Virus record (IMG/VR): IMGVR_UViG_3300027917_000032 | Span: 1 to 64,000 of that record | Length of the DNA: 64,000 bases | Reading direction: 5' to 3' (one strand) | Origin: a virus | Shown: positions 1 through 64,000 of the stretch, in pieces | Position numbering within the stretch: position 1 is the stretch's first letter | Layout of the letters: each line of letters starts with the position of its first letter | Made by a program: the position numbers and the translations under genes | Notes under the pieces: generated by a model | Told to the model about the DNA's origin: nothing | The model's input: only the letters and a program-made list of their open reading frames with translations | Databases searched by the model: none

Positions 1-471
1 TTGTGGGCTGAGGCTGGGGCTGGGGCTGGGGCTGGGGCTGAGGCTGAGGCTGAGGCTGGGGCTGGGGCTGGGGCTGAGGCTGTGGCTGAGTCAGTGGAGC
101 TTAGTTTTCGCTATGAGCCTGCTCCCGCATCGGTCAGCGCGGCGCGTGATATTTTCGATAGGTATTTAGACTCCTATCCCTGGCACGCTCGGCGCCGCTA
201 CTATCCCTGGCACGCTCGGCACGCGGTCCCTGAAGTGCCCGATGACTTATGGGATTGTCTCACCCCGCTCGGCTGTCAGTGCCATCAATGCCTAGATTAC
301 CCGATTCAAGTCTACACCGATTCCCGCAGCCCAACAGCCCGATGGGCCGTTATTTCTAGTCGGGCGGTGCGTGACCGGGAGGAACTTTGGGAAGAACTCG
401 TTGACGACTACCCGGATGGGGTATTTTATGACCCGGCGCGACGAGTGTACCTCGCGTGGCACCGGGGATAA
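1..471 (+). CDS. hypothetical protein with Ala/Gly/Glu low-complexity N-terminus, probably 5'-truncated by the window
   Basis: Frame is open from the window edge and followed at once by an intrinsic terminator; internal duplication YPWHAR x2. Confidence 0.55.
   Translation: MWAEAGAGAGAGAEAEAEAGAGAGAEAVAESVELSFRYEPAPASVSAARDIFDRYLDSYPWHARRRYYPWHARHAVPEVPDDLWDCLTPLGCQCHQCLDYPIQVYTDSRSPTARWAVISSRAVRDREELWEELVDDYPDGVFYDPARRVYLAWHRG
6..89. repeat. hexamer tandem repeat GGCTG(G/A/T), about 14 units
   Basis: Seen directly; encodes AG/AE dipeptide run. Confidence 0.95.
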
Positions 472-477
472 CCGCTA

Positions 478-503
478 CCCACCCGCAAGGGTGGGTTTTC
501 TTT
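478..503 (+). terminator. rho-independent terminator
   Basis: CCCACCC-GCAA-GGGTGGG hairpin followed by TTTTCTTT, just after the stop of ORF 1..471. Confidence 0.85.
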
Positions 504-513
504 CGCGCCGGGC

Positions 514-637
514 CGGACCCCGACAATCGTTACGCCCCGCTCGGACCCCGACAATCGTTACGCCTCGCTCGGACCCCGACAATCGTTACCATTCTTCGGA
601 CCCCGACAATCAACATAATCGTTACCATTCTTCGGGG
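514..637. repeat. 27-28 bp tandem repeat, core CGGACCCCGACAATCGTTAC, 4 copies (last interrupted)
   Basis: Copies start at 514, 542, 570, 597. Confidence 0.95.
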
Positions 638-760
638 CCTAACTCGCGTGAGTATTCGCCCGGCTTAGCGGGGAGTGTTCGACAGTGGCCCGCTGAGGCC
701 GCCGTATTTGCGCCGTGTTGGCCGCTTGGGTCGGGCGAGTAGTTGGAGTGGTTAGCGCAT

Positions 761-803
761 GCAAAAAGCCCAGCGGCTCTTTACCGGCCACTAGGCTTTT
801 TGC
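761..803. terminator. probable bidirectional terminator
   Basis: GCAAAAAGCC...GGCTTTTTGC inverted repeat in a convergent intergenic region. Confidence 0.7.
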
Positions 804-893
804 CAATCATTCGGATACCGCTCTATTGGTGCCGTTGTTAGGGGTATCGGCACAACCCGCCAGTTTCACAGAGCCGGTATCCTTAACGCATAC

Positions 894-1286
894 CTAACCA
901 TAATATAAGTTACTCAGAGGTAAATCCGCATCAACCCTACCATCCACTGTCCCCGACCCCGCTAGATAGTAGGTCAGCGCGCAGCAATCCGGGGCCGATG
1001 GGCGAAGCTGTTGCGTAACCCGGTCCCAATCCACGTTGTTCAACTCGTCGTCAAGACTCAAGACAACCTGCGTGCTGAGGGTGACGGGATTGTGCATCGC
1101 CGTGAACCGTTGCAGCATACGGCCCTCGCCAGTGGGCCGAAGCACGGGCCTCAGCGCTCCGCTCCAGCCGGTCACGCCCAGTAGCTCCATCATCCGGCCC
1201 CGAATTTCGATGTAGCACTTCACGCCCCGTGGAAGCGCCTCAGTGAGCCACCGGCCCAACGTCGTTACGCCATACTTCTTTTCCAT
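894..1286 (-). CDS. hypothetical protein
   Basis: Last ORF of the minus-strand run; ATG preceded by AGAGG. Confidence 0.65.
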   Translation of the reverse strand: MEKKYGVTTLGRWLTEALPRGVKCYIEIRGRMMELLGVTGWSGALRPVLRPTGEGRMLQRFTAMHNPVTLSTQVVLSLDDELNNVDWDRVTQQLRPSAPDCCALTYYLAGSGTVDGRVDADLPLSNLYYG

Positions 1287-1370
1287 GTCTCTAACCTCTA
1301 ATGCCAAAGTGCAGGCCGCCAGCGCTGGGGCCAGGAATACAACAATCTCACCCTAAACACTATTAAGCGC

Positions 1371-1631
1371 CTATTCCGCAGGATTACCACAAACCTCAGA
1401 ATCCAACTCCTCGTTATTTGACCCCTCCCCCATCGCGTGATTGAACGTCGCCGTGTCGCACGCCGCCATAACCTCGCCTACGAGCAGCGCAGCGTAGGCT
1501 TGAACCTCGACAGGGCTCACGCCGCTATCAAGCAAGCACTCAAGTTGATTCTGCACCTGATTGCCCAACTCATCACAACGGTCCAGCGCCCGCTCGTCGG
1601 TCAACTCACCCGTCTTGTCGAACAGTGTCAT
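1371..1631 (-). CDS. hypothetical protein, paralog of 1606..1848
   Basis: DKTGELTDERALDRC vs DDMGSLTDNRANDAC; LLDSGVSP vs LFAEGMTP. Confidence 0.7.
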   Translation of the reverse strand: MTLFDKTGELTDERALDRCDELGNQVQNQLECLLDSGVSPVEVQAYAALLVGEVMAACDTATFNHAMGEGSNNEELDSEVCGNPAE

Positions 1632-1848
1632 TTGCTGCCTTTCTATAAAGGTTAGCAGTTAAATGCAAGCGCTCACACGCCGCCTGACACTGTATGTCGT
1701 TGCAAACAACGTCAATCAGCGCGCGGGATTGCATGGGCGTCATACCCTCCGCGAAAAGTTCCCGGAGAAGATTACGCACAATCGCGTTTATTTGACTACA
1801 GGCGTCATTCGCTCGGTTGTCGGTCAAACTTCCCATATCGTCAATCAT
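1606..1848 (-). CDS. hypothetical protein, paralog of 1371..1631
   Basis: Sequence similarity to its neighbour; ATGA overlap with upstream gene. Confidence 0.7.
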   Translation of the reverse strand: MIDDMGSLTDNRANDACSQINAIVRNLLRELFAEGMTPMQSRALIDVVCNDIQCQAACERLHLTANLYRKAANDTVRQDG

Positions 1849-2084
1849 AGCTTGGCCTCAATCTCGTCATATTGGAACGTGTAAAGCATGTGGGAATTGT
1901 AGGCGTGGCGCAGCAGCGCCCGCCGAACCTCGGTCGGGTACACTTCAAAGCCGGTCCCCACTAGCAGCATAACGGCGGCAAAGAATGGGTTGGCGTCGTC
2001 GTGCGGCGCATTAAGCCAGCCCCGCATAGCGGGAAGCGATAAGTGTTCGATCAGTCTACAGGCTTCCAGGTGCAGCATCACCAA
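1845..2084 (-). CDS. hypothetical protein
   Basis: Tightly packed, overlaps both neighbours. Confidence 0.6.
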   Translation of the reverse strand: MVMLHLEACRLIEHLSLPAMRGWLNAPHDDANPFFAAVMLLVGTGFEVYPTEVRRALLRHAYNSHMLYTFQYDEIEAKL

Positions 2085-2455
2085 CTCCCTCCCTCAACAA
2101 GCGCCCGCTCTTTGTACTTAGGCATGTAGAGATACGTCCAGCACATTACCGGCTCGGACGGTTTCTCATCGACCACCTTGACAACTTCCAACGCCACTCG
2201 CTTATAAAATTTTCCCTCGGACTCAAACGAGTCCAGATAGGCGAGCGTTTCCGGCAAGTCCGCAGGCCGGTAAATCTCACCCTCGGTCCAATCCCGATTG
2301 TCGCATTGTGTCGGCACCATGCCGGGAAAGCTGCCTAGGTCGAGCAGCGCGCAGCCGGGCACATAACCAACGCCAACAAACTCGCCCGCGAGGAGCGCGT
2401 GGCGGTTAGGCTGGCCCCGCTTCAGTGTGCCATAAACGAAAACGTGCTTAATCAC
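2078..2455 (-). CDS. gamma-glutamylcyclotransferase (GGCT/AIG2-like) family protein
   Basis: VFVYGTLKRG, FPGM, GEIY, LDSFE..Y.R motifs; likely GTG start at 2455. Confidence 0.9.
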   Translation of the reverse strand: MIKHVFVYGTLKRGQPNRHALLAGEFVGVGYVPGCALLDLGSFPGMVPTQCDNRDWTEGEIYRPADLPETLAYLDSFESEGKFYKRVALEVVKVVDEKPSEPVMCWTYLYMPKYKERALVEGGSW

Positions 2456-2690
2456 TCTTCTTTTTCTCCTGTAGGAATTGCCAGTACATACGCAGCAGCG
2501 TCCGAGCGATGCCACGGGGAGTGTTGTACCACTCGTCTTTCTCCTCGGAGGGGAGCACGTTGAAGAACTCTGCCACGTCGGCGGGTAGCTCGTTATCAAT
2601 CCAGTGGTCAGCACACGCCGTCTCATAAGCAGCGCAAGCTCGCTTAGACTCAAACAACGTGCCGTCAGCGGCTTGGTAAACCGTTTTCAT
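2448..2690 (-). CDS. hypothetical protein
   Basis: YQAADGTLFESKRACAAYE N-terminus typical of small phage proteins. Confidence 0.7.
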   Translation of the reverse strand: MKTVYQAADGTLFESKRACAAYETACADHWIDNELPADVAEFFNVLPSEEKDEWYNTPRGIARTLLRMYWQFLQEKKKSD

Positions 2691-2881
2691 TTGTTCCTCG
2701 CAATCTCGTCTCGGATTATGGTAGCCTCGCCCAATGACAATAGGGGATTACCCAAAAAGGTGCGGCACGCCGCGATCCCCTCCCAGGTGTCAACACCCAG
2801 GATCAAGCGCGCCGCTAGGGTGGCAACCCTTCGGTCCCACCCTAGCGTCATCAGTATGTTTCGGAGTTCGGTGAATCTCAT
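2687..2881 (-). CDS. hypothetical protein
   Basis: Packed ORF. Confidence 0.55.
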   Translation of the reverse strand: MRFTELRNILMTLGWDRRVATLAARLILGVDTWEGIAACRTFLGNPLLSLGEATIIRDEIARNK

Positions 2882-3087
2882 TTAGGCAACGCGGCGTAGA
2901 AAAGAGCGGTGAGGATCACAGCGCCGATGCCGCCTCCGATCCCGGTGCCGAGTAGGTACTGTTGAAAGATCGGGAGCGAATTGGCCCATTGGTCGAATAA
3001 GTAGAGGGAGTATATAACCCCCAGCGTAAACCCGATAGCGACAGTGGAACAGAGTACGGACAGGATTGCACAACACAGCAGTTTCAT
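2878..3087 (-). CDS. small two-TM membrane protein
   Basis: Two hydrophobic stretches. Confidence 0.6.
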   Translation of the reverse strand: MKLLCCAILSVLCSTVAIGFTLGVIYSLYLFDQWANSLPIFQQYLLGTGIGGGIGAVILTALFYAALPK

Positions 3088-3644
3088 CAGTAACTCCCCA
3101 TAGTATTTCGCACAAACCAAGCATACAAATCTTCCGGGTGCATCGGCACCGCCGAATCGGCCAGCGCTTCTGTCACACTCTTAACCTCCCCGTTGATATA
3201 CAGATAGAGGCTATCCCAATCGGGAGCCACACCAGTTACGGGCGGCTTGACAAACGGATTGTAGACAGTGACGGACTGAGGCTCGTAGTATGGATTCTGG
3301 TAGCTATAGGGGACCGTGTAAGCGGTCGTCGCGCCCCACGCACGAGTGTTTCGGGATGCCGACCCGTGCCGTGTCGTAACGCCCTTAAAGCTCCGAGAAA
3401 GGCCACTGGTCGAGCCCGTCGATGCTGCGCCGCCTGAGCGCTGTACCACCGTCTTATCAGCGTGTAGACGCCGGGGCTCGTAGCTGTAGCCCTCAGCCGC
3501 AGCGGCGGCCTGAGCGTTCTGCCAATAGGCCCACGCCTGATACTTTTCATCCGGTAGATTCTGAATACACTTCGGCAGGTCGTGCGCGCACACACTACCA
3601 GCACACAGAGCAGTCAACGACAACAGCCACACAAACAATCGCAT
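3087..3644 (-). CDS. putative exported protein
   Basis: Signal-peptide-like MRLFVWLLSLTALCAGSVCA. Confidence 0.65.
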   Translation of the reverse strand: MRLFVWLLSLTALCAGSVCAHDLPKCIQNLPDEKYQAWAYWQNAQAAAAAEGYSYEPRRLHADKTVVQRSGGAASTGSTSGLSRSFKGVTTRHGSASRNTRAWGATTAYTVPYSYQNPYYEPQSVTVYNPFVKPPVTGVAPDWDSLYLYINGEVKSVTEALADSAVPMHPEDLYAWFVRNTMGSY

Positions 3645-3850
3645 TTGGTTTCTCCAGTGGTAAAAAAGTCAACGTCTGTCATGTAGAAAAAGTCGCCAGC
3701 GGGCCAGAAGCGCCCGGTGTCAGCGGATATGATGAACAACTCCATTTCATCCTCGACGTGCTGCACAAGATCAGGATACTTGGCAGTGTCGTCCGCACAT
3801 TCGGGATACCGGTCTACGTTATTCGTTATCTTTACGACACGATATTTCAT
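3614..3850 (-). CDS. hypothetical protein
   Basis: Packed ORF with ATGA overlap. Confidence 0.55.
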   Translation of the reverse strand: MKYRVVKITNNVDRYPECADDTAKYPDLVQHVEDEMELFIISADTGRFWPAGDFFYMTDVDFFTTGETKCDCLCGCCR

Positions 3851-4449
3851 AGGATTGCCTTCTGTAAAGAGCAGCGGTCACAGTCAGCCCCATCCATAAG
3901 CTCAACCTTTTCCCACAACCCGCAAGACTCGCACTGACCCAGCCCCATATCCAGCATGTCTTGTTCTACGTCATCCAGGTCATAGTCAGTCCAGACTAGC
4001 CCCAGATCATCCAGCGCGTGCTCAATAGGTGTGCGTGTGTGATGGAGTGCTCGAATCAGGTTACAAAGTCTGGGATAGTCTAGTTTGGGACGAGGCAGGG
4101 CGAGGGCGGTTGTGACACCCTCAACATAGGTGATAACATCCTCAACGAATTGAGGCCCATGCCGAAACTGAGCACGCATCGCTCTGTCAACGATGAATGT
4201 GAGATAGTTACCTTTGTATTGACGTAGGATGTTTGGCCCGCCGTAGAAGTAAACTGGCCCCACCTTAAAGGTTGGTGCTTTAGGGTTGAAGTCTTGAACA
4301 AGCTCGGCAGGCGTTGTCCTACAATAGCCGCCCGCGCTTAACACGAGAAGTTCATCGGCAACCGCATCCCCAAAATGTCGCAGAATCATCACCGCCGACT
4401 CGATAGTGAGAAAGGTCAGTCGATTCCGCAGTTGTTCGTGAGTAAGCAT
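3847..4449 (-). CDS. F-x-GGP family protein with C-terminal CxxC...CxxC zinc ribbon
   Basis: VYFYGGPNILRQYKGNYLTFIVD matches the motif of the 8.4-10.2 kb array; CESC/CDRC. Confidence 0.7.
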   Translation of the reverse strand: MLTHEQLRNRLTFLTIESAVMILRHFGDAVADELLVLSAGGYCRTTPAELVQDFNPKAPTFKVGPVYFYGGPNILRQYKGNYLTFIVDRAMRAQFRHGPQFVEDVITYVEGVTTALALPRPKLDYPRLCNLIRALHHTRTPIEHALDDLGLVWTDYDLDDVEQDMLDMGLGQCESCGLWEKVELMDGADCDRCSLQKAIL

Positions 4450-4454
4450 ACCAA

Positions 4455-4482
4455 ACTCTACCATACGAAACGCCGTTGTCAA
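4455..4482 (-). promoter_or_regulatory. sigma70-type promoter, likely leaderless transcript
   Basis: TTGACA-N16-TAGAGT with TG extension; ATG 5 nt after the -10. Confidence 0.7.
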
Positions 4483-4625
4483 GCGAGTGCGTGCAAAAAG
4501 CGCAGGGAAACCTCCACGCACAGCATAGCCCCGAGAAAGGCGAGCAGTTTGCCCAACCCGCCGCTACAGGCGACGGCAGCGCCAATCGCCGCCAGCGTAA
4601 CCAGTTTAACCGTTAGATTCTTCAT
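4479..4625 (-). CDS. small membrane protein
   Basis: Hydrophobic 48-aa ORF. Confidence 0.5.
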   Translation of the reverse strand: MKNLTVKLVTLAAIGAAVACSGGLGKLLAFLGAMLCVEVSLRFLHALA

Positions 4626-4700
4626 GGCCGCTCCAGAACAGTTTATCCGCAAGATCAACGGCCTCGACCAAGACCCCGAGAAACACTGCAAGTGTCAACA

Positions 4701-5168
4701 TCAGTACATTTCCCCTTTCCATGCCCGCATGAGCCGCTCCACCTTGCCCGCAAGTAACGGGTGTCCCTGCCGCATACGCAAGCGACGGGCGGCGTTAGGC
4801 TTCTCCAATTCGTGATAAATAAACGAATCGTCAAAACCGATCAAGTCAGCAGTATGCCGATCAACGGCGTAGTATACCCGGCGCAAGCGAGCCCAGTAGG
4901 CAGCGGCTAGGCACATGGGGCACGGCTCACACGTCGCATAAAGCTCACAGTCGGTGAGCCGGTGCGTGCCAAGAACGTCGCACGCCAGCCGGATAGCCAT
5001 TATCTCGGCGTGGGCAGTCGGATCGTTCAGGGTTGTGACACCGTTGGCGGCGACCGCAATCACCGCCTTGCCCCGCATCACGGCCGCGCCGAAGGGACCA
5101 CCGGCGCTAGCTTCCATCGCCGCTATAGCCGCATCCCAGCCGTCTTTTAGTCCTACCTGTTGTGTCAT
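4701..5168 (-). CDS. guaD: guanine deaminase (cytidine-deaminase fold, Bacillus GuaD type)
   Basis: GGPFGA, DPTAHAEI, TCEPCPMC and the GuaD-like GFDDSFIY tail; GGAGGAG RBS. Confidence 0.85.
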   Translation of the reverse strand: MTQQVGLKDGWDAAIAAMEASAGGPFGAAVMRGKAVIAVAANGVTTLNDPTAHAEIMAIRLACDVLGTHRLTDCELYATCEPCPMCLAAAYWARLRRVYYAVDRHTADLIGFDDSFIYHELEKPNAARRLRMRQGHPLLAGKVERLMRAWKGEMY

Positions 5169-5292
5169 CGTTCTCCTCCATAGAATTTTTGTTCGATCCA
5201 GACGGCGTAGGGTGTCTGTGTTCCATCCGTGAAATACACCTGTCCACAACAAATCGACTCCACCTTCTTTTTATCTTCCTGCTTCTCAGGTG

Positions 5293-5754
5293 TCATGGTA
5301 CGTCTCGCATTAGTCGTTCAAGTTCAGTCAGTCCTTCACCCGTGCGACAGCCGGGCACCCACCCGTCAATATGCCAGTGGCCCAAGCACGGCGGGAAGTC
5401 GTGCATCGCTTCGTGAACCAGTAACATGAGGGCCAGGTCATCGTCGTGGTCCCACTCCTCCCGGTTCAGCGTAACGCCAGGTGTCCAAGGAATGTTAATC
5501 CCAGCAGCGAAGTGCAGGTCAAGGATACGGACAGTGAAGCGGTCCACCAAGCGATACTTTCGCGCGGTATAGTGCAACACTTCTTTGAGCTTGCGATTCT
5601 CACAAGCCGCCTCCAACCGCTCGATACGTGCCGAAATGCGGTCGAGCTTCGCTTGATCCGCCGTAGTGCCCGCTGAGGGGATCATAGCGAGCCACGGCAG
5701 AGTCAGACAGCCGAGCACTACGCCACCGGCCACACGCCACCAGTTGATTTTCAT
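5293..5754 (-). CDS. membrane-anchored putative zinc metallopeptidase
   Basis: N-terminal TM/signal; LLVHEAMH (HExxH) plus downstream His. Confidence 0.55.
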   Translation of the reverse strand: MKINWWRVAGGVVLGCLTLPWLAMIPSAGTTADQAKLDRISARIERLEAACENRKLKEVLHYTARKYRLVDRFTVRILDLHFAAGINIPWTPGVTLNREEWDHDDDLALMLLVHEAMHDFPPCLGHWHIDGWVPGCRTGEGLTELERLMRDVP

Positions 5755-5918
5755 GGAAGTCTCCGGTAGTAACGGGCTCGTTCATCCGGCGACATGCCAG
5801 CCGTCACGATAACGTCGTACAGGACTGAGGCAAGGATGAGCGGCGACAAGGCCAGCATCATAAGCACGATGATCGGGTAGCCGATAAACCACTTGCAGAG
5901 TTTGTTAAACAATGGCAT
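5751..5918 (-). CDS. small membrane protein (55 aa, not in ORF track), paralog of 5905..6114
   Basis: LSPLILASVLYDVIVTAGMSPDERARY vs FSPFIVIQLAFDYLDTRNMTPEELAAW. Confidence 0.65.
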   Translation of the reverse strand: MPLFNKLCKWFIGYPIIVLMMLALSPLILASVLYDVIVTAGMSPDERARYYRRLP

Positions 5919-6114
5919 AAGCGTGTCCTGAATGTTTGTTGCTGAGGAACTTGCGATTCTCTTTCCACGCTGCCAATTCTTCCGGCGTCATGTTCCGCGT
6001 ATCAAGATAGTCAAACGCTAGTTGTATTACGATGAACGGCGAGAAGAAAAGAATTAACGGCACGGTAAAGGGAGCCACAACGATAAGGGCCAGGATTGTT
6101 TTGAGTAACTTCAC
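5905..6114 (-). CDS. small membrane protein
   Basis: Hydrophobic; GTG start with GGAGG RBS. Confidence 0.65.
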   Translation of the reverse strand: MKLLKTILALIVVAPFTVPLILFFSPFIVIQLAFDYLDTRNMTPEELAAWKENRKFLSNKHSGHAYAIV

Positions 6115-6539
6115 CAACAAACCTCCACAATGTATTTTCCAGGGTCCAGGAAACGGTCCACGCACAAGGCGTTAAGCACGTCGTAGTTGGAGAAATCCGC
6201 CGATTCGCCCGCCCGAAACAACTCCATTTGCTCCCGGTCGTAGCGAGTCATCGCAGCGGGGTTGACCGTAAACGAGTGTAAGGTATCGTTTCCACACTCT
6301 TCCGTCGCTACGAACGAGTAGTCGGGGCGGCTATAGAAGCGGTGAACAATATCTTCAATCACACCGTAGTCGATGCGGATAGTCGTCTGGATTCTACGCC
6401 GGTAGGAAAACTCAATAGGCTTAGGCACGCCGCCGCCACAAGCGCTACACCAGAAGAATGATGCTCCCATACCTGCGCCGGTAATCCGGTCCACGGCTCC
6501 ACAATGCGGGCACACGTTCACTTTCTTCAAGTCAGCCAT
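6111..6539 (-). CDS. zinc-ribbon protein
   Basis: CPHC...CSAC. Confidence 0.7.
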   Translation of the reverse strand: MADLKKVNVCPHCGAVDRITGAGMGASFFWCSACGGGVPKPIEFSYRRRIQTTIRIDYGVIEDIVHRFYSRPDYSFVATEECGNDTLHSFTVNPAAMTRYDREQMELFRAGESADFSNYDVLNALCVDRFLDPGKYIVEVCW

Positions 6540-6552
6540 CGCATACCCTTTC

Positions 6553-6747
6553 TCAACCTATGCAGTCCAGAAGGCTAAAGGCGTCATCGGTCATAACTAA
6601 TTCAACCGCCTTGGGATGGCCCGTGACCCACGCCAAAGCGAAAATACGCTGGTTCAGCATTGTTTGGGCAGCGCTGCCGGGTGTTGCCCGGTCCCGCTGT
6701 GCCGCTAATGCAAACAAGGTCGTTTTGATTTGTTCTTCTGTTTTCAT
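6553..6747 (-). CDS. hypothetical protein starting 2 nt after the tRNA-Gln discriminator
   Basis: MKTEEQIK...; the longer ORF-track version runs through the tRNA. Confidence 0.55.
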   Translation of the reverse strand: MKTEEQIKTTLFALAAQRDRATPGSAAQTMLNQRIFALAWVTGHPKAVELVMTDDAFSLLDCIG

Positions 6748-6749
6748 AG

Positions 6750-6821
6750 CAGTGGAGGGAGGAATCGAACCTACCGCCTTTTGATCCAAAGTCAAACGTG
6801 CTACCATTACACCACCCCACT
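6750..6821 (-). tRNA. tRNA-Gln (TTG)
   Basis: Cloverleaf: AGTGGGG/CTCCACT, TTTGA-CTTTGGA-TCAAA, TTCGATT T-loop; no encoded CCA. Confidence 0.9.
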
Positions 6822-7047
6822 AAGTGCGCATCACTATCGACGCCGCTTCTGCCAGCCCGGCGTCACGGCCACGCCTATACCCCTCCGCAAACATTTTGGC
6901 TTTGCGGTAAGTATAAACCGTCTTGAGCGTGCCGCCACCGCACCATTCAAAACTGAAAACCATTGTGCCCTTTGTACGGCGACCTAGCACACGCAAGCCC
7001 GTCATATCTTCCAGAGCGGCGATTCGCTTCTGTAGAACCTTGTCCAT
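6820..7047 (-). CDS. hypothetical protein
   Basis: GGAGGAG RBS before MDKVLQ. Confidence 0.65.
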   Translation of the reverse strand: MDKVLQKRIAALEDMTGLRVLGRRTKGTMVFSFEWCGGGTLKTVYTYRKAKMFAEGYRRGRDAGLAEAASIVMRT

Positions 7048-7108
7048 ACTCTCCTCCATCCGTATCCTCCCAGTACCAAGTACCATCTTCTATACCCCAC
7101 TGTGAGTG
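7009..7108. repeat. 100-bp direct repeat, copy 1
   Basis: 97/100 identical to 7351..7450; begins at the tRNA-Glu 3' end. Confidence 0.95.
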
Positions 7109-7178
7109 GCCCCGCCCGGTAATGCTCCGGGTTCTCCGGGTTGAAAGCCCGGCGATCTAACTTCTAATCTACGGGGCC
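7107..7178 (-). tRNA. tRNA-Glu (TTC) with non-canonical T-loop AGCATTA
   Basis: GGCCCCG/CGGGGCC acceptor, CCGGG-CTTTCAA-CCCGG anticodon arm. Confidence 0.85.
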
Positions 7179-7180
7179 GG

Positions 7181-7267
7181 TCGCCGGGGCAGGACTTGAA
7201 CCTGCATCGGGAGCCGCGAACTCCCACCCCTTACATGAGGCGCGTCTGCCACTTCCGCCACCCGGCT
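7181..7267 (-). tRNA. type II (Leu/Tyr-like) tRNA-like gene with shortened anticodon arm, probably non-decoding
   Basis: D arm GCG-GAAGTGGCAGA-CGC, long variable arm, GCAGG-TTCAAGT-CCTGC; anticodon arm CCTC-ATGTAA-GGGG. Confidence 0.65.
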
Positions 7268-7346
7268 AGGTGCCCTTCCGCCCGCCCGGTCGTCCTGTAG
7301 ACAGTTGAGCGGGCCGGAAGGCTATGTTGTTGCACCTGGCAGGATG
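7268..7346 (-). ncRNA. candidate structured RNA
   Basis: Nested helices AGGTGC/GCACCT, CCTTCC/GGAAGG, GCCCGC/GCGGGC. Confidence 0.4.
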
Positions 7347-7350
7347 GGCT

Positions 7351-7450
7351 TTCCAGAGCGGCGATTCGCTTCTGTAGAACCTTGTCCATACTATCCTCCA
7401 CTCGTATCCTCCCAGTACCAAGTACCATCTTCTATACCCCACTGTGAGTG
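7351..7450. repeat. 100-bp direct repeat, copy 2
   Basis: See copy 1; holds only the first codons of the MDKVLQ gene. Confidence 0.95.
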
Positions 7451-7520
7451 ACCCAGCCGGGTTACGCTCCCGGTTCTCCAGGTTGAAAGCCTGGTGACAT
7501 AACTAGTAGTCCACTGGGCC
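7449..7520 (-). tRNA. tRNA-Glu (TTC) with non-canonical T-loop AGCGTAA
   Basis: GGCCCAG/CTGGGTC acceptor, CCAGG-CTTTCAA-CCTGG anticodon arm. Confidence 0.85.
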
Positions 7521-7523
7521 GCG

Positions 7524-7618
7524 AAGGCGTGCGGGAACTACCTCAAGCACCATGCGCTTCCCGCAGCGGTTAGGTTTACTGCTCCCGGTAGCCAGGGTCT
7601 TACTCCCTGGGACGCCTT
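7524..7618 (-). ncRNA. candidate structured RNA
   Basis: AAGGCGT/ACGCCTT closing stem; CCAGGG/CCCTGG and GCGGGAA/TTCCCGC arms. Confidence 0.45.
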
Positions 7619-7827
7619 TAACACCATCCACGAACTTTTGTATGCTTAAGCGCTTGCTCAACCTCAGCTTCGCGCGTCGTCGTTCCCGTAAATCCCACCG
7701 CCATCGCATACGCGATGAGGCGCGCGTCCCATTTGTCCAGGGCATAGGCGGCGATGGATGTTTCTACGTTGGTGCCAGGAGTGGTCACAGTGACTAACCA
7801 GCACTTAACTCGTTTTTGTATTCGCAT
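7618..7827 (-). CDS. hypothetical protein
   Basis: Packed ORF. Confidence 0.55.
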   Translation of the reverse strand: MRIQKRVKCWLVTVTTPGTNVETSIAAYALDKWDARLIAYAMAVGFTGTTTREAEVEQALKHTKVRGWC

Positions 7828-8161
7828 CGTTTTGATTCAATATGTTGTTCAACTCCACTAAAACGTCGAACGGTAGCCGCTTTAGCTCGTGCATCTGAAA
7901 CCGCCGCGAAAGCCGACTACACAGACGCGCTTTCCGCGCTTCCTGATACAAGTCTTGCGTCTCGCCTTCGCGTGGCAACCTTACTGAGATAAAGTGCCAA
8001 CGGTCACGCCGTCCCGACTGGCGGCCATCCCGCTTGCGGAACCGCTCACCCATGTCGGTAATTATGAGTGTGGGCGTAAGACGCTCGACATAGGTGACAC
8101 GACGACCCATGCTATCCAAACGGATCAACTCGTCGCCCTCTTTTATATTCTCAAGACTCAT
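7805..8161 (-). CDS. hypothetical protein
   Basis: GGGAG RBS; VERLTPT...GERFRKRDG pattern common in phage proteins. Confidence 0.7.
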   Translation of the reverse strand: MSLENIKEGDELIRLDSMGRRVTYVERLTPTLIITDMGERFRKRDGRQSGRRDRWHFISVRLPREGETQDLYQEARKARLCSRLSRRFQMHELKRLPFDVLVELNNILNQNDANTKTS

Positions 8162-8299
8162 AGTGTTCTCCCATAAGCCACGCCAATAGCGAAGGCTTTT
8201 GCTTTAGGGTAGGTTAGCTACCTACCTGCGTGCTTTCCAATTACACTACCGCCCAAAAAGGGGCAGCGTGGCCGGTTGGCAGAGTGTGAAATATCTGTT

Positions 8300-8384
8300 G
8301 AGTCGGGGAGGGAATTGAACCCTCAGAGCCAGCGGCGGCTAGGTTACAGCCTAGCTTGGACTCAAACCATTGTCCAGCCCGATC
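8300..8384 (-). tRNA. tRNA-Tyr (GTA)-like, atypical (6-nt anticodon loop, imperfect acceptor stem)
   Basis: GCTAGG-CTGTAA-CCTAGC, variable arm, GAGGG-TTCAATT-CCCTC. Confidence 0.65.
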
Positions 8385-8395
8385 CTCTGGATACC

Positions 8396-8806
8396 TCACA
8401 CACTTCCGGCCTTTGCTGCCAGTGATCTAGGGATGTTTCTTTTCAGTTGCTCACCGATATATCCTGGATTCATTGGGTCAAACTCCAGTACCCACTTGAA
8501 GCCAATATCTTCCGTCGCCTGCGCCAGCAGGATGGCATCAATCACAAACTGCACCCAGTTGCCCCAGTAGTATTGTCGCCAGCCGGGCGGGCCGCCGAAA
8601 AAGCGAATCTTCTCCGAGCGGGCAAGCCTATGCCCCGACTTGTCATCCTTTAATACTTCGCGTGGGCAGGTATAATACCAGTCACCCGCATGAGGCCAAG
8701 CTACCGCTACAGAGTGGCAGTCAACGCCGTAAATCTTGAGGAGCCAGCACGCCTCATGCACGGTGATCCACTTCAACTTTCGTTTGAGTACGTCGATAGC
8801 GGTCAT
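8396..8806 (-). CDS. F-x-GGP family protein (array copy 5)
   Basis: IRFFGGPPGWRQYYWGNWVQFVID. Confidence 0.75.
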   Translation of the reverse strand: MTAIDVLKRKLKWITVHEACWLLKIYGVDCHSVAVAWPHAGDWYYTCPREVLKDDKSGHRLARSEKIRFFGGPPGWRQYYWGNWVQFVIDAILLAQATEDIGFKWVLEFDPMNPGYIGEQLKRNIPRSLAAKAGSV

Positions 8807-9144
8807 ATCCCCAACAACTCCTCAAATTCCAGCTTCCGAGTGTAGTGCCAAAACAAGGCTTCGTCGCACAGCATCGTAAGCATGGTCCCCTGTTGCGGCG
8901 AACACTGGCGGGGTGGGCCACCTGTAAAACCCACAACGCCAAAACTGCCGCACGGCATGTCCAGCAGAAAATCGTCCAACTCTGCCAACGCGCTGCTCAC
9001 AGTCCAACATTCACCGCTCCAAGTAAACGATTTATACGGCGACTGAAACTTCTGTGCTATTGTGATTAGGGCGGCCCGTACCGAAAGCACGCAATACTTA
9101 TATTTCATGTCGGCAGGTTTCGGTTTTGCTTGTTTCACTAACAT
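8803..9144 (-). CDS. F-x-GGP family protein (array copy 4)
   Basis: VGFTGGPPRQCSPQQGTMLTMLCD. Confidence 0.7.
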   Translation of the reverse strand: MLVKQAKPKPADMKYKYCVLSVRAALITIAQKFQSPYKSFTWSGECWTVSSALAELDDFLLDMPCGSFGVVGFTGGPPRQCSPQQGTMLTMLCDEALFWHYTRKLEFEELLGI

Positions 9145-9512
9145 GCGCCACGGTCCCACAGAATGTGCTCAATTGCCCGTATTGGACTCATGCCGCTCGT
9201 CAAGGTCCGACGCAGCATACAGTCAACTAAATAGGTCAGTAAGGTGCCGGTATACAAGCCGTTGCCGTAAGGGCCGCCAATAAACTCGATGGGCGATACG
9301 TCAATCGCGTTCATCATACGGCGACTGGTAATACCAAGCAGCCCGGCTGGCGTCCAAGGATACAGGCAGCCAGAAGCACCGACCCACCAAAACAGCGAGT
9401 CGCCGTAACCCAAAATCTTTAGCATGTGGCAAGCTGCGCCAGCCGTGTGCCCCTCCACGGCTTCTTGGAAACCAACCATGCACCCGTAGGTAAATATACG
9501 GTTATCACGCAC
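9138..9512 (-). CDS. F-x-GGP family protein (array copy 3)
   Basis: IEFIGGPYGNGLYTGTLLTYLVD; GTG start with GGAGG. Confidence 0.75.
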   Translation of the reverse strand: MRDNRIFTYGCMVGFQEAVEGHTAGAACHMLKILGYGDSLFWWVGASGCLYPWTPAGLLGITSRRMMNAIDVSPIEFIGGPYGNGLYTGTLLTYLVDCMLRRTLTSGMSPIRAIEHILWDRGAC

Positions 9513-9828
9513 TGGCGGCCTCCAAGAACTTCTCAACCCGATCCCAGCATCCGTGTGTATGCTGATGGAAAAGCTCATCGACTAGCAACGCCAGCAGCGT
9601 GCCCCGATATTCTTTTCGCCCGCTGTTAAATGGACCGCCGCGAAATCTTAACGGAATCAACCGCGCGGGTATGTCGCCGTTCACTCGCTTCGCCAAATCA
9701 ATGATGTAGGTTGGAGCCCCGCAAAACTCAACTTGAACCGACGCAGCTTTGAACGTGTAGAGCAGATGGTTGAGAGCACGAGCCGCTGACCACTCGCGTA
9801 GCGCGTCGTAGGCTTTTTCAACATTCAT
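9505..9828 (-). CDS. F-x-GGP family protein (array copy 2)
   Basis: LRFRGGPFNSGRKEYRGTLLALLVD. Confidence 0.75.
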   Translation of the reverse strand: MNVEKAYDALREWSAARALNHLLYTFKAASVQVEFCGAPTYIIDLAKRVNGDIPARLIPLRFRGGPFNSGRKEYRGTLLALLVDELFHQHTHGCWDRVEKFLEAASA

Positions 9829-10207
9829 CAATCCCGATCCATTCTGCAACATGGTTAATGCCGTTTACGTCAATCTCGCAAAGAAGCCGGTCTAACAGCA
9901 GCGTGTAAAGTGTTCCCGTGTACCAGTGAAGTTTGTTTGGCGGCCCGCCCCAGAACCAAAACGTCATCGTTTCTTCGGCCATCCGGCCCTGAAGCTCAGG
10001 GTAGCGAAAGTCGTTTGCCAGGTTATCGGTAAACTGCTTGACACCGTTGACATAAATGATTTCGTTGCTGTAGCCAAAGGCTTCCATGATAGCCAGCGCG
10101 CCCTCAATGCTGATCCCCTTAATCGTGCGCAAGATAGCTTTCAGGGGGCGGGTTGGCTTTTTCCGCTGATTGATCTGATTGATAGTTGTCAGTGCTTGCA
10201 TGTCCAT
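9818..10207 (-). CDS. F-x-GGP family protein (array copy 1)
   Basis: FWFWGGPPNKLHWYTGTLYTLLLD. Confidence 0.75.
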   Translation of the reverse strand: MDMQALTTINQINQRKKPTRPLKAILRTIKGISIEGALAIMEAFGYSNEIIYVNGVKQFTDNLANDFRYPELQGRMAEETMTFWFWGGPPNKLHWYTGTLYTLLLDRLLCEIDVNGINHVAEWIGIDEC

Positions 10208-10212
10208 ACTAA

Positions 10213-10241
10213 ACCCTACCATGTCATTTGCCGCTTGTCAA
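10213..10241 (-). promoter_or_regulatory. sigma70-type promoter for the F-x-GGP array, likely leaderless
   Basis: TTGACA-N17-TAGGGT with TG extension; ATG 5 nt after the -10. Confidence 0.7.
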
Positions 10242-10616
10242 GTCGTCGGCCAGCAAATTTTTCAAGTCAACGATCATGGTGACGCGGAGCGCGTTCTGCT
10301 CAGGGGTGATGGGCCGAAAGTCAGCATCGGGATCGCCTTTGGGCCGGAACTTCTCGACTCGCAACCACTTGTCGGCCCACCGTTCAATCACGGGATTCCC
10401 TACCATCGGCACAGCCGGTACAGTGTCTCTAATCTCACACTCCACAACAAACCTCGCCTTGTCTCGATTAAGCCACTGTTTATATGGCTCCTGATCGGTC
10501 TTGGCGCGCAGACGATCCTCCAGAACACGGCAAAAACGCCGCACAATCTTGCGGCGTATGGGCTCTGTAACTAAGTCCGACAGGTTGCGAAAGAACCCCG
10601 CTAAGTCTCTCAACAT
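10224..10616 (-). CDS. hypothetical protein
   Basis: Packed ORF. Confidence 0.6.
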   Translation of the reverse strand: MLRDLAGFFRNLSDLVTEPIRRKIVRRFCRVLEDRLRAKTDQEPYKQWLNRDKARFVVECEIRDTVPAVPMVGNPVIERWADKWLRVEKFRPKGDPDADFRPITPEQNALRVTMIVDLKNLLADDLTSGK

Positions 10617-11230
10617 AGTAGTCCGTACTCCCTTGTGTGAAGCAGCGGAGGCTGCGATTCGACCCCCGTCGCGTCCCAGTTAAATTGCCCGTAGTGATTT
10701 CCGTAGTAAGTTGGCGCACCCAACAGCGAAAGTTCCTCATGTAAATAAGTCGTGTTATTGCCAACAGACGTCCAGTTGCCATAGCTGAAATAGCGGCTGA
10801 AAAATTCTTGTGCGTCGGAACCACGCACATCCAGTGGCAACGCTCTCCACCTTAGATACCGCTTGAGTACGGTTTCCATTTCACCACTTGCGAGCAGTCG
10901 GCCCTTGCACCATGCGTGTAGTTTGTTCCAGCCGACCCAATGCGGTTTAATACCGCGCCCATTCCCTGCCGCTTCTTTCGCGGCGGCCATCCTCGCTGAA
11001 TTAACGGGGATACCACGGCGCGTCGCTTCTGCATAGCAGCAGACACGCAACTGAGAGTATGCCTGATAATGACCTGCCCAAGCCATCGGAATGGTCGGGC
11101 GCTGTTGACCGATTTCCACGGCATGATTAAAATGCCGCAGCGTCACAAGCGTCTCAATCAGCATAGCGTCACTGTAGCAGGCGGCGCTGCGTGGAAAACT
11201 CGCATAAGGCAGTAAGATACAATCAAGCAT
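10610..11230 (-). CDS. divergent pyrimidine-dimer glycosylase/endonuclease V-like (MSMEG_6728-type) protein
   Basis: LPYASF.RSA, W.GH, C..E..RRG, P.W.G...LH......LL and HY..F.W elements. Confidence 0.6.
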   Translation of the reverse strand: MLDCILLPYASFPRSAACYSDAMLIETLVTLRHFNHAVEIGQQRPTIPMAWAGHYQAYSQLRVCCYAEATRRGIPVNSARMAAAKEAAGNGRGIKPHWVGWNKLHAWCKGRLLASGEMETVLKRYLRWRALPLDVRGSDAQEFFSRYFSYGNWTSVGNNTTYLHEELSLLGAPTYYGNHYGQFNWDATGVESQPPLLHTREYGLLC

Positions 11231-11525
11231 ACGTCGGTCGCCTCAGTAACACGTTACAGCCAACGGGGAACTCGTAGTCGCGCGGGTGCCATTTCCAATC
11301 ATCATAGGAATCCCCGCCGACCCATTCGCGTTCAATTAGTATGGCATAATAACCGTCATAAGTGACAAGTGTCTCCAAGAGCATAAGACCATCCTCGTCC
11401 AGATACTCCGTCTGCAATACCCGCTTACGCCCTGAAAACTCTGCAACCCGCAATACGCGCACAAACGTCGGGCACAGAGTAACCACCCTGATCGCGTCTT
11501 TCGCGTACTTCTCAAACAGACTCAC
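11223..11525 (-). CDS. hypothetical protein
   Basis: Packed ORF with GGGAGGG RBS. Confidence 0.6.
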   Translation of the reverse strand: MSLFEKYAKDAIRVVTLCPTFVRVLRVAEFSGRKRVLQTEYLDEDGLMLLETLVTYDGYYAILIEREWVGGDSYDDWKWHPRDYEFPVGCNVLLRRPTYA

Positions 11526-11790
11526 ACGTTCCCTCCCTCATTCGGGCTACCCACTCGGCGTGCGTTTCGATGACGCAGTTGTACTGTTGCAGCATCGACA
11601 GAATCCAATGCTCCTCGCCCGTGTGACGCTCACCGCAAGCACAAATGCCCACGAGCAAATCACACGACGTATCAAAACGACGATGCCCCGTATGGGCCAT
11701 ACGATTCTGCCACTTTTTCGGGTAGGCGACGAATTGCCCCTTGTGCCCAAAACGTCGCAAAAGGGTTATGGGTTGGCCCATTCTCATCAC
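11512..11790 (-). CDS. hypothetical Cys/His-containing protein
   Basis: CDLLVGICACGERH; lies downstream of a promoter. Confidence 0.65.
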   Translation of the reverse strand: MMRMGQPITLLRRFGHKGQFVAYPKKWQNRMAHTGHRRFDTSCDLLVGICACGERHTGEEHWILSMLQQYNCVIETHAEWVARMREGTCESV

Positions 11791-11824
11791 TCCAGTTAAA
11801 GGTTCTCAGTGGCCGCCTACCTAA

Positions 11825-11852
11825 ACCATATCACAAAATCGGGCCGTGTCAA
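11825..11852 (-). promoter_or_regulatory. sigma70-type promoter
   Basis: TTGACA-N16-TATGGT; same GTGATATG context as 30624..30651. Confidence 0.7.
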
Positions 11853-12454
11853 GCCTCATTCTCGAATTTTCTGCACATGCTCCAATCAAAGAAAAACCAC
11901 CGATTGAAGTGCTTGATGAGTGAATCCTTGTCGATATGCCGCAAATAGGCTTCAATCTCCTCCCAGGTGGAGAAGATCATTTCATGCGGCACCGTCGCCA
12001 AGAGCCAGTTGGGCGTAGCCTCTTTCCCTTGCTCGACATGAATGAGACACGGCTTCTTTTGCCGATTCGCCAGAAACAACTCTTCGTATGTTCCGCAGGC
12101 GTGTACGTCAATGTCAAGATTGATAATCAGAAAGTCGGCAATATCGACCATCCGAAGATCGACTGCGCGGATTACCTTGAGGGGCGGAGCGCACTCGTCA
12201 TACATTCCGAGCTTCTTCATCGCATTGATTTCATTCCGTAACGCCGCATCCTCGATTCCGACTTCAATCGGCTTGTGCGTCGGGTCCATCCAGATGATGC
12301 CCAAGTCGGCCAAATCCTTTTGCAGTTTGATTCTCCAAGCCTCGCCGCCGTCCTGCACACGATCCATCGCCCCGCAGAGGTAGCCCCGCGTATAGCGGAG
12401 TCGGTTGGTCGTGCTGCTCCTGATTAGTTCGTCGCTGCGTGCTGGCATAGTCAT
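11849..12454 (-). CDS. nucleoside 2-deoxyribosyltransferase (NDT)-family protein
   Basis: YLCGAM..WR, DLRMVDIADFLI, CGTYEEL. Confidence 0.8.
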   Translation of the reverse strand: MTMPARSDELIRSSTTNRLRYTRGYLCGAMDRVQDGGEAWRIKLQKDLADLGIIWMDPTHKPIEVGIEDAALRNEINAMKKLGMYDECAPPLKVIRAVDLRMVDIADFLIINLDIDVHACGTYEELFLANRQKKPCLIHVEQGKEATPNWLLATVPHEMIFSTWEEIEAYLRHIDKDSLIKHFNRWFFFDWSMCRKFENEA

Positions 12455-12909
12455 TCTCCCTTCAAGTTGAGGATTGCTTCCGCCACCGTCAGAGCGGTTT
12501 CTACACTCTCGACACGAAACCCGGTAGCTTCAGAAATCATACCGTGGTTGTGGATGTTATCATCTTCGCTAATGACGATGATGGGGATGCGTTTCAAGTC
12601 GGCCCACGCAATCTCCATGACCGTGCCGATGCTCACCTTAGTCGCACCGAGAAAGTTCACGACCAACAGATCACAGCGGGTACAGTCAAAGCGGTCGCGG
12701 GTCATAATCCCACGGCTACAACTCAGCACCGTGTCGTAGTCGTTGCTGATGCACTCCTCAGCGGCTAGGTAATCCTTACCCCGCATCGGGTCCAAGCACT
12801 CGACGTTTTTACCGTAAAGCGCCTTCGCAAAGGCTTTCCGCCAATCGGTGCAGCCGCCATACGAACAGCCCGTGATAGGGCCAGCCAAGTAGATTGTGTA
12901 ATGGTTCAT
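12451..12909 (-). CDS. nucleoside 2-deoxyribosyltransferase (NDT)-family protein
   Basis: IYLAGPI..WR, RDRFDCTRCDLL, SIGTVMEIAWA. Confidence 0.85.
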   Translation of the reverse strand: MNHYTIYLAGPITGCSYGGCTDWRKAFAKALYGKNVECLDPMRGKDYLAAEECISNDYDTVLSCSRGIMTRDRFDCTRCDLLVVNFLGATKVSIGTVMEIAWADLKRIPIIVISEDDNIHNHGMISEATGFRVESVETALTVAEAILNLKGE

Positions 12910-13595
12910 TTTTCACTCCAATCAGGCATTAGTGTTTCAATGGACGAGGAGCCCAGCCGCGTGCAGCCCAGAGACAGGAAGCGCTCGGCGTCGGCGTAGC
13001 GCTTAATTCCACCGCTGGCCTTAACCTGCGTATATGACCCCTCCACTACGCTCAGCATTGTCATCACGTTGGGCACGGTCGCAATCGAACGTGTGCCAGT
13101 GCCAAACCCGGTCGAAGTCTTGACCCATGCGATATGATCGTGCATCGCCAGCGCGGACGCCGTGTAGATTTCATTTTCCTTGAGGTAACACGTCTCAAGG
13201 ATCATCTTAAACTTCACCCCTGTCTCGCGCTGCATCCGAGCCATCGCCTTAATCTCAGTTACGACGGGTTCCCAGTCACCATCCTTGATTGCGCCGATAT
13301 TTGTCACCCAATCAACTTCAGTAGCCCCATCCTTGATAACCGCAGCGGCGGCCAGCGCCTTAACCACGGGCGAGTCATTTCCGTGCGGGAAGCTAACCAC
13401 CGTCCCAACCTCAATCGGGAAGCCGTCGAGAATCTTCGCAGCCAGAGGAACATAGTGCGGCTTCACACAGACGGAAGCGCAGCCGAAGCGAATGGCCCGC
13501 TGGCAGCAGACGGATGTATCAACCGACGTTGCATCCGGCTTGAGACAAGCCAGGTCTACAGCGGCGGCAACTTGTTCGCGGGTGTAATTAAACAT
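12906..13595 (-). CDS. deoC: deoxyribose-phosphate aldolase
   Basis: SVCV.P, GTVVSFPHG, GATEVD, KMILET, VKTSTGF, VKASGGI, RLGSS. Confidence 0.95.
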   Translation of the reverse strand: MFNYTREQVAAAVDLACLKPDATSVDTSVCCQRAIRFGCASVCVKPHYVPLAAKILDGFPIEVGTVVSFPHGNDSPVVKALAAAAVIKDGATEVDWVTNIGAIKDGDWEPVVTEIKAMARMQRETGVKFKMILETCYLKENEIYTASALAMHDHIAWVKTSTGFGTGTRSIATVPNVMTMLSVVEGSYTQVKASGGIKRYADAERFLSLGCTRLGSSSIETLMPDWSEK

Positions 13596-13598
13596 GAG

Positions 13599-13826
13599 TT
13601 ACTCCTGAGTTAAGGCGTGCCGGTACTGGTGGATCATTTCTCGGTGGTCGTCGTAATCGGGTCGAACATACATAAACACTAGCTCCGATAGAAAACACCG
13701 ACAGTGGGCACAGAGCGGATACCAGATGCCGTCAATCTCATTGACAATCTGATGCGTCGCTGGAGTGTCGCAGCGTACACACTTGAGCCGCTTTAAGCCC
13801 GTTGGAGTGTATGGCGCTCGTCTCAT
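13599..13826 (-). CDS. small zinc-finger protein
   Basis: CVRC...CAHC. Confidence 0.6.
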   Translation of the reverse strand: MRRAPYTPTGLKRLKCVRCDTPATHQIVNEIDGIWYPLCAHCRCFLSELVFMYVRPDYDDHREMIHQYRHALTQE

Positions 13827-13827
13827 T

Positions 13828-14451
13828 CTACTCCTCCAGAAACTTGCGAAGTCGATCCACCGCGACGGCGTAGGTGCCATCGGAGCAGCCGAACAGCACG
13901 CCAACCAACTTCCCTCTAAGTTGAACCGGCCCGCCTGAGTCGCCGCTACGCACTAGGGCATCTACACTGAACAAGTCGGGCGGGCTAGTTTTGTCGGGCT
14001 GGTAGAACTTCACCACCGGCCCCTCACTCTGAGCGTAGAATCCTGGCCCGTACCCGCCCACCGTCACCCTCGCACCGTAGCTTGGCGTCTCTCCCAGAGG
14101 CATCGGTGGGATGAGTACAGGGTCGATTCGTAGCAGTGCCAAGTCCCAACGCTTGTCGGCCTTGACGATTGTAGCGTCGTAGAGCGTCCAGTCGGGGAAC
14201 ATCACCTGCACCTTACCCGTCCCGTCTCGAATGACGTGATGATTTGTAACAATCAAATTTGGCGCAATTAGCACTCCTGTTCCATTTGACGTACCTCCCC
14301 GCTCCTCGGCAAACACCCGCACGACGTTAGGCGGCGGGGTCGTTACCTTGACAGATTCAGGTGCGCCGATAGCTAGAGCAACAATAAATCCGCCGATAAT
14401 ACCGATAACGATGATGTATAGGCCGATAGCTTCAAAGGTTGCCTTGGTCAT
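13828..14451 (-). CDS. membrane-anchored trypsin-like serine protease
   Basis: N-terminal TM; TNHHV, DLALL and GDSGGP triad motifs. Confidence 0.9.
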   Translation of the reverse strand: MTKATFEAIGLYIIVIGIIGGFIVALAIGAPESVKVTTPPPNVVRVFAEERGGTSNGTGVLIAPNLIVTNHHVIRDGTGKVQVMFPDWTLYDATIVKADKRWDLALLRIDPVLIPPMPLGETPSYGARVTVGGYGPGFYAQSEGPVVKFYQPDKTSPPDLFSVDALVRSGDSGGPVQLRGKLVGVLFGCSDGTYAVAVDRLRKFLEE

Positions 14452-14738
14452 TTCGTCTTTCTCTTCTTCTTTCGGGGTGGTCGGTAATTAGGGTCTTTGT
14501 GCTGTTCGCACGCCACCTTGGCGGCGTTCAGCGTTCGGTATAATGGCTTCCGGTGGTCGAGCAATTCCCAGCGGTCGTACATAAGGTCGGGAACCTTAAC
14601 CCTGACACACGGTTGAAATGCGGGCGGCACGTTTACGCTGCACACCATGTCCCGCCAGATGATGCGGTACGGCCCTGAGCGCCACTGTTTCCAGTGCTCA
14701 GGGTCGCGGCCCTCTTCGTGTACTCTTCGCCAATTCAT
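14448..14738 (-). CDS. hypothetical protein
   Basis: Packed ORF. Confidence 0.6.
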   Translation of the reverse strand: MNWRRVHEEGRDPEHWKQWRSGPYRIIWRDMVCSVNVPPAFQPCVRVKVPDLMYDRWELLDHRKPLYRTLNAAKVACEQHKDPNYRPPRKKKRKTK

Positions 14739-15007
14739 TTCCAGAAATCCTCTTTCTCGTAGGTTTGTTCCACTTCCAATAGCGGCTCCCACGGTGCCAG
14801 GTCGTCAAGTACGCGGCAGTTATGCCCCCTATGATCGCCCATGAAGCCTACAAGCAGACCGGCGCGAAAGGCGTCCATTTTGATGCGGCCCGCGTACACC
14901 AACGCCTCATCCCGGTCACGGGGACCGCCGCAAAGCGTGTGGAACTTGTCCAACGGGCGGTAGACCTTACAATCGTCGCAGACAACGGCGTATGTCACAC
15001 CCATCAC
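14735..15007 (-). CDS. hypothetical protein
   Basis: CDDC...H.GH possible metal site. Confidence 0.6.
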   Translation of the reverse strand: MMGVTYAVVCDDCKVYRPLDKFHTLCGGPRDRDEALVYAGRIKMDAFRAGLLVGFMGDHRGHNCRVLDDLAPWEPLLEVEQTYEKEDFWK

Positions 15008-15222
15008 TCCGCTGCCTTTCCGAAGGCCGCGCCAAAGCCCGCTTTCAAACCAAGTTCGCCCTCTACGTCAAACGTGATAATGGTATCAACGACCAATCCA
15101 TCATTGTCAATATCATCCGTGAAGCGGTGCTTCACACCTTGCTCGTCGGTTATCTCACAGTTGAGACGGTCGCCGGGGTAGAGCCGTATGGGGGCTATCG
15201 AGTAGCGTTTTCGTTCTTTCAT
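15004..15222 (-). CDS. hypothetical protein
   Basis: Packed ORF with GAGG RBS. Confidence 0.6.
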   Translation of the reverse strand: MKERKRYSIAPIRLYPGDRLNCEITDEQGVKHRFTDDIDNDGLVVDTIITFDVEGELGLKAGFGAAFGKAAE

Positions 15223-15422
15223 CGTTTCCTCTGGCCGCGCATGTGTCGTGGGTGCATCGGTGAATAACGGATATGCAGTTGCGGCGCAGTCACCGTTCGC
15301 TTCATCCTACGCTTGCCGCACTCAGGACATGCTTTTTGTTCCAGCTTCTCGCCCTCGGCCACCGTGGGGACAAGCGCTTCACGAACAGCCCCGCACCCTT
15401 GACATTGGTATTCGTAGATCAT
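15219..15422 (-). CDS. FmdB-like zinc-ribbon protein
   Basis: MIYEYQCQGCG...CPECG...MKR. Confidence 0.8.
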   Translation of the reverse strand: MIYEYQCQGCGAVREALVPTVAEGEKLEQKACPECGKRRMKRTVTAPQLHIRYSPMHPRHMRGQRKR

Positions 15423-15423
15423 A

Positions 15424-15636
15424 TCACTCCTCCACAACAATGCAGCGTTCAGGTCGTCGCAACACGATGCGACGATTCTCTTTGTTCTGACCAATTAGTT
15501 GCGGGCCGGTGCGTGTCTCCACAACCCGCGTCACATAAATGCTTTTGAGCCACATAGCGGAGCCACGTCGCACGGGGTAGTACACAGTGACCCCTTCTTT
15601 TATCTCACGACCGCGAACATCCTTTAGGTTAGTCAT
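15424..15636 (-). CDS. hypothetical protein
   Basis: KDVRGREIKEG..V.Y pattern common in small phage beta-barrel proteins. Confidence 0.65.
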   Translation of the reverse strand: MTNLKDVRGREIKEGVTVYYPVRRGSAMWLKSIYVTRVVETRTGPQLIGQNKENRRIVLRRPERCIVVEE

Positions 15637-16385
15637 TTGTTCCTCCAGCACACATTAAACCACTCATCCGTTGATACCTGCAAATCGTGTTCCTTTGCGA
15701 TTTCTTTACAATACTTCAAGTCCATTTCTACAAGGGTGGAGTCAATCCCTAGTGGCTCACACACGCGGGCCAATGTTCCCGTGCCTGCAAAAATGTCACA
15801 AGCCCGATCACCCTCACAACAAGAAAATTTAACGCACCGCTCGTAGAGCCCTTCGTGCAGTTGCGTTGGATGCCACTTGCGACGCTGTTTACTATTTCCA
15901 ACGACCCGTGGGAAATCGAAAACATCGCCCGGCACACGGCCCTTTGGGTTAGCCCGTTTGTCGCCGTGCAGTTGCCGCCACGACGGCACGCGGATTGCAT
16001 CAGGGTAAATTTCTGCATCGGCCTTCATCAACCGCCACAGCGGGCGGTGATTATTTCCCATGTCGCGTTTATTATGCTGACCGAACGTGAAAATCTGCAC
16101 ACCGGGTCTAAACTCCCACTCGGAGTGGACGTACAGAAAAGCGTCCACCAACGTCCCCACCAGGGGAAGGTGCCGGGCGTTGAAACTGAGCCACAAAATA
16201 TCGCAGCGCGCACTCGACAGGTAAAGTATGTCCTGTAGGAAGTGTGAGTATTCCGTGTTGCTCACGCGATCTTTGTAAGTGTCGTAACCCAGCCCGATGT
16301 TGTCGGGCGGGTCGGCAAAGATCATCTTAAACTGGTCGAGCCGTGGCAGGGCCGCTTGAAAGGTACTATGGATTAGCTCAATAAT
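15633..16385 (-). CDS. beta-class N4/N6 DNA methyltransferase with DPPD variant motif; start uncertain (ATT at 16385 or ATG at 16325)
   Basis: IFADPPD, HPTQ, DIFAGTGT, VEMD. Confidence 0.85.
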   Translation of the reverse strand: MIELIHSTFQAALPRLDQFKMIFADPPDNIGLGYDTYKDRVSNTEYSHFLQDILYLSSARCDILWLSFNARHLPLVGTLVDAFLYVHSEWEFRPGVQIFTFGQHNKRDMGNNHRPLWRLMKADAEIYPDAIRVPSWRQLHGDKRANPKGRVPGDVFDFPRVVGNSKQRRKWHPTQLHEGLYERCVKFSCCEGDRACDIFAGTGTLARVCEPLGIDSTLVEMDLKYCKEIAKEHDLQVSTDEWFNVCWRNK

Positions 16386-17116
16386 CGGATCATCTCCTCG
16401 TCAGTGAGTGTGACGTAGCCCTGATGATGAATAGGCCCCTCGTCACCGGGAAACGTAGGCGCACGCGCGATTCTATACACCACTACCGCACTTTCTAGGT
16501 GACTTAGACGCAGACGCACGCGAAATTCATAGACAAATTGGCGCTCGTAGCAGTCTACGCCAGTGATGGTGGCCGCCACCGAGCCATCTGACGCAATAAT
16601 GTCGCCGGTGTCGCTCAAGTAGTGGCTATAGCAGCCAAGGTGGCTGTTCATTTGATTTTCGACAAACTCTCGAAAATTCCGGTTCAGTACGATCGCGCGC
16701 GCCACCCGATGCGTTGGAATATCTACCTCCGATTCTACTTCTGGTACGCGCTCGTAAAGTTCCAAGGCTTGCAAATCATCGGGGGAGTCGGTCGCACATT
16801 TCGTGTTGAAGGTTGCGAGATAAATTCGATACATGTCAATCTTAAACGTGAGACTGTACCTTATTGCGGTATTCCGACGTATCGAATGTAGCTTTACCGG
16901 CTCCCACTCACTGAATGGTAGCCACAGTTGATTCGGGTCATCAGGATTGTCAAACCAACGCGGCTTAGTCATCAACGGCAGCGGACGGCCATACGACTGT
17001 GTTGGCGTTCGGAACGCACAATAAATATCCCGAAGGAACTGGCTACTCCGCCACCGCTCCAAAACATCAGTAAGTTCGGCACGAGTACGGGGACGACTGA
17101 AAAGCAGGTAGGTCAT
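16373..17116 (-). CDS. hypothetical protein
   Basis: GGAGGAG RBS and its own promoter. Confidence 0.7.
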   Translation of the reverse strand: MTYLLFSRPRTRAELTDVLERWRSSQFLRDIYCAFRTPTQSYGRPLPLMTKPRWFDNPDDPNQLWLPFSEWEPVKLHSIRRNTAIRYSLTFKIDMYRIYLATFNTKCATDSPDDLQALELYERVPEVESEVDIPTHRVARAIVLNRNFREFVENQMNSHLGCYSHYLSDTGDIIASDGSVAATITGVDCYERQFVYEFRVRLRLSHLESAVVVYRIARAPTFPGDEGPIHHQGYVTLTDEEMIRLLS

Positions 17117-17135
17117 AGATTTTCTCCTCCACACA

Positions 17136-17164
17136 AGCCTACCATACTCAGTTGTCCATGTCAA
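17136..17164 (-). promoter_or_regulatory. sigma70-type promoter
   Basis: TTGACA-N17-TAGGCT with TG extension. Confidence 0.75.
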
Positions 17165-17567
17165 GTAAAATTGCGTCGATTTTTTCCAAGGCGTCACCTT
17201 CACAACAATTGATACAATTGGAAAAATCGGCAAGATCAGGATTAACCCTACAAAATGCGTCCCATGTCTCCCCCGTCCAGAAGAGATACAAGCGTGTAGG
17301 GCGGCCTTTCACTACGCGCCTTAGTTGCCGCATATAGTGGTCTTGCACATGCGCCGGGTAGCCGCCAATGTCCATTAAGTAGACATTAAATGCCCGGTAT
17401 GGCAACTGATAGGGCCGGATATTGGTGACAAAGATTCCCCCGGAGACATAGGTGTATAGCCAAGACTTCATCGCCATGTAGCCTTGATGCGGAGTTACGT
17501 TCCCCTCCGACTCTGTGCCGCCGCGTTCGTCTATGAACATGCAAATTTTCACGCAGTCAGTTTTCAC
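17148..17567 (-). CDS. hypothetical protein
   Basis: GGAGG RBS, packed. Confidence 0.65.
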   Translation of the reverse strand: MKTDCVKICMFIDERGGTESEGNVTPHQGYMAMKSWLYTYVSGGIFVTNIRPYQLPYRAFNVYLMDIGGYPAHVQDHYMRQLRRVVKGRPTRLYLFWTGETWDAFCRVNPDLADFSNCINCCEGDALEKIDAILLDMDN

Positions 17568-17802
17568 TGATTTCCTCCACGTCGTCAGGCTCGACGCGCC
17601 GGACGACTAGATGAAGTTCAGGCACATATTCACCCACAGTAAACTCGTCATCTTCGTCAAGATAATAGACGGCCAGATCAGCCACCGATTCATCGCAGAG
17701 TGCAGCGTCGGCGGCAAGTGTTTCAAACAACTGAACCAAATGCTCGCCGCTGGCTTTACCAGCGGCGATGCGTTCGGCTGTTGGTTTATGCAGAAGGCTC
17801 AT
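17557..17802 (-). CDS. hypothetical acidic protein
   Basis: Packed ORF. Confidence 0.6.
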   Translation of the reverse strand: MSLLHKPTAERIAAGKASGEHLVQLFETLAADAALCDESVADLAVYYLDEDDEFTVGEYVPELHLVVRRVEPDDVEEISEN

Positions 17803-18265
17803 TCACCATACTCCTTGCAAAGACAAAACAATCCACCAGCCGCCCGTAGCGGCGTACATGCTCTCGCAAAATCGGCAACTCAGCCTTGAAACCTTGCTTC
17901 AGTAACCAGGCGCTAACGTCATCAGGGTCGCCGGGCAAGCAGTTAATCTCAGGCACCGTGACCTCTACACGAGGGTAGTAATTGCGGCGGGCATAGTCAC
18001 AAATGTACTGCATGAGACTAGTGCCAGCGCCACGGTTTCGTTCACTAGGCTTAACTGCCAAGCGATGAAGTTCAACAGCCCTCGGGTGATCTTGCCACAC
18101 CGCGTAGCCAATCGGCTCTGCTTTAAGAACCGCGACACACCAATGATATGTCTCATCACTGCCGACAACCATCCACTCGTCTAGTGACCACGGGTAGTGA
18201 TAACTTTTCAAGTCAATGTCTTTGAGGTACGTTATGTCCCGGCTGTTGCCATGCCGCACACTCAC
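17786..18265 (-). CDS. GNAT (RimI-like) acetyltransferase
   Basis: LHRLAVKPSERNRGAGTSLM acetyl-CoA motif; KQGF. Confidence 0.85.
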   Translation of the reverse strand: MSVRHGNSRDITYLKDIDLKSYHYPWSLDEWMVVGSDETYHWCVAVLKAEPIGYAVWQDHPRAVELHRLAVKPSERNRGAGTSLMQYICDYARRNYYPRVEVTVPEINCLPGDPDDVSAWLLKQGFKAELPILREHVRRYGRLVDCFVFARSMVNEPSA

Positions 18266-19272
18266 CGCGCACGGAATCCTGTTGACTCCCGCGAAATCTC
18301 GCATACCCATTCTTCAATACCTCCCTCTTCGACGTTGTTGTGAACGGTGGCGCGACCGTCTAGTATTTCGCAACGGGCGTCACTCTCTTCCTTGCTCATG
18401 GTGTCGTTAAAAATGTGTCCAGATTGAATCGTGCTCCAGCAGTCTTGCAGACGCTTAATAAGACTTTGCTGCCAAATTTCGGACACGCGACAGCGATGAC
18501 TTGCAACACGAATCAAGGGCCATTCGCCATTAGGCTTGCACGCAAGTTGGTCGATACACACGACCACGTTCTCGTCACCTACCGCTTCGCCCAGCATCCA
18601 ACCATAGATCGAAAGCTGGTCGGCCCAATCCTTACTCGTCTCTTCCAAGTAATGACGGCCAATTACCAAATCGCTATGCTTGCGTGGCGTATACATTTTA
18701 TGAGGCCGCCCTTGGCCTCGACTCGGTTTTGTAAATGCGTAATCCCAGCCGTCGCGGATCATAGCGTAGCCCTTGTATGGGCTGGCCCCGTACTTGGAGC
18801 AAAAGCCATTTACTTTCCAGTCGAGGATGACGTGTGTTCCTTCGTGAGTGATATAACGGCAGTCAGGTTTGCCAAAAAGCGGCACACCCTCTACTTCACC
18901 ACTGACGCCAAACTCAAACTGAGGCTCCTCTGCCGCAAGTTCCAGCGCGTCCAGCAATTCGTAGTACGCACCACTCACCTGATAGCACTTGAGAGCGTAG
19001 TAACCCGCCTGCCGCGCCCAGTCGCGGTTATGTTGTTCAACTTGATCGGTGAAGATCGTCTCAAAATCAAATTGCGGGTCTGCATCCTGACCCCACAAGT
19101 CCAATGCCAGCCGTGACTTTACATAAGCATCGAACGCCGAGCCAATGGACATGTAGTTTTCCTGCGGCTGGCGCGGCGGCCTGTTCTCGGTGAGATACTT
19201 GAGGTAAAATTCCTCACGATTACACTCCCACGTCGCCAATGAAGAGGGTGAGAGATATTCAAGGGTGCGCAT
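18262..19272 (-). CDS. PD-(D/E)xK exonuclease-like protein
   Basis: LSPSSL..W, GS.FD, GKPD, ILDWK, QL..Y. Confidence 0.8.
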   Translation of the reverse strand: MRTLEYLSPSSLATWECNREEFYLKYLTENRPPRQPQENYMSIGSAFDAYVKSRLALDLWGQDADPQFDFETIFTDQVEQHNRDWARQAGYYALKCYQVSGAYYELLDALELAAEEPQFEFGVSGEVEGVPLFGKPDCRYITHEGTHVILDWKVNGFCSKYGASPYKGYAMIRDGWDYAFTKPSRGQGRPHKMYTPRKHSDLVIGRHYLEETSKDWADQLSIYGWMLGEAVGDENVVVCIDQLACKPNGEWPLIRVASHRCRVSEIWQQSLIKRLQDCWSTIQSGHIFNDTMSKEESDARCEILDGRATVHNNVEEGGIEEWVCEISRESTGFRAR

Positions 19273-19273
19273 A

Positions 19274-19642
19274 TTAACCTCCGATAAAAAAGTACAGAAT
19301 GTGCCCTATAAGCCCTAGAGCCAGGAAAGCAGCGAACACCCTTAACAATGCCACCCGCACACGCTCGCGGTCGTGCTCGTGTTGAACCTCTAAAGCGGCG
19401 TGTGCCATGTGACGACCCAACTGTGGGTGGTTAAAGTATGTGGCGTTACCGACACGTTCCAACTGCCAGCCACACTTGAATAGCGTCCAAGCGTCACGCT
19501 GAACGTAAGCAGCGTCAAACAACCCATGAACGCCGAAGTTCTTATGGTGATAGCAGTCTGGTAGCTCCTCGCACTCGACCCAGCCCGCATCCGATAGCTC
19601 GTGGGCCAAACGGGCAGCTACTCGTTTTCGTATCTCGCTCAT
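19274..19642 (-). CDS. hypothetical protein with C-terminal TM helix
   Basis: Internal duplication (AGW...H..FG.H / CGW...H..LG.H). Confidence 0.6.
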   Translation of the reverse strand: MSEIRKRVAARLAHELSDAGWVECEELPDCYHHKNFGVHGLFDAAYVQRDAWTLFKCGWQLERVGNATYFNHPQLGRHMAHAALEVQHEHDRERVRVALLRVFAAFLALGLIGHILYFFIGG

Positions 19643-19830
19643 CGCGCCAACCTCGCTACCCGGAAACCAAAAACGTAAACATCGCGGTATTGCCAAGACT
19701 CTCTGCCGAAAATGTCAGCCGGGTATTTTCGGTTGACCGTCGCAAAGGGCGTTAGGAACAACCTCGGATAAAAGATAGTGCCATAAAACGACTTTTCCCA
19801 CTCTTCCCTCAGTCTCTCTTTGTCAGTCAT
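19639..19830 (-). CDS. hypothetical protein
   Basis: ATGA overlaps on both sides. Confidence 0.55.
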   Translation of the reverse strand: MTDKERLREEWEKSFYGTIFYPRLFLTPFATVNRKYPADIFGRESWQYRDVYVFGFRVARLAR

Positions 19831-20936
19831 CGTTGCCTCCAGTAGCGAGCCTCTTTCGGAATACCGTCGTCAGAAAGCTCTCGGTATTTGAATGTTACAA
19901 TATCGCCAACCCTGAAGTGCTTGCCCTTGAAATAGTTTGGCATGTCCACGCCAGGGAATTTGGCGGCATAAGCACTGTGCTCATCGTAGAGAAAGGTACG
20001 CTCCTCGTCGGTCAAACCCGCAAGCTCCAACCGCTTGCCTTTATAGTCGAGGATCAGGGCACCGATCTTGCCCAACAGTTTTGAGCCTTTGTCCGTCTTA
20101 CGGCCCGACGTGAAACCAATCACCGTCCCCTCGTCATCGCTGAACGGCTTGTACTTTAGCAGCGTTGCGACTCTCTTAGGAAGCCACGGAGAATCGGGAC
20201 TGCGTAGCATCACCCCTTCACCGCCGCAACTTACAACACGCTCAAGTTCTTCCTCGACTGTCGCCGCCGCTTCGGTGACGCCTAGCGGGAGCTTCTTTTG
20301 ACGATGCAAGTAAACACGCCCCTCTGAAGGAATTGCATCACGCAGCATCGTCAATTCTTCCTCAAATGGCACGGTACGACCGTTAGAACGCAGATGAAGT
20401 AAATGATGAAGCACGCCAGGATCACATAGTTTCAACCACTGGCGAAAGCGCTTGTAGTTGATCGGCATTGTCATGTTCGCATTTTTAATCAAACCATCAG
20501 CAAACATTATGTCTACAGGTGGGCTGCTAAAAACCGCAAACTCCGCTTTGTCCCACTCTGGCCCCGGTGTGTCGCCGCCGCAAATAGAGCGGCATAGCTG
20601 AAAGTTCCCACGCCCGGCCCAAATCTCCCCGTCCAACGGTACTGTGGGTAGTTGATTGAGGAACCAATCCGGCGCGATGACCGGGTTGCCATACCGCGAC
20701 CAAAGGCCCGTCGCCACGGGCTTGATCTTTTTCTTCAAGTTGCCCGTCTTAGGATCAATCGTGTTGGCGTAAGGGATCGTGCGTGTATCAATACCTCGGC
20801 TGATACCGCCGTCCCAAAAGACGCGAGTGCCATCGAGCTTCTCGCTAACGTACCAACCCCCGACCGTCTGCCGGTCGGGGTTGTACTTCTTAGCCAACAT
20901 GAGAAATTCACGCCGAGGAAATGTCATCATCAACAA
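19827..20936 (-). CDS. ATP-dependent DNA ligase
   Basis: SEKLDG, LDGEIW, EGVMLR, LLKYKP and a C-terminal OB fold. Confidence 0.92.
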   Translation of the reverse strand: MLMMTFPRREFLMLAKKYNPDRQTVGGWYVSEKLDGTRVFWDGGISRGIDTRTIPYANTIDPKTGNLKKKIKPVATGLWSRYGNPVIAPDWFLNQLPTVPLDGEIWAGRGNFQLCRSICGGDTPGPEWDKAEFAVFSSPPVDIMFADGLIKNANMTMPINYKRFRQWLKLCDPGVLHHLLHLRSNGRTVPFEEELTMLRDAIPSEGRVYLHRQKKLPLGVTEAAATVEEELERVVSCGGEGVMLRSPDSPWLPKRVATLLKYKPFSDDEGTVIGFTSGRKTDKGSKLLGKIGALILDYKGKRLELAGLTDEERTFLYDEHSAYAAKFPGVDMPNYFKGKHFRVGDIVTFKYRELSDDGIPKEARYWRQR

Positions 20937-21187
20937 TCCCTCCCTCTTCTCGGAGCCGGTGTTGGCTCAATATCAGGAATCAACAACTCAATTTCAATCG
21001 GCTCCTCCAGCGCCTCTTCAACCGCTTCGATGCGGTCCCTCAAGTGCAATACTTCAATCATCGCAAAGCAACCACCCGCAATCAAGGCGCTGCACAAGAT
21101 GATTGAGAAGAAAGCGTCAAGCAGAACGCTCCAGCCAGTTGCGCCACTATCCGGCATAGGGTCGTAATCGTGCATTTTCAACTCCAC
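20930..21187 (-). CDS. small membrane protein
   Basis: One TM helix. Confidence 0.55.
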   Translation of the reverse strand: MELKMHDYDPMPDSGATGWSVLLDAFFSIILCSALIAGGCFAMIEVLHLRDRIEAVEEALEEPIEIELLIPDIEPTPAPRRGRDC

Positions 21188-21660
21188 TTGGGTTTGGGTG
21201 TGTCATCTTCTTCGTCAAGCCGTGGCCGCAGTGGTCGCTCATTCTCCGGGATCATTTTTAAGAGCTTGTCGATAAATCTCTCCAGTTTTCGCATGTAATC
21301 GACGTTGCGATTATGTTCCACCGACGCTTCCCGCAGCAACTCTACCGACTGTTCAATAGCCGCTTTGTCGCGGGCCGCCTCCAGGTTCCTCTGTTGAACA
21401 ACACGCCGCGCTTCCTCCACCACTTTAATGTACGCCGTGTTCTGAGCCGCCAACTCTGTCACCATCGCTATCAAGGGCGCGGCCTGAGCCTGCGCTTGTT
21501 TCGTCGCCAGCACGTTAAGAGCTTCTTGCTGGACAATACGGTGTGCGTCTGTGATTTCACTGATTTGTTGAAACCGCACCGACTCCAAGTAGACTACCCA
21601 ACCTACCAGCAAACCCAGCAAAGATACGCATAAACAGCGATACAGAAAACTACCCATCAA
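21178..21660 (-). CDS. membrane-anchored coiled-coil protein
   Basis: N-terminal TM followed by heptad-rich helix. Confidence 0.65.
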   Translation of the reverse strand: MMGSFLYRCLCVSLLGLLVGWVVYLESVRFQQISEITDAHRIVQQEALNVLATKQAQAQAAPLIAMVTELAAQNTAYIKVVEEARRVVQQRNLEAARDKAAIEQSVELLREASVEHNRNVDYMRKLERFIDKLLKMIPENERPLRPRLDEEDDTPKPKWS

Positions 21661-22351
21661 TTTCTCCTATGAGTTCAAGGTAACGTTGATGCAATTTTGC
21701 GCGGTTTCGGTAAACTGTCCACCTACTAATGCCCAGCCGATCCGATACTTCTTCGCAGGTGAGCCCCCACAAGGAGCGATCAAGTAACAGAGCACAAATC
21801 CCCGCCTCACGTTTCAGTTGCTCGACGCCCTCCAAGACTTCAAACTCAGTAAACCGTGGCTCCAGATAAGCATGTCCGTTATCAGTTACATCCGATTCCA
21901 CCACGCCGTAAACAGGATCGCGTCCAAGCCGACTATACTTGCGGTTCGTGCTTGGAGCCGCTGGACAAATGCCACGCAATCTTGCAACTTCATCTTCAAC
22001 AGCGGCACAGATATGGTTGAGAAGATACTGACCTACTGTTTGTGATACCAGTGTAGCTGGCTGTAAGTTGCCGATTGCACGAGTCATCGCCAGCAACCCG
22101 GCTGATACCATGTCGTCAAGGAACCTGCGTGTTACAGGCCAGTGATGCAAGTAGCGTCCGATAGTGTGCCGAAGCATCGCCAAGTGCCCAAGCACCAACC
22201 CGTCGCGCGCCTCTTTACACCCTGCCAGTGCCGGACCAACAAGTAAATCAACCTCTTCAGTTTCCAGGGGTTCGACATCATTCAACAGATCGTGTTTGAA
22301 AGGGCGAACCGTCTGTTGACTCGGCCTAAGTTTGACCATGTATTTTGACAT
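21650..22351 (-). CDS. RNA polymerase sigma factor (sigma70 family, regions 2 and 4)
   Basis: EARDGLVLGHL...DDMVSAGLLAM..AI; C-terminal HTH GLTCEEVSDRLGISRWTV. Confidence 0.8.
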   Translation of the reverse strand: MSKYMVKLRPSQQTVRPFKHDLLNDVEPLETEEVDLLVGPALAGCKEARDGLVLGHLAMLRHTIGRYLHHWPVTRRFLDDMVSAGLLAMTRAIGNLQPATLVSQTVGQYLLNHICAAVEDEVARLRGICPAAPSTNRKYSRLGRDPVYGVVESDVTDNGHAYLEPRFTEFEVLEGVEQLKREAGICALLLDRSLWGLTCEEVSDRLGISRWTVYRNRAKLHQRYLELIGEIDG

Positions 22352-22363
22352 TGTAATTCCTTT

Positions 22364-22873
22364 CTATGTGACTCGTTGAATCTTCCAAAAACAACGGGGC
22401 GTGAACCAATGGTCGTACATCGCCTTGACGGGGTAAATCTGCCCGCCGTGGTTAGAGTCATACACCATCTTCTTTCTGCCGTCCCACGCAACCGCGTGGC
22501 CTTGCTGTTTCTTCGGTGCAGGAGGGATATAAACGCCGGTAAATACTCCGTCGTGTCCCTCCATGTGCCGCATGACACGGTGCCAGTTATCTGACTCACC
22601 GAGCCCGAAAAAGATTGGCCTAGCTGAACGCCCATCCGTATAAGGGGAAATTGTTGGCACAAGTTCAATAGGAGTACATGCAAATCCCATGTCCTGCATA
22701 ACTTCGATACACTCTTGCTCGTGAAAACCGGCTTTGAGACCTTTGACGCCGTAAGGCTCCTCTGCGCCAGGGTGGCCGATTTGCTTGATAAACCACGTCA
22801 CCGGGCGGTCCACGACCATCGCAAACGACGTGGGCAAGCACGACCAATAGTTAGGGTTTACCTGAAGCCTCAT
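22364..22873 (-). CDS. papain-fold (C39-like) cysteine peptidase
   Basis: Q..P..WSCLPTSFAM, GHAVAWDG, VYDSN. Confidence 0.65.
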   Translation of the reverse strand: MRLQVNPNYWSCLPTSFAMVVDRPVTWFIKQIGHPGAEEPYGVKGLKAGFHEQECIEVMQDMGFACTPIELVPTISPYTDGRSARPIFFGLGESDNWHRVMRHMEGHDGVFTGVYIPPAPKKQQGHAVAWDGRKKMVYDSNHGGQIYPVKAMYDHWFTPRCFWKIQRVT

Positions 22874-23032
22874 TCATGTACCTCCCCGCCACGCCTTTGC
22901 TCGATTGCCACGCCCTGCAAATAGGCTTTCCGCTCTGCTTCTTTGCGACCGTTTTCATCGCCCGGTGAATAAGTATAGCAAAAGCCTTCGGAGCCATACC
23001 GCTTCCCTGGCTTCCCGTCTTTCTGACAATCT

Positions 23033-23278
23033 TCAATCGGCATTACCCATATCTCCCAGATAGAAGAACACGCAAGCCACCACGATAAGCAACCCCATCA
23101 ACATAAGCACATCCATAACACCGCCTCCCGGTTTCTTTTCTCGCCGTATTCGGCAAACCAAATACGGACAGTGATGATAGTGATTACGCCATCGAGCTAA
23201 CGCAGCTTTGTAGGTGGTGTATTTACCACGCAACCTCCAAACTCCGTCATAGTCACAATACTCGACAACATACATCAT
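23033..23278 (-). CDS. hypothetical protein with C-terminal TM helix
   Basis: Packed ORF. Confidence 0.5.
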   Translation of the reverse strand: MMYVVEYCDYDGVWRLRGKYTTYKAALARWRNHYHHCPYLVCRIRREKKPGGGVMDVLMLMGLLIVVACVFFYLGDMGNAD

Positions 23279-23682
23279 AACTCTTCCCAGTTTTCGTTTT
23301 CAAGTTCGGCCATCAGATCATCAACAGTGGGCTCCTCATCCCACTTCGGTTTCCAGTAGTCTTTCCAGTTGGGGCTCGTGAACAGCTTGTCGTATTCATC
23401 ATCGTTGGCCCCGACCAGAATCCAGATGCCCACTCCGTACTCCGCCCACACCGGCCACTTCCGTCTCTGATCTTTCGTGAACGTATAGCTCACCGGGTTC
23501 TTCACGTCAATCCATCGCTGACCGTACTTCGGGTGCGAAATGAACAGGTCAGGGAAACCCTTTTGGAACATGTTGCCCTGCGTAACCTCGACAAGCCAGC
23601 CACGGGCTCGCAAGAACTTAATCAAGTCTTGCTGAATCTTCCACTCAGGACCATGCTTCTCTCGGATGTGGGGCTTATCCAT
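23275..23682 (-). CDS. VRR-NUC domain nuclease (putative Holliday junction resolvase)
   Basis: E..IQ..L...L...GW.V, GFPDL, WIDVK. Confidence 0.85.
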   Translation of the reverse strand: MDKPHIREKHGPEWKIQQDLIKFLRARGWLVEVTQGNMFQKGFPDLFISHPKYGQRWIDVKNPVSYTFTKDQRRKWPVWAEYGVGIWILVGANDDEYDKLFTSPNWKDYWKPKWDEEPTVDDLMAELENENWEEL

Positions 23683-23920
23683 ACTTATCCATAATCATCT
23701 TAGGAGGGGGTCCAAGCCGCAGGCGAAGTGTAGCTTCCCAATTCTTCCGCGCCCGCTCCCACTCCATGCGGTTCCACTCCTCCAAATCGGCCATGATAAA
23801 CTTACGGGTGCCCCACTCGCAGGCACGCATCTTCCCATGCACGCCGATGAACACGGGACCATCCTCCCACTGCCAGCCCTCGAAGCCTTCGGGCGTTGTC
23901 ACCTTACGAAGCTCATCCAT
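23675..23920 (-). CDS. hypothetical protein
   Basis: GAGG RBS before MDELRK. Confidence 0.55.
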   Translation of the reverse strand: MDELRKVTTPEGFEGWQWEDGPVFIGVHGKMRACEWGTRKFIMADLEEWNRMEWERARKNWEATLRLRLGPPPKMIMDKYG

Positions 23921-24073
23921 CGGTTTCCTCGTGTTCTTTGATCCACTCCGGGGTGGCGTGAACATAGTCGTCGTCGCCGTGGCCCGCTAGACAAGCAGTA
24001 CCAGAAAGATGAATCTGACAAGTCTCGCACGGCCCGCTGCAATCGCTAAACAGTTTCATCGGCTTCCTCGTGC

Positions 24074-26605
24074 TTAAAGGGACCACTCAGATTCGATAGC
24101 TGCAAGATCAGCTTCGTCTTGGGCAGCGAACTCCAATTCGCAATCTGGTTCTGGCACGCCAAAGCTACCAGTTGCGCCTTCGTCAAGCGCTGCAGCCAGT
24201 TGACTCTCGATTCCTTGTCCATCGGTTTCCTCCGGGGGTTTGATGTGTACTAAATCCGAACCGCTGCCTTTTTCGCCCCAGTTTTCCAGCTTCTTAAACC
24301 ACTTCATGCCGATCAGCGGCACCTGGGGGCGGTACTCTTCGACCGCTTTCTCCACAATGGCAGCCACTTCATCCTCGTGACCTGGCCGCGTTACACACAT
24401 GATTTCGTCGTGGACGTTCATTGGAGCCACAATCCAGTCACTAACACCCGCAGGCTGCACGTCCCAGATACGCCGCTGCACGCGCTTCGTAATCTGAGCA
24501 CCGGGGGACTGGATTAAGTGGTTGTTGGCCGCGCGGGTGTTGCCAGCTTGAATCTGAAACGCCGCCCCGTAGATCGCGGACGATGTAGCACCGGCGACGC
24601 GCTGCTCGCGGTCGCGTCGCACCACTTTCAGATCGACCTTGTTCCAATGCTTCGGCGGGCGACGGGCCAAATTGAAAAGCTCTTTCGAGACGCGGTTCTC
24701 CAGCGTAAAGTAGCGGCGGAAACCAAGGAACGTCTCGGAGTAGTCATCCGGTTCGGTCCAGGTGATTGCAGTGCCGATACCTTCGGGTTGCTTCAACGCT
24801 TGGAACCGGGCAAATACATCCTCGCGGGACCGTTTGATACCGGGGTACTGCCGCTGGAATCGCACGAACGCTTCTTCGGCCACGGCAAGCGGAATAGCCA
24901 GCTTGTTGTGAATCGTGTTATGATCGCCGCCGTACAGCATAGCAAACACCGCTTGCTTGCCACGGGTATACATATCCAACTCTTTGTCCCCGTCCGACGC
25001 CAGAATCTCCTCATACGACGTACCGGGGTAAATAGCCTGCCCCATCAGAGCGTGAATCTTCTTACCCGAAAGCAACGCGGCCCTCAGAGCGGGGTCTTTG
25101 AACACAGCGTCGGCCAACGTGACTTCAAACGAATCGAAGTCACCGCCGCACAGAACCATCCCGTCCCACGCCAGCGGGAACATGCGTCGCACTTCTTCGG
25201 AGTGCTTGATACCTTGAGCGTTCAGCCCGTCGCCGCCCGACATGCGGGAGGAGAGCGTACCGATAACCTTAAAGCTCGCGTGAAAGCGGCCAGCCTTAAT
25301 CAGTTTGCTATGTAGCTCGACTTCTTTCGCGGCTTGTTTAATCTCCAGAATCTCCCGCGCTCGCTCTGAAGCAGGCATGGGGCCAAGATCAAGCTCGCCC
25401 TTGCCACGACAGCGGAGACAGCCATCCCCGAAACACTTGATACAAAGTTCGCCCGGCTCCTCCACAACCATTTCGTCGCGGATTTGCTCCAGGTTACTTT
25501 TCTTCGTAGAGTCATCAATCAGCAACGACTCCGTATCATCCATGCAATCACGAATGTATCGCCGCACTTGATCGGGTTTATTGATATTCACGGGCGACCG
25601 TGCGACAATTGCCTGCGCCTTTGCAAGAAGCTCTTTCGTTTGATCGGTGTCCACCACGAAACCGTGCCAGCGGACAGCCGCCACCATGCAGGAAAGCACG
25701 CTGTCATCGTCGCCCGGCTCGGGATGACCGAAGTGTTCGTCCAGCAGACGTGTGTACTTCACGTCGTCGCGGGCGTAACGACGCGCCTCTTCGTTTACGG
25801 CCCAGTATTGAATGTGTTTGTCGATTACGGCGGGCCATGCGTAGCCTTTAGAATCGCCATGCTTATCAAAGCACTCCCAGCCCTTATCAGGCGACGAAAC
25901 ACCGAGGGCGTAGGGAACGTAGCCAAGCTCAAAGGGACGATACTCTGGCGGAACCTCCACGTCTTTGAACGAGTGAAATTCTGGGTTGAGCCCCAGCGCA
26001 TACTCGGCCAGGTATTTGAGGCCGCCAGCCGGATTGAACATGAGACACACGTCTTTGAAGTCGGGGTCAATCTCGCCCTTCTTGTTCTTCCGGTCGTACA
26101 CCTGCCACTTCGGGGCGTTAGTGTCACGCCGCTTGGCAAAGAGGATGCCGTCAAGCTCCACCCGCTCCTCAAGCTCTTTCGCTAATGCACCCGCAAGCAC
26201 CGTGGGCACTTTGCGAATACGAACCGGGTCGCGGCTCATCAGGCATTGATACTTGTCCTGCCGAGAAATGAGCATCAGGTCAAGAGCCGACGCCGGTTTG
26301 ACGCACGGGCCGTCTCTACCCATCGGCTCCATTTCCGCAACCAGCGGGATGTTCGTCGCCGGGACCAGATCGGGCGGCAGCAGACGGAAGATGGTATAGA
26401 GCTTGCACAGATGAAACATATCGAAGCTGAGGTTGAAGCCAACCATCGCATATTGCATCAACTCTTCGATCAGGTCGCAAGACTCATGGGCCGGGCGGGT
26501 CCAGGGTTCAAACAGTTGAATCTCGCCGTCATCAATCGCGTACTGAATCAACACGGGCAGCCCGTGAAATCCACACGTCTCGCTGTCGAGGTAGAGTTTC
26601 TTCAC
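24074..26605 (-). CDS. DNA polymerase family A with 3'-5' exonuclease
   Basis: Exo DSET / GFNLSFD / YARDD; pol motifs DFDSFE, KQAVFAMLYG, NVHDEI; GTG start with GGAGGAG. Confidence 0.93.
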   Translation of the reverse strand: MKKLYLDSETCGFHGLPVLIQYAIDDGEIQLFEPWTRPAHESCDLIEELMQYAMVGFNLSFDMFHLCKLYTIFRLLPPDLVPATNIPLVAEMEPMGRDGPCVKPASALDLMLISRQDKYQCLMSRDPVRIRKVPTVLAGALAKELEERVELDGILFAKRRDTNAPKWQVYDRKNKKGEIDPDFKDVCLMFNPAGGLKYLAEYALGLNPEFHSFKDVEVPPEYRPFELGYVPYALGVSSPDKGWECFDKHGDSKGYAWPAVIDKHIQYWAVNEEARRYARDDVKYTRLLDEHFGHPEPGDDDSVLSCMVAAVRWHGFVVDTDQTKELLAKAQAIVARSPVNINKPDQVRRYIRDCMDDTESLLIDDSTKKSNLEQIRDEMVVEEPGELCIKCFGDGCLRCRGKGELDLGPMPASERAREILEIKQAAKEVELHSKLIKAGRFHASFKVIGTLSSRMSGGDGLNAQGIKHSEEVRRMFPLAWDGMVLCGGDFDSFEVTLADAVFKDPALRAALLSGKKIHALMGQAIYPGTSYEEILASDGDKELDMYTRGKQAVFAMLYGGDHNTIHNKLAIPLAVAEEAFVRFQRQYPGIKRSREDVFARFQALKQPEGIGTAITWTEPDDYSETFLGFRRYFTLENRVSKELFNLARRPPKHWNKVDLKVVRRDREQRVAGATSSAIYGAAFQIQAGNTRAANNHLIQSPGAQITKRVQRRIWDVQPAGVSDWIVAPMNVHDEIMCVTRPGHEDEVAAIVEKAVEEYRPQVPLIGMKWFKKLENWGEKGSGSDLVHIKPPEETDGQGIESQLAAALDEGATGSFGVPEPDCELEFAAQDEADLAAIESEWSL

Positions 26606-26802
26606 AGAATCTCCTCCCAAGGAATCTCGGTCGCTTTATCCGGCTGACCGTCACGAAACCGCAGCACAGTCCAAATGCGTTGGTCGGGCGGCTCGGGCGA
26701 CTGCTTGAGCCACCGTACCATTTCACGCTTCACCGTCCACGCCCCAATAACGCGGTAGGTGTTGTAGTTGTAGAACAACCAAATATAGCGGGCTCTTGCC
26801 AT
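26602..26802 (-). CDS. hypothetical protein
   Basis: AGGAG RBS; GTGA overlap with the polymerase. Confidence 0.6.
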   Translation of the reverse strand: MARARYIWLFYNYNTYRVIGAWTVKREMVRWLKQSPEPPDQRIWTVLRFRDGQPDKATEIPWEEIL

Positions 26803-26811
26803 TGGACTCTC

Positions 26812-27072
26812 CTAGAATCTCGGCGCAGACACGATTCTGTACTTAAACTTGAAACCTTCATCTGTTTCCGTAACAATAATGGTATCACTATCCAAGTCAA
26901 CCGAAACCGACAGGGTATCAGGGTGCCCGCCGATATTTCGCAGATGGTGGTGATACGCTATTTGTCGGCACTGCCGCTTATCGGTTGTATAACCAGCCGA
27001 CAGGATTATATCGCCCATCGACCCAGCGATAAGGAAGATAATATCGCTCATGTTCTCTCCTGGTTTAGTCAC
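26812..27072 (-). CDS. hypothetical protein
   Basis: Packed ORF. Confidence 0.5.
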   Translation of the reverse strand: MTKPGENMSDIIFLIAGSMGDIILSAGYTTDKRQCRQIAYHHHLRNIGGHPDTLSVSVDLDSDTIIVTETDEGFKFKYRIVSAPRF

Positions 27073-27124
27073 CCTAACAGCGATCTTAATGGGTATTTCG
27101 GGGTTCCTGGTTTGGTGACGGCTA

Positions 27125-27382
27125 CTATGAACCCTTGTTCGCCAACTCCGCGAGTACGTCGCCGTGGCACGGCTTAGGCTTACACCAACAGCCCAGCCGC
27201 TTACCTTTGAGGAAGCTCAGTTGGGCCATCAAGTGTGGCTGCGTCGGCACCCACGCCCGGTACTTCTCGACACACTCCTCCTGCGTGCCGTCTCGCCCCA
27301 CGATGAAGGGATTACCCCACTGCCCAGGGCGGCCAATGTAAACATCATAGTCATCGCGGCGGCAATTAACCACGGTTGTCAT
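27125..27382 (-). CDS. DUF4326 family protein
   Basis: DVYIGRP..WGNPF, GKRLGCWCKPKPCHGDVL. Confidence 0.9.
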   Translation of the reverse strand: MTTVVNCRRDDYDVYIGRPGQWGNPFIVGRDGTQEECVEKYRAWVPTQPHLMAQLSFLKGKRLGCWCKPKPCHGDVLAELANKGS

Positions 27383-27614
27383 CGTCTACCTCAATGATAT
27401 AGTCGATCATGTCGCGGAGCATCAGTAGGTTTTCCTTTGTTTGAGCCATCTGATACTTTTCCAGGTCCAAGCACGTCGCCTTACTTAGCCACTCATCTAG
27501 CGACCAAGCCGGGTTAAAATTCATCGCGGCCCCGCTTAAAACAAACGAGACGCGCGTGCCCGCCGAAGGAACGTCGTACTTAAATTGAATCGTCATCGAA
27601 CACTCCACGGTCAA
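27366..27614 (-). CDS. hypothetical protein
   Basis: Packed ORF. Confidence 0.5.
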   Translation of the reverse strand: MTVECSMTIQFKYDVPSAGTRVSFVLSGAAMNFNPAWSLDEWLSKATCLDLEKYQMAQTKENLLMLRDMIDYIIEVDDDNRG

Positions 27615-27762
27615 TTGCCTTCTCCAGATACTCGGCCAACCTGTTCAGCATCTTCTCGATTTCCACGCGGGTTGCGTCAATGTCGGTATCCTCCATCACT
27701 GGCTTAGCCGACGCATCGTAGAGGTAGTAGTAGACGAGGATTTGCATGTCGTCGCGCGTCAT
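27580..27762 (-). CDS. hypothetical protein
   Basis: GGAG RBS. Confidence 0.5.
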   Translation of the reverse strand: MTRDDMQILVYYYLYDASAKPVMEDTDIDATRVEIEKMLNRLAEYLEKAIDRGVFDDDSI

Positions 27763-27907
27763 TGGAGTCTCCGAATCTCTTGGTTGACTTCTGCCAACCG
27801 CTCTTTCAGTTTCGTCACGTCTTGCCGGAAGTACGCGCGCTCAATGGCGTGCTCGATTGCCTCTTGCTCAATCAGAAGTTCCTTCAGCCGCAGGAATTTG
27901 TCTCGCA

Positions 27908-28288
27908 TCACTCTTCCCATAGCTCGTATTCATAGCTATCATTCGGGCCACGCAACTTAACTCCCAGCACGGGGGCCGTTCTCAGGATGCCTCTTCGGCG
28001 TTTCCGAAGCACCATCTTCAAACCGTACCCTATAATCTCAGGGAGGAAAATACCTGTCTCTGGGTCCATGCTGCCGAGTACAATGGCTTTGTCACGGGGC
28101 CAGAAGATTCGCTCGCTGGCGAAAATAACTACCCCTCTTTCGGGGGTGCCCACTTCAAGCTCATAGTGGTCGTCGGACATGGTAATCGCCACCCGCGTTT
28201 TTCGGGCCAATTTCCGCACGTTCACGCAGCCGTGGTCCCGGTGCCATGCTAGAAGCTCGGCTTGCTTTTTCAGGAGTTTGTTTCGCAT
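27908..28288 (-). CDS. hypothetical protein
   Basis: Packed ORF. Confidence 0.6.
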   Translation of the reverse strand: MRNKLLKKQAELLAWHRDHGCVNVRKLARKTRVAITMSDDHYELEVGTPERGVVIFASERIFWPRDKAIVLGSMDPETGIFLPEIIGYGLKMVLRKRRRGILRTAPVLGVKLRGPNDSYEYELWEE

Positions 28289-28290
28289 AG

Positions 28291-29058
28291 TTACTCTTCA
28301 GTGCAAGTTTCATGCCAAAGTTGGTCATCGGTCAAAAACCCCGCTGCCCATGAAAGAGCATCGTAAGGATGCGGAAAAACACCGGCCATGTTTAATTTTG
28401 TCAACATTGTGACGATTTCCCGCCTCGACCGCGAGGAGCGCCGCGACGCCAGCAGTGTTCGTCCTTTGACGCCGCGACTACGCGCCGCCTCAATTTCCGT
28501 AGCCAATATAGCCTGATCCTTTGGACTTGTTCGGTAGAACTTCAACAAGTCTCTCATGCCGAACACGCCCGCAGCAACTTTGTCTTGTATCTCTTGAGAT
28601 AGCTCGCGGATTCGCCACCGCACCATCACCCACAGATAAGACTTGCATAACTCTTTAGCAATATGGGTAATTGGCACATCGTCGGAGTAGTTTTTCCACA
28701 AAGCCCGCGCTTCTTCAATAAGCGTCAAGTCTTTGCGCTCTAGGTTCTCCACAAGATTCAGTAACGATGCGGCTTCTGGCGTTAGCCCTGTCAACACTGT
28801 TGCCGCGATGGTTGACCACTTTAACAGGTACTTTGCCGCCGTGTAGCGTCTATGCCCAGCGATAATACGAAACTCGTAGTCGCCCTCCCACGGCTGCACT
28901 AGAATGGGCATTTGTAACCCGTGCTGCTTCATACTAGCGGCAAGCTCAGCACATGATTGCGGAGTGACCACGCTGCGACAGTTGAAGTCGGGATCGAGAT
29001 AAATAGCCGACAGCGGAAGCTCCAGCGTCTTATACTCGTCAAGTTCCGTATACTTCAT
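28291..29058 (-). CDS. ParB/Srx N-terminal domain protein with HTH
   Basis: FNCR, LA.SM..HGL..PILV, IIAGHRRY, ENLERKDL. Confidence 0.88.
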   Translation of the reverse strand: MKYTELDEYKTLELPLSAIYLDPDFNCRSVVTPQSCAELAASMKQHGLQMPILVQPWEGDYEFRIIAGHRRYTAAKYLLKWSTIAATVLTGLTPEAASLLNLVENLERKDLTLIEEARALWKNYSDDVPITHIAKELCKSYLWVMVRWRIRELSQEIQDKVAAGVFGMRDLLKFYRTSPKDQAILATEIEAARSRGVKGRTLLASRRSSRSRREIVTMLTKLNMAGVFPHPYDALSWAAGFLTDDQLWHETCTEE

Positions 29059-29411
29059 GGAAAGAGCCGATTGATCGTCACTTCAGGTGTCCAACTAATC
29101 CACGGCTTCTTTGCCGCCTCAAACTTCTTCGTGGATTCCATGTACCAACGCGCCGTGCGGCGACCGTTTCCATGATCGACAATCTCACGGTCATACTCCT
29201 TCATCATAGCGTCATCAATGCAATCCCGAAACGCGGTGTGGAGAATAGCAATCAAGCCGTGAATAACCAACTCCACGTCGAATGATCTGCGACCATCTTC
29301 ATAAGAAGTCAGCCGATGGGCGAGCATCGTCGTCAAGGTGGGGCAGTCGAGCCCCTGCGGATCGTCTGTGCCAACCCGAAACTTGAGGGTCACTTCGTAG
29401 TCCTGCATCAT
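29055..29411 (-). CDS. hypothetical protein
   Basis: ATGA overlaps. Confidence 0.6.
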   Translation of the reverse strand: MMQDYEVTLKFRVGTDDPQGLDCPTLTTMLAHRLTSYEDGRRSFDVELVIHGLIAILHTAFRDCIDDAMMKEYDREIVDHGNGRRTARWYMESTKKFEAAKKPWISWTPEVTINRLFP

Positions 29412-29761
29412 CGCGCTTTCTCCGGGAGTATGATTCTCAGTTGGAGGTACATCGTATTCTTCCCGCCTAGCTTCCGCCGAGTCTGACAGACAAGAGTGCC
29501 ATCCGGGTTCTTGTTCCACTTAGCTCCAATCAAACGGAGATTGTTGGTAATCCGCTCACGCAACGATACTTGGTGAGCGGCGTTCTTAGCCGACCACTCC
29601 AGTAGCAAATCGTAGGGCTTACGGCTCGGGCGAATCTTATCGGGCGTGGGAAAGTTGCCCGGCAGGTGATCGTGGAGCGTCTGCACCAGCCGAATCGCCT
29701 TCATCAATTTGCCAGCTTCATAAGTGAAGGCTTCAATGGTTTCAAGATACTTAGCGTTCAT
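29408..29761 (-). CDS. hypothetical protein
   Basis: Packed ORF. Confidence 0.6.
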   Translation of the reverse strand: MNAKYLETIEAFTYEAGKLMKAIRLVQTLHDHLPGNFPTPDKIRPSRKPYDLLLEWSAKNAAHQVSLRERITNNLRLIGAKWNKNPDGTLVCQTRRKLGGKNTMYLQLRIILPEKAR

Positions 29762-29813
29762 TCTTCGTAGTACACTCCATAGCCAAGTCGTTCGGATTCG
29801 CCATATTTAAGCA

Positions 29814-30083
29814 TCAAACGCCCCCGATCTGCGGAGGTTCCGACAGTAGATAACCGCTTAGCGACTCAAACTTTTTCTCTGTGCCGATAGGCAACGCGAC
29901 ACGGTATACTGCGTCGCGGTATTGATCGGGCATATCGGCTGTTCCGAATACGCAGGAACTTGTCAAGATGCCCCGGCACTTGATAAGAGCTTGAAACACT
30001 CGGGCAACCGAAGTCTTACCGAGATTAGGCGGGCGTGTAGTAAATTCTTCGCCAACATCCCAATACCGATAGAGTTGCCCCAA
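29814..30083 (-). CDS. hypothetical protein; start uncertain, must lie downstream of tRNA-Thr
   Basis: C-terminal part of the ORF-track entry 29814..30224. Confidence 0.45.
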   Translation of the reverse strand: MGQLYRYWDVGEEFTTRPPNLGKTSVARVFQALIKCRGILTSSCVFGTADMPDQYRDAVYRVALPIGTEKKFESLSGYLLSEPPQIGGV

Positions 30084-30091
30084 CCGCTCAA

Positions 30092-30164
30092 AGCTGCGGG
30101 TGAGAGTCGAACTCACAACCTGCGGATTACAAATCCGCTGCTCTGCCAGTTGAGCTACCGCAGC
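30092..30164 (-). tRNA. tRNA-Thr (TGT)
   Basis: GCTGCGG/CCGCAGC, GCGGA-TTTGTAA-TCCGC, TTCGACT. Confidence 0.95.
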
Positions 30165-30169
30165 GCCAT

Positions 30170-30331
30170 TCATCTGTTCATCTTTGCTCGGCACCATTGG
30201 CATACCTTTTTGTACGGGCCACACGGAGCCAGGTGGACACAGTACGTTCGCCAGCGGCTAAGGTACTCAACAATGCCGCCCTTGCGCCCGCATAGTTCAC
30301 ACTTCTGTTCACACTTCTGTTCATCTTTCAT
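30170..30331 (-). CDS. small Cys-rich protein starting 2 nt after the tRNA-Asn discriminator
   Basis: MKDEQKCEQKCELC...CQWC. Confidence 0.5.
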   Translation of the reverse strand: MKDEQKCEQKCELCGRKGGIVEYLSRWRTYCVHLAPCGPYKKVCQWCRAKMNR

Positions 30332-30333
30332 AG

Positions 30334-30406
30334 CTGTGCAGGCAGGGCTCGAACCTGCGACGACCGGATTAACAGTCCGGGGCTCTACCAACTGAGCTAC
30401 TGCACA
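30334..30406 (-). tRNA. tRNA-Asn (GTT)
   Basis: TGTGCAG/CTGCACA, CCGGA-CTGTTAA-TCCGG, TTCGAGC. Confidence 0.95.
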
Positions 30407-30411
30407 GTAAG

Positions 30412-30485
30412 TCACGCGGGGAGGGATCGAACCTCCGTCTCTCCCGTACAATCGGAAGGCTTTGCTCTCTTTAAGCTACCGCGTG
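30412..30485 (-). tRNA. tRNA-like gene with 6-nt anticodon loop, isotype undetermined
   Basis: CACGCGG/CCGCGTG, GCTT/AAGC, TTCCG-ATTGTA-CGGGA, GGAGG-TTCGATC-CCTCC. Confidence 0.7.
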
Positions 30486-30623
30486 ATAGGCTTGCGTGGC
30501 GGGTGGTGTTTCACTTATCGGGCGTCGCCAGTTTCAGCCAGTCAGCACCTACGCTGGCGGGGACTGTTACCCTCCCACCTACTCTACACGACCACGCTCG
30601 GTCACGACCTTCCGCCTACCTTA

Positions 30624-30651
30624 ATCATATCACACTAATCCTGCTTGTCAA
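30624..30651 (-). promoter_or_regulatory. sigma70-type promoter for the second tRNA cluster
   Basis: TTGACA-N16-TATGAT with TG extension. Confidence 0.75.
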
Positions 30652-31198
30652 GCAATTTCCGCCGCATCCGGTAGATTATTTGGTCATACCCGCCCACGGG
30701 CAACTCTTTGCAGTAGGCGAGAAGTAGATTAAGCTCGTCCAGTCCGTAGTATTCCCTCCACGGGCGTTTACCGGGTGTCGCGCCTACTGTGGGTAGCTCT
30801 ATAAAGGGGATGCCCATACTTCCGAAGAAGGTGTCCAGATCATGCTGCAAAGCCTCATAATGCAGATGAGTACGAGTGTAATGGTTATGCAGAAAGAGCA
30901 GGTTGTAGGGATCGCGGCAGTTCTGTAACAACTGCTTCAGATACCCGGCAAGGTCGAGTCCTGGGAGGCTCAGCAACCACTTTGTCACGAGAATGTCGGC
31001 AGGATTGCGAACAACGCTAAAGGGATAACATTTGCTCAGTCCATGCACGCCACGCCTTTTAAGGTCTTTAAGCGTAGAGTGATGCGAACCAACCTCGTGA
31101 CTGTCCGTATGTTGAAGCAGCGCATTACGCAAGGCACGGGACGCGGTATGCGGCTCAGCCAGAAACAGGTAACGATAACGACGATTGATTACGGCCAT
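30635..31198 (-). CDS. sulfotransferase-family (Sulfotransfer_2-like) protein
   Basis: YLFLAEPHTAS, FSVVRNP.D, HYE.LQ.DL, WREYY. Confidence 0.7.
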   Translation of the reverse strand: MAVINRRYRYLFLAEPHTASRALRNALLQHTDSHEVGSHHSTLKDLKRRGVHGLSKCYPFSVVRNPADILVTKWLLSLPGLDLAGYLKQLLQNCRDPYNLLFLHNHYTRTHLHYEALQHDLDTFFGSMGIPFIELPTVGATPGKRPWREYYGLDELNLLLAYCKELPVGGYDQIIYRMRRKLLDKQD

Positions 31199-31205
31199 TG
31201 TTTCC

Positions 31206-31742
31206 TCAGAACTTGTAACGACAGTGATGAAGTTCGTCCAAGAAGTATTCCTTCACCCACATACGCTCAGGACGCTTGTAGAATATCTGATAAGGTGCGC
31301 CGTCACGAGCCGAGTCGGTTACGCGAGGTAGGTCAAGCGGAGCCATGCCCGCTTTAACCAACGCCTGATCGAAGTCAGCTTGCAACTGCTCGTATCGCAT
31401 CCATGTGTTGACATGATGCGCACCAATCCACCAGAGCCGGTGGTCTTGAACGAAGTGTGGACTATTCTCAACAAAACGTGGAAGAAAGTCAATCAGCGGC
31501 GTCATCGCCCTGGCTTTCCGCTCCAGCTTGAACCACCACGAGATGAGGGCGTCGTAATGGTTCCGCACCGTTGAGCACACGGTCCAGTCGGGTCCAATCT
31601 CATAGTCAGAGTCATCGGGCGTCGTATGGTGCGAGCCGATCAGCACCGCGCCACGATGCTCTTTCAACGCTCGGGCAACCGCTTTGCTCCCCGTGCGTGG
31701 CGCAGCGATGTAACAGAACTTCCATTCAGGAATCACATACAT
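31206..31742 (-). CDS. sulfotransferase-family (Sulfotransfer_2-like) protein
   Basis: FCYIAAPRTGS, STVRNHYD..IS, RYEQLQADF, YQIFY. Confidence 0.7.
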   Translation of the reverse strand: MYVIPEWKFCYIAAPRTGSKAVARALKEHRGAVLIGSHHTTPDDSDYEIGPDWTVCSTVRNHYDALISWWFKLERKARAMTPLIDFLPRFVENSPHFVQDHRLWWIGAHHVNTWMRYEQLQADFDQALVKAGMAPLDLPRVTDSARDGAPYQIFYKRPERMWVKEYFLDELHHCRYKF

Positions 31743-32082
31743 CGTAAAGCTCCTCCACAACTTTCTGCATCGCGGCTCTAGCCTTTACCCACAAGCCGCG
31801 CAGCTTTCGATCCTTGATGCGTGCCGCTGGAACCAGTGAGTAAATGCTAAATCCGATGCCTTCATAAGCTACAATCTCCCGAACGTCGCCCACGTCCAGC
31901 GGACCTTTGGGCGGGTTGGGCATTTCAATCGCAGGCATACCTCTCGGCATATCCGCCACCCACCCGCCAGGCTCAGGGACCAGCGGGTGAGCGCGTTTGT
32001 CGGTGAAGTCAAAGCCACAGTCGCACTGCTTCTTGCGGGTGCCGTGCTTGGCTTGACACTCGGGGCAGATTTTCTTAGGCAT
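31726..32082 (-). CDS. zinc-ribbon protein
   Basis: CPEC...CDCG. Confidence 0.65.
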   Translation of the reverse strand: MPKKICPECQAKHGTRKKQCDCGFDFTDKRAHPLVPEPGGWVADMPRGMPAIEMPNPPKGPLDVGDVREIVAYEGIGFSIYSLVPAARIKDRKLRGLWVKARAAMQKVVEELYDVCDS

Positions 32083-32269
32083 CCAGCTTTCCCAACTTGC
32101 CCTCGTCTCTCAGCGTGACCAGACACAGTGCGCACACGGACAGCGACGTGACAATCTCTGTGCCACGCCCGCCATTCTTATAGCGTACCGGGCGTGTCTC
32201 AGTGACCGCACGGATTAGCTTAGTGCCGTGCGGAACTTGCTTGCCGCAGTTTTCACAGCGATAGCTCAT
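32075..32269 (-). CDS. small zinc-finger protein
   Basis: CENC...CALC. Confidence 0.6.
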   Translation of the reverse strand: MSYRCENCGKQVPHGTKLIRAVTETRPVRYKNGGRGTEIVTSLSVCALCLVTLRDEGKLGKLDA

Positions 32270-33573
32270 CCAATCTCCTCCATCATGTCAATCTTGTAAC
32301 GTCGCGGACCCCGACTCTCGTAGTCGCACCGCAACTTAATCGGTAGCCGCCAGGTGATGCCGTACCGCTCGTTGACTCCGTGGAGCAACTGAGTCGGCTC
32401 CGTACAGGCAGCGATGGAATTGTAGGCATAGGAGTCCGTGGCGACCCACGGGCCGTTGACCAGCAACTCGCCATCCATTTCCGTGATCGACGCCGGTTTA
32501 TGAAAGTGCCCGCAACAGTAGTAACGAATCGGCGGCCCGGCCTGAGCCCTGTTAAGGGCCATGATACGTCGCTGCCGCCGCTCCAGCCCATACCAGGGAA
32601 TCCCCATCTGCGAACGAACGTCGTCGCCGTGGAACACGCAGAAGCCGTGCCCTAGAATGTCGATGTTCGCGCTGAAAGCGTTTGGTATAGTGAAGTGGAT
32701 ATTGTCAATATCCCGGCAGTAAAGCTCGGCGTTCTTCGCCACCATGTAATCCCAGTTGTCATGGGCACCGTGGTAATCCTTCTTAAAGGATCGACGCCCG
32801 TGGTTGCCGGGCACATAGAGCACGTTTACCGTGTCAAAGTACGGGGCCAAGTCTCGGTACATCAAGGCGTGAAGCTGCCCAATGGCGTAGCAATTCTTGA
32901 AAGCGTTTTTGAAGTACGAGCGATTGGTGTGCCCATGAATCTCACCGCTTGTATGGTCGCCATAAGCGAACACTGTGATGGCCGGAAACTGAAACTGCGG
33001 GGCCAGAGTTTGCTGCGTCCACTTTAGCACCGTATCGACCAGATTCTCGGCACGACAAATGCTAATAGGAAAATCGTAGCACTCCAGACCGCCACACTCT
33101 TCTGGCGTAACGATCTGATCGTGGTGCCCGTCACTAATATGCAAAGCCAGGTGCTCAATTACCTCGCCCTTCTTCGGCTTCGTGTAAGGCTTCCGCGCCT
33201 TCGGCAACGCTTTGAACGGCGTGACAATATCTGTCATTTCCTCAACTACCGCTTGGAACAAGCCTTGCGACTTAACGGCAGTCTTGAGTTGACGACGAGC
33301 CAGATTCCGCTCATCCCGCAAGTGGAGCACTTCACCCTCAAGCTCAAGGATACGCTCGTTGGTGGGGTCAATCTCCGCTATCTTAGCACGCTGACCCGCA
33401 GGCCGCTTGGGCGGGGCCTTTGGACCCTTTACGTCAGCATGTGCCCGGCCCGTCGCAATATCAGAAACAGTCGAGCGGCTGATCTTAAACTTCTTCGCAA
33501 TCTGCGGCTGAGTCAGCTTATCTTCAGCCAGCAGTTGCTTGATCTTCTTCACCTTCGCTTTTGTCAACTTCAT
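32266..33573 (-). CDS. HTH plus coiled coil plus calcineurin-like metallophosphoesterase
   Basis: TQPQIAKKFKISRSTVSDI; SDGH, GD, GNHGR, HGD, GHFH. Confidence 0.85.
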   Translation of the reverse strand: MKLTKAKVKKIKQLLAEDKLTQPQIAKKFKISRSTVSDIATGRAHADVKGPKAPPKRPAGQRAKIAEIDPTNERILELEGEVLHLRDERNLARRQLKTAVKSQGLFQAVVEEMTDIVTPFKALPKARKPYTKPKKGEVIEHLALHISDGHHDQIVTPEECGGLECYDFPISICRAENLVDTVLKWTQQTLAPQFQFPAITVFAYGDHTSGEIHGHTNRSYFKNAFKNCYAIGQLHALMYRDLAPYFDTVNVLYVPGNHGRRSFKKDYHGAHDNWDYMVAKNAELYCRDIDNIHFTIPNAFSANIDILGHGFCVFHGDDVRSQMGIPWYGLERRQRRIMALNRAQAGPPIRYYCCGHFHKPASITEMDGELLVNGPWVATDSYAYNSIAACTEPTQLLHGVNERYGITWRLPIKLRCDYESRGPRRYKIDMMEEIG

Positions 33574-33586
33574 TGTGAACCTCCGT

Positions 33587-34093
33587 TCAATAGCAATCCT
33601 CCAAGCAGTGAACACAAATACCAGCGAGTTTACGAATCTCATCAAGCGAGTCGTACACCCCGGCAGTATTTGTCCAAGCGTCGATAGCACGTCGCAGATA
33701 GGTGTCAAACATAGTCGCGTAGGCAAATGGCGTATTCTCAATGCCATCAGTGCGGCTGGACGGCAATACGTCTTGGTATGCACGCTCGCCGTTAATAGCG
33801 CAAACAACATCCGGCAGCGTCGCCCGGCCACGCACAACAATACGCTCACCCACCGGCCCCGCGCCACGCCACACTACGCCATTCTCCATCATGCAGAGAC
33901 AGCAACAAGTCAGCGTGGCAAACAAATTTGACAAACTATCGTCAAAGCGACCGCTAGTTAAAGCCGCATCAATCTCTGCCAGCCCACTTTTAAGGCCAAC
34001 CAGCCAATAGGACACGTTAGGTGCATCAAGGCCGGAACCGTTATCGTCCTGCGTGATCTTTTCAATGACTTTGTAGATTTCGTTACGGGTCAT
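33587..34093 (-). CDS. hypothetical protein with two repeated helical units, possibly all-alpha NTP pyrophosphohydrolase (MazG)-like
   Basis: AI..ER.YQD...EIRKLAGICVHCLE, preceded by a degenerate first copy. Confidence 0.5.
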   Translation of the reverse strand: MTRNEIYKVIEKITQDDNGSGLDAPNVSYWLVGLKSGLAEIDAALTSGRFDDSLSNLFATLTCCCLCMMENGVVWRGAGPVGERIVVRGRATLPDVVCAINGERAYQDVLPSSRTDGIENTPFAYATMFDTYLRRAIDAWTNTAGVYDSLDEIRKLAGICVHCLEDCY

Positions 34094-34419
34094 TCTTGCT
34101 CCAAACTGATGAGGTTATTGTCAACGAGTACATTAGCGACCGCCGTAGCCAGCGTTGTGATAAATGGCTCCTCCATCTTCTCCGACCTGAAAGCCGCGCC
34201 AAGCATGGGCGTTCGGTTAAAAATGGCGTGCAGTACCTCATGGATCGCCGTGTCCAGAACGCCCAATGGTGTTTGCTTTATCGAGACGCGGATAAAGTCG
34301 TCTCCGCAAAGTCCGTTCATTTGGCTATCCGGGTCGCTCAAATCAACGTCTCTTGGATCAGAGACGAATGTCAAGGCGTAGGGATAACCTTGAACCATTA
34401 ACTTAGTAGGATACTTCAT
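34090..34419 (-). CDS. small HExxH metallopeptidase-like protein
   Basis: G.C....I.V......DTAIHEVLHAI...EE. Confidence 0.7.
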   Translation of the reverse strand: MKYPTKLMVQGYPYALTFVSDPRDVDLSDPDSQMNGLCGDDFIRVSIKQTPLGVLDTAIHEVLHAIFNRTPMLGAAFRSEKMEEPFITTLATAVANVLVDNNLISLEQE

Positions 34420-35477
34420 TTTACCTCCGCATAGTAGTCAGGGCTAACGGCTTTGAGAATGAGGCGACCACCTAGCACGGGGCTGAACGTCTCCTCCAGC
34501 GGCGTAATCACAATCCCCTCGCGGCCCTTGAAGTCGCAACAAATATTCTCGGGACTGGCGAGCGTGGTTGGGCCACTAATGTACTGGTCAATAAGCTCAG
34601 GTCGGAAGGGGCCTTCATAGAGCACCGGCACAGTCGCAATCTCAAACAGGTCACAGTATGTCTTTATATCCTCCCAGTCAAGGTAATCACCGTCAACTGA
34701 AATATCAAAGACCCGGTGCCCCGTAAGAGGCAGTCCATAATCCATCGACTGAACACGGCTGCCGTAGATTTCACCAAACACAATGACATTCAGCACACCA
34801 CGACTAATGAACTCCATCATCTGAATCATGTTGTCAGTCATCGGGAGCCAATACGGAGAGAAGTCGTGATTTGCGTTCCGCATTTTCACACGGACGTTGT
34901 GTGAACCCGCCATACCTACGCCATCAATCACACCCACCCGCGAGTTTGAACCGTGAATCTTCTCGGTAATCCGAACCGGCGTGCCCGTTGGCAGCGCAGA
35001 GGCGTAGCGATAGTAGTGCTGGATATTGGTATACTTATGGAACGCCGGATGGTCGGGCTCCGCGTCCGAGCTTCGCATCTTCGGCGGCGGCTGATACTTC
35101 TCTGCGCTGAACGCTTCTGATACGTCGTCACCAACCTTCACGTCGCCCAACGTCACACCCAGCCGCTCGTCAAGAGGCAGGCCGAAACCAAATGACGGCA
35201 CGCCGCGTAGGCGGATCGCCCCGACTCGGCACTGAGACTTCTCCGAATCGCCGGGGTAGACCGCGTGCTTCAAGTAATTCTTCACGCCCAACGCATCGGC
35301 CACGGACTCTGGGATCATAATGTCAGGCGGAAAGTACACGCAAGACTGGCCGACATGAAAGCAGTCAAGAGGAGCTACGAGTTGAGTATCAAGCACCTTG
35401 ACAATCTCCAGACGGTCGGCGTTGGGGTGCTGCGTCACAGACTTGACAGCAACGATTTCGACAGGGGTTTCACTCAT
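34416..35477 (-). CDS. RNA ligase, DRB0094 family
   Basis: HPNADRLE OB domain, TEKIHGSN, FGEIYG, FDI, REGIV, ILK.VS.DY. Confidence 0.9.
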   Translation of the reverse strand: MSETPVEIVAVKSVTQHPNADRLEIVKVLDTQLVAPLDCFHVGQSCVYFPPDIMIPESVADALGVKNYLKHAVYPGDSEKSQCRVGAIRLRGVPSFGFGLPLDERLGVTLGDVKVGDDVSEAFSAEKYQPPPKMRSSDAEPDHPAFHKYTNIQHYYRYASALPTGTPVRITEKIHGSNSRVGVIDGVGMAGSHNVRVKMRNANHDFSPYWLPMTDNMIQMMEFISRGVLNVIVFGEIYGSRVQSMDYGLPLTGHRVFDISVDGDYLDWEDIKTYCDLFEIATVPVLYEGPFRPELIDQYISGPTTLASPENICCDFKGREGIVITPLEETFSPVLGGRLILKAVSPDYYAEVK

Positions 35478-35712
35478 TTGCAAACTCCGATGTTTGGTCA
35501 AGTAGTCTGAGGGTTATGCCGTTCCGGTCATGCTTAGCGAGTAGACCCGCAAGCCTCGCGCACTCTTGGAGTGTCTCGGTCAGTTCTTTGACGCGATCCC
35601 GCGCATCGTCGCGCTCTATTTCCAGCGTGTCACGCTCACTCTGAGCATAGAACAACTCGTCATTGAGCAGGCTAACTTCGTTCTGGTATGAGTCGCATTG
35701 TTCACAAATCAC
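35470..35712 (-). CDS. small coiled-coil protein
   Basis: Heptad pattern. Confidence 0.55.
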   Translation of the reverse strand: MICEQCDSYQNEVSLLNDELFYAQSERDTLEIERDDARDRVKELTETLQECARLAGLLAKHDRNGITLRLLDQTSEFANE

Positions 35713-37562
35713 ACTAGCTCCCTCGCAAAGATAGGTTTCGTTCGGTCAATGGTTTCGTGGTTCTCGATGATGTATTCCATCGCCGCCTCAAAGTAATCCG
35801 GCTCGTCCGTGTCGAAGATCGCTTTGCGAATATCGACCGCGAGTAGGCGGGCGGTAACGTCCATCCTGTACGCTGCGTCATTTGTCATGCGGGTGGTAAT
35901 GTCGAGAAATTCCGACCCGGTGTGAGCAATCAACTCTTCCAGCCCTACCCTACGCAGCAAGGCCGATGCCGCCAAGTTGTAAAAGCGGTCGCCCTCCAAG
36001 GTGACAACGGGTTTTCCCAGATATAGGGCTTCTACTACCGTGTTGTACCCGCCGAACGGCCACGAGTTCAATGCAAAATCGGCATATTCCGCTTCTTCCA
36101 TGTATTCGAGATATTCCTTATCTGCGTGCAGCGTTGCAAAATCGCCCACCTGATGTGCGATTTCGTTAGCAAATGGTATGAAAGCGTTGTACCGATGAAC
36201 GCCCCGGCTGGCGAAGATCGCAAAGTGAATGTCAGGACAACGACGGTGAAGCTCCTGCAACGTCCGTATCATCGTGTAGTTGTACTTGTCCGGTCCCCAG
36301 ACGCAGTTTACCACGACCTTATCCGACTTCTGCTTAGGATACTTCCGCTCAAACGTGGGCCATACTGGCGTGCAGCCGAGCCCTGGCAGAACAATGGGCG
36401 TCTCGGAGTAGTTCTTGTCCAGGTCGTCAATCTTCTCTGTCTCCTCGCCCACAACAAAGTAGTCTATCTCACTGCCGAAGGTACTGACCGGGTGGCCGTA
36501 GCTCGTCACCTGAATCGGAGCGAGGCGCAGGTTGCTGAGCCACACCGATTCGTCTGTCATCCCAATGTCGGGGTAGTAGATCAACTGAAAATCGTTTTCC
36601 GTGACCAGACTCAATGGCAACTCGTGTACGCCCTTCGCGTCCAGTGTAAACTGCATCTTATGAATCGTATCAAAGTACACCTTCGCGTGTTCGGGGACAG
36701 CGTAGGGGCCGGTGTGCAGCAGTGTCAGCTTGTAGTTTGGTCGAAACCGATCTAGGTACGGGAAGCAACTCTTATAGACTGCCGTGTGCGGCGACCACTT
36801 CGACGTGACAATAGCGATGCTGTGCCGATCCGGTTTGTTGACAATGTTAATCTCTTGCTTCTGCAAAAACTCACGGCACCCGGCGTTGACTAATTCTTTC
36901 ACACGCCGGTCAGTCCTATCCTCCCCCGCAAAGTACGTTGAGTAGAAATAAGGAAGCGTCACCCGCTGATCGAATGGGCGGTAGCGATGATCCATTTCTT
37001 GATAGTGTAGCCGCATGTTAGCTTGATAATGCGGCAGGACGCAGCCAATGGTGGCAAGCGGATAGGTAAAATGCCAGAGACTAGCCAGGCGAGGATCATG
37101 GTCGAAGAGAACCTTCGCATCAATCTTTGCCATGTTCTTCACGCCGTACAAGAAGAGAATCTTAAAGTAGTTGTCACGCTGGCGTATGACCTGATTGAGA
37201 ATATCGTCTGTGTCCTGATAACTGGACATGGCAACCATATTTGCAAACAAGTGCGCCCGACTAATCATCATCGGAATGTACTCGTTTGGAAACTGAAAGT
37301 CAGGGTCACTAAGTACCGCCATAATGGCCGATACAATCTGGTCGATGCGATGCAGCCCTTCCTGGTTAATTGTCCGAAAGTTGCATTGTTGAAAATAGTA
37401 CATCACTTCAAGGATGCTTTTGCAAATCTCCCCATACTGCCCTTTGTAGAGAAGTGTGTAGAGGCGCTTTCGGTCGGTCACTGGTAGATCGGTCTTATTC
37501 GGCTGTATCTCAAACGGCGGGCGTTGCTTCCGTTGCCGCTTCTTCTTACGACGTTTCGGCAT
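35709..37562 (-). CDS. HMW1C-like glycosyltransferase (GT41, OGT/SPINDLY-related)
   Basis: LSDPDF, SS..DTD.IL, H.AVYK, Y.DIGM, LRLAPIQV..YGHP.ST....IDY, PFGG.NT..EAL..GKP.V. Confidence 0.88.
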   Translation of the reverse strand: MPKRRKKKRQRKQRPPFEIQPNKTDLPVTDRKRLYTLLYKGQYGEICKSILEVMYYFQQCNFRTINQEGLHRIDQIVSAIMAVLSDPDFQFPNEYIPMMISRAHLFANMVAMSSYQDTDDILNQVIRQRDNYFKILFLYGVKNMAKIDAKVLFDHDPRLASLWHFTYPLATIGCVLPHYQANMRLHYQEMDHRYRPFDQRVTLPYFYSTYFAGEDRTDRRVKELVNAGCREFLQKQEINIVNKPDRHSIAIVTSKWSPHTAVYKSCFPYLDRFRPNYKLTLLHTGPYAVPEHAKVYFDTIHKMQFTLDAKGVHELPLSLVTENDFQLIYYPDIGMTDESVWLSNLRLAPIQVTSYGHPVSTFGSEIDYFVVGEETEKIDDLDKNYSETPIVLPGLGCTPVWPTFERKYPKQKSDKVVVNCVWGPDKYNYTMIRTLQELHRRCPDIHFAIFASRGVHRYNAFIPFANEIAHQVGDFATLHADKEYLEYMEEAEYADFALNSWPFGGYNTVVEALYLGKPVVTLEGDRFYNLAASALLRRVGLEELIAHTGSEFLDITTRMTNDAAYRMDVTARLLAVDIRKAIFDTDEPDYFEAAMEYIIENHETIDRTKPIFARELV

Positions 37563-38727
37563 GGTAATCATCCTCTGTGTATTCTTTGATGCCAAAGGGT
37601 TCAACAACATATACCGTTTTCACGCAGGGGTAGCACTGTTGAATCTCCATCCAAATGTCGGCCGCGCGCCAGCGAGTCGTGATAAGTACCGTCTCGGCTG
37701 GGTTCTCGTACAGAGACTCGGCGTGTTCAATCAATTGCCCCGTGCCGGGAACGTACCGGCCCGCCTTGCGTCGGTCGGAGTCAATAACCCGCCCCTTGGT
37801 AATGTGGAACGCATTAAGGAACGCCGCTCCCTTGCCCGTGCCGCCCCAGAACACCATGTCAGTGTCGATCAACTCCATTAGGAAGTTGACCAAACCACTC
37901 GTCCCGTGGTAATCCCAACCCTGGGGGTAGCCAGGGTAGGCTCGCGGATTTGGCACGCCGGTCCAGATGACTACTTCATCATTGTAGGTGCGGTAGCACT
38001 CACGAGTCAACCACCCGCAAGACTCAAACATCGTCCGCATACTGCGGAAGGTAAAGTTGCTCACATGCTCGTACAGGAAATCGCCCACGCGGGTTGTCGC
38101 CAGAGCCCTGTCAATGCACGGCACTTCCGCCACGAACACTGGACGAATGTTATTCTGCACGCAGGCCCAGGCCAATTCCGTGATAAACTCCCGTGGTTGC
38201 TCCATGTGCTCCAGTACATGACGACACACCAGCATGTCAGGCTTGTGCTTGCCCAAGTCCCGCCCAGGGATGAAGTAGTCGGCATACGTCTTTAAGCGTA
38301 GCAACTTGCAGTCCCGATGCTCTGGTCCCGGCTCATAGGCGATAGCTTCAACATCGCACTTCAGCATACAGGTAAGTTTGAGCGTGTGGAGAAACGAACC
38401 GTCGCCCGCTCCAATGTCCACCACCGTCAGATCGTTGTGGATATAGTTGTCCCGCAGCTTCAAAGCAAGCTCGTCAAGGTGACGCTGCCAGCCCCGCCCA
38501 TTGTTGAACATGAGGTTGGAATCTTCTTCATACGGGATTTGAGCCACGTCGAAGTCTTTATTGAATACATGCCCGCACTTGACGCAAACGTGGAAGTTCA
38601 TCGGATACCGCAACGCCCGCTCTGCATCCTCGCGTGTGCGGGGTAGGTTCAGGGCGGCGAGCGGTTGCGGGCCAGGTTGGTAGAGCGGGTGCGTCAAGTG
38701 ACACCCGCAGGCAAGACAGTTACTCAT
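37546..38727 (-). CDS. NDP-sugar C-methyltransferase-like SAM-dependent methyltransferase (TylC3/TcaB9 architecture)
   Basis: Zn CxxC...CxxC, DIGAGDG, HVLEH, EVP, YEH..NF, WG..GKG..FLN, K.GRY.PGT. Confidence 0.88.
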   Translation of the reverse strand: MSNCLACGCHLTHPLYQPGPQPLAALNLPRTREDAERALRYPMNFHVCVKCGHVFNKDFDVAQIPYEEDSNLMFNNGRGWQRHLDELALKLRDNYIHNDLTVVDIGAGDGSFLHTLKLTCMLKCDVEAIAYEPGPEHRDCKLLRLKTYADYFIPGRDLGKHKPDMLVCRHVLEHMEQPREFITELAWACVQNNIRPVFVAEVPCIDRALATTRVGDFLYEHVSNFTFRSMRTMFESCGWLTRECYRTYNDEVVIWTGVPNPRAYPGYPQGWDYHGTSGLVNFLMELIDTDMVFWGGTGKGAAFLNAFHITKGRVIDSDRRKAGRYVPGTGQLIEHAESLYENPAETVLITTRWRAADIWMEIQQCYPCVKTVYVVEPFGIKEYTEDDYHAETS

Positions 38728-38835
38728 GGCCGGAAATCCTTATCTACCACGCACAAACGCGGTATGTAATGAGGGTTAATGTTCAAAGTCTTGCAGACAA
38801 CATACCACTGCCCTGCATACAGAACATGGTCGCCT

Positions 38836-39435
38836 TTACGAAGCATTAGCATGTTCGTGTCGTTCCTCCAAAGGTCGGTGCATTAAGCGGGCATAAACCT
38901 CATCAATGCTGATAGGTCGCCATCGACCAATCAACCGATGAATGTTGTCGATACCAACGTCCATCGCTCGCCGGTTGGGCCAGAGGCTATCCAGCTTCTC
39001 TTCAAATTTACCGTGACTATGACCGTACAGATGGATGCTGCCCTTTTGCATACCACGCCACGACAGCATGGGCTCGTGGCTCATGCGGATACGGATGCGG
39101 TCGGTATTACCATGTGCAGTAGCTACGGTGAAACGCCGGTAAAGCAAGTCGTTCAGGGAGGAGCCGTGCCGACGCAGACTACTCGCATCGTGGTTGCCAC
39201 GGATAAAGTGTAGTTCGCGCACTTTCAGCCGCGCCCGGTAGTGACCTGCCCGGCTTGCTTGCCAGCAGAAGTCTCCCAAGTGGTACAAAGTGTCGTTAGG
39301 TTGTACCCAATAGTTCACGGCACCGATCAACATGGCGTCCATGTCGGCCAAGTCGCGGGTTTCTTGGAAACGCGCGTCTTGGTGAACACGGACGCCAGCG
39401 TGGCCGAAGTGTAGGTCAGCGGTAAACCAGATCAT
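38836..39435 (-). CDS. calcineurin-like metallophosphoesterase
   Basis: ADLHFGH, LGDF, GNHD, H.P, GHSH, DVGID. Confidence 0.9.
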   Translation of the reverse strand: MIWFTADLHFGHAGVRVHQDARFQETRDLADMDAMLIGAVNYWVQPNDTLYHLGDFCWQASRAGHYRARLKVRELHFIRGNHDASSLRRHGSSLNDLLYRRFTVATAHGNTDRIRIRMSHEPMLSWRGMQKGSIHLYGHSHGKFEEKLDSLWPNRRAMDVGIDNIHRLIGRWRPISIDEVYARLMHRPLEERHEHANAS

Positions 39436-39450
39436 GTATTCCTCCACCCC

Positions 39451-39479
39451 AGTCTACCATACAAAAGGGCGGTTGTCAA
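39451..39479 (-). promoter_or_regulatory. sigma70-type promoter
   Basis: TTGACA-N17-TAGACT with TG extension. Confidence 0.8.
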
Positions 39480-39510
39480 ATAAATAAGGGAGGGGTGCGA
39501 CACCCCTCCC
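39478..39510 (-). terminator. rho-independent terminator
   Basis: GGGAGGGGTG-TCG-CACCCCTCCC followed by TTATTTATTT. Confidence 0.8.
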
Positions 39511-39521
39511 AGGTCGCAAGG

Positions 39522-40043
39522 CTATGCTTCAGGGTCCGTTTCTTCGGGATCAACGAGGGGCTTGATAATAGCCCGCGCCTCGTCCATCAATGTAGCCGTC
39601 TTTTCCAAGGAGGGTCGAGCCTGCTCCATGAGGCCGACGCCTTCACAGATAAGGGCCGCCCCCTTAAACTGCTGTGAAATACTCCCATCGGCAGTCTCGG
39701 CCAACATAGCCCCATAATTCGCCGTTACATGGCCCTGTCCAAACACCTTCCCCGCCACATTGAGGTTTTCGCCCACTTCGTTGACGATTGCACTAAGACG
39801 TTCAAGGTCTGCTTCGGAGCAACCAAGTTCCTCATAAAGAGGCAGATTTTGCGGCAGTGCCATAACGAAGAAAACGGCATCGTTACCAAGCCGCGAAAGC
39901 TCACCCCCCACGTCCTGCACGCTCGCCATCGCCACATCCACCGCAGTCTCCGCAACTACCTCCACTAGCGGCATGTCCGCATCACACGCGGCGACCGGGC
40001 CGCCAATCCCAACACACAAAAGCAGCGTCAACAGATACTTCAT
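39522..40043 (-). CDS. putative exported helical protein
   Basis: MKYLLTLLLCVGIGGPVAA signal peptide. Confidence 0.65.
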   Translation of the reverse strand: MKYLLTLLLCVGIGGPVAACDADMPLVEVVAETAVDVAMASVQDVGGELSRLGNDAVFFVMALPQNLPLYEELGCSEADLERLSAIVNEVGENLNVAGKVFGQGHVTANYGAMLAETADGSISQQFKGAALICEGVGLMEQARPSLEKTATLMDEARAIIKPLVDPEETDPEA

Positions 40044-40069
40044 CACACTTCTCCCTCGGGTTAAAGAAA

Positions 40070-40297
40070 CTACGTCCACTCGTAATGGTACGTCTTATAC
40101 ACGAAATCGTGAATGTCTCCGACAACGCTCGGGTTTACACTCTGCCACGGCTGGCCTGCCTGCGACGGCGGCAGTAGTCTAACCCCTTTGTAGAGGGTCT
40201 TGCCGCCCTTCAACTGATTTGGACACACCTTTGTAATCAAGCCGGTAACACCGTGCTGGCAAACCGCCACGACCCCGACATCTGGTTTAATCGCCAT
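40070..40297 (-). CDS. hypothetical protein
   Basis: AGGAG RBS. Confidence 0.55.
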   Translation of the reverse strand: MAIKPDVGVVAVCQHGVTGLITKVCPNQLKGGKTLYKGVRLLPPSQAGQPWQSVNPSVVGDIHDFVYKTYHYEWT

Positions 40298-40460
40298 CAA
40301 TGAACTCCTGCGTCTTGTAGTAAACAGATGCCACAACACCGGGATCAAGCCCAGCCTCATTAGCACAAGAGAGCAAATTCTGTGCCAACCGCCCGATGAA
40401 CCGAAGCTCGGCTACGGAGAAATCCACCAGCGGCGTCTCCGATGGGTAATCGTCAATCAT
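40287..40460 (-). CDS. hypothetical protein
   Basis: ATGA overlap. Confidence 0.5.
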   Translation of the reverse strand: MIDDYPSETPLVDFSVAELRFIGRLAQNLLSCANEAGLDPGVVASVYYKTQEFIDGD

Positions 40461-40864
40461 TCTCCCCTCCACCACTCTAGCCAGGTGCGTCGAACTCTGG
40501 GTCCAGGGGTCGGCTCGGGCTCCCGTCGCCACCGGAACGGGTCGTCGTTCCGCTCGCGGACTTGCCTAATCACGTCATCGAGTTTCCGCAAGACCTTGTA
40601 GACAAGGATACGACCCTCTTCAAGCTCGGAACAAGAAGCAGTCTTGATCGTTGCAGGGTCGTTGCAAATCGTCTCGACGGCGGTGAGTTTCTCCACAATG
40701 TCGCCCAAGTACCAACAGGAGAAGTCGTAGGTGATCTTCAACTTGTCACCCTCACGCACATTCTCGACAGAGGTAAGTGCGGTGACTGCTTCCTTATTAC
40801 GGAGGTAGGCGTCGTAGTCCAACTCCATCTTAATCTTAACGTTCTCAATGCGTGTGGGGTTCAT
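40457..40864 (-). CDS. hypothetical protein
   Basis: ATGA overlap. Confidence 0.6.
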   Translation of the reverse strand: MNPTRIENVKIKMELDYDAYLRNKEAVTALTSVENVREGDKLKITYDFSCWYLGDIVEKLTAVETICNDPATIKTASCSELEEGRILVYKVLRKLDDVIRQVRERNDDPFRWRREPEPTPGPRVRRTWLEWWRGE

Positions 40865-41100
40865 GCTTCGATCTGCTCCTGCAACGCTCGGCACGTTGGC
40901 ACAATAGCCTTGTGAAGAATATCCATTTCGTAAGACGTGCAATCATACTCAATTGCCGCCATAACAAACTCGCCGTCCGTATCCTCCACCTTAACAACGC
41001 AGCGATTCTTCGTCGGGTCATCTGGGTTGCACGCAAAACTCATGGTCCCGTTGTTACGGGCCAAAAAGTTGAAACACTGATACAAGGTCGCACAAGACAT
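40861..41100 (-). CDS. hypothetical protein
   Basis: GGAGGAG RBS. Confidence 0.6.
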   Translation of the reverse strand: MSCATLYQCFNFLARNNGTMSFACNPDDPTKNRCVVKVEDTDGEFVMAAIEYDCTSYEMDILHKAIVPTCRALQEQIEA

Positions 41101-43041
41101 TTACTCCTCCTCCTCGGTTACGCCAACGCTGGCTTTCATCTCGCCAAGAGTCATAAGCTCCAGTCGTCTGTTATCTCTCAAAATGTCACGCACCCGCTCG
41201 TCCGTAGGCAAGTGGATCAGGTCAACGATAGTCGCCCCCAGGTTCTCATCGGTGCCGAGACGGTGGATACGATCCTCGGCCTGCGACCGTGATTCGGGAT
41301 CGAAGTCGTTACTGTAGAACACAGCCATACGCGACTCGGTGAGCGTGAGGCTCATACCGCCCGACTTCGGGTGGGCAACAAACGCGACGCGCGGGTGCCG
41401 CTCAGTATCCGCCCAGTAGTCGAGTGGTTTGTCCACCATGAGCGGCGACCCATCAATGTCCCACACTTTCCAACCTCGACCGTCAACACGAATCACCGAC
41501 CACTTCTCCTTCGCACAGAGCTTAACGATTCGGTCGAGCGTGCCTGTAAATCCGGCAAACACAACGAGTCGCCCTTGCTCCTCGTTTTCCTCAAGCAGTT
41601 CCACCAACGCCTTATCCTTCGGGCAAGGAACTTCTTTTGTGACTCGTATGCGATGCGGTACTTCAGCGTCACCGCCGCAAGTGGGACAGTCTTGAAGCTC
41701 TTTCCGCAGTGTGTCAACATACTCTGGGTCAAGCATGTCTGTCATTTCAAACTTTCGGTCGGGGTCATCTGTGTCCACCCAGATTGCCGACTTGCCCGGT
41801 GTCTCACTCTGAGCACAAACGGGACAGGGCTCGGTGCCATCGACCTTCTCACGGTATTGGAAACCGTCACTAAGCTCCCGCAGCCAAGTGAGGCCGGTGA
41901 TTGCATTAGGCGCGATCTTGACGAGCGCCTTTGCCACACGCTCGGTCGTAGGTGACGGCTCACAGTGGACAGTGCGATAAACCTTATCAGGTAGATCGAG
42001 ACAATCCTTCTTGTGCAGAACCAGTACCAAGCCTTGCAGCCGTTCGTTTAAGTACGCCACTTCGTTGAAGCTCGGCTCCCACGGGTGATAATCCTCCTCG
42101 AACGCCATTTCCAAATGCTGCTCCTCATCGGCGTACCCGCCACACACGGCACACTTGTCGGCGTCGTCTTTCCATGTCACGCGCTGGAGAATTTTACCTT
42201 GCGGCAATTCCTTCTCCATGAAGATTCCCAGGCGGCGCTCAAAAGCTTTCATGTCGCCCTCCCGCAAGAAGCCAGGAGCGACAATCTCCGCTTGCGACCA
42301 CCAATCAACCGGTGACTTCGGAGAAGGTGTGCCCGACATGGCGATAACATAACCTTGCGAACCATACGCATCCCGAATACCATCGGCCAACGCCTGCGCG
42401 GCTTGCGACCGTTGTGAAGTGTGATTCTTCAATCGGCTGGATTCATCGAAGATTACTCCGTGCGGTGGCAGCGTGCCGGGCACCCAAGACTTCATCTTAC
42501 TCCGCAACGCCTCATAGGTGAACAGTTGAAGCTCGACGCCTTCCAAACCCCACTTATCAAATTCACGCTGCACAGCCCGCAGACCGGATTTCGGCCCCAC
42601 CCACCACCAATCCGGGAATCCTGACCGCTCCATCACTTCTATTGCAGAGAGAGTTTTTCCCGTGCCCATTTCTGCCGCGAGCACGCAGTAGTGATAGGTA
42701 AGCCCCCAGTTTGACATTAGTTTCTGGTGGGTACGCAGTGGGCGCTCGTAGTCAAACTCCTCAAGCGGCTTCTCCCAACGCTTGTAGGGGTTCTTCCCTT
42801 GCATAAAGTTGAGTTGGAAGCGGTTGCGAGTACAGTCAGCGACGGACCAGATTTTACGCGGATTATTGTCGTCGTAGCCGTGCCACTTGGAGCCTTTCAT
42901 CGCCTTGATTTCGTCTTTCAACGCATACGGACTCTTGAGAAATTCGATACGGCCCTTGTCTACGCTGATCGTCGCGGGCACTTTGATTAGCTTGCCTTTA
43001 GTCGTTTGCGTGATGAGTCGGATTTCTTTTGGGTCACTCAT
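41101..43041 (-). CDS. SF2 (SNF2-like) helicase with zinc-finger insertion
   Basis: AEMGTGKT, FDESS, SGTP, G.SLTL, QAEDRIHRLG; CPVC...CPTC. Confidence 0.9.
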   Translation of the reverse strand: MSDPKEIRLITQTTKGKLIKVPATISVDKGRIEFLKSPYALKDEIKAMKGSKWHGYDDNNPRKIWSVADCTRNRFQLNFMQGKNPYKRWEKPLEEFDYERPLRTHQKLMSNWGLTYHYCVLAAEMGTGKTLSAIEVMERSGFPDWWWVGPKSGLRAVQREFDKWGLEGVELQLFTYEALRSKMKSWVPGTLPPHGVIFDESSRLKNHTSQRSQAAQALADGIRDAYGSQGYVIAMSGTPSPKSPVDWWSQAEIVAPGFLREGDMKAFERRLGIFMEKELPQGKILQRVTWKDDADKCAVCGGYADEEQHLEMAFEEDYHPWEPSFNEVAYLNERLQGLVLVLHKKDCLDLPDKVYRTVHCEPSPTTERVAKALVKIAPNAITGLTWLRELSDGFQYREKVDGTEPCPVCAQSETPGKSAIWVDTDDPDRKFEMTDMLDPEYVDTLRKELQDCPTCGGDAEVPHRIRVTKEVPCPKDKALVELLEENEEQGRLVVFAGFTGTLDRIVKLCAKEKWSVIRVDGRGWKVWDIDGSPLMVDKPLDYWADTERHPRVAFVAHPKSGGMSLTLTESRMAVFYSNDFDPESRSQAEDRIHRLGTDENLGATIVDLIHLPTDERVRDILRDNRRLELMTLGEMKASVGVTEEEE

Positions 43042-43229
43042 AGGTCTACTCGGAACGCCTCCATTTTCTGAGGGATGGCGGAAATGATGATAGGATCGCG
43101 GTCCTGTAAGAAGGATCGACTATCAACGAAATTGTGAATTGCTTTTGGTTTCGAGAACGGTCGCGGCGTGCCTCTACGGTCGCAGACGATTTTTCGCACG
43201 TCCCTATCCAGCACCATGATATAGTACAC
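43038..43229 (-). CDS. hypothetical protein
   Basis: Packed ORF with GGAGG RBS. Confidence 0.55.
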   Translation of the reverse strand: MYYIMVLDRDVRKIVCDRRGTPRPFSKPKAIHNFVDSRSFLQDRDPIIISAIPQKMEAFRVDL

Positions 43230-43759
43230 TACCGCTTAACCTCCAGCAAAAAGGTTTGATCGTCTTGCGGCACAATCCGCAATCCGTAGAACAGGTCACG
43301 CAAGCCTACCGATTCAAAGTGGCGGTAGATCATATTTAACGCATACCTAACGCCGGGCGGGCAGGGAGTATTTCGGCACCCTTTTAGCACTGCCTCACGC
43401 CACTGAGTTAGTGTGCCCGACACGATGGTAGCAAAGATGCCACGTTGCGTCGTCTCTGTTACTGCAATTTCCATGCCGGAAACCGCTTCAAGTATGTCCA
43501 GTGTGTCTAACTCCGTCGCCACGATGAAGAAACCCGCAGTAAGCAAGCTCCATTGAGGACGCGCCCAACCAACAGAAATGGGAGCCTTCGCGTCTTTGAA
43601 CGCCGCGAGGCATGACAAGGCGTGTGGCAATTCATCCAGTGGCACAGTGGCAGCATCAGCCGCTTTAGCAAGACTATAGCCCAGCACGTTGCGTGCCACC
43701 GGAAGCAGACGGTTCAAATCCAGCTTTGTCTGCATGATCGGAATTACGCCGGGTTTCAT
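43229..43759 (-). CDS. hypothetical protein, possibly a degenerate ThyX-like fold
   Basis: TIVSGTLTQWREAV..GC....VR....IY resembles the ThyX C-terminus; RHRxxS motif absent. Confidence 0.45.
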   Translation of the reverse strand: MKPGVIPIMQTKLDLNRLLPVARNVLGYSLAKAADAATVPLDELPHALSCLAAFKDAKAPISVGWARPQWSLLTAGFFIVATELDTLDILEAVSGMEIAVTETTQRGIFATIVSGTLTQWREAVLKGCRNTPCPPGVRYALNMIYRHFESVGLRDLFYGLRIVPQDDQTFLLEVKR

Positions 43760-43824
43760 CTAGCTCCTCCAACCAAATAAGGGACTCATTTCGCATCGGT
43801 GTGAGTATGAGTTGTGGCCGGTAC

Positions 43825-44208
43825 TCATAACTCCTCGTCTTGATCCCTCCCGGAATCATCTGGGTCATCAGTCTCTCCCTCGTTGTGTAGCCCAACCCAC
43901 TGCGTATCAAAATTCACCGTGGCTTCTTGAGGCGTGTTCCCATAGGCTTCAACCCCCGACTGCCCGAAAGCATTATCTGGTAGGTAGTCAGCGTAATGCG
44001 TGTTCGATACACCGTAGCTACAAACCCACCGCAAGCCATCGTGGTATAGTAAAACCGGATACATGCGATGCGGTAACAACTGGAACGTGGCAAGACGTTT
44101 GGCTGCTTCGGCGGCTTCAGCTTCGGCTTTGGCTTTTATCACCCAATAACGGCGCACTAAATCAGCGCACATTTCATCCGTCAATGGACCGGTAAGAAAA
44201 TCAGTCAT
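43825..44208 (-). CDS. hypothetical protein
   Basis: AGGA RBS before MTDFL. Confidence 0.55.
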   Translation of the reverse strand: MTDFLTGPLTDEMCADLVRRYWVIKAKAEAEAAEAAKRLATFQLLPHRMYPVLLYHDGLRWVCSYGVSNTHYADYLPDNAFGQSGVEAYGNTPQEATVNFDTQWVGLHNEGETDDPDDSGRDQDEEL

Positions 44209-44219
44209 TTTGAATCCTG

Positions 44220-44262
44220 AAGAAAGATATGGTGCCCAAGTCGCCCCGTGACTTGGGGCACC
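44220..44262 (-). terminator. probable terminator
   Basis: GGTGCCCCAAGTC-loop-GACTTGGGCACC hairpin followed by ATATCTTTCTT. Confidence 0.65.
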
Positions 44263-44277
44263 ATACAAGTTTGCCGT

Positions 44278-45003
44278 TTAACGCGCCCGACGCTTCGCCG
44301 CGGCGGTTTCAGCTTCGGTTACGTTCTGCACACCGTTATCCTTAACTTCGATGAACTTGCGCATCTCCTCACGCAACACGTCCAGCGACGGGGTTTTGGT
44401 GAAAGGTTCCGAGCATTTGTTGACAACCGGAACATGCCAACCCCAGGAGCCACGCTTAGCGTAGCGAACAGTCAATGTGCAGGGCAGGGGGCCATGAGCG
44501 TCAATACCTTGCTTTGCCGCCGTGGCCTCACTGACAGGCAGGAAGTTGATAAGATCGCCAGAAACGGCGCGAGACGACTTCGTGCCCATGAAGAACTCAA
44601 AACAGCGTCCCGTCGAACGCTCCACTACCAGGAATGACGGCCCCCACATGCAGCCACTATCCTGTTCACCCGAACGCGCCTTAATATCCTGAAACTCAGG
44701 CGTGCTCATGTCATACACCGCGACAACAGCTTCGCGGTCACTCATGTCCAGAGCTTTTGCCCGAACAGCCAGGGGGAGAATGTCAATTGACGAGCCAAGA
44801 TCGTCAATCTCTTCGCCGCCAGGGAGGGGGATGCCATAGTGACCGGGCTTAATCTTCCCGGTATCCACGTACTTCCCTTTGGTAATCAGTTGCAGGCGCT
44901 GAAGGTAATCAACACCCTTGGACAACTCATCCATCTGCTCCGCTGTAACAAGCTCAGTCGTCGGAAGGGCAGAAGCATCGAACGGGATCAAATCAGTACT
45001 CAT
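44278..45003 (-). CDS. putative ssDNA-binding/replication accessory protein
   Basis: Beta-rich (RLQL....IKPG.Y), next to replication genes and followed by a terminator; function inferred. Confidence 0.45.
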   Translation of the reverse strand: MSTDLIPFDASALPTTELVTAEQMDELSKGVDYLQRLQLITKGKYVDTGKIKPGHYGIPLPGGEEIDDLGSSIDILPLAVRAKALDMSDREAVVAVYDMSTPEFQDIKARSGEQDSGCMWGPSFLVVERSTGRCFEFFMGTKSSRAVSGDLINFLPVSEATAAKQGIDAHGPLPCTLTVRYAKRGSWGWHVPVVNKCSEPFTKTPSLDVLREEMRKFIEVKDNGVQNVTEAETAAAKRRAR

Positions 45004-45941
45004 CACTCAGTCTCCAGATTAAGGTTTCCGCCAATTTCTCTTAACTCTCGAAGCTGTTGGCGTTCCAGCTTCCTACGCTCCATTTCATGCTCACGTTGCT
45101 GTAGACGTGCCTTGAACATTTCTTCTTGCCGTACCAGGCTTTTAGGGTCTAGGTGCAAAATCCATTCCAAACACGCCATCCAACCATCAGAAGGCGTCTC
45201 GGCTTTTCTCAAACGAAGGATCAAACCTTGCACCTGCGGGTTTTTGTATTCGCTACAAATCTGGGTGAACTTTCGCAGGTAGGGGATTGGGTCTGGTCTG
45301 TTTATGTTGTGTTCATCAATGAACTTTCTCTGTGCTGCCTCACGGTACTCCCGCATCACCTGATGGAACATTGTCTTAAATTCTGCACACGTCAGCGTGA
45401 CCGCGCTCTCGATGTAAGCATCTTGCAAGCAATAAGGTGTCTTGGCTAACAGGCAGGCGGATTGAAGCGGGATTTCGCCCCGCCGCAACATTTCTTTGTA
45501 AGCAGGCCGCAGATCATTTAAGTCTAAAATCTGCCGCACCCATGAGGGGCTTTTACGAATCAGCCGTGATAACTGCGGAACAGTCATGCCAGGATTGTTG
45601 TGCAAAATCCGTTCCAAACGAACAGCAAATTCTACCGGTCTTGTTTCAGGTCGGATTCCATTAGCCTGAAGCTGTATGACTAGCATCTCGTCATCGGTCA
45701 TCTCTTGTATTTGACACGGGATTGTCTCCATGCGCAACTGCTTACAGCAGTGATAACGCCAATTACCCTCAACAACCTCGTACTCAGCGGGGCCGATAAA
45801 CCGCACGAGAATGGGCTGCAACACGCCTTTGTCACGAATCGAGTCTAACAACTCATTGTACTCAACGCTCTCTGTGCGTACCGGACGGAGTAAACACCGG
45901 GGGCTGCGTATTCGATCCAAGTGTATCTCCGCTAGTCGCAT
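45003..45941 (-). CDS. ParB/RepB/Spo0J-like protein
   Basis: L..SI...GVLQPILVR, VVEGNWRY, QANGIR, HTH; start MRLAEI with GGAGG/GAGG RBS. Confidence 0.85.
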   Translation of the reverse strand: MRLAEIHLDRIRSPRCLLRPVRTESVEYNELLDSIRDKGVLQPILVRFIGPAEYEVVEGNWRYHCCKQLRMETIPCQIQEMTDDEMLVIQLQANGIRPETRPVEFAVRLERILHNNPGMTVPQLSRLIRKSPSWVRQILDLNDLRPAYKEMLRRGEIPLQSACLLAKTPYCLQDAYIESAVTLTCAEFKTMFHQVMREYREAAQRKFIDEHNINRPDPIPYLRKFTQICSEYKNPQVQGLILRLRKAETPSDGWMACLEWILHLDPKSLVRQEEMFKARLQQREHEMERRKLERQQLRELREIGGNLNLETE

Positions 45942-45947
45942 CCTCGT

Positions 45948-45975
45948 TCCTCCATAGTATATGGTAGCTACGTTT
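45948..45975 (-). promoter_or_regulatory. 28-bp control element, leftward copy
   Basis: AAACGTAGCTACCATATACTATGGAGGA; 26/28 identical to 46547..46574. Confidence 0.75.
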
Positions 45976-46056
45976 CCGAGTTCTTGGCGCGGTAAAACAG
46001 ATTTTTCTGGAAAAAGTTTAGCCCCTCCCTTGAAAGTGGCAATACTGAACATTTGA

Positions 46057-46480
46057 CTATCCACACTATCAGGGGTTTTCGACGCGGCAGATAGGATAAA
46101 AACTACCACCTTTGCGGGGTTCATCCACTCGCCATCCTACCTAATCTGAGGGGAAGGATAGAAATGACCATCACAGAAATCCCGTATTTTCTAGGCCGAA
46201 TGCGCGCACGACGCGGCAGATAGGATGAAAATGAGTGGATGGCGCAGAAAACTCTCCCTACAGATATTTTCTTTCTTCTTGTCTCTACAGACCTTTTTTT
46301 ATTCTCTATCCACTCAATTCTATCCACTGGTGTTATCCGACTACTAGGAGAAAACCATCATAGCTAGTGTTTTGACGTTTTGACGCGGCGGCGTTTCGAG
46401 TGGATGAACCCCTCAGACTAGGTAGGATAAAATGCCGTTTGAGTGGATGAAACCCCTGAAAGTAGTAGTTTCCATCCTAC
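46057..46480. other. putative replication origin / iteron region
   Basis: Repeated ATCCAC(T)/GAGTGGAT, TAGGAT and CGACGCGGCAGATAGGAT motifs around a T-rich core, next to the primase-helicase. Confidence 0.6.
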
Positions 46481-46546
46481 GCGGTGTCGCGTACTTAAAC
46501 CTGGGGGGTTTTCACTTTTTTCAAAATCGCGTGCAACAAATCACGC

Positions 46547-46574
46547 AAACGTAGCTACCATAGACTGTGGAGGA
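46547..46574 (+). promoter_or_regulatory. 28-bp control element, rightward copy
   Basis: AAACGTAGCTACCATAGACTGTGGAGGA. Confidence 0.75.
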
Positions 46575-46603
46575 TGACGATAGCCTCAAGCTGGAGATAC
46601 TTG

Positions 46604-49351
46604 ATGACGAAGATTCTGGATGCTTTTGGGAATTTCTTTCGGGCAGTGGTGTTGCCAAAACACAACAACCCCGATTTCTTTTGCCGCTGGTTGGACAACT
46701 CACCAGATTTGGAAACCCAACTTCTTGTTGCTCCGGGTAAAGGCTACCCTGTTGAGGGCTACCGTAATGTGTGGACAGACGGAGAACAGGAATGGTTTAA
46801 CATACGGTATCCCAAGAACGCTATGGGTGAGCCCTACTGGCGCGACCGCGAGCTTAACTTCGACCTGGGTGAGCATTGGCTTGGCATTGGTACGACGTGG
46901 TGGGATTGGACAAAGCGTGAGTCCGTCGCGTGCGCCTTCGACTTTGATGAAGTCACGTCACACGCGCCCGGCGTTGGTGTATCTGACGATGAACTAGACA
47001 AGGTGAAGACCCGCGCCTGCGAGCTTGACTACGTTGAAGTCTTGAAATCAACGGGTGGCGGCGGCCTTCACATTTATATCTGGTTTGATGAAAATGACCG
47101 GCCCCGCACGGAGAATCATACAGAGCACGCTGCCATCGCCCGCGCCATGCTCGGCAAGCTCAGTACCGACGCAGCGTTCGACTTCGGCAGTCACTTGGAC
47201 GTGTGCGGCGGGAATATGTGGGTGGCCCACCAGAAAATGTTTGGCACAGATGGGTTTGAATGTGTCAAAAAGGCCACACGGCTGTTGACAAATAAAGACA
47301 TCCCGCCGAATTGGCGGGACCATCTTGAAGTAATCGGCGGAAAATCCACAAAAGTGCGCGTTGTTGGCGTCACCGATAGCGGCGAAGAGATTGACGAACA
47401 AGACCCACTGGCCGAATTGACAACTGCTCACCCCAAGGTTCCGCTGGATGAAACACATAAGAAAATCATCGCAGACTTGGAAATGACAGGCGCATCCTGC
47501 CTCTGGGTGCCCGATCACAATTTGGTACAGACACACACTTGCGCTTTGAAAACTGTGGCCGAACAGTGGGCCGATCAAGGCCACGCCATGCGTGGCTTCT
47601 TCAACACGCTGTCGCCGGGAACCGATTTGGGAAAACCCAACTGCTTTATGATCCCGAAACGGGACGGGGCTTTCATGGTTTTTCGGTTCGGTAAAGGTAC
47701 GTTGGAGCATGGGCTTTGGAAACAGGATCGGCAGGGGTGGACGTGGTGTAGTTACAACAAAGCTCCCGACCTCTATGAAGCGGCTATTGCTCTTGGTGGT
47801 GCAGAGTTAGAAGGCAACAAGGGGTTCCACTTTGGCTCACTTGTAAATGCCGGGCAAGTCGTTAAAGCTATCGGCTCTAAGCTCTCGCTCCCTGCTGGGA
47901 ATGATTACGACCAGCGAACTGCAATCCTCCGTAGGAATAATGACGGCAGGCTCGTGGTAGAGATTGACCGTTGGGAAGGTGATACCGGCTTCGACAACTG
48001 GAACGGGCAGAAGAAGAACAAATGGATTAAGGTGTTCAATATCTGTGTGGACACTACGGAAGCCGACGATGACTACAGCCGCTATGATACTCTCGTTCGC
48101 TCCTGTCGCTCCCCTTCAGACGCCGACGCCGGTTGGCGGATTCGTGTCAACGGAGGGAGTTGGATCAAACACCCGCGAGAGAATGTGACCAGCGTTCTCA
48201 GTTTGGTCAAACCGCCCGACGTGCAAACAAACAACATCCTGGGCACAGCGATTATGAATCAGTGGATCATGGTCTGCAAGCCTTTTCACGAAGAGCACCC
48301 TGGCGGTCGTCAATGGAATCTTGGGGCTCCTCAGTTTATCTACCAACCCGCAGTAATCGAGGATGAGGAGAAACCGCAGCACCCGCACTGGGATCGTGTC
48401 ATGGCCCACTGCGGGGAGGAACTAACACCGATCATTCGGAAATCCTCGTGGTGTCGCCACTGGGGTATTTTCAATGGCTGCGACTATCTTACTGCTTGGA
48501 TTTCATGCTTGCTGCGGGAGCCATTTGAGCCGCTCCCATACCTCTTCATGTACGGCCCACAAAACTCGGGTAAGTCAATCTTCCATGAGGCAATCAGTTT
48601 ACTTATTACTGGTGGCGTGGTTAAAGCCGACCGTGCTTTGACCAATGCCAGCGACTTTAATGGTGAACTTGCAAATGCAGTCTTGGGGGTAGTTGATGAA
48701 GTAGATATTGCGAAGGCTGGCCCCGCCGTCTACAACAAAATCAAAGAATGGACGACGAGCCAGTATATTAGCATCCACGCTAAGTATCAACAAGTCTACC
48801 AACAGCGGAATTGCTTGCACTTTGTTCAAACCGCAAATTTCCGTAATAGTTGCCCAATCTTTCCAGGGGACACGCGGATAACGGCGATGTATGTTGGGCC
48901 TTTGTTGGAGGAGATACCTAAGCCTCGCCTCACTCAATTGCTAGAGGCAGAAGCCCCGAACTTCATGGCGACCTTGTTGGGCATGTCACTTCCGACTTCG
49001 GAGACACGCCTACGCCTGCCTATTCTCGACACAGTTGGTAAGGAACAAGCGGCGGAAGGGAACAGGGATTCCTTGGAGGAATTTATCGCGGACTCGTGTT
49101 ACGAAGTGCCGGGCTGCAAAGTGCCTCTCAAGACATTCTATGAAACATTCAACGATACGTTGTCTGCTTTCGAGTCGGCACGTTGGACAAAGACACGGGT
49201 ACGGCGCTCGCTGCCCGATAATTTTCCTGTTGGTAAGAGCACGGGAGGTCAGTTGTATGTTGGCAACATCAGTTTAATCGAGAAAGAGATTGATCCCAAG
49301 GCTCCTCGGTATGTTGCCAGTGGCTCTTATTTGAAACTGGAAGAGGAGTGA
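46604..49351 (+). CDS. primase-helicase (AEP/prim-pol-like N-terminus, SF3/D5-like NTPase C-terminus)
   Basis: AFDFD, STGGGGLHIY; YGPQNSGKS, VVDEV, QTAN. Confidence 0.88.
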   Translation: MTKILDAFGNFFRAVVLPKHNNPDFFCRWLDNSPDLETQLLVAPGKGYPVEGYRNVWTDGEQEWFNIRYPKNAMGEPYWRDRELNFDLGEHWLGIGTTWWDWTKRESVACAFDFDEVTSHAPGVGVSDDELDKVKTRACELDYVEVLKSTGGGGLHIYIWFDENDRPRTENHTEHAAIARAMLGKLSTDAAFDFGSHLDVCGGNMWVAHQKMFGTDGFECVKKATRLLTNKDIPPNWRDHLEVIGGKSTKVRVVGVTDSGEEIDEQDPLAELTTAHPKVPLDETHKKIIADLEMTGASCLWVPDHNLVQTHTCALKTVAEQWADQGHAMRGFFNTLSPGTDLGKPNCFMIPKRDGAFMVFRFGKGTLEHGLWKQDRQGWTWCSYNKAPDLYEAAIALGGAELEGNKGFHFGSLVNAGQVVKAIGSKLSLPAGNDYDQRTAILRRNNDGRLVVEIDRWEGDTGFDNWNGQKKNKWIKVFNICVDTTEADDDYSRYDTLVRSCRSPSDADAGWRIRVNGGSWIKHPRENVTSVLSLVKPPDVQTNNILGTAIMNQWIMVCKPFHEEHPGGRQWNLGAPQFIYQPAVIEDEEKPQHPHWDRVMAHCGEELTPIIRKSSWCRHWGIFNGCDYLTAWISCLLREPFEPLPYLFMYGPQNSGKSIFHEAISLLITGGVVKADRALTNASDFNGELANAVLGVVDEVDIAKAGPAVYNKIKEWTTSQYISIHAKYQQVYQQRNCLHFVQTANFRNSCPIFPGDTRITAMYVGPLLEEIPKPRLTQLLEAEAPNFMATLLGMSLPTSETRLRLPILDTVGKEQAAEGNRDSLEEFIADSCYEVPGCKVPLKTFYETFNDTLSAFESARWTKTRVRRSLPDNFPVGKSTGGQLYVGNISLIEKEIDPKAPRYVASGSYLKLEEE

Positions 49352-49354
49352 CCC

Positions 49355-49531
49355 ATGTACCGGATTATGATTTGCCAAAGCGTATGTGCTAGTGGCTCGG
49401 TAATCATCGCTCGAACGCTGGCAACATTATACGAAAATGAAGTTCCTGATGATATTGAAACAATCGTTGAGGAACTTGGCGGCGACTACTACGACATTCA
49501 AAACGAGGAGGATGACGATGGCGAAAATTGA
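49355..49531 (+). CDS. small acidic protein (58 aa, not in ORF track)
   Basis: GAGGAG RBS; fills the gap between primase and the next gene. Confidence 0.55.
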   Translation: MYRIMICQSVCASGSVIIARTLATLYENEVPDDIETIVEELGGDYYDIQNEEDDDGEN

Positions 49532-50282
49532 CTACAGCGTGGGGGATATTAACAGCACAAAGAAGGGTTCAGGTGCCCGAGCCAACAGTGGTAAGATTTC
49601 CTTTGCCGTGACCCCACTCCCGTTGCTGGCGGGCTGCGCCCGCGTTTGGATGAGTGGCCTGCTCAAGTACGCACCGTGGAATTGGGCCAAGGGAATGAAG
49701 TGGAGTGTACCCTTTGACTGCCTCTGTCGTCACCTGTTCAAGTGGTGGTATCTGGGAGAAGATATTGACCCCGAATCCGGTGAGCATCACCTTGACCTTG
49801 TGTTCTGCAACCTCTTCATGCTCAAGCACTACACTAAGACCTTTACAGAGGGCGACGACCGCCCGCCTGAGTACGCCGATTTCGGCCCGTGGTTGGATGA
49901 CTTCAACACGCCTTTTGATGAGGCGGGGTTCTTGGAGCGGAACCCGGATATTGCCCGCATGATTGAAGAACGCAAGGCTCAGGAAGAAGTGGAAGCAGCG
50001 GAAGCAGCGGAAGCAGCGGAAGCAGCGGAAGCAGCGGAAGCAGCGGAAGGTGTCACCTGGCACGAAGGAGCAAAAGACTCCGCCGTGCGCAAGCACTACG
50101 GGATCATTTACCGTGCGGAGTCAAGAAAGAAGATAGCCGCTGGGGAGAAAAAGTTCACGCAAGACGAGATTACGGCCATGTGGGCCGCAGCCCGTGAGCG
50201 CGCCCTTGCCGAGGCGACGCAAAAGGATAGTTGCTCTTGTCCCGACAATGTTGATTGCCGTGGTTGTCGAGGAGGTTTCTAA
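49518..50282 (+). CDS. dATP/dGTP diphosphohydrolase (DUF5664) domain protein
   Basis: GARANSGK..F...P, ARV...G..KY...NW.KG, DPESG.HHL; GAGGAGG RBS. Confidence 0.85.
   Translation: MAKIDYSVGDINSTKKGSGARANSGKISFAVTPLPLLAGCARVWMSGLLKYAPWNWAKGMKWSVPFDCLCRHLFKWWYLGEDIDPESGEHHLDLVFCNLFMLKHYTKTFTEGDDRPPEYADFGPWLDDFNTPFDEAGFLERNPDIARMIEERKAQEEVEAAEAAEAAEAAEAAEAAEGVTWHEGAKDSAVRKHYGIIYRAESRKKIAAGEKKFTQDEITAMWAAARERALAEATQKDSCSCPDNVDCRGCRGGF
49991..50049 (+). repeat. 9-bp tandem repeat GGAAGCAGC x6 (EAA linker)
   Basis: Six perfect copies plus GGAAG. Confidence 0.95.
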
Positions 50283-50902
50283 TGCCAAAAGCACCCAGTA
50301 GCCTCATTCCGATGAACGGGCACATGCTCGTCTCTGTAGACGTAGAAACAACGGGCCGACTCGCAGGCTGGCATGAAATTATCCAGATTGCAGTCGTCCC
50401 GCTGACAAGTGATATTGAACCCGTGCCCGACCGAAACCCGTTCTACATGAACATAGCGCCGCAATATCCAGAGCGGCACGAGAATCTTGCTCAGACAGTT
50501 CATGGACTAGACCTTGAAGAGTTACGAACCACCTGCCCTGATGCTTGGAAAGTGGCCGATTTGTTTGATGAATGGGTGCAGTCGTTTGACTTACCATTTA
50601 ACAAGCGGCTTATTCCTTTAGCACATAATTGGGGATTTGAACGCGGCTTCTTGCAGCATTGGCTTGGGCTTGATTCCTTTGATGCGCTGTTTATGTCGCT
50701 GGCGCGGGACACCATGTTGTTTGCATTAAGCATTAACGATGCGGCAGCTTATCACGGGCTGGATATTCCATTTCCGTATGTTGGCTTGAAAGCCGTTGCA
50801 AAGAAATACGGGATCGTAAATCCCAACCCTCACGACGCACTTTCCGACGCATTAACGGGAGCCAAGCTATACAAAGCTATGCTGACTTCCTTCGGTCACT
50901 AA
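50282..50902 (+). CDS. DEDDh 3'-5' exonuclease (DnaQ-like)
   Basis: VDVETTG, AHN..FE, RDT, HDALSDA. Confidence 0.9.
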   Translation: MPKAPSSLIPMNGHMLVSVDVETTGRLAGWHEIIQIAVVPLTSDIEPVPDRNPFYMNIAPQYPERHENLAQTVHGLDLEELRTTCPDAWKVADLFDEWVQSFDLPFNKRLIPLAHNWGFERGFLQHWLGLDSFDALFMSLARDTMLFALSINDAAAYHGLDIPFPYVGLKAVAKKYGIVNPNPHDALSDALTGAKLYKAMLTSFGH

Positions 50903-51039
50903 CGCGGAAACCCCTCAGCCTTTCGATCCTTACGCTTCCCTGGTCGCGGCTTGACCGCGATCAGGGTTTTTGTTTCTTCCGGGATCGGCACATTCTTCGT
51001 CGTTCGGTTGCCTGAGTTCTTACCGGCGCAACACCCCAT
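50899..51039 (-). CDS. small basic protein (MGCCAGK..., 46 aa)
   Basis: AGGAG RBS; last gene of the structural run. Confidence 0.55.
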   Translation of the reverse strand: MGCCAGKNSGNRTTKNVPIPEETKTLIAVKPRPGKRKDRKAEGFPR

Positions 51040-51113
51040 GTGAGTCTCCTCTGTATTGTAGCAGGCGCAGCAAGCCTATCGCACAACGTACTCGACACGC
51101 CCGCCTGCTTTAA

Positions 51114-51869
51114 TTACCAGAAGTCCCTCGGACAGTGCTCTGTCTCCATCCGAATCTTGTTCATCAAGGCCGCGCCTTCGGCACGCACCTTACAGCCGCA
51201 GCCTTTACATCGCTGACTTTTCTTATCGTACCAATTACACTGGGAGCAGTAGGTAGCATGTAAATGGTTTACTTCCGTGTCGGTTCGGATTGGCCGCCCC
51301 GCCTTGATCCAATTCTTCACAGCTTGCCAGTAGGAAACCGCGAGCTTTTTCACGGCGGGAAAATCAGGAATATCCTCTGGGTTTGTTGACGCACCAACTT
51401 GAGTCAATGCGCCTTTACAATGCTCACACTCCTTCGGCAGCACCGCTTTCTTCACTATACTACAGTAGGCGTTTACCTGTAACTGCCCATCTGGCTTGCG
51501 GTCATTGTTGAAAGCCCGAAACGGGCACGGATACCAAGCCGAGTCAAATGTCCAGGCATCATCTTCACGTCTCGCGTAGCCTCGGGGACAAATGGGAGGG
51601 GCGGCGTCAGTAGGCGTGTACCTCACTTCACCATCCTCACCATACATGGGCTGGGGGTAGATGGCATTAGCGGGAGCTTGTAATTTACATGGTTGATGAC
51701 TCAGCAGAACTTGTCGAAGCGTGCAGCGGGAGCATGATTCCTCCTCAACTTCCTTTCCATAGGTTTCGGCCCCGCCGTGGGCGCAACGATATAGCTCCCG
51801 CCGCTCGCCCGATTGCTCCTTGCGAATCACTCTCCGTCGTTTCTGGCACGGTATGTATTTCATTACCAT
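51114..51869 (-). CDS. Cys-rich protein with DUF6171-like C-terminus
   Basis: CxxC...CxxCGC......K......CP...W. Confidence 0.7.
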   Translation of the reverse strand: MVMKYIPCQKRRRVIRKEQSGERRELYRCAHGGAETYGKEVEEESCSRCTLRQVLLSHQPCKLQAPANAIYPQPMYGEDGEVRYTPTDAAPPICPRGYARREDDAWTFDSAWYPCPFRAFNNDRKPDGQLQVNAYCSIVKKAVLPKECEHCKGALTQVGASTNPEDIPDFPAVKKLAVSYWQAVKNWIKAGRPIRTDTEVNHLHATYCSQCNWYDKKSQRCKGCGCKVRAEGAALMNKIRMETEHCPRDFW

Positions 51870-52243
51870 AGCTCCAGCGGGCAGGTGAAGGCAGTGTACT
51901 TGACGTACTCATCAATTGGTGTGAAGTTAGAGCACCCGCAGGATACACAGAACTTGCTCACAGCGTCGTAGAACTTGCAACGGTGGCAGTAAGTCTCCAG
52001 TATCTCAGCCCGCTCATCTTCAGAGCGTTGTTCCAACTCTGCACGGTCATACACGTCACCCATGACAGCGACGAATTGCTCATCTTCTGCGTCGGGCTCG
52101 GCACGAAGCTGACACTCCATGCAGATTGCTTTACTCACCGGCTCGCAGTGATGGATACATCGGTAGTCACCGCAAGACGATACATGAACACGCATAGCAG
52201 TCTCAAATATCGTCCGCTGGTTTTTGCAGACTCGTTCTCTCAT
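51863..52243 (-). CDS. Cys-rich protein with DUF6171-like C-terminus
   Basis: CHRC...CVSCGC......K...FTCPLELW. Confidence 0.7.
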   Translation of the reverse strand: MRERVCKNQRTIFETAMRVHVSSCGDYRCIHHCEPVSKAICMECQLRAEPDAEDEQFVAVMGDVYDRAELEQRSEDERAEILETYCHRCKFYDAVSKFCVSCGCSNFTPIDEYVKYTAFTCPLELW

Positions 52244-52260
52244 CTCTCTCCCTCTCTCGG

Positions 52261-55185
52261 TTAATCTGCCGATTTCGGCTCATAGATTTCATTCTGGTTT
52301 GGCGCGTTCGGGTCGCCCGGCAGTTCCTCGCACTCGTCGGGGTACTCAGGGTCGGCAATCGCTTTTGGCGCTCGCACCATCCACGGGGCCGACTGGTTGC
52401 AGAAGTATCCGCAGTTCTCGGTCAAGTCCTTAATCTCCGCGAGCTTTTGCTGATAGAACAGCCACGCTCCGAAGGCCGCGCCAAACGTGTGGCAAAAGGA
52501 ACTCAGTGTAGACGTACAAGGCGTGCCACCGTCGTTACACCAGCAAGGGCCACCGACGCAACCGCCCAGGATGTTCCCAGACGTTACGCCGGGTGGAACG
52601 GGTGTCACGTACCAGACCTTCACTTCGTACACACAACCGTCGCCGTACTGCGGCTCACCGCACGCCGTTCGCCTCTTCTTCTTGTCCGAGTCGTTGCCTG
52701 CGGCGGGCACATCCTTATTCAAGGTATTGTCCATCGCCATCCGGCGCGCTTGCTTCGCAATTTCCAACGCTTGAAATTCCGGCTCCTCTTCTTCAGTGTC
52801 CGCAAAGTCCGAGATTTGACAAAAGACTGTGGGCGCAGAATCGTCCAAGTCAGACGGGTGGCGGTCGCCACTCGTCAGTACAACAAAGTTCTCGTCTGTT
52901 GTGTCGCCACCGCTCAGGATATGGTCAGCCGGTGGTGTGACATTGAAATCATAGCCAGGGTCAGCCGCCGCCGCTTCACCGGGGAGGGGCCACTGAGCCG
53001 TTGCAGATTTATTGGCAGGCCACGCCCAGTAGTAAGGCTCATTCGTGCCCGCGCGAATTGGTGTCCATGCCTGAAAGTTGATGGTATTGTTCTCGTTATT
53101 GAACTCGGCCTTGGTGATAATACACTTTACTTGGGACGCCGAAAACTGCGGCAAGTCAAGAGTTATCGCATCAAACAAATCCAGGTCAAGATGCTTGATA
53201 GTTGTTGTGAAACTTACTTGCTTCCATGTGTGCGAATCCCTAATCAGCCAGAAGGTAGCCGACTTCAGAATGGTGTCAAAGGTGTTTTGAGTGAAGTAAT
53301 CACGCGCAACTTCCTGCACGCCATACTTGGGTACATTGTTTTTCAGAACAATCGTCCGCTCGACGTCATCATCACTCTCGACCCCCGCCTCACCATTCTG
53401 CCATTTTATAACGTGCTTTGTAGCAATATCCTCAGTCGTTGTATGGGTGACGTTAAACGTACCCACAAGAATATCGCTACCTGTAAGCGTCCGCACGGAC
53501 GTAGGCTCCTCAGACAAATACTTAATGTAGATGACGCCATTACGAACATAGACAGCACACCGCGTCTGGTACGCAATATCCTGGATCAGTTGCAGCACAT
53601 TCCGCCGCTCCTTTACCCAGAAGTTCGTCGGGTAGTTTGTCATCTTCGCTTGTACGGCTGTGAACGAGGTTGTGTCCACCGTAAGACTGGTATACTTCTC
53701 CACGAGCCATTCGATCACGTCTACGGGATTCGGCCCAACGTCCGATGTGAATGAAACGTAGAGTTGATCTTCCCAGTCAGAGTCGTATAGGCTGAGCTTC
53801 TTTTCTAACCCAATCTCGACTACGGTATACCCATCGTAATCCGTTTCGTATACTGTGTAATAGGACGACGGCACTTCTAGCAAAAGACTTCGGCCCGTTG
53901 GCTGCCGTTTGTATGCCGCCACGTTGTTGATCGTTCCGGGTATCAAGCTAACGATGTAGAGAATTTCGGCCTTCTCCTCAAGGAATACGTCAGTCCCAGG
54001 AGGAATCCAGAAGAAGCCCGCCGCTTCCATCTCATCAAAGGCTTTTTGCGACGCCGTAGGGCCACCCTCGTAAACTTGCCGAAATGTAGGACTAGCCGGA
54101 TCGCAGTCATCTTCATAGTTATTAACGTCGAAATACCAAGCAGTGCCGGTTCCACTCTCAGTCCACCCAGACGTCCACGACGTCGGCTCTAATCCAATTG
54201 ATCTGTCCGGGATTTCCTTACACGGCTGCCGTTCCCAATCTGCGAACTCAGGGTGGACACGTTGCGTTACCTTGAAGGTGTTGCCGCTAAAGGTGCCAGT
54301 AAATTTGGCCCCGTTAATGTTCAGCGTGACATTCGTATTTTGCGGGAAGTCTTCACCGCCGCGAATATTCAGCGTCTTGTGTTCATACGACTGTTGTTGC
54401 TCCAACAGGTACACCAAGTTGCAAATAGTCTCGTATCTATTTTGCACGCACTCTAAATCAGGGCCATACGATTGCTGCGTCGTTGAGTCATAGTTTCCAG
54501 CCCCATCGGTAGATAGTGTAGTTTCTTCACCGGTTGAGACACTTGGACACTGAATGTAACGTGCTTGACAGATTCGCTCGGTTAGTGTAAAGTCCGACAC
54601 ACCTTCCCCGTGTGTTAAGATACCACGCTGCGGAGCCCGCACTTGAACCGCTCCCATATTGCAGACTTCACCAAACACCAGCGGCCAAACCTTACCCCTG
54701 GCTTCTTCGGGTATGCTGTCAAAGTCCCCTTCCTCCATCGAGAACGCTACTTCATTATCTTCCCGCTTTGTGAGCACATCAAAGGTTAAAGTACGCTCAC
54801 CCTCACTCCACGCAATCGGAGATGTAATCTCGCCTTTGAAGAGGAGAAATTTATGTGCTACAGTAAGACCTTGGAATCCTTGGTAAACCCAAACAGGTCG
54901 TTTGTGAATGTCGTGCTGATCGAGCAACGCCTTCAACTCACCGTCAATATCATCTAGTGTCAGCGAAATAGATTGCGAATCACTAGTACCCGTTACCATT
55001 GTTGCCATGTCAAAGTTACCCACCTGAATGATAGTGGGATACGGGTAGTCCAAGCCCGAGAGTTTTTGGTCGGAGTAGAGTATCTTTTCACCGCCGTCAA
55101 CCCATTGAACTTCAACAATCAACAACGGCTCAGAGCCGTGCTTCTGTTGCAAATTGCTCAAAATGCCTGCCGGTACATCCCGCAT
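52261..55185 (-). CDS. large minor tail / tail-tip protein with Cys-rich C-terminus
   Basis: Position downstream of the tape measure; PLVFG, NPVD.I..L, DL.L.D.I motifs. Confidence 0.75.
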   Translation of the reverse strand: MRDVPAGILSNLQQKHGSEPLLIVEVQWVDGGEKILYSDQKLSGLDYPYPTIIQVGNFDMATMVTGTSDSQSISLTLDDIDGELKALLDQHDIHKRPVWVYQGFQGLTVAHKFLLFKGEITSPIAWSEGERTLTFDVLTKREDNEVAFSMEEGDFDSIPEEARGKVWPLVFGEVCNMGAVQVRAPQRGILTHGEGVSDFTLTERICQARYIQCPSVSTGEETTLSTDGAGNYDSTTQQSYGPDLECVQNRYETICNLVYLLEQQQSYEHKTLNIRGGEDFPQNTNVTLNINGAKFTGTFSGNTFKVTQRVHPEFADWERQPCKEIPDRSIGLEPTSWTSGWTESGTGTAWYFDVNNYEDDCDPASPTFRQVYEGGPTASQKAFDEMEAAGFFWIPPGTDVFLEEKAEILYIVSLIPGTINNVAAYKRQPTGRSLLLEVPSSYYTVYETDYDGYTVVEIGLEKKLSLYDSDWEDQLYVSFTSDVGPNPVDVIEWLVEKYTSLTVDTTSFTAVQAKMTNYPTNFWVKERRNVLQLIQDIAYQTRCAVYVRNGVIYIKYLSEEPTSVRTLTGSDILVGTFNVTHTTTEDIATKHVIKWQNGEAGVESDDDVERTIVLKNNVPKYGVQEVARDYFTQNTFDTILKSATFWLIRDSHTWKQVSFTTTIKHLDLDLFDAITLDLPQFSASQVKCIITKAEFNNENNTINFQAWTPIRAGTNEPYYWAWPANKSATAQWPLPGEAAAADPGYDFNVTPPADHILSGGDTTDENFVVLTSGDRHPSDLDDSAPTVFCQISDFADTEEEEPEFQALEIAKQARRMAMDNTLNKDVPAAGNDSDKKKRRTACGEPQYGDGCVYEVKVWYVTPVPPGVTSGNILGGCVGGPCWCNDGGTPCTSTLSSFCHTFGAAFGAWLFYQQKLAEIKDLTENCGYFCNQSAPWMVRAPKAIADPEYPDECEELPGDPNAPNQNEIYEPKSAD

Positions 55186-55568
55186 TATTCTCTCTCCTCA
55201 AACTCCAAGGTTAGGTCCATGACTTCTCCGCCAGGGAACCTGACTGCTCGACCACTCCCCGTGCTTTCAAATGGATTGTTCACCAAGTAACCAATCCAGA
55301 TGTTACTATCATGGTCAATGACCTGAATTGGCAGGCGGTAGTAGGCGTTGATAAAAACCCGTAATTCCAGAGCTTTATTTCGCGCTACAGTAAAGTCCCA
55401 TTGAAGCCGTTTTCGCCCGCCCCGCGATTTAACATAGGTGTAGGATGTTCCATCCATCGCCCGGCTAATCTGCATAGTCGAAGTCAGACCAACCGAGTCG
55501 CTAAACTTCGGGCTGGGCAACACCAATGTTACTTGGAGACTGGGGTAAGGTGCGCGTAGTGTAAACAT
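55185..55568 (-). CDS. minor tail protein (distal-tail-like)
   Basis: Position; similar to the C-terminal domain of 55568..57037. Confidence 0.6.
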   Translation of the reverse strand: MFTLRAPYPSLQVTLVLPSPKFSDSVGLTSTMQISRAMDGTSYTYVKSRGGRKRLQWDFTVARNKALELRVFINAYYRLPIQVIDHDSNIWIGYLVNNPFESTGSGRAVRFPGGEVMDLTLEFEERE

Positions 55569-57037
55569 TAGGGACTCACCACTGTTTCTTCAACCACGTC
55601 GTCAAGTACCATCACATCCGTCAAGGTGCGATGCCATTCAACAATCAGTGTTTGACTGTCGGACATATTCATGTGATTGCCGGGCGGTAGTTCCTCTACT
55701 ATTGTGCCCTCAAATTCAAACGTCAGCGTCCAGCGACAACCACGCCCATCTTGGGCTGCCCGATCATTTGGCGTCGTTATAATGCCCACCCACTGCGTTC
55801 CTTCCCAGTCGATGATGCCCACTTCTTTTCCAATGTGATCGACCATGAATTGCTGCATGTCATCCACTTCAGTCTTAGTAAGACCAGAGAAGCTGAGAAT
55901 CAAAGTTTGAATCTTGGGCCATGTTGGGTCGGCAAAAATTGTCAAACGACCGCCGCGTGTTTCTCTGTTGATTCGAGTGAAGGATTGCCGATCCCTGTTG
56001 TCAAGGTTCGGAGCCCGAAGCTCGACAATATCGGTAGACTCACCCAGAGCGGGATAGAGTAGCAGGAATCGTTCTCCATCCGGTAGTCTAGGAATGTACT
56101 CCAAGCTATCGTCAGGCGGCGTGGGATTGGACGTGGAGGTACTCTCCCCGATAAAAGGCGTGTAGGCTTTCTTGTCGCACGGGTCGGGCAAGTAGTAAGT
56201 GAGTGTGTGACCCAGGCCCATCGAATCTGTCACAGTGCGATCCCACACCCCGTTTGTCTGAACAACTTGCGTCAAATCCAGTTCCGACGCAGGAATATCT
56301 TTAGACTTGCCTGCGTTCAGCGTTTGCACCAACGAGAGATTTGAAGAAGGCGTCTCGCTCCAGTATGCCTCGTCGGCCATATTCATTGTCGTTGTGACGT
56401 TCTCTTGATGCGGGTAGCCTGCCCCATGCACAAGGTCAATCGCATCCGAGAGTCGTTCAAACTTATCCTCATACGGCATAAAGCCATTGAGAAACATCTT
56501 ACTCTGGCATGAGATTCGGATAGTTCCACGAACGCTGACGGCTTGCGTCATCGACATTGTGGAATCAACAAGATTAGAAAGACCGGTCACTTCGGCCAAG
56601 TCGGTAAGATTTAAGTCGTGGCTCAGCCCAATGAAATCGCCAACACTAACGAACTCAGAAACAATGTCTGAGACCGCCATGTTGGTTGTGAGACTTTCTT
56701 CTTTTACACGCCCGGCTTGGTGTACTAGCGTCAGCGTGCTTGACGCCGACGCCGGAATAGATATTGGCAACGTTTGTGTCATTGACAAGTTTGATGTAAG
56801 CGACCGCGTGAGATTAAGTCCAACGGCTACGTCGTCGGACAGTGCCATCACGCTGTTTACATCTTCCTCAAATGATGCCGACGCCTCCGCCAACACTTCA
56901 ACGTGCTGCCGAGTTACACGCAACTTACCGTCACTAGCGGGTGCGAGCACTTCAACGTGCTGCCGCGTAACCCGTAGCTCACCATCGCTTGCAGGCGCAA
57001 GCACTTCAACGTGTTGTCGCGTGACTCGTAAAGCCAT
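55568..57037 (-). CDS. minor tail protein with N-terminal 17-aa repeats
   Basis: LRVTRQHVEVLAPASDG x3; Ser/Thr-rich degenerate repeats. Confidence 0.65.
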   Translation of the reverse strand: MALRVTRQHVEVLAPASDGELRVTRQHVEVLAPASDGKLRVTRQHVEVLAEASASFEEDVNSVMALSDDVAVGLNLTRSLTSNLSMTQTLPISIPASASSTLTLVHQAGRVKEESLTTNMAVSDIVSEFVSVGDFIGLSHDLNLTDLAEVTGLSNLVDSTMSMTQAVSVRGTIRISCQSKMFLNGFMPYEDKFERLSDAIDLVHGAGYPHQENVTTTMNMADEAYWSETPSSNLSLVQTLNAGKSKDIPASELDLTQVVQTNGVWDRTVTDSMGLGHTLTYYLPDPCDKKAYTPFIGESTSTSNPTPPDDSLEYIPRLPDGERFLLLYPALGESTDIVELRAPNLDNRDRQSFTRINRETRGGRLTIFADPTWPKIQTLILSFSGLTKTEVDDMQQFMVDHIGKEVGIIDWEGTQWVGIITTPNDRAAQDGRGCRWTLTFEFEGTIVEELPPGNHMNMSDSQTLIVEWHRTLTDVMVLDDVVEETVVSP

Positions 57038-58071
57038 TAGGTCTTAACCTTTACGCCAAAGTTTGCCGCGTTGATCGCTGCCATCGTCCAAGCAGAGTTA
57101 GTATCGGGGTCTTGCTCCTCCAGACGTGTAAACTCCGTATAGCTTGAACTCATCGCCTGTCCAGAATCATCATACTCAGTACCATTTGATTCGACAATGG
57201 TAATCAACTCAAAATCAGTGGCGTCCGTCTCCTTCGCCATTGTGCGAACGACGAGTCCAGCAATCGTACCTAAACTCGCAACACTTCCATAAGTCCAAAT
57301 GTCTTTGTTGGTGTTTGTACTTTCTTCCACATAGCTTGTATCATCATCGCAGATTGTTTCATCTACATTCTCATAGTGATTGGCGCTAGGTGTTGAAGTT
57401 CCAAACCCCGTTGTGTCATCGCCATCAGGATTGATTCGCACGACCTTGTGATTTCCAAGGAAGTCATTGTTGACAGAGCCAGTGCTATCGCAGACATACA
57501 TATCATCCCAAGTTGGATGCACCCCTGATGTGTCTGAGGGAGCGAGCCTAACCCTGTCGTGGTAGGCATTAGACCCAGCCTGCGTATCTGTGCCCGTGCC
57601 GCTACACACATTCACCCCATTTACACGGACTTCATAAGTACCAGCCGTATTATCACACAGCACTTTGAACTCAATGTAGTCCCAGCTATTTGTTCCAATC
57701 CCTGCTCCAGTGGATGTGTCGATAAGCGTCGCATCCCGATACACACTAATCTCACTTGCTGACGCCGCAACCTGCAAATTCATCCCACGTTGCGAACCAT
57801 CATAGAAAGCGACGATAGCTACTTGATCCGTAGTCTCACGCTTGAAGGCCGCGCCCCAAATAAGCGTGTCATCAGTCGTAAGTGGTTCTGACTCCAGGTA
57901 ACAGGTATACCGATTGAAGTCCAGTGCGTAGCCACCTGTTCGTCCCGAGGCAATTCGCATGTAATTTTCTGCCGACACTGAGTAGCGTCGGCCCACCACG
58001 TCGGTAGGTGAAGGCGCACTACCCGCGCTCGTGCCGAAACCTTCAAATCCTTCAATAAGCAGAAGTGCCAT
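57037..58071 (-). CDS. virion protein with LamG/ConA-like beta-sandwich, putative adhesin
   Basis: W.YIEFKV......GTYEVRVNG, DD.YV. Confidence 0.6.
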   Translation of the reverse strand: MALLLIEGFEGFGTSAGSAPSPTDVVGRRYSVSAENYMRIASGRTGGYALDFNRYTCYLESEPLTTDDTLIWGAAFKRETTDQVAIVAFYDGSQRGMNLQVAASASEISVYRDATLIDTSTGAGIGTNSWDYIEFKVLCDNTAGTYEVRVNGVNVCSGTGTDTQAGSNAYHDRVRLAPSDTSGVHPTWDDMYVCDSTGSVNNDFLGNHKVVRINPDGDDTTGFGTSTPSANHYENVDETICDDDTSYVEESTNTNKDIWTYGSVASLGTIAGLVVRTMAKETDATDFELITIVESNGTEYDDSGQAMSSSYTEFTRLEEQDPDTNSAWTMAAINAANFGVKVKT

Positions 58072-58146
58072 AGCTTCACCTTTGTCTTGTAGAAGGAAGA
58101 CCCTGGCACAGTCACAAACTGTGCCAAGGTCAACCGAGGGAGAGAC

Positions 58147-58635
58147 TTAGCCGCTGACCGTGTAGGTAATCTTCAGCGTGTCCCCATTCTGGACCGAAAC
58201 CGTCGAGCTAAACAGTGCGGTAGACCAGAGGATGCCAGATGTACCACTAGCCTGATCGGTCACGAAGATACCCTTCAATGTGGCAGACGACGTGATAGAA
58301 AAGTCAGCCGTGGTTGAGTTAGAAATGGACCGCGAGGATGCAGAGCCAACCGACCAGGCAACGCGGTTGCCCGAGTACGGTGTGGCTTCCGACCAGCCCG
58401 TGTGCGATGCCAGCGTGTCGCTGTTGCTAACGCCAGTGTAGCCCGAGTTGTCAATAAGGCCAATATACCATGCGGTATGCTGCGATGTGGCACCAAAATG
58501 AACGTCCAAAAGATCATTCATGCCCACATCAACGATGCCATTAGGCACGCGGTACAGGCCAATGAGTTTGCCGTCACTGTTGCGGTGTTCAATGTAGTAA
58601 GCACCACGAAGCGGCAGATTGTGTTGGGATTTCAT
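58147..58635 (-). CDS. virion/tail structural protein
   Basis: Position; Y...RVAW, G.L...A.FS......GDTL.ITYT pattern. Confidence 0.65.
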   Translation of the reverse strand: MKSQHNLPLRGAYYIEHRNSDGKLIGLYRVPNGIVDVGMNDLLDVHFGATSQHTAWYIGLIDNSGYTGVSNSDTLASHTGWSEATPYSGNRVAWSVGSASSRSISNSTTADFSITSSATLKGIFVTDQASGTSGILWSTALFSSTVSVQNGDTLKITYTVSG

Positions 58636-58647
58636 GTGTTTCTCCCT

Positions 58648-61600
58648 TTAGGTTAGTTTGATTGTGCCCCGGCTGATTTCTCTCCGCAAACCGTGGGCAA
58701 TTTCCCGGATCGTTTGTTGTGAGTTGTCGCCTCCCTGGACTGTTACGTTAATGTCTCCGACGTTTGTTACTGAACCGCCCTGCTCACGATAGACGGGTTG
58801 TTGTCCCGCGTTAATAGCCTGAAGTTGCGGGAAGAAGTTACGAGCCGAGCGAGCATTGATGACAAACTCGCCAGGTGACAGCATCGCAGGGATGGTATCC
58901 GTACCACGACCACCGATGGCAAAGAATCGGCCACCCTTGGCCGCCGTGACAGCACCACCAGAACAGTATCCACTTGCCTGCGCACACGCTTCAGCCGCTT
59001 GCAGCGCTGACTGAGCCGTAACTTGCATCGCTTGGGAAGCCGTCCCAGCCAACTGTACTGAATTTTGCAACTGCGTGTTCCACGTACTTGTAGCCGTTGC
59101 AAGCTGATTTGTAGACGACACAGTTGAGAGAACTTGCTGATTGGTTCCCGCCGCAGCTTGTTCCGTTTGCTTGATCTGTGTCGTAGTTTCCATAAACGGG
59201 TTTACCAGCATCCCCGCATTGATAGAAGTTTGTCGAACCGCCTCAGCCGTGGCTTGGGTACTCGACGTAGCTTCTTTTATGTACGGGTTAATGCCGTTGT
59301 AAATTGTCCGCAGCGTGTTTACCTTTTCGTTCACACGTTCAGCAGCCGCCGCCTGAGCTTCAAACTCAGTCGAAGTTATCGAAGGCGGTTGCGGCGCGAC
59401 GGGTGGCGCGACGGGCGGTGCTACCGGCGCTGCCGGTTGCAAAATTGCGTTCTGAGCCGCCGTCGCTGCTTCCAATTCCGTTCTTACAGCCTCAGCTTGC
59501 CCCGCCTGAGCGGCAAGAGCCTGGGTAGCTGTAGCCGTAGCAGCAGGCAGGCTGGCCTGAGCTTGGCGACTAGCTTCCAACTGCTCTGTCGTCCCCTTGG
59601 CTGCCTCAGTCATTTCTTGCTGAGCGGCTGCACCAGCGCCAAACTTCTCGTTAATGTCGTCAAGTTTTCGTCGCGCTTCCTCCGCCTGCGGGCCGAGAAT
59701 ATCCACTTGGGAAATACCCCCAAGAGTGTCCCCCAAAGTCTGTGCAGCAGTAGCTACACTTCGCCAAGCCTCGGCACCTGCTTTAGCCTCCTCAGTCGTT
59801 ATTCGGCCAGTCTCTTGCAATTGGCGACCGTACTGATAGACTTCATTGAGATAAGTAGCTTCTGCTTCGGTCAGTCCGCGACGCTCCGCAGCAGCAGTTC
59901 GGACGATTTCAATGCTTTTTATTAGCGACTCGTTGTATTGCTCAGCGTAGCTTAATCTTTCTTTTTCAGGATCAATCGTCGCATCAAACCCCGCGCCAAC
60001 ACCACCGGAGATTCTAAACTCACCGAGTCGGTCTAAAAATCGGCTAAGTCGCGTAGACGTATCAACCTCCGACAACTCTTTCGCCGTTTTCAACTGGGCG
60101 TCGAGTGCCTTCATGTTGCGATCTACGGCGGAAGCTGCGGCATCGTGTTCCTTTATAATCTTCTCAGCAGTCTGGGCAATTTGCTCAGCCGTTTTGACAG
60201 AATCCCCGAGCACATTTATTTCACCAAACTGGTCAATGTAGGCTTGGAGGAAACCTTCATTTGTGATGGATAAGGTGATGTTCGCTCGAAAGTCTGTCGC
60301 GTTCAGCTTTGCCGCAAATGTGTTAATCATTCGGTCATAGTCAAGGTCGGCCTTTGACAGTGCATCGGTGATGCCATCTTTTAGATTAGACACGCCTTCG
60401 ACAATGCCCATTTGTTCAAACACATCGAAATCAAACGACCGATCTAACTCGGCGCGCAGGTCTTCCATGAGAGCTTTGGAGCGTTCTGCACGTTCCTCCA
60501 GCTCTTTCATGCTCTTCGGTTCAGTCTCGTTGAGACGTTCGTACTCTTCAATGAGAGCTTTTACAGTCTCTTGGGAGGCGATACCGCTTTCTTTGAGGGC
60601 TCGAATCTGCTCTTTACTCGCTGCCGACTGCGCCTTTTCGCGGTCGATTTGAAACTGCGTTTCCGCTTTGATTCGGTCCCCGCGAATTTTCGCCAGGTCT
60701 TCCTCAGCTTGACGAATTAAACCGACATTACTCAGACGCTCCGCTTGAGCCAGAGCTTCTTGCGCTCGTTTCTCTGCGATGTGCGAAAGTTCGCGGGCGG
60801 CGGTAGCTCGTTCCTCATTAGCCCCGACTTTTGCGTAGGCTTGTCGAGCTTTTGTCGCTTCTTCCTCGGCGCGTTTAAGAGTGACCCAAAACTTATTGCG
60901 ATCACTCAAGCGACGAGTTTCACTTTTGAACGATGCTTCGGCAATCGCTTCCTGCGTATCGGCAACTTCCTGCATGGAAGTTTTGATTGCCGAATCGGCC
61001 GCCGTACCAGCTTTCTCAATCGCTTTGATGGCGTCTTCACGCTTGCTGAAGATGGTGTCAACAATGCCTTCCAGCGTCTCACCGATGACTTTTGACTGAA
61101 TCTGAAGCCGCTTGAAATCCTTTTGGTATTCAAGCGCGACAGCCGAAAAGTAGTCTGCCGTGGCCTTTCGCCGCGCAACAAACTCTTGGTTGGTTTTCTG
61201 GATTCTCGCTGATGCTTGTCGGTCATGCTCATCAGTGAGTCGCTTTTCTTCCGCAATCAAATCGTTGACTAACGCTTCCGCTTCGCCCGAACTTTCCGTG
61301 AGCCATTTAGTCAATTCAACAGCCGCCAACGCTGCCAACATAGCGATAGCAACGGGCGCAAGAGAAGCCAAGGCCGTTTTCAAAACTCCTGCGGACGCAG
61401 TAGCCCCTGCCATCGCAGCAGCCGATTGAGCCGCCGCAAGTCGCACCCCGACTAGACCAGAAACCGCACCTACAGCCGCAACTTTTAGCAAGTCCATGTT
61501 GCGGATCATCCAGTCCAGCGCTTCGATTACTGGAGTCAAAACCGAAAGAATCGCTTCCCCCGCACCGATCATAGTTGTCTTTAGACGCTGCCACGCCTCA

Positions 61601-62949
61601 ACTTGACGACGGCCAGACGAAGAACGCATTTCTTCGAGAGCTTTTGACGTAGCATTAGTGCTGTTCTGCATCTGCTCCATCGCTTCCTCAAGAGCAGTCG
61701 CGCCGTCGGTTGTCAAGTTCAACGCACCGACCAACGCCCTTACGCGCCCAAGCAAATCAGCGAACTCTTTGTCATTCCCAGACGTAGCATCCTGCATTTT
61801 CAGCAAAACCTCACGCAAACCGCCAAAACGACGGATCGCCTCCGGTCCTGTCCGAACACCCCATTCTTCATACAGGTCTTGCAGCCCCATAGTAGGTCGT
61901 AAGAGCTTCTGCGATACTTGCGTCAACTGGGTGATAGCTGTGTGTGCAGGAACACCTTTTTGCGTGATGGCCGCAATTGACGCAGCCATTTCTTCAAAGC
62001 TAATACCCAGTGTTGCGGTCAGAGGAGAAACGCGACCAAGGACACTTCCAAATTCATTCAGTCGCAACCGACCTAACTCAATGGTCTTGAAGAGTACATT
62101 AGAAACATGCTCTGTCTCGGCTACGTCGAGGTTATAGCTATTCATCACCGAAGACAGCGCATTAACCGCGTCTTTCAATTCTGAATTGGTGGCGATAGCT
62201 AATTCAGCCGCTTTGGCTTCAAACCGAAGCGCATCACCAGCTTCAACAACTTGGTTTGATAAGGTTTGGTACAAACCTTCAGCCACTTCCAGCGCGGGCT
62301 CACCTAGCGAACGGGCCAAGTCTTTCACAGACTGATTCAATTGATCCATGTTGCCCAAATCACCACCAGATATGGTGAACGCTTCCGCCACAGCAATAGA
62401 GAAATCCTGGGCGGTCACGGTCGCCTCACGGAACGAGGCGACGATTGCGCTCAGCGCACGAACGATTGCTTGAGCCGCGATGATGCGCCCCACAGTTCTC
62501 CAGGAGAGTGTGATTCCTTCTCCGGCCCGCTTACCCTCTTCGCCCACCTTCTTGAAGCCAAGCCCCAGATGAGCGAGCGAGTTCGCCCCTTGTTTAGAGG
62601 CAGTCACGGTCTGTTGGACAGCGGCACTTGTAGACACCGATGCCGTGCCAAGCCGCCCCGCATTTTGGGCCGCTTCCAGAGCTTTGTTCCCATAACCGGT
62701 TAACCCACTGATAGCACTGTTAGCTTGCGTGGATAACGTCGTCATGGTGGCACCAGCCGATTTAGCTGAGCCCGACAACTGCTTCATGGTCCGCGAGACG
62801 GGGGCTGCACTGGCGTTAAACCGGTCCATAGCGCCAGAAGTGGTCTGCAAGGTTGACTGGAACTTAGCCAGTTCTACTTGCAACCGGGCCAACTCTTGCA
62901 CCGCTTTTGAAGCGTCAAAGCCTAGTTTCTGGGTAATTTCGTTAGGCAT
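58648..62949 (-). CDS. tail tape measure protein (TP901-type core)
   Basis: 1433 aa Ala-rich helical protein; conserved TMP core; C-terminal GTDTIPAMLSPGEFVINA. Confidence 0.92.
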   Translation of the reverse strand: MPNEITQKLGFDASKAVQELARLQVELAKFQSTLQTTSGAMDRFNASAAPVSRTMKQLSGSAKSAGATMTTLSTQANSAISGLTGYGNKALEAAQNAGRLGTASVSTSAAVQQTVTASKQGANSLAHLGLGFKKVGEEGKRAGEGITLSWRTVGRIIAAQAIVRALSAIVASFREATVTAQDFSIAVAEAFTISGGDLGNMDQLNQSVKDLARSLGEPALEVAEGLYQTLSNQVVEAGDALRFEAKAAELAIATNSELKDAVNALSSVMNSYNLDVAETEHVSNVLFKTIELGRLRLNEFGSVLGRVSPLTATLGISFEEMAASIAAITQKGVPAHTAITQLTQVSQKLLRPTMGLQDLYEEWGVRTGPEAIRRFGGLREVLLKMQDATSGNDKEFADLLGRVRALVGALNLTTDGATALEEAMEQMQNSTNATSKALEEMRSSSGRRQVEAWQRLKTTMIGAGEAILSVLTPVIEALDWMIRNMDLLKVAAVGAVSGLVGVRLAAAQSAAAMAGATASAGVLKTALASLAPVAIAMLAALAAVELTKWLTESSGEAEALVNDLIAEEKRLTDEHDRQASARIQKTNQEFVARRKATADYFSAVALEYQKDFKRLQIQSKVIGETLEGIVDTIFSKREDAIKAIEKAGTAADSAIKTSMQEVADTQEAIAEASFKSETRRLSDRNKFWVTLKRAEEEATKARQAYAKVGANEERATAARELSHIAEKRAQEALAQAERLSNVGLIRQAEEDLAKIRGDRIKAETQFQIDREKAQSAASKEQIRALKESGIASQETVKALIEEYERLNETEPKSMKELEERAERSKALMEDLRAELDRSFDFDVFEQMGIVEGVSNLKDGITDALSKADLDYDRMINTFAAKLNATDFRANITLSITNEGFLQAYIDQFGEINVLGDSVKTAEQIAQTAEKIIKEHDAAASAVDRNMKALDAQLKTAKELSEVDTSTRLSRFLDRLGEFRISGGVGAGFDATIDPEKERLSYAEQYNESLIKSIEIVRTAAAERRGLTEAEATYLNEVYQYGRQLQETGRITTEEAKAGAEAWRSVATAAQTLGDTLGGISQVDILGPQAEEARRKLDDINEKFGAGAAAQQEMTEAAKGTTEQLEASRQAQASLPAATATATQALAAQAGQAEAVRTELEAATAAQNAILQPAAPVAPPVAPPVAPQPPSITSTEFEAQAAAAERVNEKVNTLRTIYNGINPYIKEATSSTQATAEAVRQTSINAGMLVNPFMETTTQIKQTEQAAAGTNQQVLSTVSSTNQLATATSTWNTQLQNSVQLAGTASQAMQVTAQSALQAAEACAQASGYCSGGAVTAAKGGRFFAIGGRGTDTIPAMLSPGEFVINARSARNFFPQLQAINAGQQPVYREQGGSVTNVGDINVTVQGGDNSQQTIREIAHGLRREISRGTIKLT

Positions 62950-63464
62950 CAGCTAACCTTGACTTTCTTGAGGAACTTGAACGGGTTTGGAAGTTCCGTG
63001 AAGCGTGTGAAATCTTCAAACGCTTTCTGTCCCTTCTCTTGAAAGTGATACGGAGTGGGGTTAGTTAATCCACGCGGCGAGAACACGTTAGGGGCTTGAC
63101 CGTAGACAACGTGATTATACTCATTGTATGCCAGGTAGCGCAGCGTCGTATGGTACTTAAAATACCACCGCGAGTTACCGGGGTCGAGTTCTAATCCGCT
63201 GCCTTGACTTGTAGACAATCCCAATCCCGCACGATCTTTGCGACTTTTTTGCTCGCCATAAGGAATTGCAGTGCCGAGTTCTCGGGCAAGTTTTTGGAAC
63301 GTGGCCCTTGACGCTTTAGACCATGTTGGAATAATAGCAAGCACAGTAGCATGGAGCCACTCGACACCGGCCTGCTTTAGCCAGTCTTCCATGTAGGAGT
63401 TAAAGAACCGCTTGTATCCGGCTAGGTCTAACTCCAATGCTACGAATTTGTGCGTAAACTTCAT
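62949..63464 (-). CDS. hypothetical morphogenesis protein (HK97 gp10-like is possible)
   Basis: Lies between chaperone and TMP; IP.WS...RA motif. Confidence 0.5.
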   Translation of the reverse strand: MKFTHKFVALELDLAGYKRFFNSYMEDWLKQAGVEWLHATVLAIIPTWSKASRATFQKLARELGTAIPYGEQKSRKDRAGLGLSTSQGSGLELDPGNSRWYFKYHTTLRYLAYNEYNHVVYGQAPNVFSPRGLTNPTPYHFQEKGQKAFEDFTRFTELPNPFKFLKKVKVS

Positions 63465-63730
63465 CGGCGTCTCCGTCTCGATACTGGTTTTGGTTTTCCT
63501 TTGCCAAAACCAGCGAGTGCCTTCCGTTCTTCAAGCTCGTCGTATTCACGAACCTGATTAAAAGCGATGATGCGTGCTTGAGTGATTACATCACAATCAT
63601 CCCACGCTGCTTTCACGCCGGGCGGGCGCACTCCTAATCGCTCGCAACCTCGCCAGATGGCGTATTCGCCGGTTCGGTTTGGAGGCCAGAGGATTCTTTT
63701 GCCGCCTCCGCCTCCCCACGTAGAAAAACC
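63461..63730 (-). CDS. tail assembly chaperone -1 frameshift extension (gpGT-like)
   Basis: Open -1 frame without its own ATG; G GTT TTT slippery site at 63724..63730; stop overlaps the next ATG. Confidence 0.7.
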   Translation of the reverse strand, partial: GFSTWGGGGGKRILWPPNRTGEYAIWRGCERLGVRPPGVKAAWDDCDVITQARIIAFNQVREYDELEERKALAGFGKGKPKPVSRRRRR

Positions 63731-64000
63731 TCACGGGCTTCCTTCAGCTTGCTTTCATCCAAAGCATTTGCCGCCATCACACAGCGAACGACACGATTTA
63801 CTTCGGTGTCAGCTAGGCCCGCTTCCCGCAACTCTTTTTCCCAATTCTTCCATGTCTTAGGATTGTCCAACGTCACGGTTTCCCACTCAATGTCGCTCGG
63901 AACAAGCGACTTAATGCACATATAGGCAAACCGCTGTTCGTTGTAGTTTGTCAACTTCTGCAAGTACGTTTCATCCTCCAGTTGTGGAATCATACCTTCC
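63634..64000 (-). CDS. tail assembly chaperone (gpG-like), 5'-truncated by the window
   Basis: Upstream of TMP, overlapped by a -1 frame ORF. Confidence 0.7.
   Translation of the reverse strand, partial: EGMIPQLEDETYLQKLTNYNEQRFAYMCIKSLVPSDIEWETVTLDNPKTWKNWEKELREAGLADTEVNRVVRCVMAANALDESKLKEAREVFLRGEAEAAKESSGLQTEPANTPSGEVASD

Follow-up and report, generated by a model that had tools for sequence, protein, structure and literature searches.

What use could a lytic phage have for a probable protein-glycosylation cassette amid its replication genes? The question is raised by two genes of an uncultured phage, one encoding a glycosyltransferase (GT) resembling HMW1C and the other a putative NDP-sugar C-methyltransferase (MT). 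Enzymes of the HMW1C type, prized as tools for N-glycoprotein synthesis, have been described almost exclusively in a small number of adhesin systems of the Pasteurellaceae type. A sequence-only reading of the locus had proposed that the phage makes an unusual methylated sugar donor and attaches it to Asn in N-x-S/T sequons of virion or host proteins. We analyzed the pair in the window, i.e. the whole 64-kb stretch of DNA studied here, which is part of an 88-kb phage record (~86% complete), and compared it with viral and bacterial relatives. Most likely, the pair puts an unusual sugar on protein, but not via the classic Asn-x-Ser/Thr signal. In our preferred reading (probability roughly 0.6), MT and GT form a minimal protein-glycosylation cassette, in which sugar C-methylation is followed by transfer, homologous to flagellar loci of Planctomycetes.

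Locus organization

The cassette would be expressed together with RNA-repair-type genes from one operon, whose prediction relies on a promoter-like site and a terminator (Table 1). The promoter previously proposed at 39451 was recovered as a promoter-like site heading the operon (39479–39451), although as a consensus match only. Because promoter-like sites in the region were no more numerous than in shuffled sequences, the main argument for a promoter is its position, directly after the terminator-like hairpin, with the first gene starting 4 nt further on. Both overlapping ORFs described earlier are present. The longest GT ORF (35709..37610, minus strand) comprises 633 aa, and its start is probably Met17 (ATG at 37562, GAGGA 8 nt upstream), in agreement with a 617-aa public gene call (P0001); translation from Met17 leaves a 17-nt overlap with the MT stop codon. 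The RNA ligase matched TIGR02306 at 2.7e-38 but under the cut-off of that model. The 80-aa ORF had no family match above threshold in Pfam or PHROGs and was undetected in related loci.

Table 1. Features of the predicted operon and its upstream boundary (positions in the window).
Feature	Coordinates	Strand	Evidence and remarks
Terminator-like hairpin closing the upstream unit	39488..39510	-	10-pair stem, 8 G-C, then T-run; pattern match only
Promoter-like site heading the operon	39451..39479	-	TTGACA-17-TAGACT with TG extension; 10/12 consensus positions; consensus match only
Metallophosphoesterase, first operon gene	38836..39447	-	Pfam Metallophos_2/Metallophos; phrog_547 6e-37
NDP-sugar C-methyltransferase-like enzyme (MT)	37546..38727	-	393 aa; Zn domain with 4 Cys, SAM Rossmann domain, C-terminal nucleotide-binding domain
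HMW1C-fold GT41 glycosyltransferase (GT)	35709..37562	-	617 aa; all-alpha N-domain and GT-B; longest ORF to 37610
80-aa ORF between GT and RNA ligase	35470..35712	-	ORF list
RNA ligase, DRB0094-like, OB-fold N-domain	34416..35501	-	Pfam RNA_ligase 3.3e-19; PHA02142 OB-fold; phrog_968

Glycosyltransferase fold and catalytic center

The likeness of the GT to GT41 and HMW1C is well above chance. All motifs on which the sequence-only reading had based this assignment are present in the translation (HTAVYK, LRLAPIQVTSYGHP, GPDKYN, PFGGYNTVVE, LSDPDF, SYQDTDDIL, and KILFLY). Pfam PF13844 matched at 1e-11, and Pfam HMW1C_N alone gave 21.1 bits, under its 27-bit threshold. Searching the PDB with the single sequence retrieved AaNGT/ApNGT chains at 2.6e-24 to 6e-22; with a 30-sequence family profile, these matches reached 4e-57 to 5e-55 across the all-alpha and catalytic domains, the alignment beginning at position 67 (ApNGT chain residue 54). 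The AlphaFold model (pLDDT 91.9, pTM 0.89) aligned over its full length with AaNGT/ApNGT in Foldseek at TM 0.73–0.77, versus 0.50–0.58 for OGT/SPINDLY. Profile alignment and structure thus upheld the proposed all-alpha N-domain in place of TPRs, and HMM and structure comparison placed the enzyme closer to HMW1C/ApNGT than to OGT. The catalytic-center Gly-His (YGHP) and Lys (GPDKYN) were invariant or nearly so in 132 GT copies and the Asn of PFGGYNT was kept in 120 of them; in the alignment with AaNGT, the phage enzyme retains Gly369-His370, Lys440, and Asn520.

The best sequence and fold matches are the HMW1C-like NGTs of CAZy family GT41 (Haemophilus influenzae HMW1C, ApNGT 3Q3E, AaNGT 8P0O/8P0Q). 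The phage GT resembles them in length, in its GT-B domain, and in the pyrophosphate/sugar site; it also shares with them the Tyr that stacks on uracil and the acidic residue that binds ribose. It differs from them by its low identity (~19%), by several sugar contacts (Ser277 to Ala, Asn518 to Gly, Thr519 to Tyr, Thr437 to Gly/Thr), and by its setting: it is phage-borne, has a C-methyltransferase as partner, and lacks a two-partner-secretion adhesin next door. A metagenome protein search yielded 436 GT homologues, and the branch occurs in Planctomycetes, cyanobacteria, Verrucomicrobia, and at least 37 phage contigs.

Acceptor signal

If the phage enzyme were a true HMW1C/NGT, it would N-glycosylate Asn in N-x-S/T of virion or host proteins with a methylated sugar. 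The full-length fold, ApNGT/AaNGT as best sequence matches, and the conserved catalytic center fit this alternative, and glycosylated virions have been described for other phages (mycobacteriophages). The residues that read the sequon do not fit. In AaNGT, Arg177 and Asp215 read Thr at +2, and either alanine mutant is inactive (PMC10507012). In alignments with both AaNGT and ApNGT, Arg177 corresponds to Ala (PLATIG) and Asp215 to Leu/Pro (RVTLPYF) in the phage GT, at posteriors of about 0.7 and 0.5 (flanking columns 0.8–0.9) from sequence alignment only. Among 47 phage GT copies, the Arg177 equivalent was never Arg (0/47) and the Asp215 equivalent was Asp in three, with variable small or hydrophobic residues instead, while the His214 equivalent was Ser, Thr, Ala, or Gln; the Arg177/Asp215 equivalents were not conserved anywhere in the clade. 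Against the NCBIfam equivalog for NGTs (NF049992, UDP-glucose:protein N-beta-glucosyltransferase), the GT scored 103 bits, missing the cut-off of 1000 by a factor of ten.

Because the Arg/Asp pair of NGTs is missing, the phage GT probably does not read the classic N-x-S/T sequon; neither such reading nor the earlier assignment as an HMW1C type in the functional sense is supported by the alignments. The tail protein at 55568..57037, put forward as a substrate, carries six sequons versus 3.4 expected (z 1.5, not significant), an excess within chance. In the flagellins adjoining the bacterial homologues, sequons are slightly rarer than expected from composition (z -1.0 to -1.9), and the cassette lies outside the structural module. 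We consider N-x-S/T glycosylation by this enzyme very unlikely.

Methyltransferase and donor sugar

Pfam matches of the MT were weak (Methyltransf_13 (Zn), Methyltransf_23, Methyltransf_14): PF08421 (Zn domain) gave 1.9e-5, under its cut-off, PF13489 gave 6e-7, and PF08484 reached 23.5 bits, exactly at its cut-off; PF08484 is precomputed in most of the 788 MT homologues. The family profile matched the sugar C-methyltransferases MtmC (3.6e-24), TcaB9 (7e-20), and KijD1 (1e-17) over positions 2–357. The same three were the top folds for the model (pLDDT 90) at 1e-18 to 3e-21, ahead of generic methyltransferases at 1e-8, and the only full-length matches (418–436 columns). The Zn cysteines (C4, C7, C48, C51) align to those of TcaB9 and are invariant or nearly so. 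Of the TcaB9 catalytic residues, taken from mutant entries 4E2Y, 4E2Z, and 4E2W, Glu224/His225 correspond to Glu220/His221 and His181 to His174, all invariant in 32 homologues. Profile and fold hence support the proposed TylC3/TcaB9-class enzyme, with Zn, SAM, and C-terminal domains.

The MT shares the three-domain build and the catalytic Glu-His and second His with the C3-methyltransferases TcaB9 (3NDI), KijD1 (5T64), MtmC (4RV9), and TylC3. It differs from them in identity (16–19%), in two tyrosines of TcaB9 (Tyr222 aligns to Leu218, beside a conserved Tyr219; Tyr76 aligns to Ile64 and is not kept), and in lying outside an antibiotic deoxysugar cluster, with no dehydratase, aminotransferase, or ketoreductase.

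That the phage makes a methylated donor stands only in part: it encodes the C-methyltransferase, but no nucleotidyltransferase and no epimerase/dehydratase-family enzyme were found in the record, and the 4-keto NDP-sugar must therefore be host-derived. C-methylation of this kind yields a 4-keto sugar, which a ketoreductase as a rule has to reduce before it is transferred. The phage record encodes neither a ketoreductase nor a dehydratase; the reduction would have to fall to a host enzyme or to the methyltransferase itself, if it is bifunctional like MtmC.

Conservation of the pair in viruses and bacteria

MT and GT occur together in all 37 related viral contigs, the MT gene immediately preceding the GT gene on the same strand in 35 and lying ~2 kb upstream in two. 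The linkage persists at 30–57% (MT) and 31–60% (GT) identity, always between the replicative helicase and the recombination exonuclease. The metallophosphoesterase accompanies the pair in about half of these loci and the RNA ligase was undetected in 15; both are variable neighbors outside the core pair. The co-occurrence that the sequence-only reading had suggested looking for thus holds in related phages and extends to seven flagellum-linked bacterial loci and one further bacterial locus (L054). Comparison of both proteins with INPHARED phage genomes by tblastn gave no match, and PHROGs has no family for either, so that a relative from a cultured phage is lacking. Among longer proteins we found no MT-GT fusion, only multi-GT proteins; an apparent 983-aa fusion ORF in one bacterial locus (L041) has its MT match in a different frame and merely reflects the long spurious ORFs of GC-rich DNA.

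The nearest bacterial GT homologues (36–41% identity) belong to Thermoguttaceae/Pirellulales and include copies on 4.2- and 7.5-Mb chromosomes. A flagellin of 0.9–1.1 kaa and/or FliD adjoins the GT in eight of the nine nearest loci (L041–L047, L049). MT lies within 10 kb of the GT in 7/9, directly upstream or beside it in five, and these nearest homologues, in Planctomycetes, are arranged as flagellin-MT-GT-FliD. Flagellar genes were absent from ~70 more distant bacterial loci except L054, and across all 80 genome loci we found no conserved neighbor beyond the flagellar sub-group. The other contexts were heterogeneous (UvrA, ABC transporters, two-component regulators, DUF3467, cytochrome c peroxidase).

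Phage and flagellum-linked GTs fell on one side of a branch with moderate support only (93% SH-like in FastTree, 83% SH-aLRT in IQ-TREE; branching inside the group 36%), and in the MT tree the phage and flagellum-linked enzymes interleaved. The donor-pocket Ser277 of AaNGT is Ala in 49 of the 57 phage and flagellar GT copies and Ser in 57 of the 75 others. The flagellin/FliD neighborhood makes the protein acceptor proposed earlier more likely, and the flagellin-MT-GT-FliD order suggests that the phage lineage captured a glycosylation cassette of the flagellin type. The cassette was probably exchanged between Planctomycetes and a large clade of their phages.

The two enzymes could also be neighbors without a shared pathway, the GT using an ordinary host UDP-hexose and the MT methylating some other target, for instance the glycan once attached or a different metabolite linked to a nucleotide. 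Two flagellin-linked GTs (L045, L046) have no MT within 10 kb, and the GT therefore does not strictly need it; the MT family is wider than the GT clade, Sulfurimonas included, and the missing ketoreductase and the lack of a fusion agree with independent roles. Against this stand the adjacency and same-strand order in the viral loci despite heavy divergence, the overlapping frames, and the MT-then-GT order in five bacterial loci (L040–L043, L054). Moreover, the MT retains the C-terminal NDP-binding domain and catalytic residues of sugar C-methyltransferases, and the Ser277-to-Ala change is typical of clades travelling with MT. We regard independent functions as unlikely.

A nucleic acid could be the acceptor, either phage DNA, as for the T4 glucosyltransferases, or RNA/tRNA. 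The position between helicase and exonuclease, the operon shared with phosphoesterase and RNA ligase, and unusual nucleotide-metabolism genes of the phage (dATP/dGTP diphosphohydrolase, NDT-like protein, DeoC, deaminase) would suit this view. The record, however, holds no thymidylate-synthase-family hydroxymethylase, TGT/DpdA, or PurZ, so that we found no route to a glycosylatable DNA base and rejected DNA hypermodification as unsupported. A Hen1-like RNA-repair role of the MT was likewise rejected: Hen1-type RNA methyltransferases matched its profile only at E 0.26, versus 1e-24 for sugar C-methyltransferases, and ligase and phosphoesterase are each dispensable, missing from many loci that keep the pair. 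The bacterial sister group sits in flagellar loci, and we know of no GT41 enzyme that acts on nucleic acid. A nucleic-acid acceptor is still less probable than N-x-S/T glycosylation.

Proposed function and comparison with known systems

Returning to the minimal cassette, we infer donor sugar, linkage, and acceptor for this clade. The MT would use SAM to add a C-methyl branch to a host-made NDP-4-keto-(deoxy)sugar, whose carrier may be dTDP, UDP, or GDP, as its family membership suggests, with His221/Glu220 as the putative base pair as in TcaB9. The HMW1C-fold GT would then move the methylated sugar, reduced or not, from its nucleotide to a cytoplasmic protein held by the all-alpha N-domain. 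Catalysis would be metal-free and presumably depends on the Gly-His, Lys, and Asn conserved near the pyrophosphate. The linkage may be to Asn or Ser/Thr.

Candidate acceptors are, in order of preference, host flagellin or another surface-filament protein, virion proteins, and other host proteins. Flagellin_N was absent from this phage record and from four related ones (96–100% complete); with no flagellin-like phage gene, and with the cassette among replication rather than structural genes, neither of the first two classes has positional support. No tyrosine or serine recombinase/integrase was detected in the record, which leaves lysogenic conversion unsupported. Phage-borne GTs that probably alter a surface or particle component are also found in mycobacteriophage virion glycosylation and gtrABC-type seroconversion. 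Those GTs belong to other families and lie beside structural genes or in lysogeny modules, unlike this pair in the replication region of a phage in which no integrase was detected.

Flagellin glycosylation islands offer a closer parallel. Enterobacterial islands often hold GT41 enzymes, mostly fused to AdoMet methyltransferase domains and carrying a SPINDLY-family O-GlcNAc transferase domain (COG3914) (PMC4875605). As in these and FlmG-type systems, our bacterial homologues combine a GT41-class enzyme and methyltransferase activity by flagellin genes. Unlike the enterobacterial enzymes, the GT of the pair has the HMW1C all-alpha N-domain, and its MT is a separate sugar C-methyltransferase instead of a generic fused domain; the phage cassette, moreover, is not beside flagellin or cap genes.

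The GT thus belongs to a large unstudied HMW1C-fold branch that appears to have lost the sequon-reading residues and that, in one of its sub-branches, has a branched-sugar methyltransferase as partner. The flagellin of the flagellin-MT-GT-FliD loci is a specific candidate for the substrate. A literature search found no paper combining 'flagellin glycosylation' with 'C-methyltransferase'; should a C-methyl sugar prove to be the donor, no branched-chain sugar would have been described before on a flagellin or from a phage. A further step, tentative and in our view rather unlikely, is that a lytic lineage of Planctomycetes phages captured a host flagellin-glycosylation cassette, expresses it along with the replication genes, and re-decorates a host surface filament, flagellin or a similar protein, with a C-methyl-branched sugar during infection. 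The new sugar could hide the receptor from rival phages or prevent progeny from adhering to debris. No earlier case would then be known of a phage glycosylating a host protein in the cytoplasm with an enzyme of its own, here one of HMW1C fold and with a new non-N-x-S/T acceptor code.

The gene pair and its conservation in phages

The IMG/VR virus record comprises 87,928 bases (the window being its first 64 kb; completeness estimate about 86%) and originates from a siphovirus-like phage. It encodes a 1433-aa tape-measure protein, a family-A-type DNA polymerase, a helicase, a primase, a DNA ligase, and an exonuclease, with genes on the minus strand nearly throughout. Both open reading frames on which the sequence-only reading was built are real reading frames of the window: an NDP-sugar C-methyltransferase-like gene (MT) and an HMW1C-fold GT41 glycosyltransferase gene (GT). 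Translation of GT most likely begins at Met17, which has a GAGGA 8 nt upstream and agrees with a 617-aa public gene call; this start results in a 17-nt overlap with the MT stop codon. The succession of hairpin, promoter-like site, and gene start at 39447 predicts a unit comprising the phosphoesterase, MT, GT, an 80-aa ORF, and an RNA ligase.

Features of the phage window
Feature	Position	Strand	Remark
MT	37546..38727	-	393-aa ORF, upstream gene of the pair
GT	longest ORF from 37610 (633 aa); favoured start Met17, ATG at 37562	-	downstream gene of the pair
Terminator-like hairpin, strong	39510-39488	-	pattern match only
Promoter-like site TTGACA-17-TAGACT	39479-39451	-	directly after hairpin; pattern match only
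Metallophosphoesterase	38836-39447	-	start at 39447, follows promoter-like site
RNA ligase	34416-35501	-	DRB0094-like, OB-fold N-domain
Nucleotide-metabolism set	49437-50282; 12451-13595; 4701-5252	+; -; -	
Tail protein	55568..57037 (nominated substrate); a second tail protein at 52261..55185		

Scanning IMG/VR with the family alignment yielded 37 viral loci carrying a GT homologue (31–60% identity), and an MT homologue (30–57% identity) lay upstream on the same strand in all of them (37/37). MT directly adjoined GT in 35 loci, while the other two had about 2 kb between the genes, with a second GT paralogue. The pair was located between the same helicase (53–79% identity) and exonuclease (58–74%) in all but two loci; L032 and L033 had no helicase match, and the exonuclease was undetected only in the truncated locus L017. 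These loci represent one large phage clade, and shared ancestry accounts for part of the conservation. The phosphoesterase and RNA ligase flanking the pair in the window were missing from many of the 37 loci: the conserved unit is the MT–GT pair, not the four-gene block, and the two flanking genes are probably an RNA-repair accessory set moving independently of the glycosylation pair. No relative of GT or MT was found in INPHARED phage genomes or PHROGs.

Some loci carried several GT41 genes. A second, divergent paralogue was positioned just downstream of the first GT in L011–L016 and L013/L027, and between MT and GT in L032/L033; the bacterial loci L040 and L054 had two copies each, and L101 had three. 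Such tandem copies hint at two-step or two-target glycosylation.

The location of the cassette among replication and RNA-repair genes would also fit a nucleic acid as the acceptor of the sugar. However, nothing speaks positively for this explanation: the record contains no hydroxymethylase, TGT/DpdA, or PurZ, and the RNA-repair neighbours are dispensable. The phage further encodes a dATP/dGTP diphosphohydrolase (PF18909, 1.2e-20), an NDT-like protein (sub-threshold in Pfam), a DeoC aldolase, and a cytidine/deoxycytidylate-type deaminase. With no thymidylate-synthase-family enzyme in the record either, this is an unusual salvage or purging set without a recognisable base-replacement enzyme.

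An HMW1C-type fold without the sequon readers

GT matched the GT41 family in Pfam (PF13844, 1e-11), with a sub-threshold match to HMW1C_N. Searched against the PDB as a single sequence, it was closest to the HMW1C-like N-glycosyltransferases (NGTs) AaNGT (8P0O/8P0Q, 2.6e-24) and ApNGT (3Q3E and 8J30, about 1e-22), whereas OGT and SPINDLY reached 1e-7 to 1e-9 only. A profile of 30 homologues raised the NGT matches to 4e-57 to 5e-55, and the alignment (profile positions 67–585) covered both the all-alpha domain and the catalytic domain. The AlphaFold model (pLDDT 91.9, pTM 0.89) resembled AaNGT and ApNGT (TM 0.73–0.77 over 620–650 columns) more closely than OGT, XcOGT, and SPINDLY (TM 0.50–0.58). 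The suggestion of an HMW1C-type architecture in place of TPRs is thus borne out by both profile and model.

In the all-alpha domain of AaNGT, Arg177 and Asp215, assisted by His214, read the Thr at +2 of the N-x-S/T sequon, and alanine mutants of Arg177 and Asp215 are both inactive (PMC10507012). In both the AaNGT and ApNGT alignments, Arg177 corresponded to the Ala of PLATIG in GT and Asp215 to the Leu/Pro of RVTLPYF; this assignment is alignment-based, and the posterior probability for the Asp215 column was moderate. His214 corresponded to the Thr of RVTLPYF in the ApNGT alignment and to an inserted, unaligned residue in the AaNGT alignment. Among 132 family copies, the phage and flagellum-linked clades varied at the two sequon-reading columns, where small or hydrophobic residues occurred; Arg was present in 0/47 and Asp in 3/47 phage copies. 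At the catalytic centre, Gly-His and Lys were invariant or nearly so and Asn was kept in 120/132 copies; the stacking Tyr (129/132) and the ribose-binding Asp/Glu (131/132) were retained as well. Among the sugar contacts, Ser277 was replaced by Ala in 49/57 phage and flagellar copies, and further changes relative to glucose-specific NGTs affected Asn518 (Gly), Thr519 (Tyr), and Thr437 (Gly/Thr). With 103 bits, GT stayed far below the cut-off of 1000 set for the NCBIfam NGT equivalog. Retention of the HMW1C-type domain, loss of the sequon readers, and the missed equivalog together describe a GT41 transferase whose acceptor domain is of the HMW1C type and which, judged by its residues, falls outside the strict N-x-S/T-reading NGT family.

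A sugar C-methyltransferase-like partner

As a single sequence, MT had no match in the PDB and marginal matches in Pfam. Its 32-homologue profile retrieved the sugar C3-methyltransferases MtmC (3.6e-24), TcaB9 (7e-20), and KijD1 (1e-17) over positions 2–357, followed by a generic methyltransferase (1.8e-7) and Hen1 (0.26). The top folds for the MT model (pLDDT 90) were exactly these three enzymes (1e-18 to 3e-21, about 420–435 columns), with a gap of ten orders of magnitude behind them; TM was moderate (0.52–0.54) and rmsd large because the three domains are placed differently relative to each other in the model. Using TcaB9 numbering set by comparing wild-type with mutant entries, the profile alignment equated Glu224/His225 and His181 of TcaB9 with Glu220/His221 and His174 of MT, and its four Zn cysteines with C4, C7, C48, and C51. 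All of these MT residues were invariant or nearly so among homologues, while the positions of TcaB9 Tyr222 and Tyr76 were not retained. Profile, fold, Zn cysteines, and catalytic residues therefore confirm the full Zn and SAM architecture of TylC3/TcaB9-like enzymes that had been recognised in MT.

Bacterial relatives beside flagellin

The GT family comprised 436 matches and, in one-genome-per-species bacterial data, extended across Planctomycetota, cyanobacteria, Verrucomicrobiota, Kuenenia, and others. Only 1/80 of these bacterial-data loci had the phage context, and most lacked MT and had heterogeneous neighbours. The nine loci closest to the phage GT (36–41% identity) belonged to Thermoguttaceae, Pirellulales, and Planctomycetaceae, two of them on chromosomes of 4.2 and 7.5 Mb. 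In 8/9, flagellin was encoded just upstream of GT or MT–GT, and/or FliD within about 4 kb downstream of GT (flagellin about 910–1070 aa, with Flagellin_N and Flagellin_C; FliD 920–960 aa). MT was located within 10 kb of GT in 7/9, in the order flagellin, MT, GT in L041 and L043 and MT, GT, FliD in L042. In GT trees, the main phage clade and the flagellum-linked GTs shared one side of a branch (93% SH-like support in FastTree, 132 rows; 83% SH-aLRT in IQ-TREE, 47 rows), with the order inside this group unresolved; in the MT tree, phage and flagellum-linked methyltransferases interleaved. These bacterial relatives are the best functional clue to the pair. Enterobacterial flagellin glycosylation islands of many types contain GT41 enzymes, mostly fused to AdoMet methyltransferase domains (PMC4875605), a precedent for GT41 and methyltransferase beside flagellin, although with another N-domain and another methyltransferase class.

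The possibility that MT and GT act independently would account for two flagellin-linked GTs without a nearby MT, and no MT–GT fusion protein was found. Strict adjacency, overlapping frames, and the clade-specific change of the sugar pocket nevertheless favour coupling of the two enzymes.

Further bacterial neighbourhoods were diverse. The L054 locus of an uncultured bacterium (5450–13572) resembles an enlarged MT–GT cassette: two sulfotransferases come first, then a C-methyltransferase homologue and a radical SAM enzyme, and last two tandem GT41 genes. A flagellin-like match is located about 8 kb from it. A PKMT-type protein-lysine methyltransferase (MethyTransf_Reg and PKMT_2nd) adjoined the GT homologue in a cluster of six loci, including three from Verrucomicrobiota (L057, L069, and L073, Coraliomargaritaceae/Verrucomicrobiales MAGs), a second hint that the GT family modifies proteins.

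Proposed function, donor, and acceptor

Members of the sugar C-methyltransferase family use NDP-4-keto sugars as substrates, and those of GT41 attach sugars to proteins in the cytoplasm. Combined with the bacterial flagellin context, this suggests that the pair is most likely a minimal protein-glycosylation cassette, in which MT would tailor a host-supplied NDP-4-keto sugar and GT would move the product onto protein; donor, linkage, and acceptor are inferred. As the phage record contains no nucleotidyltransferase and no epimerase/dehydratase/reductase-family gene, the host has to provide the sugar precursor; it would also have to carry out any ketoreduction, unless MT combines both activities as does MtmC, the enzyme it matches best in sequence.

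The flagellar setting of the bacterial homologues makes flagellin, or a filament protein like it, the candidate acceptor. The giant flagellins beside GT homologues (L045, 5974–8769; L046, 5300–8044; L041, 4997–8194; L043, 1830–5039) contain 18–21% Ser/Thr and are natural first candidates as substrates. They had fewer sequons than composition predicts (z -1.0 to -1.9), and the tail protein once nominated as substrate had 6 versus 3.4 expected (z 1.5), which does not single it out. With no sequon excess, no Arg177/Asp215 equivalents, and the low equivalog score, the proposed Asn glycosylation at N-x-S/T is disfavoured, and the acceptor code appears from sequence to be a different one. The original observation of the pair stands, and the interpretation drawn from it only in part. 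In the phages, no flagellin-like gene was found, and the cassette lies away from the structural genes; neither an integrase nor a resolvase pointing to lysogenic conversion was detected. The literature yielded no phage HMW1C-like enzyme and no C-methyltransferase in flagellin glycosylation; the pair combines familiar types of enzyme in an unusual carrier.

Two larger related phages, G003 (147 kb; L121, 11.4–13.6 kb) and G002 (175 kb; L120), each have an SDR enzyme similar to a 4,6-dehydratase or UDP-xylose synthase, with scores under the equivalog cut-offs, adjoined in G003 by a UDP-glucose 6-dehydrogenase-type enzyme (445 bits); the record of the window phage has no such genes. These enzymes lie far from the MT–GT cassette and could supply a 4-keto sugar.
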